Assembly (NCBI GenBank): GCA_035571835.1
Contig: DATNBU010000041.1
Coordinates: 11,955-75,954, forward strand
DNA length: 64,000 bases
Direction of reading: 5' to 3'
From: Candidatus Limnocylindrales bacterium
GTDB taxonomy: Bacteria > Desulfobacterota > Binatia > UBA1149 > CAITLU01
The notes below the pieces were generated by a model, which was not told the origin of the DNA, searched no databases, and saw nothing but the letters and a program-made list of their open reading frames with translations. Below are positions 1 to 64,000 of the stretch, one piece after another. A program made the position numbers and the translations under genes. The stretch's first letter is position 1; every line of letters starts with the position of its first letter.

Positions 1-1766
1 ACCCGCGCTCGCTCGTCACTCCCACCACCGACAAGGCGGTGGCGTTCAATGTCGCGTGGTACTCGTGCATGGGACGCCAGCCGGCAACCTGCGGAGAGCT
101 GCGCGAGCTTCGCGCCCTCGGCGGCCGACTGCTTCGCGGCGACGGCCTGCCGGGCGCCGGATGGGAGTTCAGCGGCGACCATTCGAGCAGCTCATGGTCG
201 ATCTCGTCGGACCAGTACAACTCGCTGTGGTTTCGATGGGGACTGCTCGAGCGGCCGGCCGACTATGACGAGCTCGTCGCCGAGCGCTACGGAACCCCGC
301 TCAGCTCGGTGCGCAATCCGTACCCGCTCCCCGGCGAAGACCCGAACCTGACCGACGGCGGCTCCGGCCAGCTGCCGATGGCGCTTACGCAGACGCGCAA
401 TGCCGACGGATCGTGGACCGGCAACGTCGGCATCACATGCTCGGTCTGCCACAGCGGTCAGGTCGGAAATGCGGCCGACGGACCGGGCCTCGGACCTCTC
501 AACGGCAACAACGGCCTGACCGACGTCAACCTGCTGCTCACCGAGATGGGAAGCGCGAGCAACGGATTCACGGTGATGAGCCTGAATCGCGTACGCGGCA
601 GCGGCAACATCACCAACTTCCAGCTGTTCGGACTGCTCACATTGTTCGACTTCAACACGACGCTGCCGGGAATGGTCGAGAATCCGGGTCTGTGGACGTC
701 GGGCAACACCGGAAGCGAAGACCCGCCGAACTGGTGGAACCTCGGACACCGGCCCGCGAAGTTCTACGACGCCGGCATGAGCAGCGATTCCACGCGCATC
801 GAGCTGTCGTGGTACATGCCGGGCGCGGCGACGCCGAGCTTCCAGGAAGGCTACGACTGGATCAACGACCACGACTACGCAGCCAACACGTGGATGCTGA
901 GCCTGACGTCGCCCGTCTACCCGATGGCGATCGACGAACGGCTCGCGAAAAAGGGCGCGAAGCTGTTTCACCGGCTCAACCTGTGGGACTCGAAGCGCGC
1001 CAATCCGGTGCCGCGTCCAGAAGGCGGCAACGGCTCATGCGCAAGCTGTCACGGCGCCTATTCGCCGCGCTTCGCAAAGAAGCCGCAGTTCCTCGCAACG
1101 CCGCTGCTGACGGGAATCGCGGCCAACGTGACGCCGATCGACATCATCAACACCGACCCGGCAAGAATGGACGGCAACAGCGAAGCCGTCGAAGGCGCGG
1201 CCGCCGCGAGCTGGTTCACGTACTACGGGCAGGACGGCTGCGCGGAGAAATACAACCTCATCGGATACCTGGCGCAGCCGCTGTACGGCGTGTGGGCCTC
1301 GGCGCCGTATTTCCACAACGGCTCGGTGCCGGACGTGTGGGGCGTTCTCAAGTCGTCGGACCGTCCGCTGTTCTGGCGCCGCCTGTCGAAGCCCGCGCGC
1401 GACGGAGTCGTCATGGGCTACGAGAGCGATCTCGCGCGCGGATACGACCCGGTAAAGCTCGGGTGGAAGTACGACGACCTCGCGTGCGGGTCGCCTGAGG
1501 TTACGCCGTATCTCGAGTGCGATCCGGCCGATCCGTTTGCGACGCCGCTCCTCGAATCGTGGATGTCGACGATGTTCGCGAACGGGTCCTTGTCCTGGAA
1601 CATCCTCGGCACGGTGCTCGCGCCGACGCTGACGAACCAGCAAATCGAAGACCGCAAAATCTACAACACCCGCATGTACAGCCAGTCGAACAGCGGGCAC
1701 GAATTCACCGACGTGCTGACGGACGACGAACGCACCGCCATCATCGAATACCTCAAGACACTGTGA
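1..1766 (+). CDS. di-heme c-type cytochrome, 5'-truncated at the window edge (two CxxCH motifs: CSVCH, CASCH)
   Basis: The reading frame is open from nt 3 with no upstream stop, so the gene continues beyond the window. Two canonical heme c attachment motifs are present. ORF 39..1766. Confidence 0.6.
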   Translation, partial: PRSLVTPTTDKAVAFNVAWYSCMGRQPATCGELRELRALGGRLLRGDGLPGAGWEFSGDHSSSSWSISSDQYNSLWFRWGLLERPADYDELVAERYGTPLSSVRNPYPLPGEDPNLTDGGSGQLPMALTQTRNADGSWTGNVGITCSVCHSGQVGNAADGPGLGPLNGNNGLTDVNLLLTEMGSASNGFTVMSLNRVRGSGNITNFQLFGLLTLFDFNTTLPGMVENPGLWTSGNTGSEDPPNWWNLGHRPAKFYDAGMSSDSTRIELSWYMPGAATPSFQEGYDWINDHDYAANTWMLSLTSPVYPMAIDERLAKKGAKLFHRLNLWDSKRANPVPRPEGGNGSCASCHGAYSPRFAKKPQFLATPLLTGIAANVTPIDIINTDPARMDGNSEAVEGAAAASWFTYYGQDGCAEKYNLIGYLAQPLYGVWASAPYFHNGSVPDVWGVLKSSDRPLFWRRLSKPARDGVVMGYESDLARGYDPVKLGWKYDDLACGSPEVTPYLECDPADPFATPLLESWMSTMFANGSLSWNILGTVLAPTLTNQQIEDRKIYNTRMYSQSNSGHEFTDVLTDDERTAIIEYLKTL

Positions 1767-1771
1767 AGCCA

Positions 1772-4294
1772 ATGAAAACAACATCCGCTCTGTTTACGAT
1801 TCTTCTGTCTGTTCTGGTCCACGCGTCCGCAGGCTACGCCTGCGATCCGGCTGCGGAGCCGAACAGGAGCGACATCGCCAGCGCCCGTGCGCTGATCGCG
1901 GCAAATTGCGACTGCTTCAACTCGACGCGACGCGATTACGCGCGCTGCGCGAAAGAGCAGGCGACTGCGGCATTGTCCGACAGCACGTGCCTTTCGTACG
2001 TGAAGCGGTGTTCCGCCCAGTCGACCTGCGGACGGCCCGGCGCGGTCACGTGCTGCGTGGCGACATCATCCGGGACGAAGTGCAAGATCGCGAGGGACAC
2101 GGCGCGATGCGATGCGCTCGAGGGAACGGTGAGCGACTGCTCGAGCGTCTGCGACGGCTCTCCGCTGCCGGGTAGCGGCCCGAGCTGTTCGGCGAGTGAA
2201 GTCCGCGTGCTGTCGAACCGCGCCGATCTCGTCAGCAGCGGCGATGCGCTGGTCGAGGTCGTGATCCCCGCGGGCATCGATCCATCGACGGTTACGGTCG
2301 ATGTCGACGGCGACGACGTCACCTCGAGTTTCGCGATGCGGCCGAACGGACGCTACGTGGGACTGCTGACCAACCTCGCGCTCGGACCGAACGTCGTGAC
2401 GGCGCGCATGCCCGGCGCCGAGCGCGAGCTCACGATCACCAATCATCCGAGCGGTGGGCCGATCCTTTCCGGTCCCCAGATCCAGCCGTGGATCTGCCAG
2501 GCAGATGCGGTCGACGCGCAGTGCAACCAGCCGGCAAGCTACACGTACCTCTACAAGTCGAGCGATCCGACCAAGCAGGGATTGCAGTCGTACGACCCGG
2601 AGAGCCCTCCGACCGACGTCGCCGATACGACCACCGACCGCGGCGTGACGGTGCCGTTCATCGTCCGTCTCGAGACCGGCTATCAGGACCGCGACCAGTA
2701 CCAGATCGCGACGCTGTTCCAGCCGAACCAGCCGTGGACGCCGTGGGAACCGCAGCCGCAGTGGAATCACAAGCTGCTGATCATGCACGGCGCGTCGTGC
2801 GGCGTGGAACATCAGACCGGATCAGCTCCTGGCGTTACGACTGGTGCGACCGTCGCCGATACCGCCGGCACCGCCGAGTACGCGCTCGGTCTCGGCTACG
2901 CGACGATGTCGACGGCTCTCGACAACAGCGGCCACAACTGCAACGTCGCCGTGCAGGCCGAATCGCTGATCATGGCGAGGGAACGTCTCGTCGAAGAGCT
3001 CGGCGAACTCGACTACACGATCGGTGCCGGCTGCTCGGGCGGCTCGCTCGCTATCCAGTGGATCGGCAATGCGTATCCGGGATTCTACCAGGGCATTCTG
3101 CCGAGCTGCTCGTTCCCCGACGCGTGGGGCACCGCAACGCAGTTCCTCGATTACCACCTGACGCTTGCGTACTTCACCGATCCGTCGAAGTGGGGACTCG
3201 GCATCGCATGGCTGCCGTCGCAGATGGCGGACGTGCAGGGACACATCTCGATCGTCAACTCGGAAGTCAGCGATGCGGCGCAGTTCCACGTGGCGGTTCC
3301 GACCGATCCGTGCGCCGGCGTCAGCGACGCCGAGCGCTACGATCCCGTGACCAATCCGGGCGGCGTACGCTGCGACATCCAGGACGCCGCCATCAGCATT
3401 CTCGGCCCGCGTCCGCCGGCCGACTGGTCTGCGAACGAGCAGGCGCTCGGCCACGGATTCGCCGGGGTTCCGATCGACAACGTCGGCGTGCAGTACGGGC
3501 TGACGGCGCTGCAGCAGTCGCTGATCACGCCGTCGCAGTTCGTCGACCTCAACGAGAAGATCGGCGGGCTCGACGTCGACGTCAATCCGATTCCGCAGCG
3601 CATCGCCGCGACCAGGCCGGCGCTTGCCAACGCGTACCGCAGCGGCCTGATCAACGAGGGCAACAACCTCGACCAGACCGCGATCATCGACTGCCGCGGA
3701 CCCGATCCCGGCGCGTTCCACGATGCGTATCGTGCGTTCGCGATGCGGGCGCGGCTCGATCGCGAGCACGGCACGCACGCCAACCAGCTGATCTGGGAAG
3801 GGCCGGTCGCGCTGTTCGCCGACGCGCAGTGCGTGAAGAACAGCTTCATCGCGATGGACCGGTGGCTGACGGCCGTCAAGGCGGACAGCACCGACAAGCC
3901 GCTCGCACAGAAGATCATCGACGACAAGCCCGCCGACCTTACCGATCGCTGCTACGACGGTGCAGGCGACAAGCTGACCGACGATCTTTGCGGCGAGGCG
4001 GTCGTGACGACGTTCCGCACGCCGCGCATGGTGGCCGGCGACGCGCTGACGACCGACACCAACAAGTGCCAGCTTAAGCCGCTCAGTCGGAGCGACAACT
4101 ACGGGCCGATCCCGTTCATGGATTCGGAATGGGCACGGCTGCAGGCGGTGTTCCCGGACGGCGTCTGCGACTTCTCGAAGCCCGGCGTCGATCAGCAGGG
4201 AACGATTCCGTGGCAGACGTATCAGGACGACGCCGCCGGCGGCGCGGTCATCTATGGTGGAAGACCGCTCGGTGATGCGCCGGTGTCGGAGTAG
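1772..4294 (+). CDS. secreted protein with N-terminal Cys-rich region and alpha/beta-hydrolase-like core (GAGCSGGS motif, tannase/feruloyl-esterase-like)
   Basis: Signal-peptide-like start MKTTSALFTILLSVLVHASAGYA at ATG 1772, six nt after the upstream stop. The upstream in-frame M at 1517 overlaps gene 1 and was rejected. The G-C-S-G-G nucleophile-elbow-like motif is seen in the translation. Confidence 0.55.
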   Translation: MKTTSALFTILLSVLVHASAGYACDPAAEPNRSDIASARALIAANCDCFNSTRRDYARCAKEQATAALSDSTCLSYVKRCSAQSTCGRPGAVTCCVATSSGTKCKIARDTARCDALEGTVSDCSSVCDGSPLPGSGPSCSASEVRVLSNRADLVSSGDALVEVVIPAGIDPSTVTVDVDGDDVTSSFAMRPNGRYVGLLTNLALGPNVVTARMPGAERELTITNHPSGGPILSGPQIQPWICQADAVDAQCNQPASYTYLYKSSDPTKQGLQSYDPESPPTDVADTTTDRGVTVPFIVRLETGYQDRDQYQIATLFQPNQPWTPWEPQPQWNHKLLIMHGASCGVEHQTGSAPGVTTGATVADTAGTAEYALGLGYATMSTALDNSGHNCNVAVQAESLIMARERLVEELGELDYTIGAGCSGGSLAIQWIGNAYPGFYQGILPSCSFPDAWGTATQFLDYHLTLAYFTDPSKWGLGIAWLPSQMADVQGHISIVNSEVSDAAQFHVAVPTDPCAGVSDAERYDPVTNPGGVRCDIQDAAISILGPRPPADWSANEQALGHGFAGVPIDNVGVQYGLTALQQSLITPSQFVDLNEKIGGLDVDVNPIPQRIAATRPALANAYRSGLINEGNNLDQTAIIDCRGPDPGAFHDAYRAFAMRARLDREHGTHANQLIWEGPVALFADAQCVKNSFIAMDRWLTAVKADSTDKPLAQKIIDDKPADLTDRCYDGAGDKLTDDLCGEAVVTTFRTPRMVAGDALTTDTNKCQLKPLSRSDNYGPIPFMDSEWARLQAVFPDGVCDFSKPGVDQQGTIPWQTYQDDAAGGAVIYGGRPLGDAPVSE

Positions 4295-4300
4295 CTGCTG

Positions 4301-4356
4301 AAAAGGGGACAGGTACATTTACGCAGCGCGTAAATGTACCTGTCCCCATTTTTTTT
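4301..4356. terminator. bidirectional rho-independent terminator between convergent genes (17-bp perfect stem GGGGACAGGTACATTTA / TAAATGTACCTGTCCCC, 9-nt loop, A4 upstream, T8 downstream)
   Basis: Perfect inverted repeat read directly in the sequence. It is flanked by an A-run and a T-run and sits between the stop at 4294 (+) and the stop at 4363 (-). Confidence 0.8.
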
Positions 4357-4362
4357 CCGTAG

Positions 4363-5817
4363 TTATTTCGCGGCGGCGCGGCGGCCGGCTTCGCGGCCGA
4401 AGAACGTTGCGTCGCCGAGCGAGATGCCGCTGCAGTAGCCGTAGGCTGCGATGCCCGACGTCGTGCGTCCTGCTGCGAACAGGCCGGCGATCTCGTTGCC
4501 ATCCGGATCGAGCACCTCGCCGGTTGGCTTCGTGTGCAGGCCGCCGAGCGTGAACGTCGCCCACAGCACTTTGTCCGGGCGGCAGTCGATGACCGCAAAA
4601 GGCGGCTCGACGAGCGGCTGCACGAGGGCAGGCACCTTGTGGAACGCGGGATCTTCGCCGCGCACGGCAAATCGATTGTAGTACTCGACGGTCGCCTGCA
4701 GCGATCCTTCGGGAAAGCCGGCACTCCGTTCGAGCTCTTCGATGGTCTCCTCGACGAACGTCGCCTCGAAGCCGAGCGCGTTGCGTTCGTAGATCGCGTT
4801 GTCGACGACCAGGAACACCTGCCCGTCGTGGCGGAACAGCGCTTCCTGTCCGACGCGCCCGTAGTAGGTGTCCTCGTTGATGAAGCGCTGGCCGTGGCGA
4901 TTGACGACGATGCCGCGCACGAGCCGGCGCGGCGGCGTCAGCGGCAGCGCGACCTCGGCGGCGTCCATGCGGATCGCGTCGGCGCCCACCGCCATCGCCA
5001 TGCGGATCGCCAGGCCGTCGTCGCCGTCGACGCCGAGCTTGAAGCTGCACGCGGCGATGCGCGGCTGGTGCCGCGCGACCATCTCCTCGTTCTTGACGAA
5101 CCCTCCGGCGGTGAGCACGACGCCGCGCCGCGCACGCACCACGCGATCATGTCCATCGTGACGGACGACGATGCCCGCCACGCTGCCGTCGTCCTCGACG
5201 ATCAGTGCATCGGCGCGTGCGTCGCAGACGATCGCTGCACCGCTTCGCTCGGTTGCCGCGACGAGCTTCTGCATCAGGAAGCCGCCGGCCGCCGCCGGAT
5301 GCTGCGGCTTGTGCGCGCGCGGAGCCGGCTTCGCGATGCGGTCGAACGGATGACCGTCCTCGCCGCCGGAGAAGACCAGGCAGTCGTCGGTCGGCGCTTC
5401 GAGCCCGGGCTCCGGATAGAAGCTTCGCTTGAACGGAACGCCGTGCGCCTCGAGCCAGTGGAAGTGCGACACGCTTTCGTCGCAGAACAGGCGGATCTTG
5501 GACTCGTCGGGCTCGGGCCCGAGCGCGGCCATGAGGAAGCCGAACATTTCGTCGGGAGAGTCCTCGTAGCCGCAGGCCTGCTGCACCGGAGTACCGCCGC
5601 CCATGTAGATGAGGCCGCCCGACATGGCCGACGTTCCGCCGCCGCCGCCGGATCTCTCGAGCACGAGCACGTCGGCGCCCGTTTCGGCGGCTTCGATCGC
5701 CGCGCACGCTCCGGCCGCGCCGAAGCCGACCACGACGACGTCGGTTTCGTTGTCCCACGCGGCGACGTCCCGCGCGCGCCGCGCCGCCGAGGCGCTCGTC
5801 TGCTGTTTCATCGTCAT
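4363..5817 (-). CDS. FAD-dependent oxidoreductase, fumarate reductase/3-ketosteroid dehydrogenase (KstD)-like flavoprotein
   Basis: N-terminus MTMKQQT...VVVGFGAAGACAAIEAAETGADVLVLER carries a GxGxxG FAD-binding fold. Start chosen at ATG 5817; the ORF-track start 6123 is an upstream extension through an R-rich low-complexity region. Confidence 0.7.
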   Translation of the reverse strand: MTMKQQTSASAARRARDVAAWDNETDVVVVGFGAAGACAAIEAAETGADVLVLERSGGGGGTSAMSGGLIYMGGGTPVQQACGYEDSPDEMFGFLMAALGPEPDESKIRLFCDESVSHFHWLEAHGVPFKRSFYPEPGLEAPTDDCLVFSGGEDGHPFDRIAKPAPRAHKPQHPAAAGGFLMQKLVAATERSGAAIVCDARADALIVEDDGSVAGIVVRHDGHDRVVRARRGVVLTAGGFVKNEEMVARHQPRIAACSFKLGVDGDDGLAIRMAMAVGADAIRMDAAEVALPLTPPRRLVRGIVVNRHGQRFINEDTYYGRVGQEALFRHDGQVFLVVDNAIYERNALGFEATFVEETIEELERSAGFPEGSLQATVEYYNRFAVRGEDPAFHKVPALVQPLVEPPFAVIDCRPDKVLWATFTLGGLHTKPTGEVLDPDGNEIAGLFAAGRTTSGIAAYGYCSGISLGDATFFGREAGRRAAAK

Positions 5818-5945
5818 CGGCTGTTCGCCCGGTCCGGCCGGCGCGCCGTTGTAGAGGAAGATCGCAGATCTCGCGAGAAGCGATGCGCACGGCGCCGGCG
5901 TGCGCGCGTTGCCTCGGAGCGACGGCCCGGGCAAAGGAGAGCCCC

Positions 5946-6740
5946 ATGATTCTCGATCGATTTCGGCTCGACGGAAAAGTCGCCATCGTAACCGGCGCAA
6001 GTGCAGGAATTGGCCGCGGCAGCGCGCTCGGGCTCGCCGAGGCCGGTGCGCACGTCGTGATCGCGGCCCGCACCGCGTCCACTCTCGACGATGCCGCCGC
6101 GGAGATCGCCGGCACCGGCGCACGCGTGCTGCCGATCGTCACCGACGTCAACGACGCCGCCCAGCTCGGACGGTTGGCCGACGCCGCGATCGCCGAGTTC
6201 GGCCGCATCGACATCCTCGTCAACAACGCCGGGGGTACGGCGCCGGGACCCGCGCTGTTCCTCGATCCGGACGACCTCGCCGCGTCGTTCCACTTCAACG
6301 TCGGTACGGCGCTGCAAATGTCCAAACTCTGTGCGCCGCACATGATCGCTGCAGGCGGCGGGTCGATCGTGAACATCTCGAGCGCGATGTCGTACATGGT
6401 CGAGCCGGGCTTCGTCGCCTACGGCGCGGCCAAGGCAGCGCTGTCGCACATGACGCGTCTTCTTGCGTGCGAATGGGCGCCTCACATCCGCGTGAACGCG
6501 CTCGCGGTGGGCGCGACCGAGACCGAGGCGCTCGGTATGTTTCTGAACGCGTCGCCGACCGTGCGCGATGACATGATCGCGATGACGCCGATGGGCCGCC
6601 TCGGCACGCCCGAAGACATTGCGCTCGGCGTGCTCTATCTCGCGTCTCCCGCCTCGAGCTGGATCACCGGCAAGGTCTACGAGATCGACGGCGGCACGGT
6701 CGCATCGAACTGGCCGATGAAGATGCCGAGCGGGCTCTGA
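5946..6740 (+). CDS. SDR family oxidoreductase (short-chain dehydrogenase/reductase)
   Basis: KVAIVTGASAGIG Rossmann motif with the YGAAK active-site motif. RBS AAGGAG lies 7 nt upstream of ATG 5946. Divergent from the flavoprotein gene. Confidence 0.8.
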   Translation: MILDRFRLDGKVAIVTGASAGIGRGSALGLAEAGAHVVIAARTASTLDDAAAEIAGTGARVLPIVTDVNDAAQLGRLADAAIAEFGRIDILVNNAGGTAPGPALFLDPDDLAASFHFNVGTALQMSKLCAPHMIAAGGGSIVNISSAMSYMVEPGFVAYGAAKAALSHMTRLLACEWAPHIRVNALAVGATETEALGMFLNASPTVRDDMIAMTPMGRLGTPEDIALGVLYLASPASSWITGKVYEIDGGTVASNWPMKMPSGL

Positions 6741-6843
6741 AGCGGAATCACGCGGCCGTGCGATCGTGAGCAGCATCGGGAACGCGGGAAGAAGACGGCG
6801 CGGGACGGCGTTGTCCGCCCCGTCCGCGTTGTCCACGTTGCCC

Positions 6844-8850
6844 ATGCGCGCTGCATGCATCGCAGCCGCGATGAACCTCATCCTGATCACGGGCCTGCCG
6901 GGGAAAGCTGCAGCCGCAGCCGCTTCCAGAAGCGCAACGGCTTCCACGAGCGCAACTTCTGCAAAAGATCCGCAGCATACCGAGGCGCAGCGCCTTCCGG
7001 GTTTCCAGGGGCGTACGCTCGACGGCAAGACGCTGTCGACCGCATCGTTCTCCGGCAAGCGGCTGCTGCTGCTGTGCTTCAATCCCGGCATCGCGCAGTC
7101 GGCGGCGTATGCGCAGGCGCTTGCGAACCTTGCGCCCGAGCGAAGCCGCAACAACTTCGAGATCGCCGGCGTTGCGATGGGGCTCGATCCCGCGGACGCG
7201 CGCGCATTCGCCGCGAAGCTCAAGCTCGACTTCCCGATCTTCGACGACTCGGACGCGACGATCGCGGGCGGCCTCGGGCTGCAGGCTCCGGTGGTCCTGC
7301 TTGGCGTCGACGCCGAAGGTCGCGTCGGCATGGCGATGCTCGGCTTCGAGCACGAGCAGGAGATCCCGGCGGTTGCCGTTGAAGATCACGTCCGCGAGTT
7401 CCTGCGGCTTCCTCGCGCTGACACCGTAACCGGCGGCGCGCTCGATCCGCGGCCGAAAGCGCCGCCGTTCGATGCCGAGCGTCTGAGCGGAGGCGACCGC
7501 TTCCGGCTATCCGATCTGTCGGGCAAGCCGGTGGCGCTGGTGTTTTTCATGCCGACCTGTCCGCACTGCCGCGATGCGCTGCGTTTCTTCAAGGGCGAGC
7601 TTGCGCGCATGCCCGAGAAGAATCGTCCGGTGCTGGTCGGAGTATCGATGGACAGCCGCGCGTACTCGGTCGAATCCACGCTTGCGGAAGAGAAGCTCGA
7701 CTTCTTTCCGGTGCTGCTCGATGCGGACCGCAGGATTGCCTCGGCCTACGGTTCGTTCGCGGGAGTTCCCGACATCGTCCTGATCGATGCGACGGGGCGT
7801 ATCGCGTTCCGGAGCAAAGGATGGAGCGAGGAGCCCGACGCAAGACTGATGCGGATGCGCCTTGCGCGCCTGGCCGGCGCCGAAGTGCCGATGCTGCTCG
7901 ACTCGCACGGATTCAGCGGCAACGACACGTGCGCCATCTGCCATACGATGGAAGCGGCCGCGTGGAAGTACACCGAACACTCGGTCGCATTCGACACGCT
8001 CGTGACGCGCGGAGCAGATCACGATCCGAAATGCGTCGGCTGCCACGTCGTCGGCTTCGGCCAGGCCGGCGGGTACTCCGAAGCCGCGCGCCAGCAGAAC
8101 CTCGAGAACGTCGGATGCGAGACGTGCCACGGCAAGGGCGGCGGACATCTGGACGCGCGATCGAAAACCGCCGGCGGGGCGGCGGCGGTCGACTATCGGT
8201 CCGCCTGCAAAGGCTGTCACGACCCGCAGCATTCGCTCGGCTTCGAGTACGAGAAGTTCCTGCCGAAAGTCTCGCACGCGGCCATCGCCGCGCTCAGCGA
8301 CGCGGAGCGAGAGAAGCTGATCGCCGGACGAAACCGTCCGCGTGACCTGCTGCCGACGGGGTCGGCCGTCGTCGGCTCATCGGCGTGCAAGACCTGCCAC
8401 GAGCATGAATACTTCCTGTGGTCGACGACGGCCCACGCGCGCTCGGTCGAAAGCCTCCGAAAGGAGCGCAAGGAATCGAAGGCCGAGTGTCTTCGCTGTC
8501 ACGTGACGGCCTACGGGCGCCCCGGCGGTTTTCCCGACGGCGAGCCGGTGCGTGCGCACGAGGATCTCGCACGCGTCGGTTGCGAGTCCTGCCACGGCGC
8601 GGGGGCCGAGCACGTGAAGAGCGGCGGCAAGCAGCTTGCCGGCATCGTAACGCTCGGCGACAAGTGCGACTCGTGCGTGATCCTGCAGATCTGCGGCGGG
8701 TGTCACGACGACGCGAACGATCCCGACTTCCGCTTCAACGTGACCCGCAAGATCGATCTCCAGCACCACGGGCGGGCGCCTGCGGTGCCGGAACGATCCG
8801 TTGATACGACGCGCGATACGAGCAGCGCCGCGACCAGCGCCGGCAACTAG
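6844..8850 (+). CDS. fusion protein: two thioredoxin/TlpA-like domains (second with CPHC) plus octaheme c-type cytochrome (8 CxxCH)
   Basis: The translation shows MPTCPHCRDALRFF...VPDIVLIDATGRIAF, a redoxin fold. Eight heme motifs follow: CAICH, CVGCH, CETCH, CKGCH, CKTCH, CLRCH, CESCH, CGGCH. Signal-like start MRAACIAAAMNLILITGLPG at 6844; an alternative start is 6766. Confidence 0.75.
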   Translation: MRAACIAAAMNLILITGLPGKAAAAAASRSATASTSATSAKDPQHTEAQRLPGFQGRTLDGKTLSTASFSGKRLLLLCFNPGIAQSAAYAQALANLAPERSRNNFEIAGVAMGLDPADARAFAAKLKLDFPIFDDSDATIAGGLGLQAPVVLLGVDAEGRVGMAMLGFEHEQEIPAVAVEDHVREFLRLPRADTVTGGALDPRPKAPPFDAERLSGGDRFRLSDLSGKPVALVFFMPTCPHCRDALRFFKGELARMPEKNRPVLVGVSMDSRAYSVESTLAEEKLDFFPVLLDADRRIASAYGSFAGVPDIVLIDATGRIAFRSKGWSEEPDARLMRMRLARLAGAEVPMLLDSHGFSGNDTCAICHTMEAAAWKYTEHSVAFDTLVTRGADHDPKCVGCHVVGFGQAGGYSEAARQQNLENVGCETCHGKGGGHLDARSKTAGGAAAVDYRSACKGCHDPQHSLGFEYEKFLPKVSHAAIAALSDAEREKLIAGRNRPRDLLPTGSAVVGSSACKTCHEHEYFLWSTTAHARSVESLRKERKESKAECLRCHVTAYGRPGGFPDGEPVRAHEDLARVGCESCHGAGAEHVKSGGKQLAGIVTLGDKCDSCVILQICGGCHDDANDPDFRFNVTRKIDLQHHGRAPAVPERSVDTTRDTSSAATSAGN

Positions 8851-9815
8851 GCCGGCGCAGGGCACGACAGCGTCAGCGCACCGCCGACGGCTTTCTTCAG
8901 GATCGCAAGCGCATCGGATGCTGCAACCGAGCCGTTGGCGTTGACGTCGCACACCGTCACGTCACAGACTTTGGCCGAGACCGCGGACTGCAGCGCGAAC
9001 AGCGCGTCGGTTGCGGTCACCGTGCCGGAATCGTTCGGATCTCCGCACGCGAGCGCATCGCATCCTGCGTCGCAGTATTCGCCCGGAGCCCAGGTCGTAT
9101 CGCCGTCGTCGCAGGTCTCTCCCGCAGACGTGATGCCGTCGCCGCATGCGACAGCCACTGCGCAGTCGGCGTCGTCCTGGTCGTAGACACCGTCGCCGTC
9201 GTTGTCGAGACCGAACAGACCGAACCTGTTCTCGTTGCCGGGTGATGCGGCTGCGTTGCACGGATCGACGGGCTTGCTCGCATGCGCGGAGTCGGGCGTG
9301 AAGTAATACGGAGGCTTTTCGTCTTCGCCGGCCGGCGCGCCGTCGCTGTGGCAGTCGGCGCAGTCGCTGATGCCGGCGTTCGCATGATGCAGCCGCAGGC
9401 CGGCGCCCATTCCGCAGTTGGCCGGATCGATCGTCGTGCTGTTGCCGGTGACGCACTCGCCGGTCGCATCGGCCGCGCGCCCGTGACAGCCGAGGCACGA
9501 GACCGGGCTGTATCCGGATATGCCGGCCGAAAGGCCGATGTAGACCGGGCTTCGCGGAGTTCCCGCCGGCGGCTGGTGGCAGACGTTGCACGTACCGCTG
9601 CCCATGAACGCGCTGTGGCCGGTCATGAGATTCGTGCCCCAGCTCGTTCCGTCCGAATCGGAGACGTACGTGCCGGAGTTGAACTCGCCGTGGCAGCCGG
9701 CGCAGCCCGACCACGTCGCATAGGCATGGGCGGACGGAACCCACGTCGCGAACGCCAGATGAGCGACCACTACGGCCGCGCCGACACGAAGGCAGTTCTC
9801 TAAATTCGTTTTCAT
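8847..9815 (-). CDS. secreted tetraheme c-type cytochrome with C-terminal two-repeat dockerin-like (EF-hand-type Ca-binding) module
   Basis: Signal peptide MKTNLENCLRVGAAVVVAHLAFA with RBS GGGAGAG. Four heme motifs: CAGCH, CNVCH, CLGCH, CADCH. C-terminal loops DPNDSGTVTATDALFALQSAV and DVNANGSVAASDALAILKKAVG match the 12-residue dockerin Ca loop at positions 1, 3, 5 and 12, each followed by an L-rich helix. Confidence 0.75.
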   Translation of the reverse strand: MKTNLENCLRVGAAVVVAHLAFATWVPSAHAYATWSGCAGCHGEFNSGTYVSDSDGTSWGTNLMTGHSAFMGSGTCNVCHQPPAGTPRSPVYIGLSAGISGYSPVSCLGCHGRAADATGECVTGNSTTIDPANCGMGAGLRLHHANAGISDCADCHSDGAPAGEDEKPPYYFTPDSAHASKPVDPCNAAASPGNENRFGLFGLDNDGDGVYDQDDADCAVAVACGDGITSAGETCDDGDTTWAPGEYCDAGCDALACGDPNDSGTVTATDALFALQSAVSAKVCDVTVCDVNANGSVAASDALAILKKAVGGALTLSCPAPA

Positions 9816-10012
9816 TTCCGCTCTCCCTTGCTTCCTGTTCGCCGTCGCATCTGCATCAGACATCGCCTGCGGGAGCCCGATCCCGGGCCGCCGACCTTGC
9901 GTATGCACGGTCCATTCCACGTTGCCGACCGGCTGCTCTCGGACGACATGCTTCTTGCAGGAAAGGAGTTGGCAGATACGGCCCTTCGAAGGCCGTGAAA
10001 GGAGGGCCTGTC

Positions 10013-12487
10013 ATGAAAGCTGTCGCAGAGCGGAGTCCGGGAGCGGTTTTCTCAGCAGTTTTTGTCTTTCTGCTCGCATGGATTGCGGTGCCGCAGGCTT
10101 TTGCGGCGAAGGATGACTGTTCCCAGCCTGTCAGCGGCGGCGACGGCCCCGTGACGAGCGACTGCCTTCATATCCTGTCGACCGCCGTCGGTTCCCAGAT
10201 CTGCGAGACTTCCTGCGTGTGCGATGTCAACGGCAGTAATTCGATCACGTCGATTGACGCATTGATGTGCCTGCGGGCCGCCGTCGACCTCGAGGTCGAC
10301 ATGAATTGTCCATGCGGTGACACGACGACCACGACCATCACCACGACGACGACCACGACCATCGAAGTAACGACGACCACGACCACCACGACGACCACCA
10401 CGCTGCCGGTGGCCGGCGTGATGAACGAGGCGTGCCCGGTCTGCCACGGCGATGGGCGGGTCATCGACGTCGCGTCGTATCACCCCGGCCTGCAGACGAT
10501 TCCGGATATCAACGCCAGCATCGACAGTGTCGCGATCGTCGTGGACGACGTGGCCCACACCGCCAGGCTGACCGTCAACTTCACCGTGACCGATCCCGAT
10601 GGCGATCCGATCCCGGACCTCGGCGCGCCTTCGCCGACGCAGGCCACGCGTTTCGCGTACCTGCGTTTCGCGCTGAGCGAGCTCGAGCCGGCCGAAGACC
10701 TGAGCGGTGATCCGGACAGCTGGGTCAGCTACACGACCGGCGACCGGACGCCCGCCAACCTGACCGACCACGGCGACGGCACCTACACGTACCTGCTCGC
10801 AACCAATCTCTACACCCTCTACATCCCGTCGCTGCGGCACCGGCTGCTGATGACTGTGTCGGGCGCAATCGTAGCGCAGTCGAAGAACGTGACGTACGAC
10901 TTCGTGCCCGAGCAGCTGCCGGGTCCGTTCGTGTTCGACACCAGCCGCGACATCGTGACGACGACCGCGTGCAACAGCTGCCACGGCCGCCTCGGCAGCA
11001 CTCTTGGCGATGCGAGCTTCCACGGCGGCAGCCGCTACACGACCGAGGCCTGCGCGACGTGCCACACGACGTCGCTGGTCGGCGGCAGCGCGGAGTTCGC
11101 GCCGATGGTGCACAAGATCCACGCGGCCCAGAACATCGAAGGGCTCGCGGATTTCTCCGAGGTCACGTACCCGCAGGACGTGCGCAACTGTGCCACGTGC
11201 CACGCCGGCACCGACGGCTCCAACTGGTACACGCGGCCGTCGCAGACGGCATGCGGCTCGTGCCACGCCGATGTCGATTTCGTAACCGGCGAGAATCACG
11301 ACGGCGGTCCGCAGACCAATGCGGCGTGCGTCGACTGTCACTCCGAGGACGCCATCAAGGAAGTGCACGTCACCGACATTTCTACGCCGCATAACCCCGA
11401 CGTTCCGGAAGGCGCGGTGAGCTTCGAGTACGTGCTCGAAGAAGTGACCGTGAACGACAGCAGGCAGGCGGTCGTACGCTTCCACATCAACGCCGACGGC
11501 GAGCCTGTCGATCTCAGCACCATCCCGCCTGCCGGATTCAGCGGCGGTCCGGGCTTCCTCGTCGCCTATGCGCTGCCGCAGGACGGCGTCGAAGTGCCGG
11601 TCGATTACAACAACCTCGGCCGCAGCGCAGGACAGCCGGCGACCGTCACGCTCGCAAGCCTGTCCGGCAAGCTGACCGGTACTCCCGAGAGCTACACCGC
11701 GGTGCTCGACGCCGCTCCGTTCCCGTCCGGCGCGACGATGCGCGCGGTCGCGCTGCAGGGCTACTTCACGCAGCTGATGGGCAATCCCGCCAGCACGACG
11801 GACGATCTCGCGCGCCACACGCCGTCGGTCGTCCAGCCGGTCACCGGCGATCCGGTGCGACGTCAGGTGGTCGAAGTGGCCAAGTGCCTCAACTGCCACG
11901 AGAGCCTCGAGCTGCACGGCGGCAATCGCGTCAACAACGTCCAGGTGTGCGTCACGTGCCACGACCCGAACCTGAGCAGCAGCGGTCGCACCGTGAACCC
12001 GGCCGACGTGACGCAGGAACAGAAGGATGCGCTCGCAGCGGCCGGCCACGACCCGAACGATCCGCTCAGCTGGCCGGAGACATCGATGCAGCTGAAGAAC
12101 CTCGTGCACGGGCTGCACTCGTCCGGAATGCGCAACTTCGATTACGACTTCGTCCGCAATCGAAACGGCGCGTCGTACTTCAACTGGAGCGAAGTGACGT
12201 TCCCGGGCATCCTCAGCAACTGCGAAACCTGTCATTTGCCGGGGACGTACGGCGTCGACCTGCCGGACGGAGTACTGGTGAGCACGAACGTGACCACGAG
12301 CGGCCCGAATGCGACGAGGGCGAGCATCCTCGCGGCTCGTGACAGCGTGCCGAACGATACCGACGAGATCCTGAGCCCGACGGCCGGTCCGTGTTCGATG
12401 TGCCATGACAGCGTGCCGGCAGCGGCCCACATGGAACAGAACGGCGGCGTGATCGGCAAGACGCGCCTCGCTGCTCTGGGCAACTGA
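10013..12487 (+). CDS. secreted decaheme c-type cytochrome with N-terminal dockerin-like module and poly-Thr linker
   Basis: RBS AAGGAGG lies 6 nt upstream of ATG 10013. The protein starts with a signal peptide. A dockerin-like loop DVNGSNSITSIDALMCLRAAV follows, then the linker TTTTITTTTTTTIEVTTTTTTTTTTT. Ten CxxCH motifs are present: CPVCH, CNSCH, CATCH twice, CGSCH, CVDCH, CLNCH, CVTCH, CETCH, CSMCH. Confidence 0.8.
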   Translation: MKAVAERSPGAVFSAVFVFLLAWIAVPQAFAAKDDCSQPVSGGDGPVTSDCLHILSTAVGSQICETSCVCDVNGSNSITSIDALMCLRAAVDLEVDMNCPCGDTTTTTITTTTTTTIEVTTTTTTTTTTTLPVAGVMNEACPVCHGDGRVIDVASYHPGLQTIPDINASIDSVAIVVDDVAHTARLTVNFTVTDPDGDPIPDLGAPSPTQATRFAYLRFALSELEPAEDLSGDPDSWVSYTTGDRTPANLTDHGDGTYTYLLATNLYTLYIPSLRHRLLMTVSGAIVAQSKNVTYDFVPEQLPGPFVFDTSRDIVTTTACNSCHGRLGSTLGDASFHGGSRYTTEACATCHTTSLVGGSAEFAPMVHKIHAAQNIEGLADFSEVTYPQDVRNCATCHAGTDGSNWYTRPSQTACGSCHADVDFVTGENHDGGPQTNAACVDCHSEDAIKEVHVTDISTPHNPDVPEGAVSFEYVLEEVTVNDSRQAVVRFHINADGEPVDLSTIPPAGFSGGPGFLVAYALPQDGVEVPVDYNNLGRSAGQPATVTLASLSGKLTGTPESYTAVLDAAPFPSGATMRAVALQGYFTQLMGNPASTTDDLARHTPSVVQPVTGDPVRRQVVEVAKCLNCHESLELHGGNRVNNVQVCVTCHDPNLSSSGRTVNPADVTQEQKDALAAAGHDPNDPLSWPETSMQLKNLVHGLHSSGMRNFDYDFVRNRNGASYFNWSEVTFPGILSNCETCHLPGTYGVDLPDGVLVSTNVTTSGPNATRASILAARDSVPNDTDEILSPTAGPCSMCHDSVPAAAHMEQNGGVIGKTRLAALGN

Positions 12488-12492
12488 ACGAA

Positions 12493-12537
12493 CGCAGGGA
12501 ACCTCGCAGCCATGAAGCGGCTGCGAGGTTCCCTGCG
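12493..12537 (+). terminator. strong stem-loop (19-bp perfect stem CGCAGGGAACCTCGCAGCC / GGCTGCGAGGTTCCCTGCG, 5-nt loop) 6 nt after the decaheme stop
   Basis: Perfect inverted repeat read in the sequence. No canonical U-tract follows (GTCTTTCACC), so it may act as a rho-dependent or processing signal rather than an intrinsic terminator. Confidence 0.55.
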
Positions 12538-12895
12538 TCGATCCGCCGCGTCTTTCACCGTCGAAAGCGCTTCACCTGCAACTTTCTGCTTTGCGCGACG
12601 GTCGCGCATCAAAAAAGCATTGCCGATTTCGCGACAATAGAGACATCTCCCCGAGTTTGCTGAGGTCGCAACGCGTCAGCGCCTCGCATTGCGAAGCGTT
12701 TCGACCAACCATTCCGTTCCCAGTTTCAAAAAATTCCGGTGCGCAGGATCGCCCGGCGGGCGTGAAGCGCTTGTTCTACCGGCGCCACGGCTGTACCCGT
12801 CCTCCTCAAGCGCACGGCGGGGGAGGGGAACGGTGCGTATCTGCGGACTCATTGGTTCGCAGATCCCGCCTGTCGCTTCACCTAGGGAGGTTCCG

Positions 12896-14920
12896 ATGCG
12901 CTCGAGACTGACGCTCTGCGTGCTATTTGCCGCCACGCTCTGGTATCCGCTGCAGGCTGCGGCTACCTGCGGAGACGGCATACTCGAACCGCTCAACGGT
13001 GAGCAGTGCGACGTACCCGGCGGCACCTTCTGCTGCATCGGCTGCCAGTTTCGAGGGTCGGAGACGCTGTGTCGCGCTGCGACCGGCGCCTGCGACGTCG
13101 AAGAATACTGCGCAGGCAACAGCACGGCGTGCCCGGCCAACAGCGTCAAGCCGAGCAGCACGATCTGTCGCGAGTCTCCGGGATCGGTCGCATCGCAGGT
13201 CGAATCCACACGCGGGCCGAGTGATCCGGACACCACCGGAACGGTCTCGGTCGGCGCGTCGTCGAGCTTCCAGTTCAAAATCGGAACCGGCGGCCTGCTG
13301 CGGACAGTTACCGCGGTGCCGTCGAGCTCGCTGCAGACGTTCGTCGACGACATCAATGCGCTGAAGAACAGCGCACCGCTTTACCAGAGGGTATCGGCCA
13401 ACCTGTTCAATGCCGGGAGCAACTGCCAGGCCGATGCGCCGGGCAACAACTCCTGTCTGTCGAACTCGGATTGCTCGGCCAACGTCGACTGCGCCACCAC
13501 GTACAAGGTCCTTCTGCTTGCCGAGACTCGCGGTGCGGACTCGATCATCGTCCAGACCGACCAGACGCAGCTCAAGTTCGCGACCCGCATCGCCGGCGCC
13601 GATGACCCCTGCAACGCGACCGAACGGTGCAACGGAACCAGCGCGAGCTGTCCCGCCGATTCGTTCCAGAATTCGTCGTTCGTCTGCCGTCCGTCCGCCG
13701 GCTCGTGCGACGTCCAGGAGAACTGTCCCGGCAACGCTTCGCTCCTCTGTCCGGCCGACACGGTCCTGGCGTCCACTACCGTGTGCCGATCGTCCGCCGG
13801 TGTCTGCGATCCGGCGGAGCTCTGCACGGGCAGTAACGGCGTTTGTCCGACCGATTCGAAGAGCACGGCGATCTGCCGGGCTTCGGGCGGCGGCTGTGAT
13901 CCGGCCGAGGTATGCGACGGCATCGCCGATGCGTGTCCTGCAACTGCCCTCAGCAGCAACGGCACCGTGTGCCGTGCACCTGCGGGAGGCTGCGACGCCG
14001 CGGAAACCTGCGACGGCGCAAGCGTCGTGTGCCCGGCCGACGTCAACCTGCCCGCGAGCACGCTTTGCCGCGCCGATGTCGGCCAGTGCGACGTTGCCGA
14101 CTTCTGCACCGGCACCACCAGGGATTGCCCGGCCGACAACTTCGAGCCCGACGGCACGACCTGCGACGACGCCGATGTCTGCACCGTCAACGACCAATGC
14201 ATCGGCGGCGTCTGCGTCGTCGATCCCCAGCATTGCGGCGACGGCGTGCTGCAGCTGACCTGCACCGAGGAGTGCGACGACGGCAACGTCGACGACGTCG
14301 ACGGATGCTCGTCGACGTGTGAGGCCGAGCCCGGGCTCGGCTGCCCGTACTTCCCGCTGTCCGGATGCCGCCAGTCGACGGTGCCGGGCAAGTCGCGAGT
14401 CGACATTCGCGACGAAGAGAAAATCAGCGGACTCAAGTTCCAGTGGCGCTGGAAAAAGGGAGCGGCGACTACCGAAGCTGACTTCGGCGATCCGCTCACC
14501 GATGCGCCGGCCGGAACCAGCTACACGCTGTGTCTGTACGATGCGGTCGGTCTGCTCGCGCAGGCCACCGCGCCTGCCGGCGGCGAATGCGGCGTCAAGG
14601 AACCGGGACCGTGCTGGACCGGGCGCCCGTCGCAGGGCTTCAACTATCTCGATTCCGACCAGTCGATCGAGCCGGACGGTGTCAAAAGCGTCGATCTCGT
14701 CGCGGGTCCGGATGGCAGGGCGTACATCGGGCTCAAGGCAGAAGGCGGACTGTTTCCGTTCCCGTCCAACGGCGGGTTCGGAGGCATCGGCGACCTGACC
14801 GGAATTGCATCGCCGCTCGTCGTGCAGCTCCAGAACACCAGCGGGCTCTGCTTCGAGGCAACCTACAGCGCGCCGTTCAAGCGGCAGCTTCCCACTCGCT
14901 TCCAGGCAAGGGCGAACTGA
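12896..14920 (+). CDS. secreted cysteine-rich repeat protein (Myxococcus-type Cys-rich / disintegrin-like repeats)
   Basis: RBS AGGGAGG precedes ATG 12896, followed by signal peptide MRSRLTLCVLFAATLWYPLQAAA. At least 10 tandem protein repeats of the form CRxxxGxCDxxExCxGxxxxCPAD. Confidence 0.7.
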   Translation: MRSRLTLCVLFAATLWYPLQAAATCGDGILEPLNGEQCDVPGGTFCCIGCQFRGSETLCRAATGACDVEEYCAGNSTACPANSVKPSSTICRESPGSVASQVESTRGPSDPDTTGTVSVGASSSFQFKIGTGGLLRTVTAVPSSSLQTFVDDINALKNSAPLYQRVSANLFNAGSNCQADAPGNNSCLSNSDCSANVDCATTYKVLLLAETRGADSIIVQTDQTQLKFATRIAGADDPCNATERCNGTSASCPADSFQNSSFVCRPSAGSCDVQENCPGNASLLCPADTVLASTTVCRSSAGVCDPAELCTGSNGVCPTDSKSTAICRASGGGCDPAEVCDGIADACPATALSSNGTVCRAPAGGCDAAETCDGASVVCPADVNLPASTLCRADVGQCDVADFCTGTTRDCPADNFEPDGTTCDDADVCTVNDQCIGGVCVVDPQHCGDGVLQLTCTEECDDGNVDDVDGCSSTCEAEPGLGCPYFPLSGCRQSTVPGKSRVDIRDEEKISGLKFQWRWKKGAATTEADFGDPLTDAPAGTSYTLCLYDAVGLLAQATAPAGGECGVKEPGPCWTGRPSQGFNYLDSDQSIEPDGVKSVDLVAGPDGRAYIGLKAEGGLFPFPSNGGFGGIGDLTGIASPLVVQLQNTSGLCFEATYSAPFKRQLPTRFQARAN

Positions 14921-15022
14921 CCGATGCGGCGCGCGATGGAAGCAGCCGCGAGTGCGGCGACGAATCGGATGGGGAACTTCACCGGAAACTCTGCCGGCAA
15001 TTCTTCAATGAGGAACTCTGCG

Positions 15023-16105
15023 ATGCGCAAGACGAGAACGATTCTTCAGCGATGGACGGTCGGCATGGTCGTCATGGCCATGGCCGTTGCCGGGCCTGCG
15101 GCCGCAGCGCCGGTCGATGATGCCAGGGCCCTGATCAACGCGATCGTCGCCACGGGCGATACCGAGCGTGCGTGGCAACTGACGCAGGTCGTGGATTCGA
15201 TGTCGGAGGCCGAGCTCGAGACGTTCGCGAATTCCGGCATCCGCGAGCTGACGGGCCTGATGAACCAGCAACGCGAAGCAATCGAAGCGGCGCGCGACAT
15301 CGGGTTCCGGCTGCCGGCCGAGCCCCCGTCGCCGGTCGTCAGAAACCACAACGACGATTTCCCGCTGTTCACCGACTACACGCCCGACTCGACTAGCTGT
15401 CCGAACTCGCCGGACCAGACCTCGATCGGAACCATCGTCGCGATCCGGTCGACGCTGGTCGGTGCGCAGGCCGCCTACAAGATCGCCAAGGCGCTCTACG
15501 ACGACACCAATCCGGTCTGTCACCAGCTCGTCGTTGCAATCGGCGTCGGCAGCAACCCGCAGACAGCCGTGTGCATCGGCCTCGGCATTGCGGAGACGGT
15601 CGTGCACGTGGCCTTCGATGTCACGGCGAAAGCTCTCGAGCTGATCGATTTCTGCGACGACGAAGTCGACTACGCGAAGATCCGCGCGACCTTCCACGAC
15701 CTCGAGTTCATTCACAATCAGCTGACCACGCACGATACGGACGAGAAGCTTCAGGTCACCACGCACGACGACGAGGAGCAGGCCTTGCTCGACGACCTGC
15801 TCGCGCGCCTCGCACGCATCGAGGGCAAGCTCGATCTTCTCATGAAGAGCCAGCTCGAGATTGCGATGGACCGCCGCGGCGGACGCTCACGTCCGAGTGT
15901 GTTCTACGAGGACCGGCTCGACGAGCTGTGCGGCTATGCGCAGGAAGCCGTCGACGATCTTCCCGACGTCTACCTGGTCGCCGACCAGTGCCAGGGGCTG
16001 ATCAACGAAGGACTTTCTCTCAAACTGACGGACCCCAAGCTGGCAGCGGACACGTGTGTCGCGGCCTTCGTACGAGCCACCGCCGGCTCGTCGACGCTGC
16101 AGTAG
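15023..16105 (+). CDS. secreted hypothetical protein, paralog A (conserved C-terminus RPSVFYEDRLDELC...DDLP...TDPK.AAD.C)
   Basis: Signal peptide MRKTRTILQRWTVGMVVMAMAVAGPAAAAP with RBS GAGGA. The paralog downstream shares the acidic HD/E-rich helical segment and the C-terminal block. Confidence 0.65.
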   Translation: MRKTRTILQRWTVGMVVMAMAVAGPAAAAPVDDARALINAIVATGDTERAWQLTQVVDSMSEAELETFANSGIRELTGLMNQQREAIEAARDIGFRLPAEPPSPVVRNHNDDFPLFTDYTPDSTSCPNSPDQTSIGTIVAIRSTLVGAQAAYKIAKALYDDTNPVCHQLVVAIGVGSNPQTAVCIGLGIAETVVHVAFDVTAKALELIDFCDDEVDYAKIRATFHDLEFIHNQLTTHDTDEKLQVTTHDDEEQALLDDLLARLARIEGKLDLLMKSQLEIAMDRRGGRSRPSVFYEDRLDELCGYAQEAVDDLPDVYLVADQCQGLINEGLSLKLTDPKLAADTCVAAFVRATAGSSTLQ

Positions 16106-16171
16106 CGTGAACGACATGATGCAGATGATGTCTCCGCGAACGATGGGTTCGAATACCGGTGATGTTCCGCA

Positions 16172-16207
16172 GAGGAATCCCAAGAGGAATCCCACGAGGA
16201 ATCCAAT
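16172..16207 (+). repeat. 3 x 12-nt tandem repeat GAGGAATCCCAA/CAC/AAT ending in the start codon of paralog B
   Basis: Read directly: gaggaatcccaa gaggaatcccac gaggaatccaATG. Each unit contains an SD-like GAGGA. Confidence 0.7.
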
Positions 16208-17300
16208 GATCCGTAAAGTCCTGCGACGAACGACAGGGATGTTTCTTCTCACGCTTGCCGTATTGGCCGTAGCGCTGCCGCAAGCGGCTGTTGCGTCCGA
16301 CCGCGACGAGACACTGGAGCTGGCCGATACCATCCGCGACCTCGGATATTCCGGCGAAGCCGCGCAGATCGAGCAGCTGGTGGCGGGAATGTCCGATTCC
16401 GAGCTCCAGCTTCTCGGGGATGCCGGCTTCTTCCAGATCTCTTCCAAGCTGAAAGCGTACCAGGTGGCGAAAGAGCGTGCGGACGCGCTCGAGTTCATCT
16501 CCGTCGAGCCCCAGGGCGCAAGCCAGCGTGCGATCCTGTCCGACTACGATCTGTCGACCTTCCCCGCGGCGGTCTATCCGCCGCAGGATTCGACCTGCGT
16601 CAACGCGGTCGGGACGGTCAGCACCGCGGCAGTCAAGGTCGGGCTCAAGGCTACCGTTTTCACGCTGAGGGAAGCGCTGACGGCCGCCGACGGTGCGCAG
16701 CGGGCGGCGATGGCCGGCTGCAACATCATCGTCATCGCGATCGGCATCGGCGGCAACGCCGCGTCGGCCTGCGTCGTCTCAGCCATCGTTCTCAGCGTGG
16801 CCGACGCTGCCCTGTCGGTCGGCGAAATCTTCATCGACAACCTGATCTTCTGCGACGAACAGGTGCATTTTGCGGAATCCGAAGCCTCCGCTGTTCGCGC
16901 GGAGTACCTGAGCCACCAGCTCGAGCTTCACGATCTCGAGCTCGGCGAGCAGATCGCCACGCACGACGTGGAAGTCCAGGCCAAGGTGCAGCAGGCGATC
17001 GCGCGCGCGGCCAGCATCGAAGGCAAGATCGATCTCGGCCTGAAGACCCAGCTCGAAGTCGCGATGGATCGCAAGACCGTCACGCGTCCGAGCATCTTCT
17101 ACGAGGATCGGCTCGATGAGCTCTGCGATCTCGCGCAGGAGGCGATCGACGATCTGCCGGCCACCTACATCCTGGCAACGAGGGCGCAGACCCTCGTCAA
17201 CGACGGAATGGCGTTCAAGATCACCGATCCGAAGCGCGCGGCCGACGAGTGCATTCGTGGATTCAGCATGGCAACCACGAAGTCGACCGAACACAACTAG
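16206..17300 (+). CDS. secreted hypothetical protein, paralog B of 15023..16105
   Basis: Signal peptide MIRKVLRRTTGMFLLTLAVLAVALPQAAVA. C-terminal block RPSIFYEDRLDELCDLAQEAIDDLPATYILA...TDPKRAADECI is shared with paralog A. The upstream part of ORF 16056 has low GC3 and is judged non-coding. Confidence 0.65.
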   Translation: MIRKVLRRTTGMFLLTLAVLAVALPQAAVASDRDETLELADTIRDLGYSGEAAQIEQLVAGMSDSELQLLGDAGFFQISSKLKAYQVAKERADALEFISVEPQGASQRAILSDYDLSTFPAAVYPPQDSTCVNAVGTVSTAAVKVGLKATVFTLREALTAADGAQRAAMAGCNIIVIAIGIGGNAASACVVSAIVLSVADAALSVGEIFIDNLIFCDEQVHFAESEASAVRAEYLSHQLELHDLELGEQIATHDVEVQAKVQQAIARAASIEGKIDLGLKTQLEVAMDRKTVTRPSIFYEDRLDELCDLAQEAIDDLPATYILATRAQTLVNDGMAFKITDPKRAADECIRGFSMATTKSTEHN

Positions 17301-17331
17301 GCGGCCGTAGCTCGCCGACTCGGGCTTCCTG

Positions 17332-18447
17332 GTGACGGGAGTGGATATCTCGAAGGCTGCCGTGCTGTCGCGAAGCGAAGCCGCGGCTTCGAGCGCGTCG
17401 TGGCGGAGCGCGGTTGCCGCCGGGCGCGGCTTCATCGCTTCGGGACTCTACGACAGCGTCTTCTTCCTGCTGGCACCGGTGATCGCGCTCGCGATCGTTG
17501 CCGTGGTCGCGGTGCTGCCGCCGGCGAAGGGGATTCCCGCTGTGTTCCGCGAGCCGGCCGGGCCGGCGATCTTCGTGATGCTGGTCCTTTCGCAGGCGCA
17601 CGCGGTCGCGGTGTTCTTTCGAAGCCACGGCAATCGCGCGATCTTCGTGCGTCACCGCTTCGCATTCGTGGTCGTGCCGGTCCTCCTTTTTGCCGGGCTC
17701 ATGACTTCGAACTGGGTGATGGCCGGTGCACTGGTGCTGGCTCCGTTCTGGGCCGTCTACCACCTCGGCATGCAGAGCTTCGGGCTCGGCCGCATGTACG
17801 ACGTGCGCTGGGGCAACTCGCCGGAGACGGGCCGCACGCTGGACTACTGGCTGCAGCAGCTCTTCAACCTCGCGCCGTTCCTTGCCGGTTGGAGCCTTCT
17901 GCCGCACCTGCAGTCGCTGCGGATCTTCGAACGCGTCGGCTGGCATGCGCCGGCGGCGTGGCTCGATGCGCATCGTTCGATCGAGGGTGCGCTCGCCGGC
18001 GTGTTCCTCGTGGCCGGACCGGTCTTCCTCGCGTACTACGTTTATTCGTACCGCAGGTTCATGCAGCAGGGCTACAGGCTCTGCCCGCAGAAGGTCGTGC
18101 TGCTGGCGACGACGGGCGTCGTCTCGGTGGTTTCCTGGGGATTCCTCACGTCGTGGAAGGCGGTGTTCGTGATGAACCTTTTCCACAGCGTGCAGTATTT
18201 CGCGCTGGTCTGGTGGGCCGAGCGCAAGAACCTCGGCCGCGTGAGCCGCCTGCAGCGCGTCTCGTTCGGCACGCCGGTCCTGCTCGTCGCGTTCCTCGTG
18301 ATCACGCTGTCGCTCGGAACTTTTCTCCAGGCGTACGGTCGCGACTACACGGTGATGCGCTGGACCGCGTCGCTCGCGCTCGTGATCTCGCTGATGCACT
18401 ACTGGTACGATGGATTCGTGTGGTCGGTGCGGCGCCGCGAGGTCTGA
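17332..18447 (+). CDS. polytopic integral membrane protein, hypothetical (GTG start)
   Basis: Multiple hydrophobic helices and high GC3. The overlapping alternative-frame ORF 17400.. was rejected over this interval. Confidence 0.55.
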   Translation: MTGVDISKAAVLSRSEAAASSASWRSAVAAGRGFIASGLYDSVFFLLAPVIALAIVAVVAVLPPAKGIPAVFREPAGPAIFVMLVLSQAHAVAVFFRSHGNRAIFVRHRFAFVVVPVLLFAGLMTSNWVMAGALVLAPFWAVYHLGMQSFGLGRMYDVRWGNSPETGRTLDYWLQQLFNLAPFLAGWSLLPHLQSLRIFERVGWHAPAAWLDAHRSIEGALAGVFLVAGPVFLAYYVYSYRRFMQQGYRLCPQKVVLLATTGVVSVVSWGFLTSWKAVFVMNLFHSVQYFALVWWAERKNLGRVSRLQRVSFGTPVLLVAFLVITLSLGTFLQAYGRDYTVMRWTASLALVISLMHYWYDGFVWSVRRREV

Positions 18448-18458
18448 CGCCGGGTCCC

Positions 18459-20117
18459 GTGGTCGGTGAGGCGTCGCGACGTCTGACGCCCAGTCCCGTG
18501 AAGCGGCGGTCCGCGGTCCTCGACCGTTTGTTCGCAATCGATAGCCGATCGCTCGCGGCATTCCGCATCGGGATCGGCACGCTCGTGCTTGCCGACCTGT
18601 GGACGCGCTTCTCCGCAATCGAGCAGCACTACACGGACTCCGGCGTCCTGTCGCGGGAAGCCTATGCGCGCCTGTTGCAGGTCAGCGGATGGCAGTGGTC
18701 GATTCACTTCTGGACCGGAAGCGTCGCCGGGCAGTCCGCACTGTTTCTTCTGACGGCTGCGGCGGCGTGCGCGCTGATCGCGGGGTACCGGACGCGCGCG
18801 GCGTCGGTCGTGACGTGGGCGCTCGTCGTTTCGCTCCAGGTGCGCAACCCGATGGTGCTCTACGGCGCCGACCAGCTGCTGCGTCTGATGCTGTTCTGGT
18901 CGATATTCGTCCCGCTCGGTGCGGCGTGGTCGCTCGATCGTCGTCGAGCTGCCGTCGCGAACAGCGGGACGACCCGCACCCGGGAAATCGGTGTCTGTCC
19001 CCGATTTTTGTCGGCGGCGACGGCAGCGCTGCTGCTGCAGCCGTGCGTGATGTACGTGTTTGCGGGGCTGCTCAAGTCGAATCCGTCGTGGCACTCGGGC
19101 GATGCGCTCGCGTATGCGCTGTCCGCCGAGACGTACGTGACGCCGCTCGGCCGCGTGCTCGCCGGTTTTCCGGGGCTCGTATCGATGCTCGGCTCCGCCG
19201 TGCCGTGGATCGAGATCTTCGCGCCGGTGCTGCTTCTGATGCCGTGGAAGACGACGGCGGCGCGCAGGATTGCGCTTCCGCTGCTCGTCGCGTTCCACGC
19301 AGCGATGGGCTCGGCGCTGCGCACGGGACTGTTCCAGCCGGTCGTCGTCGTCGCGCTCGTTCCGTTCGTCCCGGCAGACGTCTGGGACCGCGTTGGGCTC
19401 GGCTGCGGCGATGCCGGCGACGCGGCAGGGAAACAGGCTGCGTCGCGGACGTCACGGTGGGACTCGGCGCTCGTGCAGGCCGTCGTCGCTCTGCTGTTCG
19501 TCTACGGCATCGCGTGGAACGTCGTCGGCCTTGGCGTCGAAGAGTATGCGGCGCAGCAGAACCTCGGCTGGATGCGCGAGTGGTGGAGCCAGGGCCGCAC
19601 CGGCATCCCGTTGTCGTTCCGCGACTACGCGGTCGAACGAAGGATGGGCGGATTCGGCTGGATCGGTCGCGTCGCCGCGCTCTATCAGCGATGGGACATG
19701 TTCGAGCGCGTCGGACCGGAGATTCGCGGCTGGCCGGAAATCTCCGGCACGCTGACCGACGGGCAGAAGGTGAGCGTGCTCGATGATGGCGCTGCGCGCG
19801 GTGATCCGGGATCGCAATTCGCACCGCAGGAACCGCTCGCGTTCTATCCGGGCACGCGCTGGCTGGTCTACTTCACGTATCTGCGCACGTCGGGCACGCA
19901 GGCCGCAAGAGAGCTGCTGCCGGCAGTCGTCACGCGTGACTGGGAGCGGCGGCATCCGGGAAACAAGCTCGAGTCGCTGCAGGTGATGTTCGTTCAGCCA
20001 TCCGCCGCTGCCGGCGACTCGACCGCAGTTGCGGGTTCGACGCCGGCGAAGATCGAGGTCTGGTACGACGGGCCGGCGAACGGGCGCGGGCCGTCGAAAG
20101 CACGCAAGCCCGTCTGA
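18459..20117 (+). CDS. HTTM domain protein (vitamin K-dependent gamma-carboxylase-like transmembrane domain) with C-terminal extension
   Basis: N-terminal motif LDRLFAIDSRSLAAFRIGIGTLVLADLW is typical of HTTM proteins. The start is uncertain: GTG 18459 or GTG 18498. This is the downstream part of long ORF 17400..20117. Confidence 0.6.
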   Translation: MVGEASRRLTPSPVKRRSAVLDRLFAIDSRSLAAFRIGIGTLVLADLWTRFSAIEQHYTDSGVLSREAYARLLQVSGWQWSIHFWTGSVAGQSALFLLTAAAACALIAGYRTRAASVVTWALVVSLQVRNPMVLYGADQLLRLMLFWSIFVPLGAAWSLDRRRAAVANSGTTRTREIGVCPRFLSAATAALLLQPCVMYVFAGLLKSNPSWHSGDALAYALSAETYVTPLGRVLAGFPGLVSMLGSAVPWIEIFAPVLLLMPWKTTAARRIALPLLVAFHAAMGSALRTGLFQPVVVVALVPFVPADVWDRVGLGCGDAGDAAGKQAASRTSRWDSALVQAVVALLFVYGIAWNVVGLGVEEYAAQQNLGWMREWWSQGRTGIPLSFRDYAVERRMGGFGWIGRVAALYQRWDMFERVGPEIRGWPEISGTLTDGQKVSVLDDGAARGDPGSQFAPQEPLAFYPGTRWLVYFTYLRTSGTQAARELLPAVVTRDWERRHPGNKLESLQVMFVQPSAAAGDSTAVAGSTPAKIEVWYDGPANGRGPSKARKPV

Positions 20118-20136
20118 GCAAGGTGTCGCGCTGCGA

Positions 20137-20187
20137 GCGAACGCAGCGTGCACGGGTAAACAGCGAACGCAGCGTGCACGGGTAAAC
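20137..20187. repeat. tandem duplication of a ~26-nt unit (GCGAACGCAGCGTGCACGGGTAAACA) in a convergent intergenic region
   Basis: Two near-identical adjacent copies read in the sequence, between stops at 20117 (+) and 20219 (-). Confidence 0.6.
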
Positions 20188-20218
20188 GGGTGGAACGACG
20201 AGCTGCGCGAAGGACGAG

Positions 20219-20731
20219 CTACGACGCGACCGGCCCGGCAGACCCGCTCGAAGCGTCCACCGGCTGCGAGATCAGCTTGCGATACTGCACCCACATCGCG
20301 GCGCGCCAGCGCAGGATCATTCCGTATGCGAGCAGGAAGAAGACCGACGCCGTCTGCATCGGATTGATGAACGTCCCGATGTAGGCGCGCGCGCTCAGCC
20401 GGATGACGACGAGGCCGAGCAGGATCCACAGGAACGCGCGGCCGCGGCTCAGCATCACGAGGTCGCCGGTACGCGTCAGCTCGGTCGTCCTGATCAGCGG
20501 ATACGCGAGAAAGACCGCTCCCGAAACCAGCGCGCACAGTGCCCACGTGAAGGGGATGCGAAGCTGCGGCACCAGGAACATCGCAAGCCCGGTGCTCATG
20601 CCGAGCGGCGGGATGATGATCTTGCGCTCGGTGACCGGGCTGCGCGTTTCCTGGACACGCCATGCGAGGATGACCGCCGCGCCCACGACGGCGGCAACGG
20701 TTCCGATCAGCAGCTCGGGATGCATCAGCAA
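20219..20731 (-). CDS. small membrane protein (CcdC/DUF1453-like, four predicted helices)
   Basis: 170-aa hydrophobic ORF. The family assignment is tentative. Confidence 0.5.
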   Translation of the reverse strand: MLMHPELLIGTVAAVVGAAVILAWRVQETRSPVTERKIIIPPLGMSTGLAMFLVPQLRIPFTWALCALVSGAVFLAYPLIRTTELTRTGDLVMLSRGRAFLWILLGLVVIRLSARAYIGTFINPMQTASVFFLLAYGMILRWRAAMWVQYRKLISQPVDASSGSAGPVAS

Positions 20732-20848
20732 TGGCTATGCGGCCGAAAGCGAGCGGCTGCAACCGAACGGGTACCGGATCGCTCTGTTCATGCGCCGACA
20801 CGATGCGCTCGAGGCTCATTGCTTACTGCCCGGATCGGGCTAAGCTCG

Positions 20849-21712
20849 ATGCCTATGCCGCGCCGGAGCCATGCGTTACGCCTCCTGGCGCTCGCCGTCG
20901 CGGCCGCAATCCTGCTGCCTCGCGACGGCTTCAGTCAGACAACCTCCGCTCTCAGCTTTCTGCGCGACGGCAAGTCCCGTTCGATCGAGCGCGCAGAGCT
21001 GGCGAAGCTTTGCGGCGTGAGAAAGATCTCGATCGAGGATCCTCACTATGGTCGCGTCAAGAATTATCTTGCGTGTCCGATGCTGGACGTCCTTCGGCAG
21101 GGATTCGCAATCACCGGCAGCGATCTCGCGGGCTTCGACGTCGTCTTTCGCGCCAGTGACGGCTACGCAAAGCCGAGCCCGGGTACGCTGCTGACCGAAG
21201 ACGGAGGCTGGCTGACGTTTACCGATGCCGATCGCGGAACGCTCGAGAAACCGGCGTGGGATCCGATCGACCGCCGCCAGGTCGATCCCGCGCCATTCTA
21301 CGTCGTGTGGTCCGGCGAGCCGCAGCGCGATACGCAGCGCTATCCGTGGCCTTACCAGCTGGTCGAGATCGAGCTGACGTCTCTCGAGAAAACCTACCCG
21401 CACATCGTGCCGAGCGGAGCGGCAGCCGGCTCACCGGCGAGGGCCGGCTACGACATCTTCAAGAGCGAGTGCATTGCCTGCCACTCGATCAACGGCGAAG
21501 GCGGAAAGGTCGGTCCCGACCTCAACGTTCCGCGCAGCATCGTCGAGTACCGCCCCGAAGCGCAGATCAAAGAGTACATCCGCAACCCGCTGAGCTTTCG
21601 TTACACGAGCATGCCCGCGCATGAACAGCTCAGCGCCGCGCAGCTCGACGCGCTGGTCGCGTACTTCCGCCAGATGAGCCTGAGCAAGCACGACCCCGGG
21701 AAGCCGCAGTGA
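20849..21712 (+). CDS. periplasmic protein with C-terminal mono-heme cytochrome c domain (CIACH)
   Basis: Start MPMPRRSHALRLLALAVAAAILL has a signal-like N-terminus. The C-terminal domain carries one heme-binding motif and an ...SMPAHE Met-ligand-like region. Confidence 0.65.
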   Translation: MPMPRRSHALRLLALAVAAAILLPRDGFSQTTSALSFLRDGKSRSIERAELAKLCGVRKISIEDPHYGRVKNYLACPMLDVLRQGFAITGSDLAGFDVVFRASDGYAKPSPGTLLTEDGGWLTFTDADRGTLEKPAWDPIDRRQVDPAPFYVVWSGEPQRDTQRYPWPYQLVEIELTSLEKTYPHIVPSGAAAGSPARAGYDIFKSECIACHSINGEGGKVGPDLNVPRSIVEYRPEAQIKEYIRNPLSFRYTSMPAHEQLSAAQLDALVAYFRQMSLSKHDPGKPQ

Positions 21713-22956
21713 GGAGCGATCGGATTCCAGGGCGCAACGCCGTCGCAGGCCGGCTCCTTTATCTCGGAGCGCGCCCGCTGGGCACGCAGCACGGCGAGTT
21801 CGTCGCGCACGTCGCACGCAATCTCGCGAGCGGCGCCGTCGCGTTCGCGATCACTCGCGGCGACTGTCGCTCGTCCGCGCCGCTGCTCGCGCGTGTTCAC
21901 TCTTCGTGCGTTACCAGCGAGACCTTCGGAGGCTGCGACTGCGACTGCGTCGAGCAGCTCGATGCCGCGCTCGCGCAGATCGCTGCGGCCGGACGCGGTG
22001 TGGTCTTCTATCTGCTTCAGGAAGGGCGCGGCGCCGGCCTCGTGGCCAAGGCGCGCGACCGCATGATCGTGCAGGCCAGCGGCCACCGCATGACCACGTT
22101 CGAAGCGTACGCGCGCATGGGTCTCGACCACGACCTCCGCCGTTATGAAGAAGTCGGCGCGCTGTGCCGCCTGCTCGGCGTGCGTGCGCCGCTTACGATC
22201 CTGACCAACAACTCCGACAAGCTGTCTGCGCTCGAGGCCGAAGCCGGAGTCGAGATCGGCGGCTCGGAGGTGCTCGCGCGTCCGGCGTCGCCGTACAACC
22301 AGCATTACATCGGCTCGAAGTCGCGATCCGGCCATCAGCTCGAGGATCCGGTCGGACAGGCGCGGGCCGTGCTTCCCGAGCCCGTCACGGCGTTCGAGCC
22401 GCATCCGCTGCCGCAGGATCCGCGCTTCATCCTGGTCGCGTCGTACTTTCTGCCCGTACGGCCGGTCGATCGTGACCATGCCGTCGAGCCCGTGTGGTTC
22501 CGCCTTCACGTGTACTTCGACCAGGCCATCGGCGCGGAGCGCGTGGTGCTCACGTACGGAGACGCCGATTCGACCAGTCCGCTGGTCCGCATCCAGCGCG
22601 AGTCGCTGCTCGAACGATTTCCTCTCGCGAACGGCGGCACGAGCAAGCGGCTCTGGCATGCGTCGGTGCGCCAGATGGTTCGCCACGGCGCGGGCGTTGC
22701 GACGTTCGTGTCGCCCGACGGCTTCGACGCCGACCTCAGGGAAATGCCCGGCGACGCCGCGCCTTGTGCACGGCTTCTTTCTCATCACGTGCGCGGCGGG
22801 CAGATCTGTCCGATCGTGTTCGACGGCGAGCCGGATCCGGCCGACATCGCTGCGCTCGTGCAATCGGGCATCAACCGGGGCGAACCGTTCGTGGCGCGGC
22901 AGGCGAACGGCAGCGCGGATCATGAGCCTTATTCGGCCCGCGCACGCCTGACCTGA
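21709..22956 (+). CDS. GTP cyclohydrolase II (RibA) family protein with ~170-aa C-terminal extension
   Basis: ARVHSSCVTSETFGGCDCDCVEQLDAALAQIAAAGRGVVFYLLQEGRGAGL aligns with RibA [51 protein letters not shown], including the Zn ligands (C, CxC) and the catalytic Tyr. TNNSDK and NQHYIGSKS match RibA TNNPKK and NEHYLDTKA. The start overlaps the upstream stop (ATGA). Confidence 0.75.
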   Translation: MRSDRIPGRNAVAGRLLYLGARPLGTQHGEFVAHVARNLASGAVAFAITRGDCRSSAPLLARVHSSCVTSETFGGCDCDCVEQLDAALAQIAAAGRGVVFYLLQEGRGAGLVAKARDRMIVQASGHRMTTFEAYARMGLDHDLRRYEEVGALCRLLGVRAPLTILTNNSDKLSALEAEAGVEIGGSEVLARPASPYNQHYIGSKSRSGHQLEDPVGQARAVLPEPVTAFEPHPLPQDPRFILVASYFLPVRPVDRDHAVEPVWFRLHVYFDQAIGAERVVLTYGDADSTSPLVRIQRESLLERFPLANGGTSKRLWHASVRQMVRHGAGVATFVSPDGFDADLREMPGDAAPCARLLSHHVRGGQICPIVFDGEPDPADIAALVQSGINRGEPFVARQANGSADHEPYSARARLT

Positions 22957-22962
22957 CCTCCG

Positions 22963-24933
22963 ATGAACAATCGGGGACAGACACCGATTTCCGGGCAGAA
23001 GCCGCCGGCTGACTCATCGCGCGGAGACTGGACCGCGGGATTCAAACTTCTCCAGGCCCGCAACGCAGCCATCCCGGAGCTTCTGCGCATCGCGCTCACG
23101 TCGCCGGTCGATGAAGAAAAGATTGTGCGCTCGATCGCTCGCGGAGGCGTCGTCACGACCGGCGCCGGAAGCTCGGGCGCGCATGCCCGCTTTCTGGCGA
23201 GCGTGCTCCGCGAGCTCGGCGTTGCGGCGCGCTTCGCACCGCTCAGCGCATTTCTGGAGGCGCCTTCGCGTGCGGCGGCGGATCAGACTCTGGTCGTGTT
23301 CTCGCAAGGTCTTTCGCCGAACGCGCGGCTCGCGCTCGAACACGCGCAGCGCTGGCATGCCGTGTGGCTGGCGACAGCTTCGGGAAGCGACGTCGACGGC
23401 GCCGAGGCTCCACCGGGCGGCGACGGCGATGCGCGTCGCCGCGCACTCGACGATGCCATCGCTGCCGGCGTACATCTGCTGACGTATCCTGGCGCCAATG
23501 AATACGGCACGCTGCTTCGCATCGTCGGGCCGATGCTCGGATACGCCGTGGCGCTGCACTTCGCCGCGGCTGCTGCAGGACGATCCGGTTCGAGCCTGCC
23601 GTGGCGCGCGGTTGCGGCAGACGAGATCTGCCGCGCCGTGGCTGCAGCGAGCGACAAGCTCCATGAGCACGCCGGTGATCTTGCCGCCTGCGAGCTCGAG
23701 GGTACCCTCATCCTGCTTGCCAGCGGCACGCACGGTGAGCGGCTCGAGAATCTTCGCCTCAAGTTCCTCGAAGGAACCCTGCGTCCCGCGCCACCGGTAT
23801 GGGACGTGCTCGATGTGGCTCACGGACCGTACCAGCAGATGTTCGCCGGCCGCGCCACGCTGATCGCCCTCGCGCGCGCGGATGCCGGCAGCGAGAACGA
23901 GCTGCTCGCGCGCGTGTCGACGATGCTCGACCCGGATCGTCACCGCTTGATCCGCCTTCGCGCGGAGCTCCCGGGTCCGCTCGCGATCTTCGAGCACGAA
24001 GCGCTGATGAACGAGCTCCTTCTGCGCTACATCTGCGAACGGAGGATCGATCCGTGCGACTGGCCGGGCAGGGCAGCGGACGATCCGCTGTACGGCATCT
24101 CGGCGGATCGCATCGCGCCCGATGCATCGACGGAGCCGGCCTCAACGGCGAACGGCGCTGCGACCGGACGGACGGCCCGCCGCAACAGTCGACTGGAAGA
24201 GCTCACGTGGCCCGAGCTCGACAGCTTCCTCGCGGCCGGCGGTCGTACGGCGATCCTGCCGCTCGGATCGATCGAGCAGCACGGTCCGCATCTTCCGTTC
24301 GCGACCGATGCGTGGATCGCGGGCGAGCTCGCCCATCGCCTCGCATCGCGTCTGCCCGAGACGATCGAGCTTCCGGTGCTCGCTCTCGGCTGTGCGTCCG
24401 AGCATCTCGGCTTCCCGGGCACGCTCAGTCTTGGCGACGACACGCTTGCGAGCGTGCTTTGCGATCTGGCGGCATGCGTGGCGCGCCACGGGTTCGCGCG
24501 GTTGTTCGTATTCTCGGCGCACGGCGGCAACCGCGACGCGCTCGCGAACGCGCTTCCACGAATGCGCGCCGCTGCGGGCGGTCTGGAAATCCTCGCGGCG
24601 GCGGGGCTCGGCGCGTCGATGGAGCTGTTCCACGCCGAGAGCGCCCGCCACGCCGTCGGACCGGATGCGTCCGGGCATCACGCCGGCGAATTCGAGACGT
24701 CGATCGTCATGGCGATCGCGCCGCAGGCCGTGCGGGCTTCTCGAATCGCGCCCGGGCTTGCTGCCGGAGCCCGAGACCTCGACGGTGTCTTTTATCCGGA
24801 CCTTCGCGCCAATTCGCCAAGCGGAACCGTCGGAGATCCGAGCGGCGCGTCGGGCTCGCGCGCCGAGGCGTATCTGGAAGCGTGGGTCGAAAGCCTTCTC
24901 GAGATCTATCGCCGCGACGTCAGCTGGAAGTAG
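22963..24933 (+). CDS. fusion protein: N-terminal tandem SIS-like sugar-phosphate-binding domains plus C-terminal creatininase/ArfB-family amidohydrolase
   Basis: N-terminal region has VVTTGAGSSGAHARF and VVFSQGLSPNA, matching the SIS GxGSS and SQSGET motifs. C-terminal region LPLGSIEQHGPHLPFATD...ASEHLGFPGTL...FSAHGGN is the creatininase-family signature. Confidence 0.7.
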   Translation: MNNRGQTPISGQKPPADSSRGDWTAGFKLLQARNAAIPELLRIALTSPVDEEKIVRSIARGGVVTTGAGSSGAHARFLASVLRELGVAARFAPLSAFLEAPSRAAADQTLVVFSQGLSPNARLALEHAQRWHAVWLATASGSDVDGAEAPPGGDGDARRRALDDAIAAGVHLLTYPGANEYGTLLRIVGPMLGYAVALHFAAAAAGRSGSSLPWRAVAADEICRAVAAASDKLHEHAGDLAACELEGTLILLASGTHGERLENLRLKFLEGTLRPAPPVWDVLDVAHGPYQQMFAGRATLIALARADAGSENELLARVSTMLDPDRHRLIRLRAELPGPLAIFEHEALMNELLLRYICERRIDPCDWPGRAADDPLYGISADRIAPDASTEPASTANGAATGRTARRNSRLEELTWPELDSFLAAGGRTAILPLGSIEQHGPHLPFATDAWIAGELAHRLASRLPETIELPVLALGCASEHLGFPGTLSLGDDTLASVLCDLAACVARHGFARLFVFSAHGGNRDALANALPRMRAAAGGLEILAAAGLGASMELFHAESARHAVGPDASGHHAGEFETSIVMAIAPQAVRASRIAPGLAAGARDLDGVFYPDLRANSPSGTVGDPSGASGSRAEAYLEAWVESLLEIYRRDVSWK

Positions 24934-25640
24934 ACGAACGGCAGATACAGCGAGTAGTAGAGCTGGTTGGGAATCACCCGCAGCGCCCAGCCGGCGTCGA
25001 GCGCGAAGACCATGATGAGCACGTCCGCCGTCGCCCACAGCGCGTAGTAGACCGCGGCATAGCCCGCCACTGCCTGGATTCGCCGCCGCAGCACGCGGTC
25101 GCGGCGATGGAAGCGGCGCGGAATGCCTTTCCCACAAAGCCACATCGCGACGCCGAGAAACGATAGCTCGTACACGAGCCATATCGTCTCGCCCGGAAGA
25201 TCCGCTCTTGCATGGTGCAGCGCCGTATCGACCGCGTACGCGAAGACCGGCACCACGAATGTCCACGCTGCCGACTCGGCGAGCGCACGCCCCGGCGTCC
25301 GTTCGGGCCGCGCGAGGTGCGCCATGAAAAAGATCAGCAGGTAAACGCGGAAGTCGCCGAGCAGCACGAAGGTCAGCAGAATCGCGGTGCCGAGCGGCGA
25401 GTCGCCGGCGCCGAGCCACTGCGTCAGCGGGCCCGTGGCGATCGGATCGAGAATCGTCTCCAGCGCGAAGGCTACGCTGTACGCGTAGAGGAAACGCCGC
25501 CACGCCTTGTCGCTTCGCGCGGACGCGCGCGCGCGACGCGACAGCAGCAGCCACGCGAGGAACACGAGCGGAACGACGCACAGCGCGTAGACGGACTGCA
25601 GATCGGATTTGTAGAAATCGTGGAAGGGGCTTGCCGACAT
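24906..25640 (-). CDS. integral membrane protein, hypothetical
   Basis: Hydrophobic 244-aa ORF. Its ATG immediately follows the TGA of the upstream desaturase-like gene (TGAATG). Confidence 0.55.
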   Translation of the reverse strand: MSASPFHDFYKSDLQSVYALCVVPLVFLAWLLLSRRARASARSDKAWRRFLYAYSVAFALETILDPIATGPLTQWLGAGDSPLGTAILLTFVLLGDFRVYLLIFFMAHLARPERTPGRALAESAAWTFVVPVFAYAVDTALHHARADLPGETIWLVYELSFLGVAMWLCGKGIPRRFHRRDRVLRRRIQAVAGYAAVYYALWATADVLIMVFALDAGWALRVIPNQLYYSLYLPFVYFQLTSRR

Positions 25641-26384
25641 TCAGCCTTCCGCGGCCCGATCGTCCGGCAAACGGCGTGGTGACGTCCTCACGCCGCCGCA
25701 ACGTGCATCGCGCCCGGCATCGTCGACCGGAACATGACCGACGGCATGCTCGATCCGTTCGAAGATGCCAAGGCGATCGAGCACCGGGTCGAGCAGGCCG
25801 GCAGTAATGCTGAACGCCTGGCGGTGCGTCGAATGGTGCCGGTCATGATGCGCCGGCGACAGAATCAGCCTTGTCCGCTGCAGGCAGCGCACCGCTGCGG
25901 CGGGCCGTTCCTGATGCGCCCACTTGTGGATCTGGTTGGTCGCGAAGGTCGCGAGCGCGAAGGCGAACGCGAGGCTCTGACCGACGAGCGCCGGAACTTC
26001 TTCGCCGTCGGCCGGCTCGCCGAAAACGAGGACGGCGGCCACGAACGGCACGAGCGCGAGGCAGTTGTTTCCGTTGACCTCGAAGAAGCCGTGGCGCGTG
26101 ATCGCACGCGGATCGACGTGGTGCTCGCGAAACGGATGGATGAACGCGCGGCCGATCAGCGGCGTATCGTCGCGAAAAAATGTGTCGCAGAACCAGTGGA
26201 CGATGCCGGAGACGACGTCGGCTGCGAGATATCCGAGAAGGGCTCCCGCGCACATCAGGAGCAGCTGCGGCGTCTCCCACGGCACGGACCAGAGCCGCGT
26301 CGCGAGCGCGCCTGCAACGGCCACGAATGCGGCGACCGAAGCTACCTCGAGCAGGCGGATCGGCAGTGGTCGATCGGAAGCCAT
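25641..26384 (-). CDS. CarF/TMEM189-like membrane desaturase family protein (His-rich motifs HWFCD, FREHHVDP, NQIHKWAH, HHDRHH)
   Basis: Histidine-box motifs read in the translation and consistent with the Kua/CarF plasmanylethanolamine-desaturase family. Confidence 0.55.
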   Translation of the reverse strand: MASDRPLPIRLLEVASVAAFVAVAGALATRLWSVPWETPQLLLMCAGALLGYLAADVVSGIVHWFCDTFFRDDTPLIGRAFIHPFREHHVDPRAITRHGFFEVNGNNCLALVPFVAAVLVFGEPADGEEVPALVGQSLAFAFALATFATNQIHKWAHQERPAAAVRCLQRTRLILSPAHHDRHHSTHRQAFSITAGLLDPVLDRLGIFERIEHAVGHVPVDDAGRDARCGGVRTSPRRLPDDRAAEG

Positions 26385-26505
26385 TGCGCGCTGTCAAAGT
26401 ATGGAAAGCCGTGCGGGATCGCGAGCGCTGCGCCGACGCTCCGTGCGAAGATCAAAATTCCGGACAGCACTTGAATCGCGCGCGGCACGCCCGCAGACTC
26501 GACGC

Positions 26506-26832
26506 ATGTCGGGCAGGGGCCTTACCAAGATCGCCATCGGCTTTGTCGTGCGCCGCTGCACGCTCGCACTCGGGCATTCACCGAGCGCACACGAGTTCAG
26601 CCAGTGGGCGAACACGGCCGGCGAGTTCGGCGGCGCACTGTTTGGCCGGCCCGTGACGGTCCAGGAAGCCGAAGTGATCCTTCGTCATCAGGCGCGCCCG
26701 GTGACTTCGCGCACGGCGCGGCCTTACGAGTCCGCAACCGACGGCGAGCTTCCCGCGGAGCTGCGTGCTTCCGACGACGTCCGCGACAAGGTCGTCGATT
26801 TTGCGGCGATTCGCGCCCGCCGGGCGCGCTAG
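26506..26832 (+). CDS. hypothetical small protein (108 aa)
   Basis: Tail of ORF 26065..26832 taken from the internal ATG. Codon usage is GC3-rich and the ORF is not antisense to a better gene, but no domain was recognised. Confidence 0.25.
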   Translation: MSGRGLTKIAIGFVVRRCTLALGHSPSAHEFSQWANTAGEFGGALFGRPVTVQEAEVILRHQARPVTSRTARPYESATDGELPAELRASDDVRDKVVDFAAIRARRAR

Positions 26833-26873
26833 CTCCTGCCAGCGACACGCAGGCGCCCTTCGGGCGCGCTGGC

Positions 26874-28160
26874 TCACGCCGCGTGCAGTCGCACCGGCAG
26901 GTGCGAGTAGCCGCGGACGAAGTTCGACCTCACCCGCACGGGCTCGCCGGTCACTTCGACGCGCGAGAAGCGCTTCATGATTTCCTCCCACAGCACCCGC
27001 AGCTGAAGGCGGCCGAGATGCGCGCCGAGACAGAAATGGATGCCGGTGCCGAACGAGAGCTGCTCGCGGGCATTCGCACGGTCGATCTGGAAACTGTTGC
27101 CGTCGGGGAACACCGCTTCGTCGCGGTTGGCCGACAGGTACCACAGCACGACCTTCTCTCCCTGCCGGAATCTGGCGCCGCCATACTCCACGTCGCGCGT
27201 TACGGTTCGTCGCATGTACGCGAGCGGCGTCTGCCAGCGGATGATCTCGTCGACCATGTTCGGGATCAGATCGAGGTTTGTGCGCAGCTTGTCGTACTCC
27301 GCGGGGTATTCGTTGAGCGCGAGCACTCCGCCGGTCATCGAGTTGCGTGTCGTGTCGTTGCCGCCGACGATCAGAAGCACGATGTTGCCGAGGAGCTCGT
27401 ACGGACGCGTATTCATGTCGGCCGTTGCCGGCGCATGCGCGAGCATCGAGAGCAGGTCGAAGTCCGGTGCGGCGGCGGCCCGGTCGTCCCAGATCGCGAG
27501 GAATGTGTTCAGGCACTCGGTAAGCTCGGCCTCGCGCTGCTCCCACGAATCGATGATGCCGTCGCCCGGAACCGCGGTCGTCACATCCGACCAGCGTGTC
27601 AGCTTGCGGCGGTCTTCGAACGGGAACCGAAACAGCGTGGCCAGCATCTGCGTCGTCAGCTCGATGGAAACCCGGTCGACCCAGTCGAACTCCCTGCCGA
27701 TTGGAAGCGAATCGAGCACTGCACCCGCACGCTGGCGGATGAGGTCCTCCATCTGCCGGACCTGGTTCGGCGAAACGCTCGGTCGCACGGCCTTGCGCTG
27801 CACCGTGTGTCGCGGCGGATCCATGTTGATGAAACTGCTGAGGTCCATCATCTCGTCGCTGCGACCCTCGATGCCGTCGAACAGCACGATATTCGGCTCG
27901 GACGAGAAATGTTCCCAGTCGAGCTCGATTGCCTTGATGTCATCGAATCGCGTGATCGACCAGTACGGTCCGAACTCGCTGTCCGGGCAGTAGTGAATGG
28001 GCGCCTCGCGTCGCAGGCGCTCGAAGTACGGCAGCACCGTATCGGTAAGGAAGAGGTCGCGGTCGGCCGGGTTCAGCGTAGCGAGCGGTTTCTCCTCGAC
28101 CTGTTGCCTGGCCTGGTTCACTGCGCTGGCATGGCTCTCGAAAATTTCAGCAAGTCCCAT
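26874..28160 (-). CDS. cytochrome P450
   Basis: Heme-thiolate signature FGTGIHFCLGAHLGRLQLRV and the EIIRW (ExxR) motif. Start MGLAEIFESHA at 28160 with RBS GAGGAG. The longer ORF-track start 29192 was rejected. Confidence 0.85.
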   Translation of the reverse strand: MGLAEIFESHASAVNQARQQVEEKPLATLNPADRDLFLTDTVLPYFERLRREAPIHYCPDSEFGPYWSITRFDDIKAIELDWEHFSSEPNIVLFDGIEGRSDEMMDLSSFINMDPPRHTVQRKAVRPSVSPNQVRQMEDLIRQRAGAVLDSLPIGREFDWVDRVSIELTTQMLATLFRFPFEDRRKLTRWSDVTTAVPGDGIIDSWEQREAELTECLNTFLAIWDDRAAAAPDFDLLSMLAHAPATADMNTRPYELLGNIVLLIVGGNDTTRNSMTGGVLALNEYPAEYDKLRTNLDLIPNMVDEIIRWQTPLAYMRRTVTRDVEYGGARFRQGEKVVLWYLSANRDEAVFPDGNSFQIDRANAREQLSFGTGIHFCLGAHLGRLQLRVLWEEIMKRFSRVEVTGEPVRVRSNFVRGYSHLPVRLHAA

Positions 28161-28303
28161 CGGTGGCTCCTCGATGACGCACGGCGACGACAAGTGTGCG
28201 GGGCATTGGTCCTGTACGGTCAACTGTCCGCGTAGCCTAAAGGACGGCTCGGGTCCAGTGTGAAACAGTCGGGGTGCCGGTCGCGGCGCCGCTCGAGCGC
28301 TCG

Positions 28304-29287
28304 CTACGGCGCACAGCGGCGAGACGCCGCGTCGCGCAATTCGATCCAGCGGCGGATCGCAACCGGCGGCGTCGTGAACACGCAGCGGTCGAGGCCGGGG
28401 TGCGCCAGCATTCGGGCGAGATTGCGCCGGAACCACGCCTGCCGCCGGCGTGAGCAGAAGTCGCCGGTGCGCAGCACGATGACGAGCGGTTCCTCGCTCC
28501 GGCGCGCGAGCTCGTGCTCGAGGTGCGGCGCGACCAGCGCCGGCCACGATCCGAGGTTCGGATTGACGCTCGCCCTGGCGATTAGTGGCCTGTACCACAC
28601 CGGCTGCCATCGAGGAGCGGACGTCGTGAGCGGCACGATCCATGGACCGGCCGCGCCATCGCGCTGAAATGGAACCCGCGGTGCGTTGCGCGTGTCCGGC
28701 AACATCCCGCTCGCGAGGCGGTCGCGCAGCGGAGGCTCCGCCGGCCGTCCCGGCTCCAGACTGAGATCGTAGCGGATTCCCCGCGCCGCGAGCGCACGCA
28801 TCGCCGTATCGTTGAGCCAGCGATCGCCGAAGCGGGATGCTTCGGGCCGACGATCGAAGACCGACGCGAAGGTCGCGACCGCCGTGTCGAGGCAGTGCTC
28901 CATCCATGCGTCGCTGAAGTCGTTGAACCAGTCGCGCGCGTGCGGATGCCATCGCCACAGATGCGGATGAATCCCGGCGTAGTCGCCGTGCGACGCGATC
29001 GTGCCGAGCAGATCGGGCGCGACCGCGAGCGCGTGATCGGCGCGACCCCACGTCTGTTCGATCTGCGGATCGAATCGGAAGAACCAGTTGATGACGACCG
29101 GCGTCGCGGTCCGCTTCTCGAGCTCTCGCCGCGCTGCCTCGATGAGCGGTAACGCCTCGCGCGTGCCTTCCCACCCACCACGTACGCCGCACACCGGCTT
29201 TCGCGCGTCCGGTTCGACGTCGATCAGCCAGAGAACGCAGCGAGGATATGGAAGCGCGGGCAAGCTGGCCTTGCTTACGTTCCGCAC
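28304..29287 (-). CDS. hypothetical protein (conserved Trp/His-rich, no recognisable domain)
   Basis: 327-aa ORF with coding-like composition, lying between the P450 and the secreted protein gene on the same strand. Confidence 0.5.
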   Translation of the reverse strand: MRNVSKASLPALPYPRCVLWLIDVEPDARKPVCGVRGGWEGTREALPLIEAARRELEKRTATPVVINWFFRFDPQIEQTWGRADHALAVAPDLLGTIASHGDYAGIHPHLWRWHPHARDWFNDFSDAWMEHCLDTAVATFASVFDRRPEASRFGDRWLNDTAMRALAARGIRYDLSLEPGRPAEPPLRDRLASGMLPDTRNAPRVPFQRDGAAGPWIVPLTTSAPRWQPVWYRPLIARASVNPNLGSWPALVAPHLEHELARRSEEPLVIVLRTGDFCSRRRQAWFRRNLARMLAHPGLDRCVFTTPPVAIRRWIELRDAASRRCAP

Positions 29288-29329
29288 GGCGCCGACTCCA
29301 CAGGTCTACGAAGACGTTACGCGGCTTTG

Positions 29330-30230
29330 TTACGGATCGGGCTGATATTCGTAGTGCCAGGGTTCGTTCGGGTTCTCGAGAGGACCGGTAAACCTGCTGC
29401 TGGCCGCATGGACCGCCTGTGACAGCTTTTCTGACCAGCCCTGATCTTGCCAGACTGCGGCGACGGTCGAAGATCTGGTATCGGCGATGGTGCGTCCGGC
29501 CTTGTCGAGGATCTGAAAGTCGTATGCGCGCCCTCGTCCGTGCAGCGACAGGCCCGGCGCCATCACGGTGGTCCGGCGCGACGGCCGCCAGCCGTTCAGG
29601 AAATCGCGGAAGCGCCTGACGGAAGCCTCGTCCGGCTCTGCTGCGTACGATCTGTCGGCCAGCGTTGCCAGTGCGTGCGCCCGCAGCTCGGCGGCTGCGC
29701 TCCCCACGGAGCTCTCCGTCTGCCAGAGCAACAGCTGTTCTTCGATGCTGCGAGAGCGTGTATTCGCGCGCAGAAGATATCCCGGATTGTCGGTCGAGAA
29801 GCGGGTGGTAATTTTTTCGATTTCGGCCAGCGCCTGCGTGTACTCCGTCGATCGTTCGTAGGCTTTGATCTCTTCGTTCGTCCAGCTCCAGCGCTCGGCG
29901 ATCGGGCTTCGCGCACGCAGATAGTAGGTCATCGCGAGGTAGCGCCGGTCCTTGTCGGTGATCTTCGACAACGCATCGAGCTGATCGACGCCGAGGAACG
30001 CCGACGCGGCGAGCATGTAGGCGTCGAGCTGCTGCGCGCGGTCGGTGTCAGCGGCGGATTGCGGTGGAGTGCTGGCGGATGGCGCTGGAGTGCTGGCGGC
30101 GCGGGCAGCGGCAGCAGGAGGCTCGGCTGCGTAGCTCGGGACTGTCAGGGCGAAAAGAACGCAGCCTGCCGCGGCGATGCGGGAAATGCGGGATCCGGCA
30201 TTTCGCCCTCGGCCACGGAATTCTTCGGAT
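29330..30230 (-). CDS. secreted hypothetical protein with C-terminal S-x-H-x-x-G-x-A-x-D motif (possible LAS/M15-like metallopeptidase); start codon unresolved, possible frameshift
   Basis: A signal peptide (RISRIAAAGCVLFALTVPSYA/AEP) is present in frame, but no in-frame ATG/GTG/TTG lies between it and the upstream AP-family stop. An ATG overlapping that stop (ATGA) is in the +1 frame and terminates after 30 codons. Confidence 0.45.
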
Positions 30231-31403
30231 TCATCGATAGAGCGAGACTCCCTCGATCTGCGTCGTCGTGCGCCAGTCGACGCCGAACATGTCGAGCAGG
30301 GTCGGCGTGATCGACGTGACGTAGACGTTCGGCACGGCGTCTTCGGCCGGCATCGGCTCGTCGAGGCATTGCTGGGGCGACTCGCAGGACGCGCAGTAGT
30401 CGTCGGCGGTGCGTACTGGAACCTGGTCGGTGTGCAGCGTGACGTTGTGCGCGCCCAGCCACGTATTGAAGACGACGCGGCCGGCGCCGCGGGCATGCTG
30501 TACGCGATGGAAGCCATGATCGGTCGTCACCAGGATCGCTGCGTCACCCCAGCCGTAATGCCGGAGCATCTCCATCAGCATGTAGAGCTTGCGATCGGTT
30601 TCGGTGATGACTCGGCGATACGCGCGCGAGTCGGCGCCGCTTCGATGCCCGGTCCAGTCGGTCGTTTTGAAATGGAGGAACATGAAGAAGTAGGTCTCGC
30701 CGAGGCCCATCTCCAGTTCGTCCTGCTTCCATTTTTCGAAGCTTCTCTCGGCGTGACGAAGCGGCCCGGGGTTCATTCCGTCGCCGTTGCCGTGTCCGGT
30801 CGCGACCTGCAGCGCACCGCTGCGCCGCGCCCAGTTGTCGATTGCCCGGCCGACGTATTTCCTGTCGCTCGACTGATGCGTGCGCAGGATGGTTCCGTCG
30901 CGCTCTCCGAATTCGTTCGGCGGATCGAAGGCGTCCATGAGAATCTCGTAGATCGTGATCCCCGGAGCGATCGGCCCTTTGGTCTCGTTGCCGACGAGCC
31001 CGTGCGTCTCGGTATTGAGGCCGGTCAGCATCGACGTATGCTGCGGCTTTGTCATCGTCGTGCCGTCGTTGGTGGTGTGACTCGCGATCATCTGGAACGG
31101 CGCGTATGCGGGCGACCCTTCGGGCGCATCGAACGGCACTGCGCCGCCGAGAGCCGGCAGGCACGTGTAGACGGCATTGCCTTGCGCATCACTGCGTCCG
31201 GTCGCGACCGGGAACACGTCGCCGCCGTCCCAGCACGGCTGCAAAGGATCGCTGCGCTCGAGCAGGTCGAAAAGCACGTCGCGACGTACGCCGTCCCAGC
31301 TGACGAGCACTGCACGATGATAGTCGCCCCACGGCGACATCTGCGCGAATGCTGCGACAGGAATCAGCAACGCCGCCAGTATGAAAAAAGGGGACAGGTA
31401 CAT
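30231..31403 (-). CDS. alkaline phosphatase superfamily protein, nucleotide pyrophosphatase/phosphodiesterase (NPP)-like
   Basis: Signal peptide MYLSPFFILAALLIPVAAFA. TKPQHTSMLTG resembles the NPP nucleophile motif PTKTFPNHY..VTG, with a metal-ligand-like DHG/HGF segment. Confidence 0.65.
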   Translation of the reverse strand: MYLSPFFILAALLIPVAAFAQMSPWGDYHRAVLVSWDGVRRDVLFDLLERSDPLQPCWDGGDVFPVATGRSDAQGNAVYTCLPALGGAVPFDAPEGSPAYAPFQMIASHTTNDGTTMTKPQHTSMLTGLNTETHGLVGNETKGPIAPGITIYEILMDAFDPPNEFGERDGTILRTHQSSDRKYVGRAIDNWARRSGALQVATGHGNGDGMNPGPLRHAERSFEKWKQDELEMGLGETYFFMFLHFKTTDWTGHRSGADSRAYRRVITETDRKLYMLMEMLRHYGWGDAAILVTTDHGFHRVQHARGAGRVVFNTWLGAHNVTLHTDQVPVRTADDYCASCESPQQCLDEPMPAEDAVPNVYVTSITPTLLDMFGVDWRTTTQIEGVSLYR

Positions 31404-31727
31404 TTAAAAAACCGCTGCAAATTCAGCTGAGCCAACTATGAGAAGTGGCTGACGATGTTGTCAATGCGGTAAGCCGGGCCAAACCCCGCGGGCGAGTCGG
31501 AAAGCTCATTCGCTCGCCGGCTCCGACGCCGCGCGCGCACGCCGAGGCATTCCGTGATCAGTACGGCGCGTTTTTCAGCGTAGCCGACGCAGCGGCGGAG
31601 ATGCGTCATCGCGGCGTTCGCCGGGGCGTCGGCATCATCTGCGGGCCAGCGCGGTTTTTTTTGCATCGGCTGTCGGATTGAACCACTGCGGTTCGTCCTC
31701 GGATCAAAACCTCGCAGGAGCGTCGCC

Positions 31728-32174
31728 ATGTCGTCACACACCATTCGTCTTCACCGCGTTCTCCGTACTACGCCCGAGAAGCTCTACCGCGCGTTCCTCG
31801 ATGCCGACGCGCTGTGCAAGTGGCTCCCGCCGAACGGCTTCACGGCCAGGATGCATGAGCAGGACCCGAAAGTCGGCGGCACGTTCCGCATGTCGTTCAC
31901 GAACTTCACGACCGGACACAGCCATTCGTTCGGCGGGACATATCTGGAGCTCGATCCGGGCGGACGCATTCGCTACACGGATCGCTTCGACGACCCGAAT
32001 CTTCCCGGCGAGATGACGGTCACCGCGACGCTGAAACAGGTGTCGTGCGGTACCGAGCTCAGCGTCACGCAGGAAGGAGTTCCGGCCGTGATTCCGGAAG
32101 AGGCCTGCTATCTCGGCTGGCAGGATTCGCTCGACCAGCTCCAGAGGCTCGTCGAGCCGGAGATTCCCGATTGA
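31728..32174 (+). CDS. SRPBCC superfamily protein (Aha1/activator of Hsp90 ATPase-like domain)
   Basis: LHRVLRTTPEKLYRAFLDADALCKWLPP is a typical AHSA1/SRPBCC N-terminal segment. Confidence 0.65.
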   Translation: MSSHTIRLHRVLRTTPEKLYRAFLDADALCKWLPPNGFTARMHEQDPKVGGTFRMSFTNFTTGHSHSFGGTYLELDPGGRIRYTDRFDDPNLPGEMTVTATLKQVSCGTELSVTQEGVPAVIPEEACYLGWQDSLDQLQRLVEPEIPD

Positions 32175-32587
32175 GCGCAACATCCGCCTCCCAATCGATC
32201 GACGGCAAGATCAACGAGCTCGGCGACTGGCGCGGAAAGACGCTCGCCGACGTGCGCCGGATCATCCACGACGCTGACCCGCAGATCGTGGAAGAATGGA
32301 AGTGGAGGGGAACTCCGGTCTGGTCTCACGACGGCATCGTCTGCACGGGAGAGACGTACAAGAGCGTCGTCAAGATGACGTTCGCAAACGGAGCGGCGCT
32401 CGAGGACCCTTGCGGTCTTTTCAACTCGAGCCTCGACGGCAACGTGCGGCGCGCGATCGACATTCACGAAGGCGACGCGATCGATGAGACCGCGTTGAAG
32501 GACCTGATCCGTGCGGCCGTGGCTCTCAATCGCGAGCGCAAGAGCCGGCCGAAGGCCCGGCGGGCGGGCAAGCCGGCAGCGGAATAG
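32171..32587 (+). CDS. DUF1801 (YdhG-like) domain protein
   Basis: GDWRGKTLADVRRIIHDADPQIVEEWKWRGTPVWSHDGIVC...VKMTFANGAAL matches the DUF1801 pattern. TTG start overlaps the upstream stop (TTGA). Confidence 0.55.
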   Translation: MSATSASQSIDGKINELGDWRGKTLADVRRIIHDADPQIVEEWKWRGTPVWSHDGIVCTGETYKSVVKMTFANGAALEDPCGLFNSSLDGNVRRAIDIHEGDAIDETALKDLIRAAVALNRERKSRPKARRAGKPAAE

Positions 32588-32789
32588 GTCTTCCCTGTAT
32601 CCTTTGATTGCTGGCGGAGAGCCCTGTCGGCAGCGACGAGGCGAAGTGGACGACGCCGAAGTGCGGCTTGGTTCCCCCACCTGCGCGCCGCCCAGGCTGG
32701 TCACGGAAATTCCGGATCGCCACGGCCTCCCGCTTGGCGACGCTCAACCTGCCGTAATTACGGGTAAAAGTGCCTCCCGCACTCATGGG

Positions 32790-32819
32790 TTACAAGAATG
32801 TCAGTAAAAGTCCTATACT
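32790..32819 (+). promoter_or_regulatory. sigma70-like promoter candidate (-35 TTACAA, 18-nt spacer, -10 TATACT) in an AT-rich pocket
   Basis: Local GC drops sharply at 32780-32830, and both hexamers with their spacing are read directly. Confidence 0.35.
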
Positions 32820-32926
32820 ATTGAAAACGGTGTAAGTAGCTTCGCGCCGCAGCTGCCGGGTCGCAACCAGCCGACCGACCCTGGACGGGTCCGACCCGGA
32901 AACACGGCTGCTGGGGAGCGAACGCC

Positions 32927-33094
32927 ATGTCCACCATCGACCATCAGGACCACTCGCAGTGGAACATCTACGGCGCCGGATTGGCCATACTCGCACTCGC
33001 CGCGTTTCTGACGGCTGCTGCAGCCGGAGTCTCGCTCGCCGCGAGCTCCGACGGCTACAGCGACGATGTGAGAACTACGCATATCCTCGCGTAA
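32927..33094 (+). CDS. small predicted membrane protein (55 aa, one TM helix)
   Basis: RBS GGGGAG lies 7 nt upstream of the ATG. Translation MSTIDHQDHSQWNIYGAGLAILALAAFLTAAAAGVSLAASSDGYSDDVRTTHILA. Not in the ORF track because it is under 60 aa. Confidence 0.35.
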   Translation: MSTIDHQDHSQWNIYGAGLAILALAAFLTAAAAGVSLAASSDGYSDDVRTTHILA

Positions 33095-33353
33095 CAGAGG
33101 ATCGGGTCTGCTCGCACCTTTGCCCGCAGAACGCTTCTTCTCACGCCGCGCGCGCGGGCAGCATGCGTTCGGTATTGATCCGGAGCTGCCGGGACGGCCG
33201 TTCGCCTGGCGGGCACAACGAAAGCCGGCGAGCACGTTCGAAGCCGCCGGAGAGATGCTGGCGTTGACGCTGAGCGGACCGGCAGTCGCGCCGCCGAACG
33301 CAAACGAGAAACTGCCGCCGCAAAGCTTTGAGTCATTGTGATCGTTGGCCGGA

Positions 33354-34355
33354 TCATCGCCGCCTCCGGTCCGCGCGCTTGTGCGGCTTCTGCAACTGCA
33401 CCGCGTCGCAGAACTCCCTGAGCTCGTCCTGAAGCGGGCCCGGCCCGGCGAAACCCATGTCTGCGGCCGCGGCATCGATGTCTCCGAACTGATCCGACAA
33501 CGCGGAGATGGTCTTGCCGTGACAGCTCGCTGTTCCCGGCGTTCCTGCGCCGGGAACAGTCTGGCCTGCCAGCGAGACGGTCATGTTGAACGTGTGAACC
33601 GGCGCTCCGCCGACGATGTCGGTTCCGATTCGCAGCCAGTCCGGTCGCAGAGCGGAGTTGCGGATCCACGCCTGCAGGTCGCCGAGGAACGTCGTGCCGG
33701 GCGATACGATCGGCTTCGGCGCCGACAGGAACAGGAAGTCGCCGCCGGTCACCTGAACTTCCGGGCGGAAGAAATAGTGTTCCGCCGGCAGCACGATCGG
33801 CGGCGTGAAGCGCATCGTGATTTGAACCGCTTTGCCGCTTGTCGGGCCGTCGCCGTTGGTCTGGTTCGCCGGTGCCGGATGAATCCCGTCCACGACGCTG
33901 TTCGCAGCGGCGAAGCTCGCCTCGAGCAGATCGACGTCAAACGCGAGCGTTCCCTCGGCCCCGTCGCGTGTCGCGCTGTCGATCTCGACATCCGACGGAG
34001 AGTTCACGCGCGACGGAACGGCGGTCGACGCAGGGACCGCCGAATCCCTCGGGAACACGTGATAGATCTCGATCTCGACGTCGCCGATATCTGCGACCGA
34101 CGCTCCGTCGGGAATCAATCCGACGATCGTCGCCTCGGAGATCACCGTGGTTTCGCCCAGAAGAAAATCGTCGGCAGTTTCGGTTTCGAGTGTGCGGCTC
34201 GCGGCCGGCTGCGACAGCGCTGCGAGCAGGCCGTCGGCGTCGTTGGTGCTGAAGAAGAATGGATCTGCCCATGCCGGCGTCGCCGCCCCGGCGGGAACAA
34301 ACGCAAGCAATGCGATGGCGCAGAATCTCCGGATTGTCGTGTGTGATCGATTCAT
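33354..34355 (-). CDS. secreted hypothetical protein
   Basis: RBS GAGGAG precedes signal peptide MNRSHTTIRRFCAIALLAFVPAGAATPAWA. Confidence 0.6.
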   Translation of the reverse strand: MNRSHTTIRRFCAIALLAFVPAGAATPAWADPFFFSTNDADGLLAALSQPAASRTLETETADDFLLGETTVISEATIVGLIPDGASVADIGDVEIEIYHVFPRDSAVPASTAVPSRVNSPSDVEIDSATRDGAEGTLAFDVDLLEASFAAANSVVDGIHPAPANQTNGDGPTSGKAVQITMRFTPPIVLPAEHYFFRPEVQVTGGDFLFLSAPKPIVSPGTTFLGDLQAWIRNSALRPDWLRIGTDIVGGAPVHTFNMTVSLAGQTVPGAGTPGTASCHGKTISALSDQFGDIDAAAADMGFAGPGPLQDELREFCDAVQLQKPHKRADRRRR

Positions 34356-34709
34356 GACGGTCTCCTCTTGGGTGATTGTTGTTGGGGAAGGCGGAAACGA
34401 TTCCCGGTTCGAGTTCCGGCAGCGCTGCCTATCGACAACTACGAGTGGACGAACGGGAGGTTTCGCCTGGATCAAAGTCTTGCGCGCATTCACCGCCGCG
34501 TTTCATCATGAAGCCGCAGCGCGCAGCGTGGATGACGACGTGGCTGACGAAGGCGATCAGCGGTGCGAATGACAACGACGTCGTGCTCGTGACCGTTGCC
34601 GGTGCGCTGCTGCCTCGGCGTGGACGACAGCGCGAGAATGGAAAGATCGCGGTGACGACGACGTCGCCGCCATCACCGCGAAGGCAGGATCACGAAAGGG
34701 AAGGATTCG

Positions 34710-35402
34710 TCAGCGGCTTCGGACCGAGAGCAGTGCCTGTCCGAGCAGCGCACCGAGGCCGCCGAGAATGCCGAGCGGCAGCACGTGTCCGAGCAGCAGA
34801 TGCGGCACCGAAGCGACCGGACACCACAGATCGAGCGGCACCCACGCGCACGCACCGCACGCCACGCCAATGACCGCGCCGTTGAGCGCGGGATGCGCCG
34901 GCGCGCTGCGGCGCACGGCAAGAAATGCGAGCAAGGGTCCGGCCGCGACCAGCATCGTCAGCGAAAGGCATCTCAGTCCCGGCCGCGCGGGCCACTGTGC
35001 CATCGGATCGCCGAATCCGAGGCTGCAGACGACCTTCCACGCGAACAGCGCGAGCGGAGTCAGTGCAATTGCGCCGACGAGCCAGGTGCGAGGCCGTCCG
35101 AGCATCGACCGCCCTCTGGAAAGTGCGAGCCATGTGGCGGTCAGCGCAATCGCGAGTGCGCCGCCGGCTGTCATCCCTACGAGCCAGACCGATCGCTCCA
35201 CATCGTGCTGCGGTGCAATCTCGCCACCGAGCCTCACGAGTTGTCCCTGCGACGTGAACATCGCGAACACGACGAATGCGGCCAAACCGCTCGCGACCGC
35301 CAGCAGCCCGACAAGAATGTTGCGACGACGGACCGCCGCGCGCGTCGGCGAAGCCTCGGCCGCTACCGATTCCAGAACCCACGCTTTGAGATCCGCGCTC
35401 AC
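34710..35402 (-). CDS. anti-sigma factor, NrsF/DUF1109-like membrane protein
   Basis: GTG start overlaps the sigma-factor stop (GTGA). A multi-helix hydrophobic body follows a short cytoplasmic N-terminus, as in NrsF-family anti-sigma factors. Confidence 0.6.
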   Translation of the reverse strand: MSADLKAWVLESVAAEASPTRAAVRRRNILVGLLAVASGLAAFVVFAMFTSQGQLVRLGGEIAPQHDVERSVWLVGMTAGGALAIALTATWLALSRGRSMLGRPRTWLVGAIALTPLALFAWKVVCSLGFGDPMAQWPARPGLRCLSLTMLVAAGPLLAFLAVRRSAPAHPALNGAVIGVACGACAWVPLDLWCPVASVPHLLLGHVLPLGILGGLGALLGQALLSVRSR

Positions 35403-36004
35403 AACGGGCCGCCTTCTTCGCGAAGCACCGCGCGCAGCGCCCGGTATGCGCGATGCGTTCTCAGCTTCACGGCGGGTATCGTCGTGCCGAGCAGCTCTGC
35501 TGCCCGTTTGAGACTCATCCCTTCCTCCTTGACGAGGCGGTACGCGGTGCGATGGCTCTCGGGCATGGCGTCGAGGCGCTGCTGTACGCGGTGCTCGACG
35601 CGATGTGCATCGAGCAGGTCGGCCGTAGACGCGGCGTCGGTCTGTCCGCCCGCAATCCGGTCGTCCTCGACGGAAGTGTCCACCAGGAAGCCGAGCTCGA
35701 CGTTTCGACGCCGGGCGCTGTCGATCATCAGCCGCTTCGCGACGGCAAGCGCCCACGGCATGACCGGGGCACCGGGAATGAACGTGCCTCGCGCGCGATG
35801 AATCTGCAGAAATGTCTGTTGCATGAGGTCCTCGGCCGCGACGTCGTCACGCGTCGCCTTGCGCAAATATCCGATCAGGCGCGGTGCAATTGCGTCGTAG
35901 AGCTCCGCAAATGCAGCGTTGTCGCCGTTGGAGTAGCGCTCCATTGCTGCGTCGGCGCCTGCTGCGCGCGGGTTCGCCGCGGACTGCAATCGAGCCTCCT
36001 CCAT
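35399..36004 (-). CDS. ECF (extracytoplasmic function) RNA polymerase sigma-70 family factor
   Basis: Region 2 FAELYDAIAPRLIGYLRKATRDDVAAEDLMQQTFLQIH and region 4 RTAYRLVKEEGMSLKRAAELLGTTIPAVKLRTHRA (HTH). Confidence 0.8.
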   Translation of the reverse strand: MEEARLQSAANPRAAGADAAMERYSNGDNAAFAELYDAIAPRLIGYLRKATRDDVAAEDLMQQTFLQIHRARGTFIPGAPVMPWALAVAKRLMIDSARRRNVELGFLVDTSVEDDRIAGGQTDAASTADLLDAHRVEHRVQQRLDAMPESHRTAYRLVKEEGMSLKRAAELLGTTIPAVKLRTHRAYRALRAVLREEGGPL

Positions 36005-36011
36005 GTCGGTA

Positions 36012-36038
36012 GTACGAACCGGGATCACACAGGTTTCT
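36012..36038 (-). promoter_or_regulatory. putative autoregulated ECF-type promoter (GAAAC, 16 nt, CGTAC) immediately upstream of the sigma factor ATG; the mRNA would be near-leaderless
   Basis: The minus strand reads GGAGAAACctgtgtgatcccggttCGTACtaccgacATG, matching the ECF -35 GGAAC-like and -10 CGT-like arrangement. Confidence 0.35.
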
Positions 36039-36406
36039 CCGTCACCCGATAAAATCGTGCAGGGCGCAACGTGAGAGGACTGGTTGAATCCGCGAAGCCG
36101 TCGTCGCGAGGAACACAGATCACGGAATTTCTTCAGGGTCGCGCCAGTCGCACACCGGCGACGTCGTCGTCTCGCGAACATTGAGCGGGAAAACGTGGAG
36201 AGCAAGCACGTCGGGGCGCGCAATGGTGGTCTGCGTGCGGGGAATAATCGTCCGCGCAGCCCCGACACGCGTCGAGCTCGCTGCGTTCGTGGCGATCAGA
36301 GATGCCAGCAGATCTCGTGATTACGGCGAGTTGCCGGAGAAGGTGTGACGAGTCGCATCGAGGGAGGCCGGATGGACGCGCTCCACGCTCAGGCCAGGGC
36401 TCCGGC

Positions 36407-36979
36407 TCAGTCGCGACGTCCCGGCCCGCTGGCCGACCGGAAGCGCGCGTCGAAAGTCTCCCTGGTGATCTCGTAGACGACATTGCTGAGCGTGACGCCG
36501 TTCAGCGTGCGAGGGGTGAGCCCTCCGCGCTGCACTCCGCCGATCTTCTGCATCGCCTGCTGTGAACGGTAGTTCGTCTCGCCGACCCAGAACACGACCG
36601 TATCGACGAACCGGAACGCGTGCTCGAGCATCAGTCCTTTCACTTCGCGGTTGTAGCTGCCGCCCCAGTACGCGATCGCAAGGAACGTCCAGCCGATCTC
36701 GATCTCGCGCGCTGCCGCGTCGAAGCCGTAGTAGCGGCTGGAGCCGATGATTGCGCCGGTGCCGTGGTCGACGAACGTGAACGCCGAGCCGCTTGCGAGC
36801 GCGCCGTCGAAGAACTCTCGAAAAACCGGCTCGGTGTAACGATCGCGGATCGGATGAAGCTCCCAGACTTTGGGATTGGACGCCGCACGGAACATGCCGT
36901 CCCAGTCGTCCGCACGGATCGGGCGAATCGTGATGCGCGGGCCGATCAGGGTCGGCTGGAGATCGATCGAGGTGTGCAC
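36407..36979 (-). CDS. GNAT family N-acetyltransferase
   Basis: The RimL/RimJ-like pattern (IGWTFLAIAYWGGSYNREV..LMLEHAF) is seen in the translation. Confidence 0.65.
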   Translation of the reverse strand: MHTSIDLQPTLIGPRITIRPIRADDWDGMFRAASNPKVWELHPIRDRYTEPVFREFFDGALASGSAFTFVDHGTGAIIGSSRYYGFDAAAREIEIGWTFLAIAYWGGSYNREVKGLMLEHAFRFVDTVVFWVGETNYRSQQAMQKIGGVQRGGLTPRTLNGVTLSNVVYEITRETFDARFRSASGPGRRD

Positions 36980-37082
36980 GGCTGGGTTTTTAGCGAGTCA
37001 GGACCCGGATGGCCATCCGGGCATCTCAGGGAAAAGCGGCCGAGCGATACCGGACGTTGATCTGGAAGGCTGCTGGCCGTCG

Positions 37083-37775
37083 TCACTGTCCGCTTGCGAG
37101 CTTGCCGGGCTCATCGCCGGGCATCAGTGCAGCAGTCAGGATCTCGACGATTCGTTCCACGGAATCCTCCGCGCGAATGTCGAGCGGCGCACCGAAACGG
37201 ACGACGAGGTCGACGTTGCGCTCCAGCAAGCGGAATCCTTTCCGGTCGAACGCCCGGTCGAAGCCGTCGACAAAGACCGGGACGACGACCGGATTGCAGT
37301 CTCGAATGATGCGAGCCGTGCCCTTTCGCACGGGCGCACCGCGCGTAGTCGTTCCCTGCGGAAACGTGATGAGCCAGCCGCGATCGAGTGCTTCGCGGAC
37401 CTTCCGGATGTCGTCGACGTCCAATGGACGCTGAACGTCGCGATCGCCGTCTCGCCACGTGCGGCGGATGAGGACCGCTCCCGCGAAGTTGAATACCCGC
37501 GGCCAGAAGCCGCGCTCGTTAAGCGTCTCGAACGCCGCGACGAACCGCACGTTGAGGTTGTGGCGGAACCCGTCGATCGGCGAACATCTGGCGCTTGCGA
37601 TCGCGCTGTGGATGCCGAGCACGTCCATGTAGTACGTCAGATGATTGGAGACGAAGAGGACGCCTTTCGCCGGCAGACCGACGAGGTTCTCGCGGCCCTC
37701 GGACCGCAGGCGATTGATGACGCCGAAGAGCAGCCACGCGTAAACGCCGAGAAGCACGAACACCAGTCGTTTCAT
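37083..37775 (-). CDS. 1-acyl-sn-glycerol-3-phosphate acyltransferase (PlsC/LPLAT family)
   Basis: NHLTYYMD (NHxxxxD) and FPQGTTTRG (FPEGTR) acyltransferase motifs with an N-terminal TM anchor. Confidence 0.8.
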   Translation of the reverse strand: MKRLVFVLLGVYAWLLFGVINRLRSEGRENLVGLPAKGVLFVSNHLTYYMDVLGIHSAIASARCSPIDGFRHNLNVRFVAAFETLNERGFWPRVFNFAGAVLIRRTWRDGDRDVQRPLDVDDIRKVREALDRGWLITFPQGTTTRGAPVRKGTARIIRDCNPVVVPVFVDGFDRAFDRKGFRLLERNVDLVVRFGAPLDIRAEDSVERIVEILTAALMPGDEPGKLASGQ

Positions 37776-38116
37776 CTTGGAATCCGGAACTGGCGCGAGG
37801 TTGCGGGAATCACGGTTTCAGCGTCTTCGGGGCAGGGGCCGGATGTGCTGTCGACGGCAGCGGGGATCTTATGTTCGCGCCGCATCCCACGCCATTCGCT
37901 CGCGACGATCTCGCGGCTCGCTCGATGGGTGCCCGCACGTGCCGTGAAATATCCGAGGCGGCGTCGAGTGCGAATCGCTCACGTGCACCAGCCGAGGAGA
38001 TGCGGCAGACTCCGCATGAGCTGCGCAGCGCCTGACGTCAGGGGCCTCGGCGTGGTCAGCGCATCCCGAGGTCTCAGTCGCCGCGGCAGACGTTCCAACG
38101 TGTAGACGAGAATCGA

Positions 38117-39031
38117 ATGACCCTGCTGCTGTCCATCTTCGCGTCCGACATCCTGCCGATCTTTGCGATCGCGGGGGTAGGATTCGTGCTTGCCCGTACG
38201 CTCGCGGCCAACGTCCGGACGCTATCGCACGTGGTCTTTTACGCACTGGTCCCATGCCTCGTCTTCAACCTGCTCGTCACGTCGGGGATGACGTCCGCAG
38301 AGTTCGGCCGGATGGCGCTGCTCAACGTGCTCGTCGTCGCATCGATGGCCGTGATTGCACGGGTGATCGCCGTGCCGCTCGGCCTGAGCCGGCCGGAGAT
38401 GAGCGCGTTCATGCTCGTGGTGATGATCTCCAACGCCGGAAACTACGGGCTGCCGGTCGTGCTTTTCGCGTTCGGCCCGGACGCGCTCGCTCATGCCAGC
38501 GCATTTTTCGTGACCGGATCGCTGCTGACCTACACCGTCGGCGTATTCGTCGCGGCAAGCGGGCGCCGCAGCATGCAGCAGGCACTTGGCGGAGTTCTGC
38601 GAGTGCCGGCCATCTACGCCGTGGCTGCGGCAGCGCTCGTTCTCGCGACCGGGACCCGATTGCCGCTCGCGATCACGCGCCCGATCTCGATGCTCGGCGA
38701 CGCGGCGATTCCGATGATGATTCTCGTGCTCGGCATGCAGCTCGAGCGCGCAACGCTGCCGGAGCGACCTGCCGTCGTCGCAGCAGCGGTGCTCGTCTCG
38801 CTCGTGATCGCGCCGCTCGTCGCGCTGAGCCTGACGGCTGCTCTCGGGGTGACCGGGCCTGCTCGCCAGGCTGCCGTGTGCCTCGCGTCGACGCCGGTTG
38901 CCGTGATCACGACGATTCTGTCGCTCGAGTTCGACGTCGCCCCTGCGTTCGTGACCAGCGCGGTGCTGGTGTCGACGCTCCTCAGTCCGTTTACGCTCAC
39001 GCCGCTGATCGCTTATCTGCAGTCTGGTTGA
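38117..39031 (+). CDS. AEC (auxin efflux carrier) family transporter
   Basis: A ~300-aa protein with about 10 TM helices whose N-terminus resembles AEC/malate permease. Confidence 0.65.
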   Translation: MTLLLSIFASDILPIFAIAGVGFVLARTLAANVRTLSHVVFYALVPCLVFNLLVTSGMTSAEFGRMALLNVLVVASMAVIARVIAVPLGLSRPEMSAFMLVVMISNAGNYGLPVVLFAFGPDALAHASAFFVTGSLLTYTVGVFVAASGRRSMQQALGGVLRVPAIYAVAAAALVLATGTRLPLAITRPISMLGDAAIPMMILVLGMQLERATLPERPAVVAAAVLVSLVIAPLVALSLTAALGVTGPARQAAVCLASTPVAVITTILSLEFDVAPAFVTSAVLVSTLLSPFTLTPLIAYLQSG

Positions 39032-39044
39032 ATGGGGACGAACC

Positions 39045-40598
39045 TCAGTACGCGTCGGCCGTCACCTCGACCTTGTCGAAGCGGCTGGCCTTGAAGTCTT
39101 CCGGCGTGATCCAGAACTGGAAGACGCCCTCGCCGAAGTTGTGCCCAAGCCCCTGATTCGACGAGAGCTCGAGCAGCAGAAGGTGCGTCTGCGCGCGCTC
39201 CCACTGATTCCCCTGTACGTCGACCGGCGGCGCCAGCATTCGATCCGGGATATTTGCGTGAATGCCGGAATCGGTCTGGACGGCAAGCGCGTGGCGACCG
39301 CGGATACGATCGGCGATCTCGGACGGAACGCGCGCCGCCGCCCGCGCGGAGTGCGACAGCGAAGATTCGATCGATTGCGTCAGCGCGTCGACGAGCATGT
39401 AGCGCGTAAGCGACGGATGGCGGGCGATGAGCTCCCAGAACGCATCGCGGTCGGCGGCGGGAACTTCGTCGAATGCCGGCTGGGCGGCTGCGCGGTCGAA
39501 CCATGACTGTGCTTCCGCGGAGATTTCCGTGAGGAGGGTAGCCTTCGCGCCACTGTCCATGTCGCGGAACGTGCCCATGTCGGGATACCGGCGCTGGCGA
39601 TCGGCCTGCCGCACGAGCTCGGCGCTGCAGATCTGCAGCGCGCGCCAGTCGTGCGGAAAGGCTGCGAACGGACGCCGCACCGAAGTTCCGTCGATGACGT
39701 CCCTGACAGTCAGATAGTCGTAGCGGACCGGGTCGCCCTGCGCTTCGAGCAGCCGCTCTGCTGCGGCATCTCCCGGCCAGAGAGCGGGGTAGGGACCGTC
39801 GCCCTCATCCACTTCCTCGAGAACGCGTTCCGGCAATTCGATGACGATCGGATCGAACGTCCACTTCGGCAGCAGGATGGGACACTGCTCCAGTGACTGC
39901 GTCCAGCCCCAGTGAGAAGCCGCATGTTTGCCGAAAGCCGGACCGAGGTCGCCCGGAGGCGCGATGCTTTCCCAGTCGCCGGCAGGAGCGTCGGCATGAA
40001 CAACACCGGCTTCGAAGATCTCCCACGACATGTCGAGAAAGAAGTAGAGCACGCCGCGACTCGGCAGCGCATCGAGACGGGCTGCTTCCGGCACGGCGGC
40101 GCAGTCGACCTGAAGGACGAAGTGCAAAGGCTGCCCCTGCGACTTCGGATTGTGCGAGCGCGGCCACGCGAAGCCGCGCGGAGCGAACGGCGCGCCACCG
40201 AAGAAGCTGCGCTCGGCGGGCTCGTGACGCGGAGGAAAGTGCTGGCGGAAGACGATGGCCTGCCGCGCTGCGGCGGCGATCATTTGAGCGGCCGGCTCGC
40301 TCAACGGCAGCGGACTATCCGCCGGTAACGGGCCTGCGGCTGGTTGCGGTGCTGCGGCGGGGCGCGACCCGGCGCCTGTTCGCGGCGCTGAGCCTGCCGG
40401 CGCTGTTCGCTCTCGGAACCTCGTCCAGCGCAGGATCGCGCCGGCCACGCTCACGGCGAGAGTGACGAAGAACAGGGCTTTCCTCGAGCCGAAGGGATCG
40501 ATGTGGAGCCCGCCGAAGCCTTCGGCCACGGCCAGCGCGATGGTCTGGCCGAAGAGCAGAAGGAAGAACGCATTCAATGCGGCGAGAAATCGATTCAT
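39045..40598 (-). CDS. DUF1963 (YwqG-like) domain protein with N-terminal membrane anchor
   Basis: C-terminal LLLLELSSNQGLGHNFGEGVFQFWITPEDFKASRFDKVEV is DUF1963-like. The start is chosen at ATG 40598, but the ORF runs to 40751. Confidence 0.55.
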   Translation of the reverse strand: MNRFLAALNAFFLLLFGQTIALAVAEGFGGLHIDPFGSRKALFFVTLAVSVAGAILRWTRFRERTAPAGSAPRTGAGSRPAAAPQPAAGPLPADSPLPLSEPAAQMIAAAARQAIVFRQHFPPRHEPAERSFFGGAPFAPRGFAWPRSHNPKSQGQPLHFVLQVDCAAVPEAARLDALPSRGVLYFFLDMSWEIFEAGVVHADAPAGDWESIAPPGDLGPAFGKHAASHWGWTQSLEQCPILLPKWTFDPIVIELPERVLEEVDEGDGPYPALWPGDAAAERLLEAQGDPVRYDYLTVRDVIDGTSVRRPFAAFPHDWRALQICSAELVRQADRQRRYPDMGTFRDMDSGAKATLLTEISAEAQSWFDRAAAQPAFDEVPAADRDAFWELIARHPSLTRYMLVDALTQSIESSLSHSARAAARVPSEIADRIRGRHALAVQTDSGIHANIPDRMLAPPVDVQGNQWERAQTHLLLLELSSNQGLGHNFGEGVFQFWITPEDFKASRFDKVEVTADAY

Positions 40599-41000
40599 GC
40601 TGCCCGCGTTGCTGCGCGCACTATTAAGTTGCGCGCCGAGGCACGGCAACGCCGCGCTACGCGTGCCGGAGGCGAGCAGGGTGAGGAGCATCCCCAGCTT
40701 GATGTTGTTCCAACGCTCAGTCGCAGCTGAAGAAGACCGATGCGACCGCATAGTCGTCTTCGCTGGGATCCGTGTTGCCCGGCGTCGAGTCCACGTCCTG
40801 CTGATCGGCTGCGCTCACTTCGGCAGTGTGTAGCCGTTCGAGAGCATTCCGCTGCACGCAGGAGCGAGATTTCCGGCACGCGACGGCACTCGAAGCCGAC
40901 CACACCTCATCGCAAAAACCAACATGGAACTGGCACGGAATCGCGCTCGCCAAGGAGTGTGCCGAAGTGCTAGGTTCGTGCATTCGTCCGGGAGGATTCC

Positions 41001-41144
41001 ATGACACGTGCCGTTCCCGTCTTTCTCGCCGCCATCGCTTTGTTCGCCGCCTCTGCGCAGGCCAGCCCCGATCCGCTGACGACCTGCGGCAGCACCGTCG
41101 ATCCGGCGGCAAAGAGCTGGCGCGTCTGTCTCGACGACGAATAG
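41001..41144 (+). CDS. small secreted peptide (47-aa precursor; ~25-aa mature peptide with 2 Cys)
   Basis: RBS GGGAGG lies 6 nt upstream of the ATG. The signal peptide MTRAVPVFLAAIALFAASAQA is followed by SPDPLTTCGSTVDPAAKSWRVCLDDE. Confidence 0.5.
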   Translation: MTRAVPVFLAAIALFAASAQASPDPLTTCGSTVDPAAKSWRVCLDDE

Positions 41145-41220
41145 TTTTCTCAGACAGCTCGAATCTGGCGGGCGTTGCAGGTCGTACTGTCGACGCTCGG
41201 CGTTTCGGGAGATTTGTCGC

Positions 41221-41640
41221 ATGAGCTTCTTGTTTCGAGTTTTCGAGCAACGGCGAAAACGTCGGGTTCTGCGCCGGATGGTTGCCGAGCTGCCCAGGCT
41301 GCTTGCTCAGAGATATGGAAATTCGGACAGCTACTCACGCGCGCAAGTTCGTAAAACTCTCGAGGCAGCCGGCTATCGCGGACGCTATGTGGAGTACGCC
41401 TACGCGCTTTGTTTGAACGCGGCAGATGCCGAGCGCGAGCTGGACAACCGGGTCGTCTCGGCGCGACTTCGCAAAGAGCTGGCAGATGAGTTCTTCGACG
41501 GCGACACCGACTTCACCATAAAGCTGCGAAGGCGAGGAGAGGTGGGCAACTCGGCCCACACGTCGATTCCCCTGACGGATCAGGCACTCGGCGCCCGAAA
41601 CCACGGAATCACCGGCACTGCGGACGCCGACGTCCCTTAA
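41221..41640 (+). CDS. hypothetical protein (139 aa)
   Basis: Coding-like GC3. It starts 77 nt after the small peptide gene, and no domain was recognised. Confidence 0.4.
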   Translation: MSFLFRVFEQRRKRRVLRRMVAELPRLLAQRYGNSDSYSRAQVRKTLEAAGYRGRYVEYAYALCLNAADAERELDNRVVSARLRKELADEFFDGDTDFTIKLRRRGEVGNSAHTSIPLTDQALGARNHGITGTADADVP

Positions 41641-42167
41641 CAGCCCTGCAATTAAAGATTGCCGCGCGGCCCCGCTCTCTATTCAGGAAAAGAGACTGAA
41701 TCACTTCGACGTTTGTCGAAAGTGACATTCATCATTGCGCAGACCAAGCCATGTCACTACGACGATAGCGCTTGCGCAAGGACGTCGAGTCGTCAGCCGG
41801 CAGGCATTCTGAAGTTACTATCGTTCCAGCGCTGCCGGCAAATCACGTTCGTGCGGCGACGCGGAATAGACTGCGCTAGCCGCCGGGATTGCCGACGAGA
41901 ACGCCTGCGCTTCCAAAGGAGCGCGGGCGTTCTTATGTGCTACGCCGCCGCGCTGCGCTCGACTGAATTTGTTCTGCAAGATGTTCACCCCCGGAATCGG
42001 GGCTGCAGACTAAAATCGTTCGCATCGGCTCGGATTCGCAACGAATGGCGGTTTACAGAGCGGAGTCGGGTCCGCTATGAGCTTCGGCTCGCTGCCGCAC
42101 GGTGCGATCAAGGCGAACGTTGCTGCGCCTTTCGTCGCACACCGCGAGCTCTGCGGAGGAGCATTTG

Positions 42168-43268
42168 ATGAAATCTGTGTCGATCATTCTCTCGGGCGTC
42201 GTTCTCGCCAGCCTCCCGGCTGCGAAAGCGTTTGCCGCGTTCTCGGCTTCCGGCTGCCAGATCACCCAGGCCGAACCGGTCTGCGTGTGCGTCAGTGCCA
42301 AAGGAAAGCACGGAAAAACGTTCGAATGCGACGATCCGAAGCTCGGCCCGAAATGCACGGGAAAGGGCGGGGTGATCAAGCACCTTCTCGAAGGCGACGA
42401 TCCGACCAATCCGCTGACGATCGTTTGCGGCGCGTCGAACGCCGCTTGCGACGGGCCGTTCACGTGCCCCGCGCCGGTGGACGGCGCGCACCAGACGATC
42501 TGCGGTCAGCTGTACGATCTCGAAGACAGCTCGAAATTCCAGGCGGCAGGCGCGACGGGCACAGCGTGCACCACGACGACCGTCGATGGCCCGTGCTCGC
42601 TCGACATCGTCGCGTACGATGCCGTGGGGTTCGGCACGAATCCGGCGACCGCGCCGGCGCTGACTTCGGGTGCGGTCTTCATCGACGACTGCGGTCGCTA
42701 TCGCGTGCCGGACGTCGCGATCCCGTCCGGCGCGTTCATCGAGCTCGCGATCGATGACGCCGATGTCGCGAAGCACGGACCGACCGGATCGACGAACACC
42801 GTGACCGTCACAACGCCGAAGCAGGCCGGCGCCGCGACCCCGAACTTCGACGCCTGGGTCGCGTCCAAAGCGACGACCGACACGTGGGAACTCTCCGGCG
42901 CGCCGCCCGTCTCCGGCGGGCTGTTCGTCCCGATCTTCCACGCGATGATCTCGAAGACGAACCGCGACCTGCAGGACGGTGTGACGTTCACTGCCAGCGG
43001 CAGCCCGGTGCCGGCGCGCGACTCCTACTTCGTTGCGACCGAAGCCTCACGGGATACCATCGATCCCACCGCAAATTCGACCGGCATCAACGGAACAGTG
43101 CTCGTCACCGGCGCGTCGCTTAGCGACGGGCCGATCTACAGCGGAAGCGGCGGCGGCTTGTCGTCGAGCTGCGTGTGGGAAACGCACGGCGGAACGTCGC
43201 TCCCGTCGATCCTGTCCGTTCAGGACTTCCGGCCGCAGAACGCGGTCAGTGAGACGTGCGACCGGTAG
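42168..43268 (+). CDS. secreted hypothetical protein with Cys-rich N-terminal region
   Basis: RBS GGAGGA precedes signal peptide MKSVSIILSGVVLASLPAAKAFA. Confidence 0.6.
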   Translation: MKSVSIILSGVVLASLPAAKAFAAFSASGCQITQAEPVCVCVSAKGKHGKTFECDDPKLGPKCTGKGGVIKHLLEGDDPTNPLTIVCGASNAACDGPFTCPAPVDGAHQTICGQLYDLEDSSKFQAAGATGTACTTTTVDGPCSLDIVAYDAVGFGTNPATAPALTSGAVFIDDCGRYRVPDVAIPSGAFIELAIDDADVAKHGPTGSTNTVTVTTPKQAGAATPNFDAWVASKATTDTWELSGAPPVSGGLFVPIFHAMISKTNRDLQDGVTFTASGSPVPARDSYFVATEASRDTIDPTANSTGINGTVLVTGASLSDGPIYSGSGGGLSSSCVWETHGGTSLPSILSVQDFRPQNAVSETCDR

Positions 43269-43296
43269 TCTTTCTCGACCAGCCTGCCGGTGGCCT

Positions 43297-44307
43297 TCAG
43301 CCCCAGACCTGCGGCGACGGCGGAAAAACGACGCCGTCTTTGTAGACCATTGCGGGAGCTCGGTCCGTCCCGATCAGCAGCGGTGCATCGAGATCGGTGA
43401 AGCGGCTCGATTGCGCAAGGAGCATCGCCGGCGCCATCGCGAGCGATGTTCCGAGCATGCATCCGACCATCACGTCGAGCCCGGCGGCGCGCGCGTGATC
43501 GAGCATGCGCAGCGCCTCGGTCAGCCCGCCTGTCTTGTCCAGCTTGATGTTGACCACGTCGTAGAGGTCGGCCAGCCGGTCGGTGTCGTCAGCGGTGTGA
43601 CACGATTCGTCGGCACCGATCGGAACTGATCGCGCCGCTCGCGGCAAGCGGGCGAGCTCGTCGTCACGCCCGGCCGGCAGCGGCTGTTCGATCAGCTCGA
43701 CACGCGCGTCGATCATCGCGGGAAGGCATCGCTCGAGCTCGGCGAAACTCCAGCCTTCGTTCACGTCGACGATCAGCCGCTTGTCCGGTACGGCGTCGCG
43801 GATCGCGCGGATGCGAAGATCGTCGTCGCTTCCGCCGAGCTTGATCTTGAGCACGGGATAATGGCCGGCATCGCGTGCTGCTGCAGCCATGGCTTCGGGC
43901 GCGGCGACGCTGATCGTGAATACCGTTTCGACCGGCTGCCACTCGGGAAGATCGAGCAATTCCCAGATCGGCTTGCCGGCGCGCTTGGCCCGCAGGTCCC
44001 AAAGCGCGCAATCGACCGCGTTGCGCGCAGCGCCGGCGGAGGTGAGGTCGTGCAGCTTCGACCATTCTGCGCCGCCCCGCAGTGCGGCGAGCATTCCTTC
44101 GGCCCCGGCAAGCGCCTTCTCCATACTTTGCCCGAAGCGTCGGATCGGACACGCCTCGCCGCGTCCGATGCATTGGCCATCGTCGACCTCGACCACGAGC
44201 ACGTCGGTCGTGTCGGCCCGGGCGCGGGAGATGACGAAAGGCTTCGCAAGCGGCCAGGTCTCGCGATACGCGCGAGCGTTTCTCAGTGTGAATGTGTCTT
44301 CGATCAT
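43297..44307 (-). CDS. enolase-superfamily dipeptide epimerase (L-Ala-D/L-Glu epimerase-like, MR/MLE family)
   Basis: The MR/MLE pattern includes KIKLG, DVNEGW and a D/E metal ligand series. It is adjacent to the murein-sugar recycling genes. Confidence 0.65.
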   Translation of the reverse strand: MIEDTFTLRNARAYRETWPLAKPFVISRARADTTDVLVVEVDDGQCIGRGEACPIRRFGQSMEKALAGAEGMLAALRGGAEWSKLHDLTSAGAARNAVDCALWDLRAKRAGKPIWELLDLPEWQPVETVFTISVAAPEAMAAAARDAGHYPVLKIKLGGSDDDLRIRAIRDAVPDKRLIVDVNEGWSFAELERCLPAMIDARVELIEQPLPAGRDDELARLPRAARSVPIGADESCHTADDTDRLADLYDVVNIKLDKTGGLTEALRMLDHARAAGLDVMVGCMLGTSLAMAPAMLLAQSSRFTDLDAPLLIGTDRAPAMVYKDGVVFPPSPQVWG

Positions 44308-44405
44308 CGCTCGGACCGGTTAAAACGCGGCCTCGGTCGCGCAACAGGTGACCTCGACATCCCGCCGTCGAAGATCGATAAACCGGCGACAGGACCCAGG
44401 CGCAG

Positions 44406-45461
44406 ATGACACCGAAGCAATCGTTCATGCATGCGGAAGCGGCCGAATCCGGCGACGTCGCGGAGCGTCAGCTGGCGGAGCTTGCGCATGACATGCGCCT
44501 TCTGGGCGAGCGACTGCGGGCGATGGATCCGCCCGTCGTCATCACCTGTGCACGGGGAAGCTCCGATCATGCTGCCACGTTCGCAAAATATCTGATCGAG
44601 ACCCGGGTCCGAACGCCGGTCGCCTCGTTTGCCCCGTCGACGTCGTCGCTCTACGCGACGCCGTGGCGCCATCTCGACGGCGCTCTGTTCCTCGCGATCT
44701 CCCAATCGGGCCGAAGCCCCGACATCGTCATCTCGGCACGCGCGGCCAGAGAGGCAGGCGCGTGTGTGATTGCGGTGGTCAACGATCGGGCGTCGCCGCT
44801 TTCGGAAGTCGCCGAGCTGACGATTCCGCTCCTGGCCGGTACCGAGCGAAGCGTGGCGGCCACCAAATCGTTCATCGCTTCGTTGCTCCTCATTGTGCAT
44901 CTGGTGGCCACCTGGACGGAGGAGGAGGATCTCCGCCTCGCTCTTGCGGATGCGCCGCGCGTTCTGCGCAGCGCATGGGATCTGGATTGGTCGCCGGCTG
45001 TTGCTGCGTTGTCTGGGGCGAGCAGCGTGTTCGTCATCGGGCGCGGACTCACGCTGGCGATCGCGCAGGAAGCAGCGCTCAAGCTGAAGGAGACCTGCGG
45101 GATTCACGCCGAAGCGTTCAGCGCCGCCGAGGTGAAGCATGGTCCGATGGCGCTGGTCGGCCGGGGATTTCCGGTCGTGATGTTTCCGCCGGGCGATGAA
45201 GGTGCGGAGGATTTCGACGAGCTGGCGAACGATTTCGTCGGCCGCGGCGCGCGCGTGATCATGGCAGGGGCCGACACGCACGGGCACGGCCCGGCCGAAG
45301 GCGCGCTGATGCTGCCGGCACCTTCCGGCGCCGATCATCCGGTGCTGGCGGTGCTGTCGATGATTCAGAGTTTTTACGGTCTTGCCGCCGCGCTCAGTGT
45401 TGCGCGCGGGTTCGACCCGGACCGGCCGCCGCATCTGCAGAAGGTTACCGAGACGCGATGA
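44406..45461 (+). CDS. SIS domain protein (AgaS/NagB-II-like sugar-phosphate isomerase/deaminase)
   Basis: Two SIS subdomains (VVITCARGSSDHAA..; AISQSGRSPD; VFVIGRGLTLAIAQEAALKLKE). It is translationally coupled to nagA by an ATGA overlap. Confidence 0.7.
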   Translation: MTPKQSFMHAEAAESGDVAERQLAELAHDMRLLGERLRAMDPPVVITCARGSSDHAATFAKYLIETRVRTPVASFAPSTSSLYATPWRHLDGALFLAISQSGRSPDIVISARAAREAGACVIAVVNDRASPLSEVAELTIPLLAGTERSVAATKSFIASLLLIVHLVATWTEEEDLRLALADAPRVLRSAWDLDWSPAVAALSGASSVFVIGRGLTLAIAQEAALKLKETCGIHAEAFSAAEVKHGPMALVGRGFPVVMFPPGDEGAEDFDELANDFVGRGARVIMAGADTHGHGPAEGALMLPAPSGADHPVLAVLSMIQSFYGLAAALSVARGFDPDRPPHLQKVTETR

Positions 45462-46606
45462 GCGCGTTCGCACTTCATCCTTCGCGCGTGCTGACACCGG
45501 ACGGGTTTCGCGAGGATTGCTGCGTCGTGGTGGACGATGGCCTTGTCGTTGATGTGCTCCCATCGCGCGAGTGCCCGCACGGTGTTCCGCGCAGAGCGCT
45601 CGACGGCGAGCTCGTGCCGGGCTTCATCGACCTGCAGGTGAACGGCGGCGGCGGAATACTGTTCAACGATCATCCGACCGTTGCCGGCATCGCGGCGATC
45701 GGGGAGGCGCACCGTCGATTCGGAACCACGGGGTTTCTGCCGACGCTGATCAGTGACGATCTCGAGGTCGTTCGCCGCGCGATCGAAGCGGTCGATGCGG
45801 CGATCGCCCAGGGCATTCCCGGCGTGCTCGGCATTCACATCGAGGGGCCTTTCCTGAACCCGTCCAGGAAGGGCGCTCACGATGCTTCGAAGTTCAAAGT
45901 TCTGGGTGCCGAGGCGATCGACCTCCTTTCTTCGCTGCATCGCGGCCGCACTCTGGTCACTCTCGCGCCGGAGGCGGCTCCGCCCGGCTCCATTCGTGCG
46001 CTCGTCGAGCGCGGCATCGTGGTTTCCGCCGGTCACACCGCCGCCTCTTATGACGAGATCCAACTCGCCATCGCCGAAGGGCTGAGCGGGTTTACTCATC
46101 TGTTCAACGCGATGCCGCAGCTCGGCAGCCGCGAGCCCGGGCCGGTCGGAGCCGCGCTCGAAAGCCGCGCGGCGTGGTGCGGGCTCATCGCGGACGGCCA
46201 TCATGTGCACCCCGCGACGCTTCGCATCGCACTCGCGGCCAAAGGTGCGCAGCGTCTCGCGCTGGTGACGGACGCGATGCCTTCGGTCGGATCGGACGAC
46301 AAGGAATTCGAGCTCGCGGGACAGCGTGTTTTTGTCGACGGCGGCCGCTGCGTTACCGCCGATGGCACGCTCGCTGGATCTCACCTGACGATGGCGGAGG
46401 CGGTTCGCAACGCCGAGCGACTGATGGGCGTCGATGCCGCGACTGCAGTGCGCATGGCGAGCAAGGTGCCGGCCGACATACTCGGGCTCTCGCACGAGCG
46501 CGGCGCGATCCGCAGCGGCCTGCGCGCGGATCTCGTGCTGCTCGATGCGGAGCGAAATGTCGTTGAGACATGGATCGGCGGGAGCGACGACTCGTCCATG
46601 AGATAA
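45458..46606 (+). CDS. nagA: N-acetylglucosamine-6-phosphate deacetylase
   Basis: Signature motifs GFIDLQVNGGGG, GIHIEGPFLNP and HLFNAM..LG match the NagA amidohydrolase signature. Confidence 0.85.
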   Translation: MSAFALHPSRVLTPDGFREDCCVVVDDGLVVDVLPSRECPHGVPRRALDGELVPGFIDLQVNGGGGILFNDHPTVAGIAAIGEAHRRFGTTGFLPTLISDDLEVVRRAIEAVDAAIAQGIPGVLGIHIEGPFLNPSRKGAHDASKFKVLGAEAIDLLSSLHRGRTLVTLAPEAAPPGSIRALVERGIVVSAGHTAASYDEIQLAIAEGLSGFTHLFNAMPQLGSREPGPVGAALESRAAWCGLIADGHHVHPATLRIALAAKGAQRLALVTDAMPSVGSDDKEFELAGQRVFVDGGRCVTADGTLAGSHLTMAEAVRNAERLMGVDAATAVRMASKVPADILGLSHERGAIRSGLRADLVLLDAERNVVETWIGGSDDSSMR

Positions 46607-46660
46607 CATCAGGCGTCGATCTCAGCGCCCGCCTGGTAGCCGATCGACCCGCGGCGACTG

Positions 46661-49600
46661 TCAGGGCAATCGCAAACTGTAGACGTGCGTGCCGTCCGCC
46701 ACCGGCACCCGCGCACCGACCGAACCGATCATCGCACCGTCCTGCAGGCACAGCCGCACACCGTCCTCGTAAATCGCCGTGCCTGCCGGGAACACCCCGA
46801 ACAGATCCACGGTGGTCGCGCCGTCGGAGACGGTCTCCAGCACGAGCTCGGTGCCGGCGACGAGCCCCGCGCGAGCGACATCGACCTGCACCGATCGCAG
46901 GTTGGTCAGTGTAAGGCGCAGAACGTTCTCGGGAAGAATCGCTGCCGGCGCCGACCAGCTGCGACTGTATTCGGTGTATGCGAGCGGGCCGAGGTTGCCA
47001 CCGGTCAGCGTACCGGGAGCGCTCGACTGCGCAGAAACCACCGGATCGGCGACACCGAAGGCCAGGCTGTACGCGTCGACCGTGCCCTTGGCCGACTTGC
47101 TGCCGCTCGTCGTCGGCGTTCCTTCGGCGTCACGCAGCGTAAGACCCGAGACCCAGTACGCGTGGTCGTGCACCAGCGTCAGGTCGGCTCGATCGCTTTC
47201 GGGAACGTACGTGAAGGTCACGTGCGCAGGGTCGGGGTCGATCAGGGCAGTTCCGAGGAAATCCTTCGCACGCGGATAGGCATCGTTGACGAAGAGCGTC
47301 AGGTGCTCACCGCTGGTGAATTCCTGGAAGGTGTAGCGGTAGCCGAGACCATCGAAGCTCTGTGCCTCGCCGGTCTCGTCGACGCCGCCGATGTTCTGCT
47401 GGCGCGTGCCGGCAACGGGAACCAGCTCGTCGGTCTCCATGGCCATGTTGAAGAACGGCACGTTACGCACGTTCTCCAGCCAGTAGTTGGTGAGCGTCGA
47501 ATAATCGTCGCCCTTGCTCGAGCTGATGCTGGCGCCACCCGTGCCGCGCCAGATGCCCGCGCCCGGCGGGCCGACGATACTGTAGGCCCTGCCGAACAGG
47601 TCAGGATAGAGCGTGGCCATGCGGTACGTGGCATAGCCGCCCATCGAATAGCCGGTCATCGCGACGCGATTCGGATCGACGTTGTAGTGGCGCAGCACGT
47701 CGTTCCAGACCTCGAAGTGGTCGTATTCATTGCGGCCGACGTAGAAGCCGTCGGTCGCTCGCGAATTCGGCGTGACGACAAGGCTGTCGCGCTTCTCGCC
47801 GATCTCCTGGACGTAGTCGGTACCGTTGTACTGCCAGTGGAACTGGGCCAGCGAGTGATTGGCCCAGGTCAGCGCTGCGGGCGCGGCGGCGTCGTACGCG
47901 GTCGGAACATAAATACTGTAGGACTGCAGCGCGCCGTAGAAGTAGACCGTGTCGTTGGCGGGAACATCGGGCAGTGCATTGCTGCGGCCCTCTGCCGGCG
48001 TCGTCACAAGACGGCTCGGGAAAATCCGCACGAGCGTTCCGCTGTCGGGCACGCTGGTCGAGTCGGCGTGCGCCGCGAGCCGGTCGAAATCGACGGCGCG
48101 AGCGTACTTGGCCAGCGCCGGCGCGCCGCCATTGACCCCGCGCAGGTCGATGGCCTGCACCATGTCGCAGGGACCGTCGAGGAAGTGGCAGATCTCGCCA
48201 GTCTTGCCCGACTGACCGTCGGCGATCGCGTAGTGGTTGTTGATGTCGAAGACCGCGCACGGATTCGGAGCGGCAAATGCGGCGCCTCCGGGCGTTGTCG
48301 TGTTGGCAGTGGTCGTCGGCCGCACCCAGGCCATGGAGCCGTTGCGCAGGCCGGTCATCACGACGTACTTCCACGACGTGCCGGTCGGATTGTGAATGCT
48401 GCGCGGCACGAAGGTCGTCATCTGGTTGGCTTCCAGGTCGACTGTCACTGCCAGTGGTGTCGTCGCGGCGACCGTGCCGTTGCTGTTGTATTTCACGTGC
48501 TCGCCGCCAGTGCCCCACAGGTACAGGACCTCGTCGGTGCCTTGCACGGTAACCCCGGGGTTTCGGGAGAGCGTCGAGGTGCCGGTGTTACTGCTGTCGC
48601 TGTTCCACGCGATCGCGACCATCGTCGTGTCGTCGGCCAGCAGCGTGTTCAGCGTGATCCGGTAAGCGACGTCGGCAGGGCCGGGTGCGATGCGCAGCTC
48701 GACCAGGTCGGCGGCGTTGTTGCCGTAGCGCGCGACATCGGTCGGATAGGTGATGTCGCCGGTATGATAGTTGGCGGCATCCGGCGTGCCGGTGCCGGAA
48801 GACGGGCTGCTCACGAAGCTCGTCGTGTACGGGCCGCCGCTGGTCTCGGCGCCGAAGTCGTCATCGACATAATCCTGGTAGAGGTATTCTCCGCCGGCGT
48901 AGGCTTCGTGACCGGCGACGAGCAGCGGCGCTGCGCTGAAGCGCGCGTCTCTGTTCTGCAGCTGCGGAAGATCGGGCGCATCCTCGTACATCACGGCCGG
49001 GCCCGCAGGCGGACCGGCACTGAGCGCGAGCGTCGGCTCGTCGTTGATGCACCCTGCGACCACCGGATCGAACGCTGCGGTCACGTTCCTGGCGGCGTCC
49101 ATCGAGACGATGCAAACGCCCGAGCCGCTGCAATCGCCGCTCCAGCCGGTAAAGGTGAATCCATCTGCCGGCGCTGCATCGAGCGTAACGACGGTCTGGT
49201 CCTGGTAGTCTTCGCTGCAGTCGGCGCCGCAGTCGATTCCGGCAGGAAGCGAGGACACCGTACCGCTGCCGAGGCGCGTGACGCTGAGGCGATGGAAAGG
49301 AATCGGCGTAAAGATCGCCGTGACCTGCCGGTCGCCGTCCATCGTGACGACGCAGGCAGCGCTGCCCGTGCAGTCGCCGTCCCAGCTGTCGAAGTCGTAG
49401 CCGTCTGCTGGCGTGGCTGTCAGTGCGACTTCGGTCCCACCCTCATAGCTCTCGTTGCAGTCGGTGCCGCAATCGATGCCGGCAGGTGACGAGACGACGG
49501 TGCCGTCGCCCGAGGTGTTCACCGAAAGCTCGTGGATCGGCACCGGACAACCGCTTGCCGTCGGGTTCTTGATCGACCACTTCGAAGCGCTGTCGGAGGT

Positions 49601-50140
49601 GATCGTGCCACCGGCGACATCGCCGAAGGCGATGCAGTAACTGGTCGCGCCGGGGATCGTCAGAATGAAGCCCCCGTCGCTGCCGGGATTGGGTGGTACG
49701 ATGTCGACCGGGCCGTTCTCGTCGTTGATGCGGACTTTGATCTGGAAGACGCCGCTGCTGCTCTTGGCGATGCTGGCGCCAACGACCGCAGTGCCGAGGC
49801 CCGCTCCGGAGAACTTGAAGCCGCTCGTACCGTTGGCCTTCCAGCCGGCGGCGGGCAGGTCGAAGGACTGGTCGCTTGCGGTGGCGCCGTTGACGACGAC
49901 TTCCAGCGTGGCGCCGGAAACTGTCGGATCGCCCACGATCGTCGCGGAGCTACCGCGTTCGCGGGCCATCGCGCGCAGCATCCGGTCGCCAGGCTGATCA
50001 CCGGTCAGGCTGATCTGGAGCTTCTTGCCGAGGACGGCCTGCGTGGCTTCGGTTGGCGGATAGGCTCGCCCGTCGGTCGCGATGCACAACGAAAAGAGCA
50101 ATGGGGCGAGGAAAATCGCCGGGTTGCGAGTCTGCGACAT
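46661..50140 (-). CDS. large secreted alpha/beta-hydrolase (esterase/depolymerase-like, GYSMGG nucleophile motif) with two tandem ~80-aa InlB-B-repeat-like domains
   Basis: Signal peptide MSQTRNPAIFLAPLLFSLCIATDG. Two repeats of the form H(E/R)LSV...GSGTVSS.PAGIDCG.DC...Y...T.V.L.A.PADG..F..W.GDC.GS..C.V.MD..R.VTA.F. The alpha/beta-hydrolase core has GYSMGGYATY. Confidence 0.8.
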   Translation of the reverse strand: MSQTRNPAIFLAPLLFSLCIATDGRAYPPTEATQAVLGKKLQISLTGDQPGDRMLRAMARERGSSATIVGDPTVSGATLEVVVNGATASDQSFDLPAAGWKANGTSGFKFSGAGLGTAVVGASIAKSSSGVFQIKVRINDENGPVDIVPPNPGSDGGFILTIPGATSYCIAFGDVAGGTITSDSASKWSIKNPTASGCPVPIHELSVNTSGDGTVVSSPAGIDCGTDCNESYEGGTEVALTATPADGYDFDSWDGDCTGSAACVVTMDGDRQVTAIFTPIPFHRLSVTRLGSGTVSSLPAGIDCGADCSEDYQDQTVVTLDAAPADGFTFTGWSGDCSGSGVCIVSMDAARNVTAAFDPVVAGCINDEPTLALSAGPPAGPAVMYEDAPDLPQLQNRDARFSAAPLLVAGHEAYAGGEYLYQDYVDDDFGAETSGGPYTTSFVSSPSSGTGTPDAANYHTGDITYPTDVARYGNNAADLVELRIAPGPADVAYRITLNTLLADDTTMVAIAWNSDSSNTGTSTLSRNPGVTVQGTDEVLYLWGTGGEHVKYNSNGTVAATTPLAVTVDLEANQMTTFVPRSIHNPTGTSWKYVVMTGLRNGSMAWVRPTTTANTTTPGGAAFAAPNPCAVFDINNHYAIADGQSGKTGEICHFLDGPCDMVQAIDLRGVNGGAPALAKYARAVDFDRLAAHADSTSVPDSGTLVRIFPSRLVTTPAEGRSNALPDVPANDTVYFYGALQSYSIYVPTAYDAAAPAALTWANHSLAQFHWQYNGTDYVQEIGEKRDSLVVTPNSRATDGFYVGRNEYDHFEVWNDVLRHYNVDPNRVAMTGYSMGGYATYRMATLYPDLFGRAYSIVGPPGAGIWRGTGGASISSSKGDDYSTLTNYWLENVRNVPFFNMAMETDELVPVAGTRQQNIGGVDETGEAQSFDGLGYRYTFQEFTSGEHLTLFVNDAYPRAKDFLGTALIDPDPAHVTFTYVPESDRADLTLVHDHAYWVSGLTLRDAEGTPTTSGSKSAKGTVDAYSLAFGVADPVVSAQSSAPGTLTGGNLGPLAYTEYSRSWSAPAAILPENVLRLTLTNLRSVQVDVARAGLVAGTELVLETVSDGATTVDLFGVFPAGTAIYEDGVRLCLQDGAMIGSVGARVPVADGTHVYSLRLP

Positions 50141-50324
50141 GGGTCGGTCCCTCCACGGGCCGGCCCGCGGCGGCCGGCCCCATCCGCAGAGTGGAACAGT
50201 TTGGGCTTACTAACAATGATGTTCGTACGGGTCCAGGTCGAATTCCGGGCCGATCACCGCTCCCGATACCGGGCAGGTCCGATTCGATGTCGCGCCGCAT
50301 CAGTTCCACGCGGCAATGTCTGCT

Positions 50325-51194
50325 CTACAGCTGCGCCGCGCGTGTACGGGCGAGCAGGATCGCGCCGTCGAGCGCATCGCCGAGCGGCTCTCGAAGGCGC
50401 GCCCTGATGCTGGGCGCGAGCCAGTCGCGAAGGTACGGCGCGACGCCGCCCATCAGGCAGCAATGCGGAGCGCCGCGTTCGAGCATCGTGCGGATCACCG
50501 CTCCGATCCGCTGCGCAGCTTCCTGCACGATCAGCTCGCCCGTCGCATCGCCTTGATTCGCGTGCTGCATCACCATCGGTGCAAAGGCTGCATAGTCGCG
50601 CGGAGTCGCGCGCGCGGTCCAGTCGACGATCTCGCCTGCCGATCCGTGGAAGTGATCGAGCAGCTCGCGCGTAAGCGGCGTGTGCGAAATGCGTCCGTCG
50701 CGCGCCCACAGCGCGCGGCGGATTGCGCGCAGGCCGAGCTCGGCGCCGCTGCCTTCGTCGGACACCGCAAATCCATACCCGCCGATCGTGAAGATCTCGT
50801 CGTCGACGCGGGCGAAGCCGATGCTCCCGGTTCCGACGACGACGATCGCACCATCCTGCCCGGCATGCGCGCCGAGATTGGCAATCGCCGCATCACTTGC
50901 GAACGCGGTAGACTTGAAAGGAAACGGATGCGCCTTGAGTCCGTCGAGAACGCCGCGCCGGTTGAGCCCGGCGATGCCGATGCCCGCGTGAATCGACGAG
51001 AGCTCGCCGTCCGCAATTCCTGCCTGGTCGATCGCGTGGCCGTAGGCTTCCTCGATCACGTTGAGTGCGTGCGGCAGTCCGGCCGGCGTATTGGCGGCGC
51101 CGGTTTCACCGGCGCCGAGGACTTCGCCGTCATCCGATACCAGCCGTGCGCGCGTATGGGTGCCGCCGGCGTCTATCCCGAGGTACAACGGCAT
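50325..51194 (-). CDS. N-acetylglucosamine kinase (BadF/BadG/BcrA/BcrD ATPase family)
   Basis: LGIDAGGTHTR ATPase motif and ...VVGTGSIG...GGYGF.. actin-fold motifs. Confidence 0.75.
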   Translation of the reverse strand: MPLYLGIDAGGTHTRARLVSDDGEVLGAGETGAANTPAGLPHALNVIEEAYGHAIDQAGIADGELSSIHAGIGIAGLNRRGVLDGLKAHPFPFKSTAFASDAAIANLGAHAGQDGAIVVVGTGSIGFARVDDEIFTIGGYGFAVSDEGSGAELGLRAIRRALWARDGRISHTPLTRELLDHFHGSAGEIVDWTARATPRDYAAFAPMVMQHANQGDATGELIVQEAAQRIGAVIRTMLERGAPHCCLMGGVAPYLRDWLAPSIRARLREPLGDALDGAILLARTRAAQL

Positions 51195-51256
51195 CTCTGC
51201 TCGGATAGCGTGAGCAACGGTGATAGCAAGGCAACCTTCACTGGGGAGACGCTGAC

Positions 51257-52147
51257 TTGCCGACCGAAGATATCAGCGCGCGATTTGCCGATCTCGATCT
51301 GTGGACGACCGGTGACGCGGTGCACGCGATGGTCGAAGACCAGCTCGCCGCTGTTGCAGCCGTGCAGTCGCAGGCCGCAAGGATCGTCGAAGCGGCCGAA
51401 CAGGCAGCAATCCGCCTCAGCGGCGCCGAAGGGCGGCTCATCTACGTCGGTGCGGGCACGTCCGGGCGCATTGCGGTGCAGGACGGAGTGGAGCTCGGGC
51501 CTACCTTTGATTGGGACCGCGTGGCGTATCTGCTGGCCGGAGGTTGGGATGCGCTGCGCTCGAGCGTCGAAGGCGCGGAAGATGACGCAGAGGCTGCCGA
51601 CGCGGCGATGCGCAATCTTGCACCGACCTCGCACGATGTGGTGATCGGCGTCGCTGCCAGCGGGCGCACCGCCTATACACTCGCCGCTGTTCGAACGGCG
51701 GCAGCCGCAGGCGCATTGACTGTCGGGCTTGCGAACAACGCGGGCACGCCGCTACTCGAAGCGGTCGATCATCCGATCCTGCTCGACACGGGCGCTGAGG
51801 TCATTGGCGGCTCGACGCGGATGAAGGCCGGAACGGCGCAGAAGATCGCGCTCAATCTTTTTTCGACTGCGGTGATGCTGCGACTCGGGCGGGCCGACAT
51901 GGGTCTGATGATCGATATGCGGCTGTCGAACCGAAAGCTGCGCGATCGTGCGGTGAGGATCGTCGCGCGGGCGGCCGGTGTCGAAGATCCGGTTGCCGCG
52001 GACGCTCTCGAAAAGGCGGGCAGCAACATCAAGCTGGCCGTGCTGATTGCTCATGGCCGAAGCCGCGACGAAGGCTCGGCATTGCTGCGGGCCGCGGGCG
52101 GGAAACTCCGTGCGGCGATCGAGCAGGCGAAGTCGCAACAACGCTGA
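51257..52147 (+). CDS. murQ: N-acetylmuramic acid 6-phosphate etherase
   Basis: YVGAGTSGRIA and GGSTRMKAGTAQKIALN are characteristic MurQ SIS-fold motifs. TTG start. Confidence 0.8.
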   Translation: MPTEDISARFADLDLWTTGDAVHAMVEDQLAAVAAVQSQAARIVEAAEQAAIRLSGAEGRLIYVGAGTSGRIAVQDGVELGPTFDWDRVAYLLAGGWDALRSSVEGAEDDAEAADAAMRNLAPTSHDVVIGVAASGRTAYTLAAVRTAAAAGALTVGLANNAGTPLLEAVDHPILLDTGAEVIGGSTRMKAGTAQKIALNLFSTAVMLRLGRADMGLMIDMRLSNRKLRDRAVRIVARAAGVEDPVAADALEKAGSNIKLAVLIAHGRSRDEGSALLRAAGGKLRAAIEQAKSQQR

Positions 52148-52264
52148 CGCGAGATCGCGCGAACCAGCACTCCTCGTCGCGGTGGCACGAGTCTGCAAGC
52201 GTCGCTTCAAATAAATCGCGCCGCTGACGTCATTCCTCGCCGCACTGGCGGTCTCTGTCGCGCG

Positions 52265-53023
52265 CTATGGAATGGTGGTCGTTGTAATGCCCGGCATTGT
52301 CGTCGTGGTAATGCTCGTCGTGGTTATCCTCGGCTCCGTGGTCGTGGTTATTCCCGGCACGGTGGTGGTGGTGATCCCCGGCATCGTGGTTGTGGTTATC
52401 CCCGGCATCGTGGTTGTGGTTATCCCTGGCACCGTCGTTGTGGTGATCGACGACGGCTCGCAGAGGTCTGCGCAGACGCCGGAAGCACCGCAACACGTGT
52501 TGATGATGCAGACCTGACCTGAGCCGCAGTCCTGGCTGTCGGTGCATGGAAACAAGCAGAGGCTGTTGAAGACGCACTCCCCACAGGTCGTCTCCGTGGT
52601 CTGGTTCCGATAACACCCGAGCTCCGGATTGCACAGCGGCGATGAGCCGCAGGTCGCGTCCGAGCAAGGAATCGTCGTCGTGGTGATGCTGATGGTGGTG
52701 GTCGTCGTCGGCGGCGGCAACGTTGTCGTCACGGTCACGCACTGATTCTCGATGCAAAGGTCCCCTGGCCCGCATACTCCGCAATCGATCGGTGTACCGC
52801 AGCCGTTGCTCGCGCTGCCGCACTGCAGTCCTTGCTGCGCACAGCTTTGCGCGCCGCAGCAGGTTCCGAGTCTGTCGGACGGGTTCCGTTTCAAGCACAG
52901 GTTGCTGCTGCAGACTCTGTCGACGGCGCAGGTCGCACCACCTGGTCTCCCCGCAGGGCCGGCAACACCCACGGTTGCACACAAAATGATCATCAGCAGC
53001 GAAGCCGTTGTTGCTGTCTTCAT
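52265..53023 (-). CDS. secreted Cys-rich / Thr-rich repeat protein (TTTT-x-PGI tandem repeats)
   Basis: Signal peptide MKTATTASLLMIILCATVGVAG. Cys-rich module CCGAQSCAQQGLQCGSASNGCGTPIDCGVCGPGDLCIENQC followed by Thr-rich repeats. Confidence 0.7.
   Translation of the reverse strand: MKTATTASLLMIILCATVGVAGPAGRPGGATCAVDRVCSSNLCLKRNPSDRLGTCCGAQSCAQQGLQCGSASNGCGTPIDCGVCGPGDLCIENQCVTVTTTLPPPTTTTTISITTTTIPCSDATCGSSPLCNPELGCYRNQTTETTCGECVFNSLCLFPCTDSQDCGSGQVCIINTCCGASGVCADLCEPSSITTTTVPGITTTTMPGITTTTMPGITTTTVPGITTTTEPRITTTSITTTTMPGITTTTIP
52270..52460. repeat. tandem ~27-nt DNA repeats (CCCCGGCATCGTGGTTGTGGTTATC-like) encoding the TTTTxPGI peptide repeats on the minus strand
   Basis: At least six near-identical adjacent units read in the sequence. 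Confidence 0.8.
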
Positions 53024-53190
53024 GGAACCCCCTGCGACGGAAGATTTGAGTAAGAGCGAAATTCTTCACCCTTGTGACTGAGGCTCACTCGCACAGTTTC
53101 ACGGCTCAGGAAGTCCGACAAGATCTTTGGGAAATATGATTCTGACGTCTCGTGCGAATCGCTGCACACGCTTGGTGCGCGAGATCATCC

Positions 53191-53264
53191 GACACGAGAG
53201 CTGCGACACGAGAGCTGCCGACACGAGAGCTGCCGACACGAGAGTTGCCGACACGAGAGCTGCG
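53191..53264. repeat. 5 x ~15-nt tandem repeat GACACGAGAGCTGCC in a divergent intergenic region
   Basis: gacacgagagctgc / gacacgagagctgcc x2 / gacacgagagttgcc / gacacgagagctgcg, read directly between the starts at 53023 (-) and 53582 (+). Confidence 0.8.
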
Positions 53265-53581
53265 CCATTCGGGTGATATTTGCTGCGGGCCGCGGGCGGG
53301 ATCGTCGCGAGCGATCGATCGGGGGAAGCCGGAATGACCGTACAACCACCGGAGGCCCGGACAAGGCAATCATTCGCGCCAAAAGTTTTTACGACGCGGG
53401 CGCGTCACGCGCTGGATCAGAAGGGCAGGCTGGACCAACCCTCATCGAGCCAAAGATAAAAGACAGTGACGCTACACAAGCCCGTTGGCCTCGCTTTTCG
53501 GCCATCGTCCCTGCAAAATCCTGCGACGTGTGCCGCAGCGGAAGAATGCCGCGGCGTAGCAGGGGCGAGGAGGAGTTCCCC

Positions 53582-54109
53582 ATGAGCATGAGAGCAATCG
53601 TCGGCATCACGTTTCTGCTGACTGTGTCGTTCGTCCTTCCCGACAGCGCGATTGCCCGCGGCAAGCCGAACGGCGCGATGTGCCACGTGAGCAAGAGCTG
53701 CAGCAGCGGCGTCTGCACGCGCATTCATCCCGAGGACAAGTTCGGGGAATGCTGTGCGCCGCAGGATTGCGCCGAGCTCGGGCGTCAATGCGGATCCGGC
53801 ACGGACAATTGCGGACGTCCGCTCGACTGCAGCGAATGCGGACCCGGCTTCACCTGCGTGAACTTCCAGTGCGAGTCGGGCACGACGACCACGACGACGA
53901 CGACGTCCACGACAAGCTCGACGACTTCCAGCACGAGCTCGACGACGTCTTCGACGAGCACCTCGAGCACGTCGTCGACGACGACGACGTCAACCACATC
54001 GACGACGATGCCGCCGGTGTGCGCATTCCCGGGCCAGGACTGCACCATTATGCCGTGCTGCTTCGGCGGCTGCGTTTCGCTCGAGGGACAGATGACTTGT
54101 GCGTTCTGA
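53582..54109 (+). CDS. secreted Cys-rich / Ser-Thr-rich protein, paralogous module to 52265..53023
   Basis: RBS GGAGGAG precedes signal peptide MSMRAIVGITFLLTVSFVLP. CCAPQDCAELGRQCGSGTDNCGRPLDCSECGPGFTCVNFQC aligns with the Cys module of the upstream divergent gene and is followed by a poly-S/T linker. Confidence 0.7.
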   Translation: MSMRAIVGITFLLTVSFVLPDSAIARGKPNGAMCHVSKSCSSGVCTRIHPEDKFGECCAPQDCAELGRQCGSGTDNCGRPLDCSECGPGFTCVNFQCESGTTTTTTTTSTTSSTTSSTSSTTSSTSTSSTSSTTTTSTTSTTMPPVCAFPGQDCTIMPCCFGGCVSLEGQMTCAF

Positions 54110-54156
54110 GCCTTGGCGGATGCTGAAGCTCATCAGCCTTATCCAGGGATCCCGAA

Positions 54157-54771
54157 GTGCAGCTCAGCCGGCCAGATAGCCGGCTGAGCTCGCACGCGAG
54201 TCGCGGAGTTGCCCGCTGGGCTCCGCCCGTTCTGTTCGTCGCAGTTGCGATCGTGCATCTTCACCAGACCCTTACCGCCGATCTCAATCCGTGGTTCGGC
54301 GGCGGGTTCGCAATGTTCTCTACGACGTACCGGCCATGGCCCCAGGCGTTGTCGATCGAAGCGGACGATGCCTCGGGCAAGCACTATCTCTCGAGCTGGA
54401 TCCCGCAGCGTTTCGGCGCGACGGGACTTTTCGCTCGCGAGAGGCTTCTGGCCCAGCCGGACCGCGAGTCTCTTACGTCGCTTGCAGAGTACGCGCTGCG
54501 ATCCTCGCGCCGCGGCGGCGCGGCACCGCGGCAGGCTCTCGCTGCCGTCGAGAACGCTGGCCTTCTCGAGCGGGTTCGCTTTCGAGACGCGGATGCCGGC
54601 GCGATCGCGAAGATCGAACCTTTGATGACGGGCCCGGATGCCCGCGCATCGTCCGACCTCGTGCTCGTGCATGCGCGCGCACGTGTGTGGAGGCTTGCTT
54701 TCGACGGCAGAGAGGCGCGCTTCACGGCGATGCCGATCGGAGAGGCCGGCGAGGCAGACCTCGCGAGGTGA
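54157..54771 (+). CDS. hypothetical protein with N-terminal membrane anchor
   Basis: 204-aa ORF. Its stop overlaps the GTG start of the next gene (GTGA). Confidence 0.45.
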   Translation: MQLSRPDSRLSSHASRGVARWAPPVLFVAVAIVHLHQTLTADLNPWFGGGFAMFSTTYRPWPQALSIEADDASGKHYLSSWIPQRFGATGLFARERLLAQPDRESLTSLAEYALRSSRRGGAAPRQALAAVENAGLLERVRFRDADAGAIAKIEPLMTGPDARASSDLVLVHARARVWRLAFDGREARFTAMPIGEAGEADLAR

Positions 54772-55682
54772 ACGCTCCGTCCGCGGTCTCCGCCGTTGCG
54801 GACGATTTGCTCGCGCAGCCGCACGGGCGAACGACACTGCGCCTGACGGCCCTGTTCCTGCTCGCGACGACGCGCATCTTCTTCGCATGGCATCCGATCA
54901 GTCTTCTCGCCGCGGTAATGGCGGTGCTGATGCTGCTGAGCCCGCGCGTTCTCGTGAGCCGCTGGGCCTGGGCCGTCGTCGTGGCTGCCGTCGGTTACGG
55001 CCTGGTTGCCCGCTGGCCGGCGTCCGAGAACAACCGGTTTCTCGACTTCTACTGGCTGCTCGCGTGCTGTCTCGCCGTCGGCTTCCCGGATGACGAAGCC
55101 GAGAGCCTGCTCGCCCGCCACGGCCGCCTGCTGATCGGCCTTACGTTTGCGCTCGCTGCGACGCAGAAGGCTCTGCGTGGCGAATACTGGGACGGCGCCT
55201 TCATGCACGGGCTGATCCTGTGGGACGAGCGCTTCCGCAGCGTCGCGATGACTCTCGGAGGTCTCGACGCGAAGGATCTGCTCGCGAACACTCAGCTGAA
55301 GAATGCGCTCACCGCAATGCCGTCGGCCGTCGAGAGTGTCACGCTCATCACGAGCGACAGGCTGCGTGCGGTCGCCTTGGTGCTCGGCTACTTCGTTCTT
55401 ACTCTCGAGGCCGCAGTAGGATTGTCGTTTCTGCTGCCGCGTCCGCGCTGGTTCGCGCGCTACCGGCACTATCTGCTCTTTCTGTTCGTGCTGCCGACGT
55501 ACCTGCTGGCGCAGGTGTCGCACTTCGGAATCGTCCTGGCCGTCATGGGTTTCGCGCAGTGCCCGGCCGAACGGCGCAGGCTTCGGCTCGCGTACGTGCT
55601 GGTGTTCGTGTTCCTGTGCTTTGCGGATTTTACCGGGCCGCTGCTCGTCGGCTCATTCTTTGGCGGACGCGTCGCGGGATAG
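54768..55682 (+). CDS. polytopic membrane protein, hypothetical
   Basis: The downstream, strongly hydrophobic part of ORF 54291..55682, translationally coupled to 54157..54771. The upstream part of the long ORF overlaps that gene in another frame and was rejected. Confidence 0.5.
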   Translation: MNAPSAVSAVADDLLAQPHGRTTLRLTALFLLATTRIFFAWHPISLLAAVMAVLMLLSPRVLVSRWAWAVVVAAVGYGLVARWPASENNRFLDFYWLLACCLAVGFPDDEAESLLARHGRLLIGLTFALAATQKALRGEYWDGAFMHGLILWDERFRSVAMTLGGLDAKDLLANTQLKNALTAMPSAVESVTLITSDRLRAVALVLGYFVLTLEAAVGLSFLLPRPRWFARYRHYLLFLFVLPTYLLAQVSHFGIVLAVMGFAQCPAERRRLRLAYVLVFVFLCFADFTGPLLVGSFFGGRVAG

Positions 55683-55697
55683 CCCGCGGCGATCGTC

Positions 55698-57716
55698 TCA
55701 GAACTCGAAGGCTTCGACTGGAATATCTCGCGCCTTCTCGCATTCGGCCTTGAAGTCGTAGGGCACCTCGCCGGCGCAGTCCGGCCACTGTCCGCTCGAT
55801 AACCAGAACTCGACGAGGCCGAGCCGCGCGCAAAGCGGCACGAAGCGCGGATCACTCCGCAGCTCGGGCATGCCGGCGTGAAAGAGCAGGGCGGTGCGGT
55901 AGCCGTCGGGGCCCATGATGTCGTCGGCCGCTCCGCGCGGCCCGAGACGAGCGCCCTCGGCGATGCGGTAAGCCTCGTCGACGAGGCCGAGGTGCGCCGC
56001 GTACACGAGGCGCGAGACATCGACGCCGCCGGTCCTTTGGAAATGCTCCTCGAGCGCGCGCCGTATGCCGCCGATGCGCTCCGGCGTCGGATCGCGCTTG
56101 GCCTGGATGAACGTGACGCCGTCCTGGAATTCGCGCAGCGGAAAGTTCGCCGCCGGGTCGAGAATGCGATCGACCGCCGCCCAGTCCCCGAGAAACGCTT
56201 TGGCCCGCAGCAGATTCGCGACGGGGAAACTCATCTCCGGCACGCGTTTCATCAGGTCTTCGAGATCGGGCACGGCTTCCGCGACGCGTCCGGCGGCCAT
56301 TCTCGCCAGCGCGATCATGTTGCCCCAGCCCGGATTTCGCGCGTCGAGCCGATAGGCTCGCTCGGTCTCTTCGAGGCTCTCGCGAACCAGGCCGACGTTG
56401 CGGATGTACCAGCCGAGAAAAATTCGGCCGGCTCCGACACCGGGCGTGCGCCGGATGCGCTCGACGATCGGCACGTGCTCGCCGAAACGTCCGAACGGCG
56501 CGATCGTAAACAGCCGCGCGACGAGAGCATCTTCGTTCTGCGGATCGAGCGTGAGAGCGCGGTCGCATTCGCGCGCAACGAGGTCGGCGTTCGCCGCGCG
56601 TTCGGCGAACGGCTGGTAGAAGCGCAGCCACGCGCGCAGGTACGCGAGCCGGCCCCAGGCCTCCGCGAAGTGCGGCGCGCGCTGCGTGGCGATGTCGAGG
56701 AGGCCGACGTTGGTGCGCAGCTCGTCGGGTGAGAACGAGTGAGGGCTGGCCCGCAGGTAGAGGTCGTAGACCGCCGGATCGATCGCTTTGGTCGAAAAGC
56801 TCGTGAAGGTGCGGTCTAGCGCGGCCGCGATCTCCTCGGAGATCTCGTCCTGCACGGCGAACACGTCCTCGAGGCTCCGGTCGTAGCGCTCCGACCACAG
56901 GATCGTTTGCGAAGCGGCTTCGACGAGGTTCGCCGAAATGCGCACGCGCCCGCCGGCGCGCCGGATCGAGCCGTCGAGGATGTGCGTGCACCTGAGCTCG
57001 TCGGCGACCTTGCGCGCAGTCTTGTCGGCGCCGCGGAACTGAAAGCTCGAAGTCCGGCCGATCACTTTCATGCTGGCGCCGCGCGCCAGGCGCTGGATGA
57101 TGTCTTCGGAGACGCCGTCGGAGAAGAACTGCATCTCGCGGTCGTCCGAAAGGTTGTCGAACGGGAGCACGGCAAGCAGCGGCTCGCGGTTTCTCGGCGC
57201 AGCGGCCGACACCGCGGCTCCCACAGCGGTAAGCGCAAAGGCCTCGATCGTCTCGGACATCTTGTCGAGCTGAAGATCGCCGCGCGAGACGAGGCGTTCG
57301 GCAAGCGGGCCCCGGATCGTGCGCCGCACGTCGGCCGAGACGAGCGCGGAGCCGGGATCGCTGCGAGCCATGAGGCGGGCCGCAACATTGACGCCGTGGC
57401 CGAGCAGGTCGCCGCCCGGCTGGACCACGACGTCGCCGAGATGCACGCCGACGCGCACCTTCGGCACGCACTGCGCGGCCAGCGCGAACGCGACTTCGAC
57501 CGCGGCCACGCTCGACCCGAACTCGAGCATGAAGCCGTCGCCGGCGCTGTTGAAGATGCGGCCGCCGCGCGGGGCGGCGATGCTTTCGATTACGCTGCGC
57601 AGTGCCGCGACTTCGGCAGTGGTGGCGTCTTCGTCGGCTTCGGTTCGCGCGGAGTAGCCGGCGACGTCGAGGGCGACGATGGTGGTCAGGCGGCGGGGGC
57701 GCGGGTCTTCAGGCAT
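55698..57716 (-). CDS. class III adenylate/guanylate cyclase domain protein with C-terminal TolB-N-like and TPR-like regions
   Basis: Cyclase core IVALDVAGYSARTE...FNSAGDGFMLEF...VRVGVHLGDV...GHGVNVAARL. Confidence 0.75.
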   Translation of the reverse strand: MPEDPRPRRLTTIVALDVAGYSARTEADEDATTAEVAALRSVIESIAAPRGGRIFNSAGDGFMLEFGSSVAAVEVAFALAAQCVPKVRVGVHLGDVVVQPGGDLLGHGVNVAARLMARSDPGSALVSADVRRTIRGPLAERLVSRGDLQLDKMSETIEAFALTAVGAAVSAAAPRNREPLLAVLPFDNLSDDREMQFFSDGVSEDIIQRLARGASMKVIGRTSSFQFRGADKTARKVADELRCTHILDGSIRRAGGRVRISANLVEAASQTILWSERYDRSLEDVFAVQDEISEEIAAALDRTFTSFSTKAIDPAVYDLYLRASPHSFSPDELRTNVGLLDIATQRAPHFAEAWGRLAYLRAWLRFYQPFAERAANADLVARECDRALTLDPQNEDALVARLFTIAPFGRFGEHVPIVERIRRTPGVGAGRIFLGWYIRNVGLVRESLEETERAYRLDARNPGWGNMIALARMAAGRVAEAVPDLEDLMKRVPEMSFPVANLLRAKAFLGDWAAVDRILDPAANFPLREFQDGVTFIQAKRDPTPERIGGIRRALEEHFQRTGGVDVSRLVYAAHLGLVDEAYRIAEGARLGPRGAADDIMGPDGYRTALLFHAGMPELRSDPRFVPLCARLGLVEFWLSSGQWPDCAGEVPYDFKAECEKARDIPVEAFEF

Positions 57717-57828
57717 GGGCGGGCTCGGCGCTTCCTCCTTTGCAATAGGGAGTGGAGGAATGCCACACTCGCCCGGTCCGGTCCGTGACCGGGGACCTCA
57801 GCTTCGTCCGAAATTTGATGGAGGGACC

Positions 57829-59229
57829 ATGATCATTCTCGCTCGCGCGCTCGCGCTTGTCGTACTCGTCTGCAACGCGGCTGCCGCCGGAACGCTGTAT
57901 GTCTCCGCTTCGGCCGGAGACGACGCCAATGCATGCACGCTGGCCGCGAGTCCCTGCAAAACGGTGGGGCGGGCGCTGGACGTCGCCGTCTCCGGAGACT
58001 CGGTGCAAGTCGCGCCCGGCACCTACACCGAAAGCAACTCCGTGATCAATGCGGGCGACATAGAGATCTCCGGCGGGTGGGATGACGGCGTGTCCGATCC
58101 GAACGACGCTACCGTGATCGAGCCTCGGCATGATCGAGGCCTGGCGTTCACCTACGACGGCACCAATTCCGGTACCGTCGCGCTTCGCGACCTGACGATT
58201 CAGAAGACCCGGTACGGACACCGCTCCGACCTCGTCAACGCGTACGGCGACAACACGTACAGCGCGTACGGCGGCGGGTTGTTCGTCCTCGCGAGCGGGA
58301 ACGCCTCGGTCGGCGTCGTCATCGATCACGTCTCGTTCGTGAAAAACAGGAGTCCGTTGGGCGGTGGCGCGGCACTGATCGCCTCCGGCGATGCGAGCAT
58401 GACGGTGACGGTCGCAGACAGCGTTTTCTCCAAGAACAGGGCGTCTACCGCAGGCGGCCTCTTCGTTCTCGATGACAGCGCATTGATGCCCAACATCAAT
58501 GTCGAACGGACGGTATTCTCGAAAAACAACGGAACGGGAGCCATCTCTGCCCTGTTGGTTGCTGTACGACAGAAGACGGAAACCACCTCTACGGTTCTGC
58601 TCTCGCGGCTTACCTTCCAGGAGAACAGGGGTGGGACTGTCGACGTCGACGTGCGTGGCGGCGAACTGGATCTGCAGCTCGAAAACAGTGTTTTCGTGAA
58701 CAACACGAGCATCGACTGGGGAACGGCACTTTTCGCCATCGCGGGTCCGAACGCCGTGCCGGACGGTGCCGGCGGATACCAGCATGTGCCCGGCCATCTT
58801 CGCGCTACGTCGGTCAACAACAGCGTGAGCCACAACTCCGGTCGCATTCCCGCGCTCGTCGTGGAAGCAGGCAACTTCGGGTATCAGCCTGCGCAGATCG
58901 AGTTCGTGTCCACCAACGACATCATCTACGGGAACGCCGGTGGGGATGTGCTGGCGGTAAGCTACTTCGGCGCCCCTGTGAACCTGACGCGAGGGAACGG
59001 GATCCAGGGGCCGGCCTCGGGGGCATCCGAGGACGTCACCATCGTGAACAACAATATTCTCAACGTGGACCCGCGCTTTCAGAGCGCAAATTCGGACCTG
59101 CATCTGCGGGCGGACTCTCCCGCGATCGACGCGGTCTCGTGCGCGGCTTCACCGGCCGAGGACTTCGACGGTGAGGTGCGGCCGCAAGGCAGTCAGTGCG
59201 ACATCGGTGCCGACGAGTACGTTCCGTGA
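57829..59229 (+). CDS. secreted right-handed parallel beta-helix repeat protein (DUF1565/pectate-lyase-fold-like)
   Basis: RBS GGAGGGA precedes signal peptide MIILARALALVVLVCNAAAAG. N-terminal segment GTLYVSASAGDDANACTLASPCKTVGRAL, and the C-terminus ends ...CDIGADEY, typical of this fold family. Confidence 0.65.
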   Translation: MIILARALALVVLVCNAAAAGTLYVSASAGDDANACTLAASPCKTVGRALDVAVSGDSVQVAPGTYTESNSVINAGDIEISGGWDDGVSDPNDATVIEPRHDRGLAFTYDGTNSGTVALRDLTIQKTRYGHRSDLVNAYGDNTYSAYGGGLFVLASGNASVGVVIDHVSFVKNRSPLGGGAALIASGDASMTVTVADSVFSKNRASTAGGLFVLDDSALMPNINVERTVFSKNNGTGAISALLVAVRQKTETTSTVLLSRLTFQENRGGTVDVDVRGGELDLQLENSVFVNNTSIDWGTALFAIAGPNAVPDGAGGYQHVPGHLRATSVNNSVSHNSGRIPALVVEAGNFGYQPAQIEFVSTNDIIYGNAGGDVLAVSYFGAPVNLTRGNGIQGPASGASEDVTIVNNNILNVDPRFQSANSDLHLRADSPAIDAVSCAASPAEDFDGEVRPQGSQCDIGADEYVP

Positions 59230-59253
59230 CGCTCTAAGGTCCGCTCACGACGG

Positions 59254-60579
59254 TCATGGCAGACACGTCCCTTCGCAGTGGAGCTCGAAGTCCTTGCACT
59301 GCGCCACCGCGCCGCCCGTATCGCAGCAGCAACCACCTCGCGGCAGCCCCGCCGGACCCAGGCACTGGGAGCTGAACGAGCATGCCGAGTCGGCGACCTG
59401 CTTCGGTCGACACGCCCCTGACGTGCAGAACTGTTCGTCGAGATTGCAGTCGGAGTCCTCGTCGCACGGGGACCCCAGACATACGCCGCCAAACTGGTCA
59501 GGATCGCCGCATTCGCATGTGCCACCGGAGATCCGGATGCACTTGTCCTGCGTGCTGCACACGCCAGTCGAAGTCGCTGTGGAACAGCAACACTCGGGCG
59601 GCCAGTCTCCGTCCACGAACTCATCCCCACCACCGCACGCGGAGGTAGACGAACAAGGGGAATCGAGCTCTTGCTTCATGCGACAGACGCCTCCACTGCA
59701 GAACTGCGACTCAACGGCACCGCACTTGTCGCTCTCGGTAGCCGTGTTGCAGTCATCGTCGCTTTGGCACGCCGTACCCGGGCACTGCGCGAGACTGAAG
59801 ACAGCAGCGCCCGCCCGGGATGCGGTCGTGCAGTCAGAAAGCGTGTCGCAGAATCCGAGACCTACGCCGGTAACACAGTTCTCGGCGTCATTCAGGACGC
59901 AGCAGCATCCGGACAGGCAATCGTCGTCCGCCCGGCACCCGCGACTCAGGCTGAGCCTGTCCTCGCACTTGCTCCTGGGAGTGATGCATCGCTGCGTTGC
60001 ACTGCAGTCGGAGTCGTCGGAACACTGAGTCGTGCAGTCAACTGTCCCTCCGCAGCCGTTCGCGATCGTTCCGCAGGTCGCCCCGACGTCGTCGCACGTC
60101 AGCGGCGTGCAGCCGCAGACGTTCGGCGTACCACCACCTCCGCACGTATCGGGTACGGCGCAGCTGCCGCAGCTCAGGCGTCCGCCACAGCCGTTGGAAA
60201 TCGTGCCGCAGGTTTTCCCCTGAGCCGCACACGTCGTCGGCGTACAGCCGCAGACGTTCGGCGTCTCCGCCCCACAGGTCTCCGGGAACGTACAGGTGCC
60301 GCAATCCAGCGTGTCAGGACAAGTCCCGTTGGGAATGCTGCCGCAGTTTTTGCCCTGCGCGGCGCACGTCGTCGGCGTACAGCACGTACCGAACGATTGA
60401 GAGCCCGGCGGGCCGGCGCCGACGCATGTCCGGCTGCAGCAGCTCTTGTTGCTCAGACATGGCTGGCCGGCTGGCCGGCACGGGTCGGCTTGGGCTGCGC
60501 GCGCAACGAGCGCGGCGGCAAGGAGGAGCGTGAGTGAGAGAGCACGGCAGAACAGGTTTGCGTGAGAGGATTGCCTCAT
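59254..60579 (-). CDS. secreted cysteine-rich repeat protein (repeated C..TTCAAQGK.CG.I.NGCGG.L.CG.C..P.TCG....NVCGC units)
   Basis: Signal peptide MRQSSHANLFCRALSLTLLLAAALVARAAQA. At least 3 tandem Cys-module repeats are related to the Cys module of 52265..53023 and 53582..54109. Confidence 0.7.
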   Translation of the reverse strand: MRQSSHANLFCRALSLTLLLAAALVARAAQADPCRPAGQPCLSNKSCCSRTCVGAGPPGSQSFGTCCTPTTCAAQGKNCGSIPNGTCPDTLDCGTCTFPETCGAETPNVCGCTPTTCAAQGKTCGTISNGCGGRLSCGSCAVPDTCGGGGTPNVCGCTPLTCDDVGATCGTIANGCGGTVDCTTQCSDDSDCSATQRCITPRSKCEDRLSLSRGCRADDDCLSGCCCVLNDAENCVTGVGLGFCDTLSDCTTASRAGAAVFSLAQCPGTACQSDDDCNTATESDKCGAVESQFCSGGVCRMKQELDSPCSSTSACGGGDEFVDGDWPPECCCSTATSTGVCSTQDKCIRISGGTCECGDPDQFGGVCLGSPCDEDSDCNLDEQFCTSGACRPKQVADSACSFSSQCLGPAGLPRGGCCCDTGGAVAQCKDFELHCEGTCLP

Positions 60580-61089
60580 GACGTCCTCCGTTCGATCCGG
60601 GGCGGGAAAGCGCAGCTCAGCGGTGCGTGGGTGTTTCTTAGCTGTCGTCGTTTTGACTTGTCGAGCGCGGCGCGCACCTGACAGAGTCGGCAGCGTCGGA
60701 AAAATGAGATCGAGCTACCGCATTGGGTGATACATAGAGGTGCGCTTAAGCGAAGTCCGAGCGATACCCAATTCCGCGGCTGGTCGTCCACCGGCCGCAG
60801 CTGGCGCCTCGAAAACTTGATCGGAAATCCTCGAAGCGTTCCGCGCAACCGGTGTCGATCAGCCGCCCGCTGGCTGATGCTCGACCGAGAGGCGTCCGTC
60901 GACGCTGCGCACGGTCCTGCACGCTTTAGCCTTCTCTACATTGCAGGTGATCGATCCTCGGAATGACACCAATGCGCGCGCACCCACGGCCGCGGGCATC
61001 GACGAGATCGAATGGAAATCAGTGAGCCTCCGGATTTCGGATCCTACGGACTCATTACTCCGACGAGCGCCGGTGTGGGAGCCCAATGC

Positions 61090-61810
61090 TTCTGGCTGTT
61101 AACCAGTAGATGCGCTTGCCACTTCGTGGTTAACAGCAAATGTTGTCCACTCTCACGATTCTCTCCCCGAAGTTGAGCCTGTGGCGCCCGTGAGCGTGAC
61201 GCGCGGGTAAAGTGATCCAAAAGAAAAGCCTGCGCCACGTTCCCGCGGGCAGGCTTCTCAGTCTGAGAGCACATCGGCTCCAATGTCTCCGGAACAATCC
61301 GGAGTATCCTTCAGGTTGACGACCTTTTGGGAAAGTGCCGCAGCCAGGTCACGCTCGGCGGCACCGGATCTGGCCCGGTGGCGTTTCCATTTCTTACTCC
61401 TCGATCACCACGAGCAACCTCCTTGCGGTGCTCAATCTGCAAAAAAAACACATGACGCTAAAGCGTCATGTCGAGAGGTGCACTTCTGATTTGGCTGTGT
61501 CAATCGACGTCCTCTCTGAACTCGAATTAATCAGTTAGTTAGAGGTACCGCGGCTTGGTGTAGGCGCTTCCATCGTCAACACGTCCTGCAACTCGGCGTT
61601 TTCTGGTTGGATCCGGTAGGACCTAGGCTCGAGCCATCGCTCGAGTACCGAGCCTGTTAACCACTCGCCATACTCATTGACGGTTGGTTAACAGATTCTG
61701 TTAACCGCTGCCCCGACTCTCTCACCGGAGAGGCGTCCTGAGAGCGAAATTCGGCCTCGTCGTCATCAAAACGGCTCTCTCAGCCGCTGCCTTGGTTAAC
61801 AGCGGGGCGT
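61090..61810. repeat. six copies of a 10-bp GTTAAC-centred motif (CTGTTAACCA / TGGTTAACAG), arranged as inverted pairs, in a gene-free low-GC stretch
   Basis: Copies sit near 61093 and 61132 (inverted pair), 61640, 61667 and 61679 (back-to-back), and 61795. A degenerate copy (CTGGTTAACTG) sits at 63483. Confidence 0.6.
61436..61470 (-). terminator. rho-independent terminator-like hairpin (CATGACGC-taaa-GCGTCATG) followed on the minus strand by a T8 run
   Basis: The + strand reads gcaaaaaaaacaCATGACGCtaaaGCGTCATGtcg. No gene was called nearby, so it may terminate an unannotated ncRNA. Confidence 0.4.
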
Positions 61811-62176
61811 CGAGACGCTGCCACTCGAACCCGCAAACCCTCGCGACATCGCGCAGGTTTCGGGCCGCTCCTTGCGGGGAGGCGGCGCGGCTCATCCGCA
61901 GGGAGAGAAAGGGTCGAACCCGCAGAGAATTTATTCGCGGCGGAGGTGTTACCGATGTGTCCGGTATGAAATGACACCTATGTGACCGGGATAGACTTTA
62001 GAGGATTGGCTCAAGCGTATGTCGGCAAGATTCGCTAGAGCCCCTCGATTACCTACTACGCCATGGTAAGAGCGAGCTCGGCCGACGCGCAGCATCATAG
62101 GAGACTCGTGGACAAGGGTTAAGTTGAGTTGAAAGGTCTGATCGCTGGGGCGAGGCTCTTATTCAGAGGAGAGGGA

Positions 62177-62659
62177 ATGGCTACCTACTTAACAATCGCG
62201 ATCGGTCTGATCTGGGTCGCGAATCTGGTTTGTTTGCTCATGATCTACTCAGCGCGCAGTAGGATGAAGTCCGTACTCAGTCTTGATCAATTCTCGCTGC
62301 CTTCAAATCAGACTCTTGCCATATTGCAGAAGCACAGCCGAGCGAGCGAACATCTCCGAGGCTACATCGTAAACAACGCGCCGTGCCTAATGTTTCCTCA
62401 TGGTGCGAGTATGTTTTCTCTCCTCATCACACTCGCCGGCTGGGTCTGCGTTGTTCTTACAATTCTTGCATTGATGAATCGAGAATGGACGCACGTGGCT
62501 GTGTTGGTCGCGACATGGCTCGCGTGCAACTTCTGTGGGTCAAGATTTAATCAGAATCTAATGTACGAAGAAGCGCTGAAAGCGATTCACATAGAGGACC
62601 GAGGGGTTTTCAAGACCTGGCTTGATCAATTCCATCGCGACTACAACGCCGCGAGATAG
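62177..62659 (+). CDS. small membrane protein, hypothetical (low-GC island)
   Basis: RBS GGAGAGGG precedes ATG 62177 (the ORF track starts at TTG 62129). Three or four TM helices. GC content is lower than the rest of the window. Confidence 0.5.
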   Translation: MATYLTIAIGLIWVANLVCLLMIYSARSRMKSVLSLDQFSLPSNQTLAILQKHSRASEHLRGYIVNNAPCLMFPHGASMFSLLITLAGWVCVVLTILALMNREWTHVAVLVATWLACNFCGSRFNQNLMYEEALKAIHIEDRGVFKTWLDQFHRDYNAAR

Positions 62660-62839
62660 AATGCGGGCCGCTAGGCGATATGACGGACGCGGAGAGATGC
62701 GTAGTTCAGCCGGCGGCCGCGACGTCTAGGGTCGTTCCGCTAGTATACAGCCCACCCGGTCGATGGCGCACCGATAGCAGATCTTAACTAGTCTCAGGCT
62801 TCTCCTGCGAGAGAAGTCTTTGCAGAGGGGCGAAGATCC

Positions 62840-63382
62840 GTGAAGGTTTCAGTACACGGACGAATTACCCAGGACGCTGAAGGGCAAGACCAAGCGCCTT
62901 TAACCATCGGCAGAGCGCGGGAGAAGCGGACTATACTGTTGAAATTGAGCCCTGGGTACGATCCTGCGAGTTCAGAACCAACTCGACCGTTTGGCGAGGA
63001 TGAATCGCCGATCGATGGACCGTGGGCGTATCGGGGATACTTGTTGCTGGTTGACGACGGAAGCGACGTGTCACTTGATGAAGCAAAGTTAAAGATTAAG
63101 CACGTCGTACTTAGCCGCGACAAAGGGTTCGATAAGATGCGGCGCGAGCTTGAGGCGCTTCAAAACGTCGAGAGAGTTGACGGGGCACGGCGCGAACGAA
63201 TTCCCGATTCGGTACGGCTTTTCGTCTGGCAACGCGACCAAGGAAAATGTGTCCGGTGTGGATGCAACAGCAAGCTGGAGTTTGACCATATCGTTCCGGT
63301 GATCAAAGGCGGCAGCGGCACCGAACGGAACGTCCAGCTTCTGTGCGAGCAGTGCAATCGCTCAAAGGGTTCAGATATCTAG
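62840..63382 (+). CDS. HNH endonuclease
   Basis: C-terminal CVRCGCNSKLEFDHIVPVIKGGSGTERNVQLLCEQCNRSKG is a classic HNH motif with a Cys4 zinc finger. GTG start. Confidence 0.75.
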   Translation: MKVSVHGRITQDAEGQDQAPLTIGRAREKRTILLKLSPGYDPASSEPTRPFGEDESPIDGPWAYRGYLLLVDDGSDVSLDEAKLKIKHVVLSRDKGFDKMRRELEALQNVERVDGARRERIPDSVRLFVWQRDQGKCVRCGCNSKLEFDHIVPVIKGGSGTERNVQLLCEQCNRSKGSDI

Positions 63383-63528
63383 GTGCACCGGCGTCCTAGC
63401 GCCTGTTGACCAGCCGAAGCTCTCGATGCCGAGTCGGAATTCGGCCTGATGAGGCACCATACGGTGCTCTCAGCCGGAGTGCTGGTTAACTGCGTGGCGC
63501 CGAGTGTCAGCTAGTCGACCTCGCTCAA

Positions 63529-63849
63529 TCACGCGCTAGCGGCGCGAAAGAACTTCGCAAACGACGCCAATAGCGCTTTCGGTTGATTGCTGCCGGGCAG
63601 ATCCTCGCGCCCCAAGAGTACGTCCACGCTAACTTTGTAAAGGCGAGACGCTTTAAAAAGAATTTCAATCGGTAGCGTCCGCTGTCCCTTTTCAATCTGC
63701 GCAAGATAGCTATGGGAGATCCCGAGCTGCACCGCGGCGACCCGCAATGATAGCGCTCGCAGCCGTCGGGCGGCTTCGAGCTGTCCGCCGACGATCTGCC
63801 GGAGCTCTACCGGAAACTGAGACGAAAACTCACGCATTACGACGTTCAT
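63529..63849 (-). CDS. XRE family helix-turn-helix transcriptional regulator
   Basis: LRALSLRVAAVQLGISHSYLAQIEKGQRTLPIEILFKASRLYKVSVDVLL matches the HTH_XRE pattern. Confidence 0.7.
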   Translation of the reverse strand: MNVVMREFSSQFPVELRQIVGGQLEAARRLRALSLRVAAVQLGISHSYLAQIEKGQRTLPIEILFKASRLYKVSVDVLLGREDLPGSNQPKALLASFAKFFRAASA

Positions 63850-64000
63850 CCTCTGCCGGCACGTCCTCCAACGTAACCTGCGCTAATTCCGGAATGTCAA
63901 GTGACAGCATCTTGCTGCACGAATTTGGCCAGTGCGAACGGATCTGCTCGATTGCCCACTCTGCATCAATGATTGCTGCATTGATTTGAGGGCTGTCTCG

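Follow-up and report, generated by a model that had tools for sequence, protein, structure and literature searches.

A tandem pair of secreted paralogues encoded beside an HTTM-domain protein and a second membrane protein: possible clients of a membrane modification module

The locus

The window analysed here is the whole stretch of 64,000 nucleotides. It contains two tandem genes, A and B, for secreted-looking helical proteins (Table 1). Upstream of them lies a gene for a secreted Cys-rich protein that matches Pfam Disintegrin (E 1.5e-29) and NCBIfam TIGR02232. Downstream are genes for a polytopic membrane protein, here called Memb371, and for an HTTM-domain protein. The original prediction put the pair directly upstream of the HTTM gene, but the Memb371 gene intervenes. 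It also overlooked Memb371 and the Cys-rich protein, and both are parts of the module.

Table 1. Features of the locus, in coordinates of the window.
Feature	Position	Strand	Description
Secreted Cys-rich protein	12896..14920	+	674 aa, 53 Cys; disintegrin-like / myxococcal Cys-rich acidic repeats, conserved C-terminal domain
Gene A	15023..16105	+	360 aa, secreted-looking all-helical acidic protein; leader about residues 1-28
A Cys-bracketed hairpin, CHQLVVAIGVGSNPQTAVC...FC	15518..15655	+	residues 166-211; core signature of superfamily
A C-terminal block, RPSVFYEDRLDELC...TDPKLAADTC	15890..16057	+	residues 290-345
Imperfect 12-nt tandem array, AGAGGAATCCCA	16171..16206	+	2.8 copies, 95% match
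Gene B	16206..17300	+	364 aa, secreted-looking all-helical acidic protein; leader MIRKVLRRTTGMFLLTLAVLAVALPQAAVA, then SDRD
B Cys-bracketed hairpin, CNIIVIAIGIGGNAASAC...IFC	16719..16853	+	residues 172-216; strongly hydrophobic
B two HD dipeptides, 11 residues apart	16929..16967	+	HD-HD spacing
B C-terminal block, RPSIFYEDRLDELC...TDPKRAADEC	17085..17252	+	residues 294-349
Memb371, polytopic membrane protein	17332..18447	+	371 aa; no described family
HTTM-domain protein	18498..20117	+	539 aa from GTG 18498; PF05090; vitamin K-dependent gamma-carboxylase relative

No support was found for promoter or terminator signals bounding the operon. Neighbouring multihaem cytochromes are ruled out as essential parts since they are not conserved at other loci. 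A defence-system or phage origin is also ruled out, as there are zero PADLOC or PHROGs matches.

Two acidic secreted paralogues

A and B are tandem paralogues of about 360 residues each, as was predicted. They align over their full length with 36% identity (BLASTP, E 2e-62). The predicted signal peptides hold up as well: read from the sequence, both proteins appear to have a Sec-type leader with a basic n-region, a hydrophobic h-region and an Ala-x-Ala site. Gene A has a GAGGA 8 nt 5' of its ATG. There are six invariant cysteines in the family, which make three Cys pairs. Both proteins are acidic (pI 4.5 for A and 4.6 for B), and this part of the predicted composition stands. They are not rich in Glu (5.8% and 6.9%) or in His (1.9% and 1.4%), so that part does not.

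Neither protein has a described domain or family in Pfam, NCBIfam, PADLOC, PHROGs or the PDB sequences, which agrees with the original prediction. Pfam gives zero families at E 0.1 or below, the Gla domain being likewise absent, and 121 members of the wider superfamily have no Pfam match either. At the same threshold NCBIfam has nothing for A, B, Memb371 or the HTTM protein save one negligible PduM hit. AlphaFold2 models B with only moderate confidence (pLDDT 66.8, pTM 0.41). The model is a long helical hairpin with low confidence at the tip. The proposed remote homology check was run with Foldseek on this weak model and with PDB sequence searches, and no known family emerged (best Foldseek E 2.2).

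The best-conserved part of both proteins is the C-terminal block, with a mean majority fraction of 0.75 versus 0.47-0.67 elsewhere. In it 23 of 56 residues are invariant (B 294-349). This far exceeds what a small helical domain needs in order to fold. The conserved block that had been noticed in the pair is therefore real, and so is the HD...HD motif. HD dipeptides are 11 residues apart in 141 of the 212 spacings seen across a wider unannotated superfamily of 212 clusters. Its members have in common a Cys-clamped hydrophobic hairpin and these 11-residue HD repeats. Some have up to nine of them, and others have NDNANK repeats. The HD pair in B is probably a remnant of the superfamily's hendecad HD-repeat stalk. 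The Cys-bracketed segment of B is predicted to be the tip of the long helical hairpin, the low-confidence part of the model. In B there are 28 windows of 19 residues above a Kyte-Doolittle value of 1.6, leader and hairpin region combined, and the hairpin of A is far less hydrophobic. A Glu-rich superfamily motif, AEIEGxYER, has decayed in A, in the single-copy clade and in many HTTM-linked relatives. Across all HTTM-linked members the shared superfamily core has zero invariant acidic residues.

The repeat before gene B

The original prediction described a perfect triple 12-nt repeat that ends in the start codon of B, and proposed phase variation or translational tuning by copy number. A GAGGA is indeed present in each unit, and the array holds three exact copies of GAGGAATCC at 16172, 16184 and 16196. 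The rest is not borne out. The repeat has a period of 12 and runs from 16171 to 16204, its copies are fewer than three and imperfect, the third unit deviates at two positions, and only the A of the start codon (ATG 16206-16208) falls within it. The window has about a dozen tandem arrays with a TRF score of at least 50, so this one is not exceptional by score.

The orthologues of B in L001, L004, L048-50 and L051 represent five lineages at 57-70% protein identity, and they have one copy of the ribosome-binding site. The ancestral context is A(A/G)GGAA(T/C/G/A)CC(G/A/C)ATG, and only the last copy in the array is suitably spaced for ATG 16206. The array appears to be a recent, lineage-specific triplication of this ancestral site. 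Its extra copies at most supply further ribosome-binding sequences upstream, and it is no conserved regulatory device. The A-B spacer has no RNA structure signal (z 0.15).

One can imagine scenarios where the array is functional. It could be a copy-number switch for the translation of B, and the GAGGA in every unit would suit this. However, a long run of identical slippage-prone units is absent, the orthologues have a single copy, and the remaining two assemblies of the source organism are identical over 7,095 nt with no polymorphism seen. Alternatively the array could be coding, and would then read (Q/K/T)RNP three times in an N-terminal extension from ATG 16116. Between the stop of A and ATG 16206 the frame of B has no stop in 4 of the 4 pair loci examined while the other frames do, and one gene caller picked the long form for the L001 orthologue. 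Against this, no Shine-Dalgarno sequence precedes the upstream ATGs. With a GC of 0.52-0.60 and a GC3 of 0.50-0.75 the stretch is below the genes here, and AGG and AAT codons occur in it. All family members have a start that follows a Shine-Dalgarno sequence and is 6-12 residues ahead of the hydrophobic region, except L001 B and L051 B, which have an n-region insertion. Gene A of L004 has an in-frame stop four codons upstream of such a start. Finally, NCBI has an identical protein with an annotated length of 364 aa. We judge the N-terminal extension unlikely, and we think there is little chance that the array is functional in either way.

The trio across genomes

The tie to the HTTM gene is far stronger than the original prediction could know. 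Far from never meeting, a member of the A/B family, Memb371 and an HTTM protein co-occur in about 18 independent loci in Binatia and "delta-proteobacterial" MAGs. The three genes are adjacent in the window, in L001-L008, L014, L022, L048, L051 and L053, and on the P0005 contig. They are in a rearranged order in L011, L019 and L042. All close relatives with sufficient contig have the same downstream genes. The Memb371 homologue P0203 (51% identity) sits in the trio at L053, and it is the sole homologue of at least 49% identity whose locus was inspected. Homologues of at most 46% identity (L043-L045, L054) have neither HTTM nor a family member nearby. The family is rare: a search of 5.8 billion proteins gave just 19 clusters, and one of 185,579 species genomes just 5 loci.

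In the close, Binatia-type loci the module begins with the Cys-rich gene. It is found upstream of the family member in the window and in L001-L004, L006-L008, L014, L048 and L051. It is missing at L011, L019, L042 and L053, which leaves the A/B family as the constant partner of the enzymes. In the wider superfamily the linkage to HTTM is partial only. The loci of distant members L020, L024/25, L028/29, L035, L037 and L040/41 are free of both HTTM and Memb371, which means that the fold can work without the module. As far as crude ORF calls show, the surroundings of unlinked distant relatives vary from one to the next.

The A+B pair is present in 5 loci, and the remaining loci have a single copy. 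In a neighbour-joining tree the A-type clade is sister to the B-type clade, and a single ancestral duplication gave rise to both. Duplicated precursor or substrate genes are common beside maturation enzymes. Between the window and L002 the identity is 37-40% for A/B, 61% for Memb371 and 52% for the HTTM protein. By this comparison the secreted proteins seem to evolve faster than both membrane enzymes. Substrates and effectors usually do evolve faster than enzymes.

The two membrane proteins

The HTTM domain is recognised by Pfam at residues 30-309 (PF05090, 39.8 bits versus a cut-off of 27.7). The Lys called K209 below is numbered from 18450. The similarity to human gamma-glutamyl carboxylase (GGCX) is weak: the profile finds the PDB structures at E 2.4e-4, and hhalign gives a probability of 92.6% covering only GGCX 58-317. 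The numbering of the human GGCX query agrees with four residues named in PMC12647623, and its residues 161-317 match the PDB sequence. The invariant K209 and W214 align with GGCX K218 and W223 in both HMMER and hhalign. At the Glu/CO2 site, which in GGCX comprises N159, H160 and F299, N133 is the equivalent of N159 and F295 that of F299, and both are kept. This makes 4 of 5 alignable active-site equivalents. The catalytic-base Lys is among them, which bears out the label of a gamma-carboxylase-like HTTM protein. At the fifth position, H160, there is a Pro (P134) that is invariant in 9 of 9 HTTM homologues. In GGCX, K218 is the catalytic base and W223 has a stacking role, His160 is tied to CO2 binding and to the deprotonation of Glu, and carboxylase activity suffers in the H160A mutant (PMC12647623). 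The C-terminal 240 aa or so of the HTTM protein here are of an unrecognised type. They have no Pfam match and cannot be recognised as the GGCX lumenal domain, as hhalign ends at GGCX 317 and the substrate-clamping Tyr395 region lies beyond.

Memb371 has an AlphaFold2 model with a pLDDT of 87.6 and a pTM of 0.85, and a fold search with it against the PDB gave no match. Its invariant residues include H90, H144, H285, H356, R97, Q148, E297 and D360, and there is no invariant Cys. It is not a diverged HTTM/DoxX-type protein, which is ruled out by an hhalign probability of 0.1%. A dedicated DsbB/VKOR-like disulfide-forming machinery for the Cys-rich secreted proteins is ruled out too, since invariant Cys is lacking in both the HTTM protein and Memb371.

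A and B as candidate clients

We argue that a lineage-specific duplication gave A and B, two secreted, disulfide-bonded, mostly helical proteins that may be the dedicated extracytoplasmic clients of the Memb371 and HTTM module, the 12-nt array being a recent triplication of B's ribosome-binding site. We hold this whole reading to be plausible but tentative. The case for function is entirely one of gene neighbourhood. That A and B are substrates and not subunits, what the chemistry is, and what Memb371 does are all things we infer.

The proposed route is as follows. A and B would be exported by Sec and would fold in the periplasm with three disulfides, where they would meet the outward-facing active site of the HTTM protein. 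The HTTM protein would make a strong base from reduced quinone and O2 by way of the conserved Lys that is equivalent to GGCX K218. This base would modify a client side chain, which need not be Glu, perhaps by carboxylation or by a related base-driven change. Memb371 would be an obligatory partner enzyme or a cofactor-handling subunit. The active site of GGCX looks into the ER lumen, the counterpart of the periplasm. Given the Sec-type leaders on A and B, the topology fits such a client.

Paralogy, rarity, the synteny of the trio, the faster evolution of A/B, the kept GGCX residues and the invariant C-terminal block count in favour. Counted against it are the missing Gla domain, the lack of Glu enrichment, the change of H160 to Pro, the unrecognised HTTM C-terminal domain, the module-free superfamily members, the lack of an invariant acidic residue in the core and the only moderate model of B. 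The original prediction had speculated that the pair are substrates of the HTTM enzyme. The synteny supports the tie, but gamma-carboxylation of Glu is weakened, because the proteins are not Glu-rich and have no Gla domain, AEIEGxYER has decayed and H160 has become Pro.

The likeness to the GGCX system is partial. Both have a polytopic HTTM enzyme with a catalytic-base Lys and the equivalents of W223, F299 and N159. A and B, like the GGCX partners, are acidic, bound for the equivalent compartment and predicted to be disulfide-bonded. Their [ED]-R-L-x-E-x-C string recalls the Gla E-x-x-x-E-x-C, though this is a resemblance only. Unlike in the GGCX system, A and B also have no recognisable propeptide, and there is an extra protein, Memb371, that has no counterpart there and is unlike VKOR in having no invariant Cys.

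A stronger claim would make the A/B family the first known protein substrates of a bacterial gamma-carboxylase-like enzyme. The trio would then be a self-contained periplasmic, quinone-driven protein-modification system, in which Memb371 replaces VKOR-type recycling or adds a second catalytic step. The target would be the invariant RPSxFYE[ED]RLxExC...AQEA block or the Cys-clamped hairpin. We consider this version improbable as a whole. If the secreted protein is modified, the locus would define a bacterial post-translational modification pathway and provide the superfamily of 212 clusters with a function. Should it be a subunit instead, the locus still defines a new membrane complex. Either way the three families are missing from the curated libraries searched. 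The locus is a concrete candidate: its three genes form a small, rare and strictly conserved unit, the enzyme constantly has a secreted, Cys-clamped helical protein beside it, and Memb371, confidently modelled yet unmatched among solved structures, is there every time as well.

Alternatives to a client

In the best alternative, Memb371 and HTTM form a membrane complex of which A and B would be extracytoplasmic subunits or adaptors. The hydrophobic hairpin would dock onto it, A and B would form a heteromer where they are paired, and the true substrate would be a small molecule, a lipid or quinone, or else the upstream Cys-rich protein. The family stays strictly next to Memb371 in all arrangements, as one would expect of a subunit, and the hairpin has the hydrophobicity to be lodged within a membrane or on its surface. 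Bacterial HTTM proteins are predicted to be in tight complexes with small partners that complete a GGCX-like architecture, as in the DUF5819 case (bioRxiv 10.64898/2026.08.19.745780). An acidic Cys-rich protein is co-encoded at all close loci, but it is absent from four trio loci. The secreted proteins also evolve faster than both membrane proteins, some superfamily members have no module at all, and one or two copies per enzyme pair would be unusual for a fixed subunit. We regard the subunit as doubtful, if a serious competitor.

A and B could also act on their own and merely share an operon with the HTTM module. They would then be a ClyA/Yax-like binary pore-forming toxin with a hydrophobic head, or a hendecad-repeat surface fibre. 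A and B are paralogues of about 360 aa that lie in tandem and combine a long helical hairpin with a hydrophobic tip. In this they do resemble the ClyA-family alpha-PFTs (YaxAB, XaxAB, AhlABC, Nhe, Hbl), which are adjacent paralogous elongated helical proteins of about 350 aa. The HD and NDNANK repeats of the superfamily are typical of extended coiled coils, and many members are unlinked to HTTM. However, there is no Pfam toxin-family or PDB sequence match and no fold match in Foldseek, where the weak model of B was the query. Most close-family loci have a single copy, unlike the ClyA family, and A and B have three invariant Cys pairs and an obligate linkage to two membrane proteins. This synteny is complete across lineages that are otherwise different in everything. 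An autonomous role is therefore unlikely in our judgement.

The last scenario makes A and B pro-proteins, from which the Cys-bracketed hairpin of about 45 residues is excised as a membrane-active toxin, with the HTTM protein and Memb371 in the roles of SdpB and SdpA. SdpB is annotated as an HTTM superfamily member (InterPro/TIGRFAM). Two paralogues could yield two peptides. In Bacillus subtilis SdpABC and YitPOM the gene of a signal-peptide protein, which has a hydrophobic segment containing Cys, neighbours that of a polytopic membrane protein needed for its maturation, and the 42-aa segment of SdpC, Cys first, becomes the SDP toxin only with SdpA and SdpB (PMC6818787). B 172-216 matches this, hydrophobic and flanked by invariant Cys, but it is a resemblance and not homology. 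No gene of the operon has an NCBIfam match of the SdpA, SdpB or SdpI type, and the gene order and partners are different. A and B are much larger, and their conservation peaks in the C-terminal block, which a pro-toxin would discard. The hairpin of A is far less hydrophobic than that of B, no immunity or regulator genes were recognised nearby, and the high conservation of Memb371, with its many invariant polar residues, is not what one sees in an immunity protein. We consider this scenario very unlikely.

Other bacterial HTTM enzymes

The characterised bacterial case is MloH, and we know of no substrates of the other bacterial HTTM enzymes. MloH (malonomycin) and the DUF5819-HTTM proteins are like the locus described here in that they are HTTM enzymes beyond blood clotting with partners encoded adjacent (PMC12647623; bioRxiv 10.64898/2026.08.19.745780). 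The substrate of MloH is a natural-product intermediate of the polyketide-peptide kind (same sources), in contrast to the 330-aa secreted protein proposed here, and DUF5819 is absent here. A DCC1-like gene is found beside HTTM solely in the distant loci L011 and L019.

A conserved gene trio

The tandem secreted-protein genes A and B belong to a row of five tightly packed genes, all on the + strand (12896-20117). The original prediction put the pair directly upstream of the HTTM gene, which it is not: the gene for the membrane protein Memb371 stands between them. Synteny was examined using tblastn and iterative HMM searches of all fetched loci, plus precomputed gene tables. The order family member(s)-Memb371-HTTM is found in every close-family locus with enough contig (the window, L001-L008, L014, L022, L048-50, L051, L053 and the P0005 contig, L-numbers being loci from other genomes or contigs). 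Three distant relatives are also linked. The order is unchanged at L042, and at L011 and L019 a divergent HTTM gene and Memb371 sit directly upstream of the family member. The Cys-rich protein is found in Binatia-type loci and is missing at L011, L019, L042 and L053, so the constant unit is the trio. Looking in reverse, P0203 (51%), the single Memb371 homologue of about 50% identity that was checked, is part of a trio at L053. Memb371 homologues at 46% identity or less (L043-L045, L054) lack both HTTM and a family member in their neighbourhood. Unlinked distant superfamily members occur at L020, L024/25, L028/29, L035, L037 and L040/41. We argue that functional coupling of A and B to Memb371 and HTTM is well supported and very probable.

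L011 and L019, distant trio loci of lower GC, have a DCC1-like thiol-disulfide oxidoreductase gene beside HTTM. The L019 copy is without the first Cys of CxxC. This gene is not in the window family. According to a 2026 preprint, HTTM and DCC1 also occur as fusions.

Features of the window and of related loci (window coordinates unless a locus is named)
Feature	Coordinates	Strand	Evidence or detail
AhpC/TSA-redoxin + multihaem frame	6721-8850		putative boundaries
OmcA/MtrC-family decahaem cytochrome	9995-12487		TIGR03507, E 9e-104
ACGACC-type tandem array	10321-10402		encodes poly-Thr linker
Cys-rich secreted protein, 674 aa, 53 Cys	12896-14920	+	Pfam Disintegrin E 1.5e-29; TIGR02232 repeat
Gene A, 360 aa	15023-16105	+
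12-nt array	16171-16204		TRF: period 12, 2.8 copies, 95% match
Exact GAGGAATCC	16172, 16184, 16196
Gene B, 364 aa	16206-17300	+	start codon ATG 16206-16208
Memb371, polytopic membrane protein, 371 aa	17332-18447	+
39-nt tandem duplication	18420-18500		2.1 copies, 88% match
HTTM-domain protein	18498-20117	+	PF05090, 39.8 bits vs cut-off 27.7
26-nt tandem duplication	20136-20187		perfect
Strongest tandem arrays of window	52320-52448; 53189-53263		24 nt x 5.4 copies, score 174; 15 nt x 5.1, score 136
DCC1-like gene	L011 5426-5872	+	PF04134, E 2e-25
DCC1-like gene	L019 3613-4059	-	PF04134, E 9e-23
Regions with distant Memb371 homologues	L043 6264-9321; L044 6276-8833		Chondromyces apiculatus; metagenome contig
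A-B spacers with stops in frames other than B's	16107-16205; L001 4514-4609; L004 1619-1720; L048 upstream of 1778
Single-copy ribosome-binding context before B	L001		CAGAGGAAGCCGATG
Single-copy ribosome-binding context before B	L004		AAGGAATCCGGAGGGAGCCCCGTTGATG
Single-copy ribosome-binding context before B	L048-50		CAAAGGAACCCGATG
Single-copy ribosome-binding context before B	L051		ACGAGGAAACCCATG

The A/B family

A and B are 36% identical end to end (E 2e-62). Read from the sequence, each N-terminus runs from a basic through a hydrophobic stretch to an Ala-x-Ala site, and neither protein has a match in Pfam, NCBIfam, PADLOC, PHROGs or PDB sequences. The prediction of a paralogous secreted pair without a recognised domain was in substance right. 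Of its description of them as acidic and Glu-rich, only the first part holds (pI 4.5 for A, 4.6 for B); Glu (5.8% and 6.9%) and His are not enriched. AlphaFold2 models B, at only moderate confidence (pLDDT 66.8, pTM 0.41), as helical throughout; a hydrophobic Gly-rich turn forms the tip of a long hairpin. Foldseek with this model (pTM 0.41) found nothing in the PDB.

A search of 5.8 billion proteins gave 19 clusters matching B. The family occurs in five loci among 185,579 genomes scanned (one per species), all from MAGs labelled Binatia, delta-proteobacteria or Myxococcales. A protein identical to B is labelled 'Candidatus Limnocylindrales bacterium' at NCBI (MAG, locus VN634_19420), and the named related loci all come from Binatia, delta-proteobacterial or Myxococcales MAGs; the source MAG's taxonomic label may be unreliable. 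The family alignment has six invariant Cys (131, 172, 189, 216, 307 and 349 in B), an AIGxGxN turn, likewise invariant, that falls between C172 and C189, a pair of HD dipeptides spaced 11 residues apart, and a C-terminal block with 23 of 56 residues invariant (RPSxFYE[ED]RLxExC..AQEA..[DE]LP..Y...TxPKxAA..C).

A profile search of 1.84 billion representatives extends this to 212 clusters at E <=1e-3 (75 at <=1e-10). They share the core SRxCDxxVVxxGxGGNxSLxC...FCDxxxDSAEIEGxYxRxxHxH, followed by 11-residue repeats (xTHDxDIxxxL or NDNANKxxI) in varying number; 141 of 212 HD-HD spacings measure 11. The C-termini vary from member to member, and no Pfam family covers the core in the 121 members scanned. 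Some distant relatives (P0027, P0030 and the L024 and L029 proteins) have up to nine perfect HD (xTHDxDIxxxL) or NDNANKTxI units at fixed positions, and many finish with LLxTPxGxR and then a CxGDDCP...C...WNC knot. In these relatives the repeat units form hendecad coiled-coil stalks whose core residues are polar, and they fall in no Pfam family.

A neighbour-joining tree places the A clade sister to the B clade, with a single-copy clade beside them. The pair is present in five independent loci (the window, L001, L004, L048 and L051). Together these indicate a single old duplication, retained ever since.

The membrane proteins

A profile of nine HTTM homologues finds structures of GGCX, the human vitamin K-dependent gamma-carboxylase (E 2.4e-4). 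Using hhalign against what we take to be the human GGCX sequence, the match covers GGCX residues 58-317 at 92.6% probability. The numbering of that sequence fits four residues named in PMC12647623, and 161-317 match the PDB sequence. Invariant K209 and W214 of HTTM align to GGCX K218, the general base (residue roles from PMC12647623), and W223; F295 aligns to F299 and N133 to N159. The position of GGCX H160 is an invariant Pro in the HTTM homologues. The C-terminal 240 residues of HTTM have no match.

Memb371 falls in no Pfam family, and its homologues make up 83 clusters. A confident model of it (pLDDT 87.6, pTM 0.85) has no fold match in the PDB. It is unrelated to HTTM. Its invariant residues include four His plus Arg, Gln, Glu, Asp and Tyr. 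Neither its alignment nor that of HTTM has an invariant Cys, which counts against the two acting as a DsbB/VKOR-like thiol oxidase.

The Memb371 homologues at L043 and L044 have no HTTM. On the upstream side their genes overlap that of a ~245-aa membrane protein, and downstream come secreted proteins with a (GK)n or (HKK)n tail. These neighbourhoods suggest that proteins of the Memb371 fold work, as a rule, alongside a secreted partner, possibly in a metal-related role.

Are A and B clients?

The nature of the coupling we infer. We favour, tentatively, a model where A and B would be clients (substrates) of the Memb371-HTTM pair. Sequence change is quicker in the secreted protein than in the enzymes (window versus L002 identity is 37-40% for A/B, 52-61% for the enzymes), and its copy number per enzyme pair varies. 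GGCX-type active sites face outward, which fits the compartment of A and B. The C-terminal block is also conserved far more than folding needs. If A and B are clients, canonical Glu gamma-carboxylation does not fit well: they have neither a Gla domain nor Glu enrichment, HTTM has Pro for GGCX H160, and the shared superfamily core has no acidic residue kept in all linked members. Their [ED]RLxExC string does recall the Gla ExxxExC motif, though this could be chance.

One can also imagine A and B as an accessory subunit of a membrane complex, which we consider unlikely. It is less probable still that they are independent pore-forming or fibre proteins. Least probable is an SDP-like pro-toxin, where by analogy with SdpC/SdpA/SdpB (PMC6818787) a hydrophobic Cys-bracketed hairpin would be set free. 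Three families, A/B, Memb371 and the subgroup of HTTM proteins that carries this C-terminal domain, are absent from every curated library that was searched. As an arrangement, the trio is a new variation on the theme of an HTTM enzyme maturing a secreted protein, and on contextual evidence a bacterial carboxylase-like enzyme has in A and B a candidate substrate that can be tested.

The repeat before B

The 12-nt array was described as a perfect threefold repeat, and it is imperfect. In five other lineages B follows the ribosome-binding context A(A/G)GGAA(T/C/G/A)CC(G/A/C)ATG; A follows it too, and it is in single copy every time. We conclude that the array is a recent triplication of the ancestral ribosome-binding site. 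The phase variation proposed for it is unsupported, since orthologues are single-copy and two other public assemblies of the same organism (L046 and L047, not independent strains) match the window without a difference across 7,095 nt. About a dozen arrays in the window score like this one. The A-B spacer has no RNA-structure signal (z 0.15).

In four pair loci the B frame is open upstream, back to the A stop. We judge this stretch non-coding rather than an extension of B because its ATGs have no Shine-Dalgarno, its GC and GC3 are below those of genes, and it has AGG and AAT codons. A Shine-Dalgarno-preceded start lies 6-12 residues ahead of the hydrophobic region in every family member except two B-clade orthologues, which have an n-region insertion. 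The open stretch is rich in Met/Ser/Thr/Asn/Arg and holds a partly conserved CGAACGATGG(G/A)TTCGAA element.

Short tandem duplications, the 12-nt array among them, mark three gene junctions in ~4 kb, against ~0.75 expected from window density. The 39-nt one covers the end of Memb371 (final codons plus stop) as well as the HTTM start region, its second copy being a degenerate ...WSVRRREV-stop again; at L001 the gap is 5 nt and such a spacer is not evident. The 26-nt one lies right after the HTTM stop, before a convergent CcdC (DUF1453) gene. The decahaem cytochrome directly 5' of the module, a place not conserved elsewhere, has a long poly-Thr linker and a weakly dockerin-like N-terminal segment. 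Further upstream, a single reading frame joins an AhpC/TSA-redoxin domain to cytochrome c554 / NapC-NirT-type multihaem domains; for a peroxiredoxin-like fold to be fused to multihaem cytochromes is unusual.

Follow-up and report, generated by a model that had tools for sequence, protein, structure and literature searches.

The anticodon loop of tRNA genes is a classic integrase target, and classical tDNA islands give direct repeats. Of 3919 mapped tDNA islands, 2083 have crossover sites centred on the anticodon, more than any other class (PMC4383910). CIMEs keep att-type repeats, are devoid of integration and transfer genes and become stacked by integration into a regenerated att site; they are recognised by att sites which they have in common with known functional ICEs or IMEs (PMC5704250). 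On Acinetobacter plasmids, pdif (Xer) modules carry small cargo, often toxin-antitoxin or accessory genes, between inversely oriented short sites of 28 bp (11-6-11) that resemble the chromosomal dif site. Such modules stand in arrays whose content is reshuffled among relatives, and they depend on a recombinase in trans (PMC6449649).

In this study, we analysed the end of a window (the whole 64,000-nucleotide stretch of DNA presented above, from Candidatus Limnocylindrales bacterium) together with the sequence beyond it. A first-pass annotation had described a 10-bp repeat, CTGTTAACCA/TGGTTAACAG, in this region. The copies are indeed clustered, but the 10-mers are merely the invariant cores of a rare and hitherto undescribed non-coding repeat of about 265 bp. 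At slightly less than an even chance, we tentatively read this element as an att-type recombination site that derives from tRNA-Asn and bounds accreted cargo, its recombinase being supplied in trans or lost.

The lower-GC island and its cargo genes

The drop in GC content reported at 60.6 kb is real (from 65.1% to 57.3%), but its change-point lies at about 60.92 kb, and positions 60581 to 61095 still have 61% GC. Past the window end, GC remains at 51-63% as far as about window-equivalent 72.5 kb, beyond which it is again 66%; the island reaches about 8.5 kb beyond the window. In a relative with 87-91% identical flanks, entirely different cargo is found at the same locus. Here the stretch from 59254 to about 65103 is replaced, homology returns exactly at the tail end of the element copy E-F for 200 bp, and it is then lost again to different cargo. 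The low GC up to about 72.5 kb and the different cargo of the relative support the earlier view that the locus is the edge of a lower-GC, strain-variable island continuing past the window.

No convincing ORF is present in 60580-62128. The cargo genes that follow are listed in Table 1. The small membrane protein (62129/62177-62659) shows three hydrophobic segments by inspection, and the HNH domain of the next product resembles the HNH domains of IscB and Cas9, far below family cut-offs. Pfam confirmed the HNH and XRE assignments of the first-pass annotation; the two genes are, however, convergent (3' end to 3' end) and not divergent, and the motif copy at 63483 is therefore not in a promoter region. 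The only homologue of the 287-aa cargo protein is the identical protein of the source genome, and an attempt to trace cassette mobility through its homologues ended there. The downstream continuation consists of hypothetical genes, a SAM methyltransferase and an ABC-transporter operon, before GC is back at 66%.

A lower-GC island with an HNH gene, an XRE gene and repeated sites, running on for some 8.5 kb past the window, is what had suggested the regulatory end of a prophage or ICE. Against this, the 10.8 kb downstream hold no integrase, recombinase, phage or conjugation gene, and the continuation ends in DNA of 66% GC. A scan of viral contigs with four conserved patterns of the element gave 0 matches, and BLAST against phages and plasmids gave none. 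The downstream sequence thus largely refutes a prophage or ICE, which we regard as extremely improbable. The genome, metagenome and viral scans and BLAST against phages and plasmids, all limited in sensitivity because they relied on exact patterns or BLAST, yielded no autonomous ICE, IME or phage relative.

A composite non-coding element

The 10-mer occurs eight times in the 64-kb window (five exact copies and three with one mismatch), all within 61096-63492, as compared to 0.51 expected copies; 0 of 100 shuffles reached this number. All seven GTTAAC sites of the window likewise lie inside these 2.4 kb; outside the element none is observed for about three expected, a difference that is not significant. 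The six annotated copies in the ORF-free stretch are present in inverted pairs, at 61096, 61127, 61654, 61685, 61698 and 61793. The copy at 63483 also exists, with one mismatch, and its partner CTGTTGACCA at 63403 had been overlooked. Nothing indicates a restriction-modification role for the HpaI sequence within the motif, and the window copies have neither a methylase nor a restriction gene as a neighbour.

The complete element opens with a 10-N21-10 inverted pair. After 3 bp follows a 105-bp unit, which a second inverted pair closes, and then a tail of 110 bp. Its four cores are strictly alternating in orientation, at fixed spacings of 21, 3 and about 85 bp.

Table 1. Element copies, hairpins and cargo genes in the last part of the window (positions counted from the first letter of the window)
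Feature	Position	Strand	Description
Partial copy A	61094..61172	+	10-N21-10 pair at 61096-61136, degraded junction, first ~35 nt of the long unit
Hairpin followed by TTTTCTTTT, terminator-like	61217..61258	-	Within the 481 bp without genes that separate copies A and B
Intrinsic-terminator-like hairpin (9 bp, loop of 4) with T8	61440..61471	-	
Full copy B-C, ~265 bp	61651..61914	+	Pair B, 3-bp gap, 105-bp unit C, 110-bp tail
Inverted pair B	61654..61694	.	CTGTTAACCA-N21-TGGTTAACAG; spacer conserved in length, not in sequence
Palindromic junction, 23 bp (10-3-10)	61685..61707	.	TGGTTAACAG-ATT-CTGTTAACCG
Unit C, 105 bp	61698..61802	+	Closed by CTGTTAACCG ... TGGTTAACAG; conserved inner blocks GACTCTCTCNCCGGAGAGGC and CTGAGAGCGRAA
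Conserved 110-bp tail	61803..61914	+	Includes CGCAAACCCTCGCGACATCRCGC and a hairpin with compensatory changes
Small membrane protein	62177..62659	+	160 aa (176 aa from TTG at 62129); no known family
Stand-alone HNH endonuclease	62840..63382	+	180 aa; PF01844, E=1.1e-11
Partial older copy D	63403..63535	+	90-bp unit CTGTTGACCA ... TGGTTAACTG, first ~45 nt of the tail
XRE-family HTH protein	63529..63849	-	106 aa; PF01381, E=1e-10; second gene of a two-gene minus-strand operon
Membrane protein, 3' part	63830..64000	-	281/287 aa, no known family; overlaps the XRE start; runs to window-equivalent 64693

Copy A has exact cores at 61096 (+) and 61127 (-), matches positions 3-81 of the nhmmer profile (E=5.6e-9) and is 72% identical to 61685-61730. 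Copy B-C (E=9.6e-84) is about 80% identical to a further full copy, E-F (L001 7992-8255, i.e. window-equivalent 64832-65095), and 62-70% identical to one at another locus (L013 3248-3515). E-F lies 3.2 kb downstream of B-C, just beyond the window end, and begins 141 nt upstream of the 287-aa gene. Copy D, which is without the 10-N21-10 pair, matches profile positions 96-196 (E=3.4e-9), and its tail overlaps with the XRE gene at the 3' end of the latter. The four copies separate gene modules and are all in one orientation. Neither motif counts nor the nhmmer profile revealed element copies in the other 60 kb of the window. A lone TAGTTAACCA at window-equivalent 72335 was rejected as the right island border, since such an 8-mer match is expected about 0.5 times in 16 kb.

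Among three independent full copies, 37 of the 40 core columns are invariant versus 52% of the other columns (Fisher p=4e-7). The N21 spacers have no common sequence and keep a length of 20-22 nt. They gave no matches beyond chance against about 150 kb of sequence compared, and a guide or target role was dropped for this reason. Substitutions show no codon periodicity (all phase tests p>0.1) and copies differ by 1-nt indels; the element is non-coding. A small minus-strand ORF at 61722-61895 (57 aa, with the core encoding 'APLLT') is open in three copies, yet it has the same 1-nt indels and no codon phase and was rejected. Translated pseudo-ORFs have no homologue in a database of 5.8 billion proteins, and looking there for spuriously called ORFs as a route to further copies gave no matches.

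The element was found at only four independent loci in about 600 Gb of genomes and a metagenome collection, and comparative power is therefore low. The 10-N20-22-10 pattern has ten genome matches, and the extended architecture is present in only two of them (L002, L008); the remaining ones are unrelated hairpins or chance matches, not members of a genome-wide palindrome family. A full copy also occurs in one unrelated metagenome contig, within a defence island. There (L012/L013) a full and a truncated copy lie among Mrr-nSTAND, T5orf172-ResIII, MmeI/Eco57I methylases and HerA, and adjoin the core gene tpx. The 10-3-10 junction recurs in L002, L008 and L013. Element-bearing MAGs are labelled Chloroflexota and Myxococcota. 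No protein is shared among the four loci, and the search for a common partner protein ended without a candidate.

Units bounded by perfect 10-bp inverted repeats with a TG start and a CA end, unit lengths of 41-105 bp and multiple copies in one genome would also fit a MITE-like non-autonomous transposon, with the cores as terminal inverted repeats and the transposase elsewhere. We consider this highly improbable. No copy has a target-site duplication, the copies sit together within 4 kb instead of being dispersed and are absent from the other 60 kb, and the 41-bp unit, the 105-bp unit and the 110-bp tail always occur together as one conserved composite. Moreover, public data contain extremely few copies of the element.

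All inverted pairs fold better than shuffled sequences (z=-2.5 to -4.1; for single-stranded copy D, z=-4.1 and -3.3). The functional form might accordingly be a hairpin and not the duplex, either as single-stranded DNA, as in integron attC and CTX-phage attP, or as RNA. The stems are invariant, the 21-nt loops vary in sequence and not in length like the variable terminal structure of attC, and the tail hairpin has a few compensatory pairs. In addition, a minus-strand terminator lies 183 nt beyond copy B. It had been annotated as an orphan terminator at 61436-61470; hairpin and T8 are present, albeit on the minus strand, and on the plus strand an A8 run precedes the hairpin. However, both strands fold about alike (-44 vs -52 kcal/mol), covariation terms are near zero with four sequences only, and the fold is branched with a 9-bp closing stem and without R-box/spacer/L-box geometry or extrahelical bases. 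In the cores, only five of the seven positions of RYYYAAC/GTTRRRY agree, and no intI is within reach. A folded element is therefore very unlikely in our view. The non-coding RNAs proposed for the ORF-free stretch found no backing either: Rfam 15 has no family that matches at gathering thresholds or, on the element, even at E<=1, and the copies share no conserved promoter or terminator signal. The hairpin at 61217-61258 has a weak, sub-threshold match to ctRNA_p42d (24 bits vs the 50-bit cut-off, E=0.04). A group I intron or tRNA-like structure was dismissed on the same Rfam result and on the lack of an ARAGORN tRNA in the window, L001 and L015.

Relationship to tRNA-Asn and possible function

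In tRNA-Asn(GTT), the anticodon loop (CTGTTAA) together with the first bases of the 3' anticodon stem has exactly the sequence of the 10-mer. In L002, a Kofleriaceae MAG locus, the element is located 230 bp downstream of an intact tRNA-Asn(GTT) gene (5456-5530; ARAGORN, Rfam 66.7 bits), the anticodon stem-loop of which, GGCGG-CTGTTAA-CCGCC, contains the motif. Farther downstream, two copies on the strand of the tRNA agree with its positions 28-48 at 20 of 21 nucleotides, and an inverted copy matches the tRNA 5' side at 13 of 14. Judged by these matches, the flanking copies appear to be decayed or displaced tRNA-Asn fragments, the signature of displaced tDNA. Outside L002, tRNA similarity is limited to 10-12 bp; in the window, the stretch shared with the tRNA-Asn anticodon region is no longer than 10-12 nt and occurs in both orientations. 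ARAGORN detected no tRNA gene in the window, L001 and L015 (to window-equivalent 74.7 kb), and without a tRNA in the window or 10.8 kb beyond, the array here is not at a tDNA.

Operator, att and recombinase sites had all been offered as options for the motif. As the motif is the tRNA-Asn anticodon-loop sequence, an att or recombinase site is the best supported of these; the XRE operator is unsupported. At each locus the first core has a minus-strand gene to its left, with its start at a distance of 55-535 nt (55 nt for the L008 cyclase, 141 nt from E to the 287-aa gene, 97/176 nt for the L013 406-aa gene and 533 nt for the L002 XRE). This arrangement would suit a cis-regulatory module in which the cores are operator half-sites for a dimeric XRE or host factor and the element is a portable promoter/operator for the left gene. 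As a 23-bp palindrome the 10-3-10 junction has an operator-like size, the centre-to-centre distances of 31 and 95 bp between cores are near whole helical turns, and XRE genes are found near the element in two of the four loci. The left-hand genes are, however, mutually unrelated, and the two XREs share a generic HTH only (28% over 50 aa) and are not orthologous; no XRE lies near L013 and L008. Copy D stands at convergent 3' ends, one of them that of the XRE gene, copy B is followed by gene-free DNA, and only copy E is upstream of the XRE-containing operon. No conserved sigma-70-like promoter is present in or beside the copies. A regulatory module would furthermore leave the tRNA-Asn fragments of L002 and the association with cargo turnover unexplained. 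We therefore regard it as unlikely, and the XRE protein as a motif binder, as the first-pass annotation had it, is not borne out.

If the copies are recombination sites, a site-specific recombinase would bind and cross over at the cores. This enzyme would most likely belong to the tyrosine type and naturally target the anticodon loop of tRNA-Asn. Through integration again and again into the regenerated site, small cargo modules would have been stacked, each bounded by an element copy: membrane protein with HNH, membrane protein with XRE, and further hypothetical genes. Insertion into a regenerated site leads one to expect clustering, and clustering is what the copies show. The recombinase would act in trans or have been lost, analogous to integrase-less CIMEs at att sites or Xer-dependent pdif modules; none was found near any copy by Pfam, NCBIfam and PADLOC, which covered all sizeable ORFs of 60.5-74.7 kb and the neighbours of L002, L008, L012 and L013. 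The cores are more strongly conserved than the rest of the element, and the copies sit at the borders of strain-variable cargo. That recombination takes place at the cores at all, the enzyme responsible and the position of the crossover are inferences. Against recombination sites, the alternation of cores at 21, 3 and about 85 bp is not explained by simple integration and makes simple excision between neighbouring sites unlikely. Excised, empty-site or inverted isoforms were not observed.

A bolder version, quite unlikely as it stands, is a new kind of integron- or pdif-like gene capture common to the Chloroflexota- and Myxococcota-labelled MAGs. Small defence and accessory cassettes would be inserted into composite sites made of tRNA-Asn anticodon-loop mimics, stacked there and exchanged by a recombinase whose gene lies elsewhere in the genome, with the tRNA-Asn gene as the ancestral or primary dock.

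Comparison with described systems

Should recombination at the cores hold true, defence-type genes would be assembled and exchanged in a compact, integrase-less manner at a site modelled on the tRNA anticodon loop, in a system between tDNA islands, integrons and pdif modules and in poorly studied soil and freshwater lineages. The 265-bp profile with its four invariant cores would then offer a handle to seek the missing recombinase by co-occurrence and could map cargo borders in MAGs where island prediction normally fails without an integrase. Should it be wrong, what is left is a conserved non-coding repeat, not reported before, with strongly constrained cores.

Integron arrays and CALINs resemble the locus in that short lower-GC cassettes lie between sites of 60-140 bp, which are imperfect inverted repeats with GTT in the core. 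A CALIN needs no intI; here copy D follows its cargo ORF by 21 nt with no integrase nearby, and neither intI nor attI was detected in the last 25 kb of the window or the 10.8 kb beyond. Unlike in integrons, TGTTAAC and GTTAACA fit R''=RYYYAAC and R'=GTTRRRY at five of seven positions, the interior of the unit is conserved between copies, each full copy has a 41-bp second hairpin and a 110-bp tail, and cargo orientation in the array is mixed. Next to the cores, the flanks of the unit form direct or mirror repeats (GCTGCC, CTCTCTC) instead of inverted ones. An integron attC was rejected on the unmet consensus, the 9-bp closing stem, the branched interior and the missing L box.

As in pdif modules, small cargo modules stand in arrays and differ in content between relatives, core orientation strictly alternates and a local recombinase is absent. 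Unlike pdif sites, the element site resembles a tRNA anticodon loop, its sole palindrome is 10-3-10, and it sits in a larger conserved composite with a tail, on chromosomes of Chloroflexota- and Myxococcota-labelled MAGs. The geometry does not fit a dif/Xer site, since with GTTAA aligned to the XerD arm the two arms overlap.

Like CIMEs, copies A, B-C, D and E-F bound modules without a recombinase. Unlike CIMEs, the element has no autonomous relative that we could find, and its repeat is a 265-bp composite with four cores and not a simple attL/attR pair.

From tDNA islands and their tandem arrays, as defined by the Islander criteria (PMC4383910), the element differs in that no integrase is in or near any module and no tRNA is at the window array, that its cores alternate at 21/3/85-bp spacings and are not direct, and that the 'island' between tRNA and fragments in L002 is about 280 bp of non-coding DNA. 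It agrees with them in that its core is a tRNA anticodon loop, that the intact tRNA-Asn of L002 has, farther along its strand, copies that appear to be displaced pieces of its 3' half, and that its copies bound lower-GC, strain-specific cargo in several tandem modules.

Motif cluster and lower-GC island

The motif cluster described in the first-pass annotation was borne out: the 64-kb window contains five exact copies of CTGTTAACCA and three with one mismatch, as compared to 0.51 expected. All of them are located within 61096-63492, to which the window's seven GTTAAC sites are also confined. The reported drop in GC is real, from 63-70% in the first 60 kb to 53-57% from 61 kb to the window end, but its boundary had been placed at 60.6 kb, whereas the best single change-point (65.1% to 57.3%) lies ~300 bp further right at ~60.92 kb.

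Concerning the genes, the HNH nuclease (180 aa) and the XRE-type HTH protein (106 aa) had been correctly identified, and the gene preceding HNH indeed encodes a small product with three hydrophobic segments and without a family match. The HNH and XRE genes, described as divergent, are convergent. The motif copy at 63483 exists, but its partner at 63403 had been overlooked. The "orphan terminator" at 61440-61471, a hairpin with T8, serves the minus strand.

The annotation further proposed the edge of a mobile element or island. The lower-GC island does run past the window, with genes for a 367-aa hypothetical protein, a HEAT-repeat protein, a 262-aa hypothetical protein, a SAM methyltransferase, an ABC-transporter operon and a 319-aa hypothetical protein. 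The 192-kb source contig, found via an identical 281-aa cargo protein, adds 1.5 kb in which GC is back at 66%; the island therefore measures ~11.5 kb (about 60.9 to 72.5 kb). This contig is ENA ERZ27256655 k141_687161, on which protein HXC53109.1 identifies the locus; the same genes are also present on a 400.9-kb IMG contig. No tRNA is present in the added 1.5 kb (to window-equivalent 74.7 kb, i.e. contig positions converted to window numbering). The ~11.5-kb island has no integrase, phage or conjugation gene, and the region lacks one or more features of a prophage or ICE edge, which makes this origin extremely unlikely.

Several island features are listed in the table as observations. The gene-free filler may be what is left of the 3' end of minus-strand cargo since lost, or the place where a leftward transcript through B-C ends. 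For the 3-TM/HNH pair, the HNH domain is closest to its counterparts in IscB and Cas9, although scores stay far below family cut-offs, and PADLOC gave weak restriction-enzyme-like matches only; the two genes could be an uncharacterised defence pair. The multi-pass membrane protein belongs to no family and found only itself among 5.8 billion proteins; together, its gene and the XRE gene are arranged similarly to an abortive-infection or toxin-antitoxin pair.

Coordinates of element copies and associated features (window numbering unless a contig is named)
Feature	Location	Strand	Description
Local GC dips	41001-42000; 52001-54000		GC 0.60 and 0.61-0.63 vs 65-68% elsewhere in window; cores absent
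ORFs in second dip	52230-53069; 53273-54109		no Pfam family
Cysteine-rich protein	59254-60579	-	441 aa, secreted, extremely cysteine-rich repeats; no Pfam family; host-like GC
Copy A	61094-61172		partial
Filler	61173-61650		481 bp, gene-free, between copies A and B
Filler hairpins	61217-61258; 61440-61471	-	terminator-like; nothing obvious to terminate
Copy B-C	61651-61914		full
Decayed version of 200-bp block	61915 to ~62100		after B-C tail
3-TM/HNH pair	62177-63382	+	small 3-TM protein, then stand-alone 180-aa HNH nuclease
Copy D	63435-63535		partial
XRE gene and membrane protein	63529-64000, on to window-equivalent 64693	-	XRE gene at 63529-63849; membrane protein 281/287 aa, multi-pass, its stop overlapping the XRE gene start
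Copy E-F	L001 7992-8255		full
200-bp block	L001 8264-8463; L014 11958-12157		immediately right of E-F tail; holds ATTTTGTCACCAAAAAC repeats
ATTTTGTCACCAAAAAC repeats	L001 8335-8375 (window-equivalent 65175-65215)		two exact direct repeats 24 bp apart; two weaker copies downstream
JADMIO01 copies	L013 3248-3515; L013 3172-3235		full; partial
Kofleriaceae copy	L002 5200-5285		partial
Tandem duplications	L002 5130-5213		tRNA-adjacent copy
Myxococcales copy	L008 7830-7906		partial
Interruption	L008 7887-8000		composite broken ~35 nt into long unit

Architecture and nature of the element

L001, a 16.3-kb contig reached via the HNH protein, shares 7160 bp with the window at full identity and extends 9.2 kb further. 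It adds three cores at window-equivalent 64834, 64865 and 64973, spaced exactly as those at 61654, 61685 and 61793. Alignment of both places defines a composite of ~265 bp with ~80% identity between them, consisting of the inverted pair CTGTTAACCA-N21-TGGTTAACAG, 3 bp, a 105-bp unit which starts with CTGTTAACC and closes with GGTTAACAG, and a 110-bp tail. A profile search yielded three independent full copies as well as partial ones, and no further copy in the 64-kb window. Across the full copies 37 of 40 core columns are invariant, as compared to 52% of the remaining columns (p=4e-7); the 21-nt spacers keep their length, their sequences being unrelated. That the composite is a MITE is very unlikely, as one or more of the properties expected of that class are missing.

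Several open frames persist across the copies. A protein-coding reading was rejected, as substitutions are even over the three codon phases and single-base indels occur between copies; the translated pseudo-ORFs have no relatives among 5.8 billion proteins. Rfam gave no match at gathering thresholds and none on the element at E<=1. Neither a promoter nor a terminator signal is conserved across the copies. The inverted pairs outperform shuffled sequences in folding (z=-2.5 to -4.1); when only four sequences were folded as an alignment, both strands reached similar energies and the covariation terms were close to zero. An ssDNA or RNA element built on hairpins is improbable, since at least one hallmark of such elements was lacking.

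All window copies share one orientation, and the cores alternate strictly along the array. The element keeps a constant position relative to a minus-strand gene, 55-535 nt upstream of it, and contains a 23-bp palindrome, as a regulatory operator array would; however, the leftward genes are unrelated to one another, no orthology links the XREs, and copy D sits where two 3' ends converge. We consider an operator array possible, though rather unlikely.

Relatives of the element and tRNA-Asn

L014, a contig of a close relative (GCA_034680565.1), is 87-91% identical to window 52191-59253 and then diverges. Homology returns exactly past the E-F tail, for 200 bp (81.5%), followed by other lower-GC cargo (DUF2026, DUF6602, HTH-M78 and others). 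Its element remnant is a decayed trace of unit and tail only, the cores being absent. This pattern of flanks, 200-bp block and decayed trace indicates that the element is older than the separation of both strains, and that the DNA on either side of it was exchanged. The cysteine-rich protein is missing from the otherwise syntenic L014 and thus belongs to the strain-variable segment though it is not low in GC. The 200-bp block, kept despite different genes on both sides, looks iteron- or operator-like.

Scanning 185,579 species genomes for the pattern 10-N20-22-10 gave 10 loci, only two of which, both labelled Myxococcota, show the extended architecture. In L002 (Kofleriaceae MAG) the composite is followed by ~230 bp homologous to unit and tail and then by a minus-strand tRNA-Asn(GTT) that is intact and scores 66.7 bits in Rfam. 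The last core is provided by its anticodon stem-loop, GGCGG-CTGTTAA-CCGCC. Two of the copies, both on the minus strand and downstream of the tRNA, agree with its positions 28-48 in 20/21; a further one, on the plus strand, agrees with the 5' side in 13/14. These matches identify the three copies as decayed fragments of the tRNA-Asn gene.

Further features of these loci were noted. The copy with 5'-side homology is inverted relative to the 3'-side copies, as expected after inversion between inverted sites. Within the tRNA-adjacent copy, CTGTTAACCA is tandemly duplicated at a distance of 12 bp, as is a unit of 32 bp made up of the tRNA-fragment spacer and TGGTTAACAG. In L008 (Myxococcales MAG) the interrupting transposase ORF starts MRKSKFTEEQ and is apparently of the IS3 family, by inspection only. 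The label of the source contig, Candidatus Limnocylindrales (Chloroflexota), clashes with those of L002 and L008; the element may have spread horizontally across phyla or the MAGs may be mis-binned.

A metagenome scan added one independent locus (JADMIO01; L012 and L013, the same sequence in two orientations), so that four independent loci are known, all from exact-pattern scans. Two copies, one full and one truncated, are found there, with a hypothetical gene (406 aa) on one side and the core gene tpx, which directly abuts the element tail, on the other. The surroundings are dense in defence genes: a 931-aa Mrr_cat-nSTAND1 NTPase, an 884-aa T5orf172-ResIII helicase, methylases similar to MmeI and Eco57I, and a fragment of HerA/DUF87.

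A putative recombination site and known systems

The best-supported reading, which we hold tentatively, is that the cores may be binding and crossover sites of a recombinase targeting the tRNA-Asn anticodon loop. A site-specific recombinase would recognise this loop, bind and cross over at the cores, and cargo modules would accrete one by one at the regenerated site. In tDNA islands that have been mapped, crossover sites centred on the anticodon are the most frequent class (PMC4383910). The L002 fragments occupy the place of the displaced 3' fragments of such islands, yet enclose only ~280 bp of non-coding DNA. Because it has no recombinase in cis, the array resembles CIMEs, which are left by decayed integrative elements (PMC5704250), and the pdif modules found on Acinetobacter plasmids, where sites in inverse orientation flank each module and host XerCD is needed (PMC6449649). 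The fixed 21/3/85-bp layout of alternating cores is left unaccounted for by a recombination-site reading; it is nearer to res or IRS sites, where a multi-site synaptic complex is formed, than to a simple att core.
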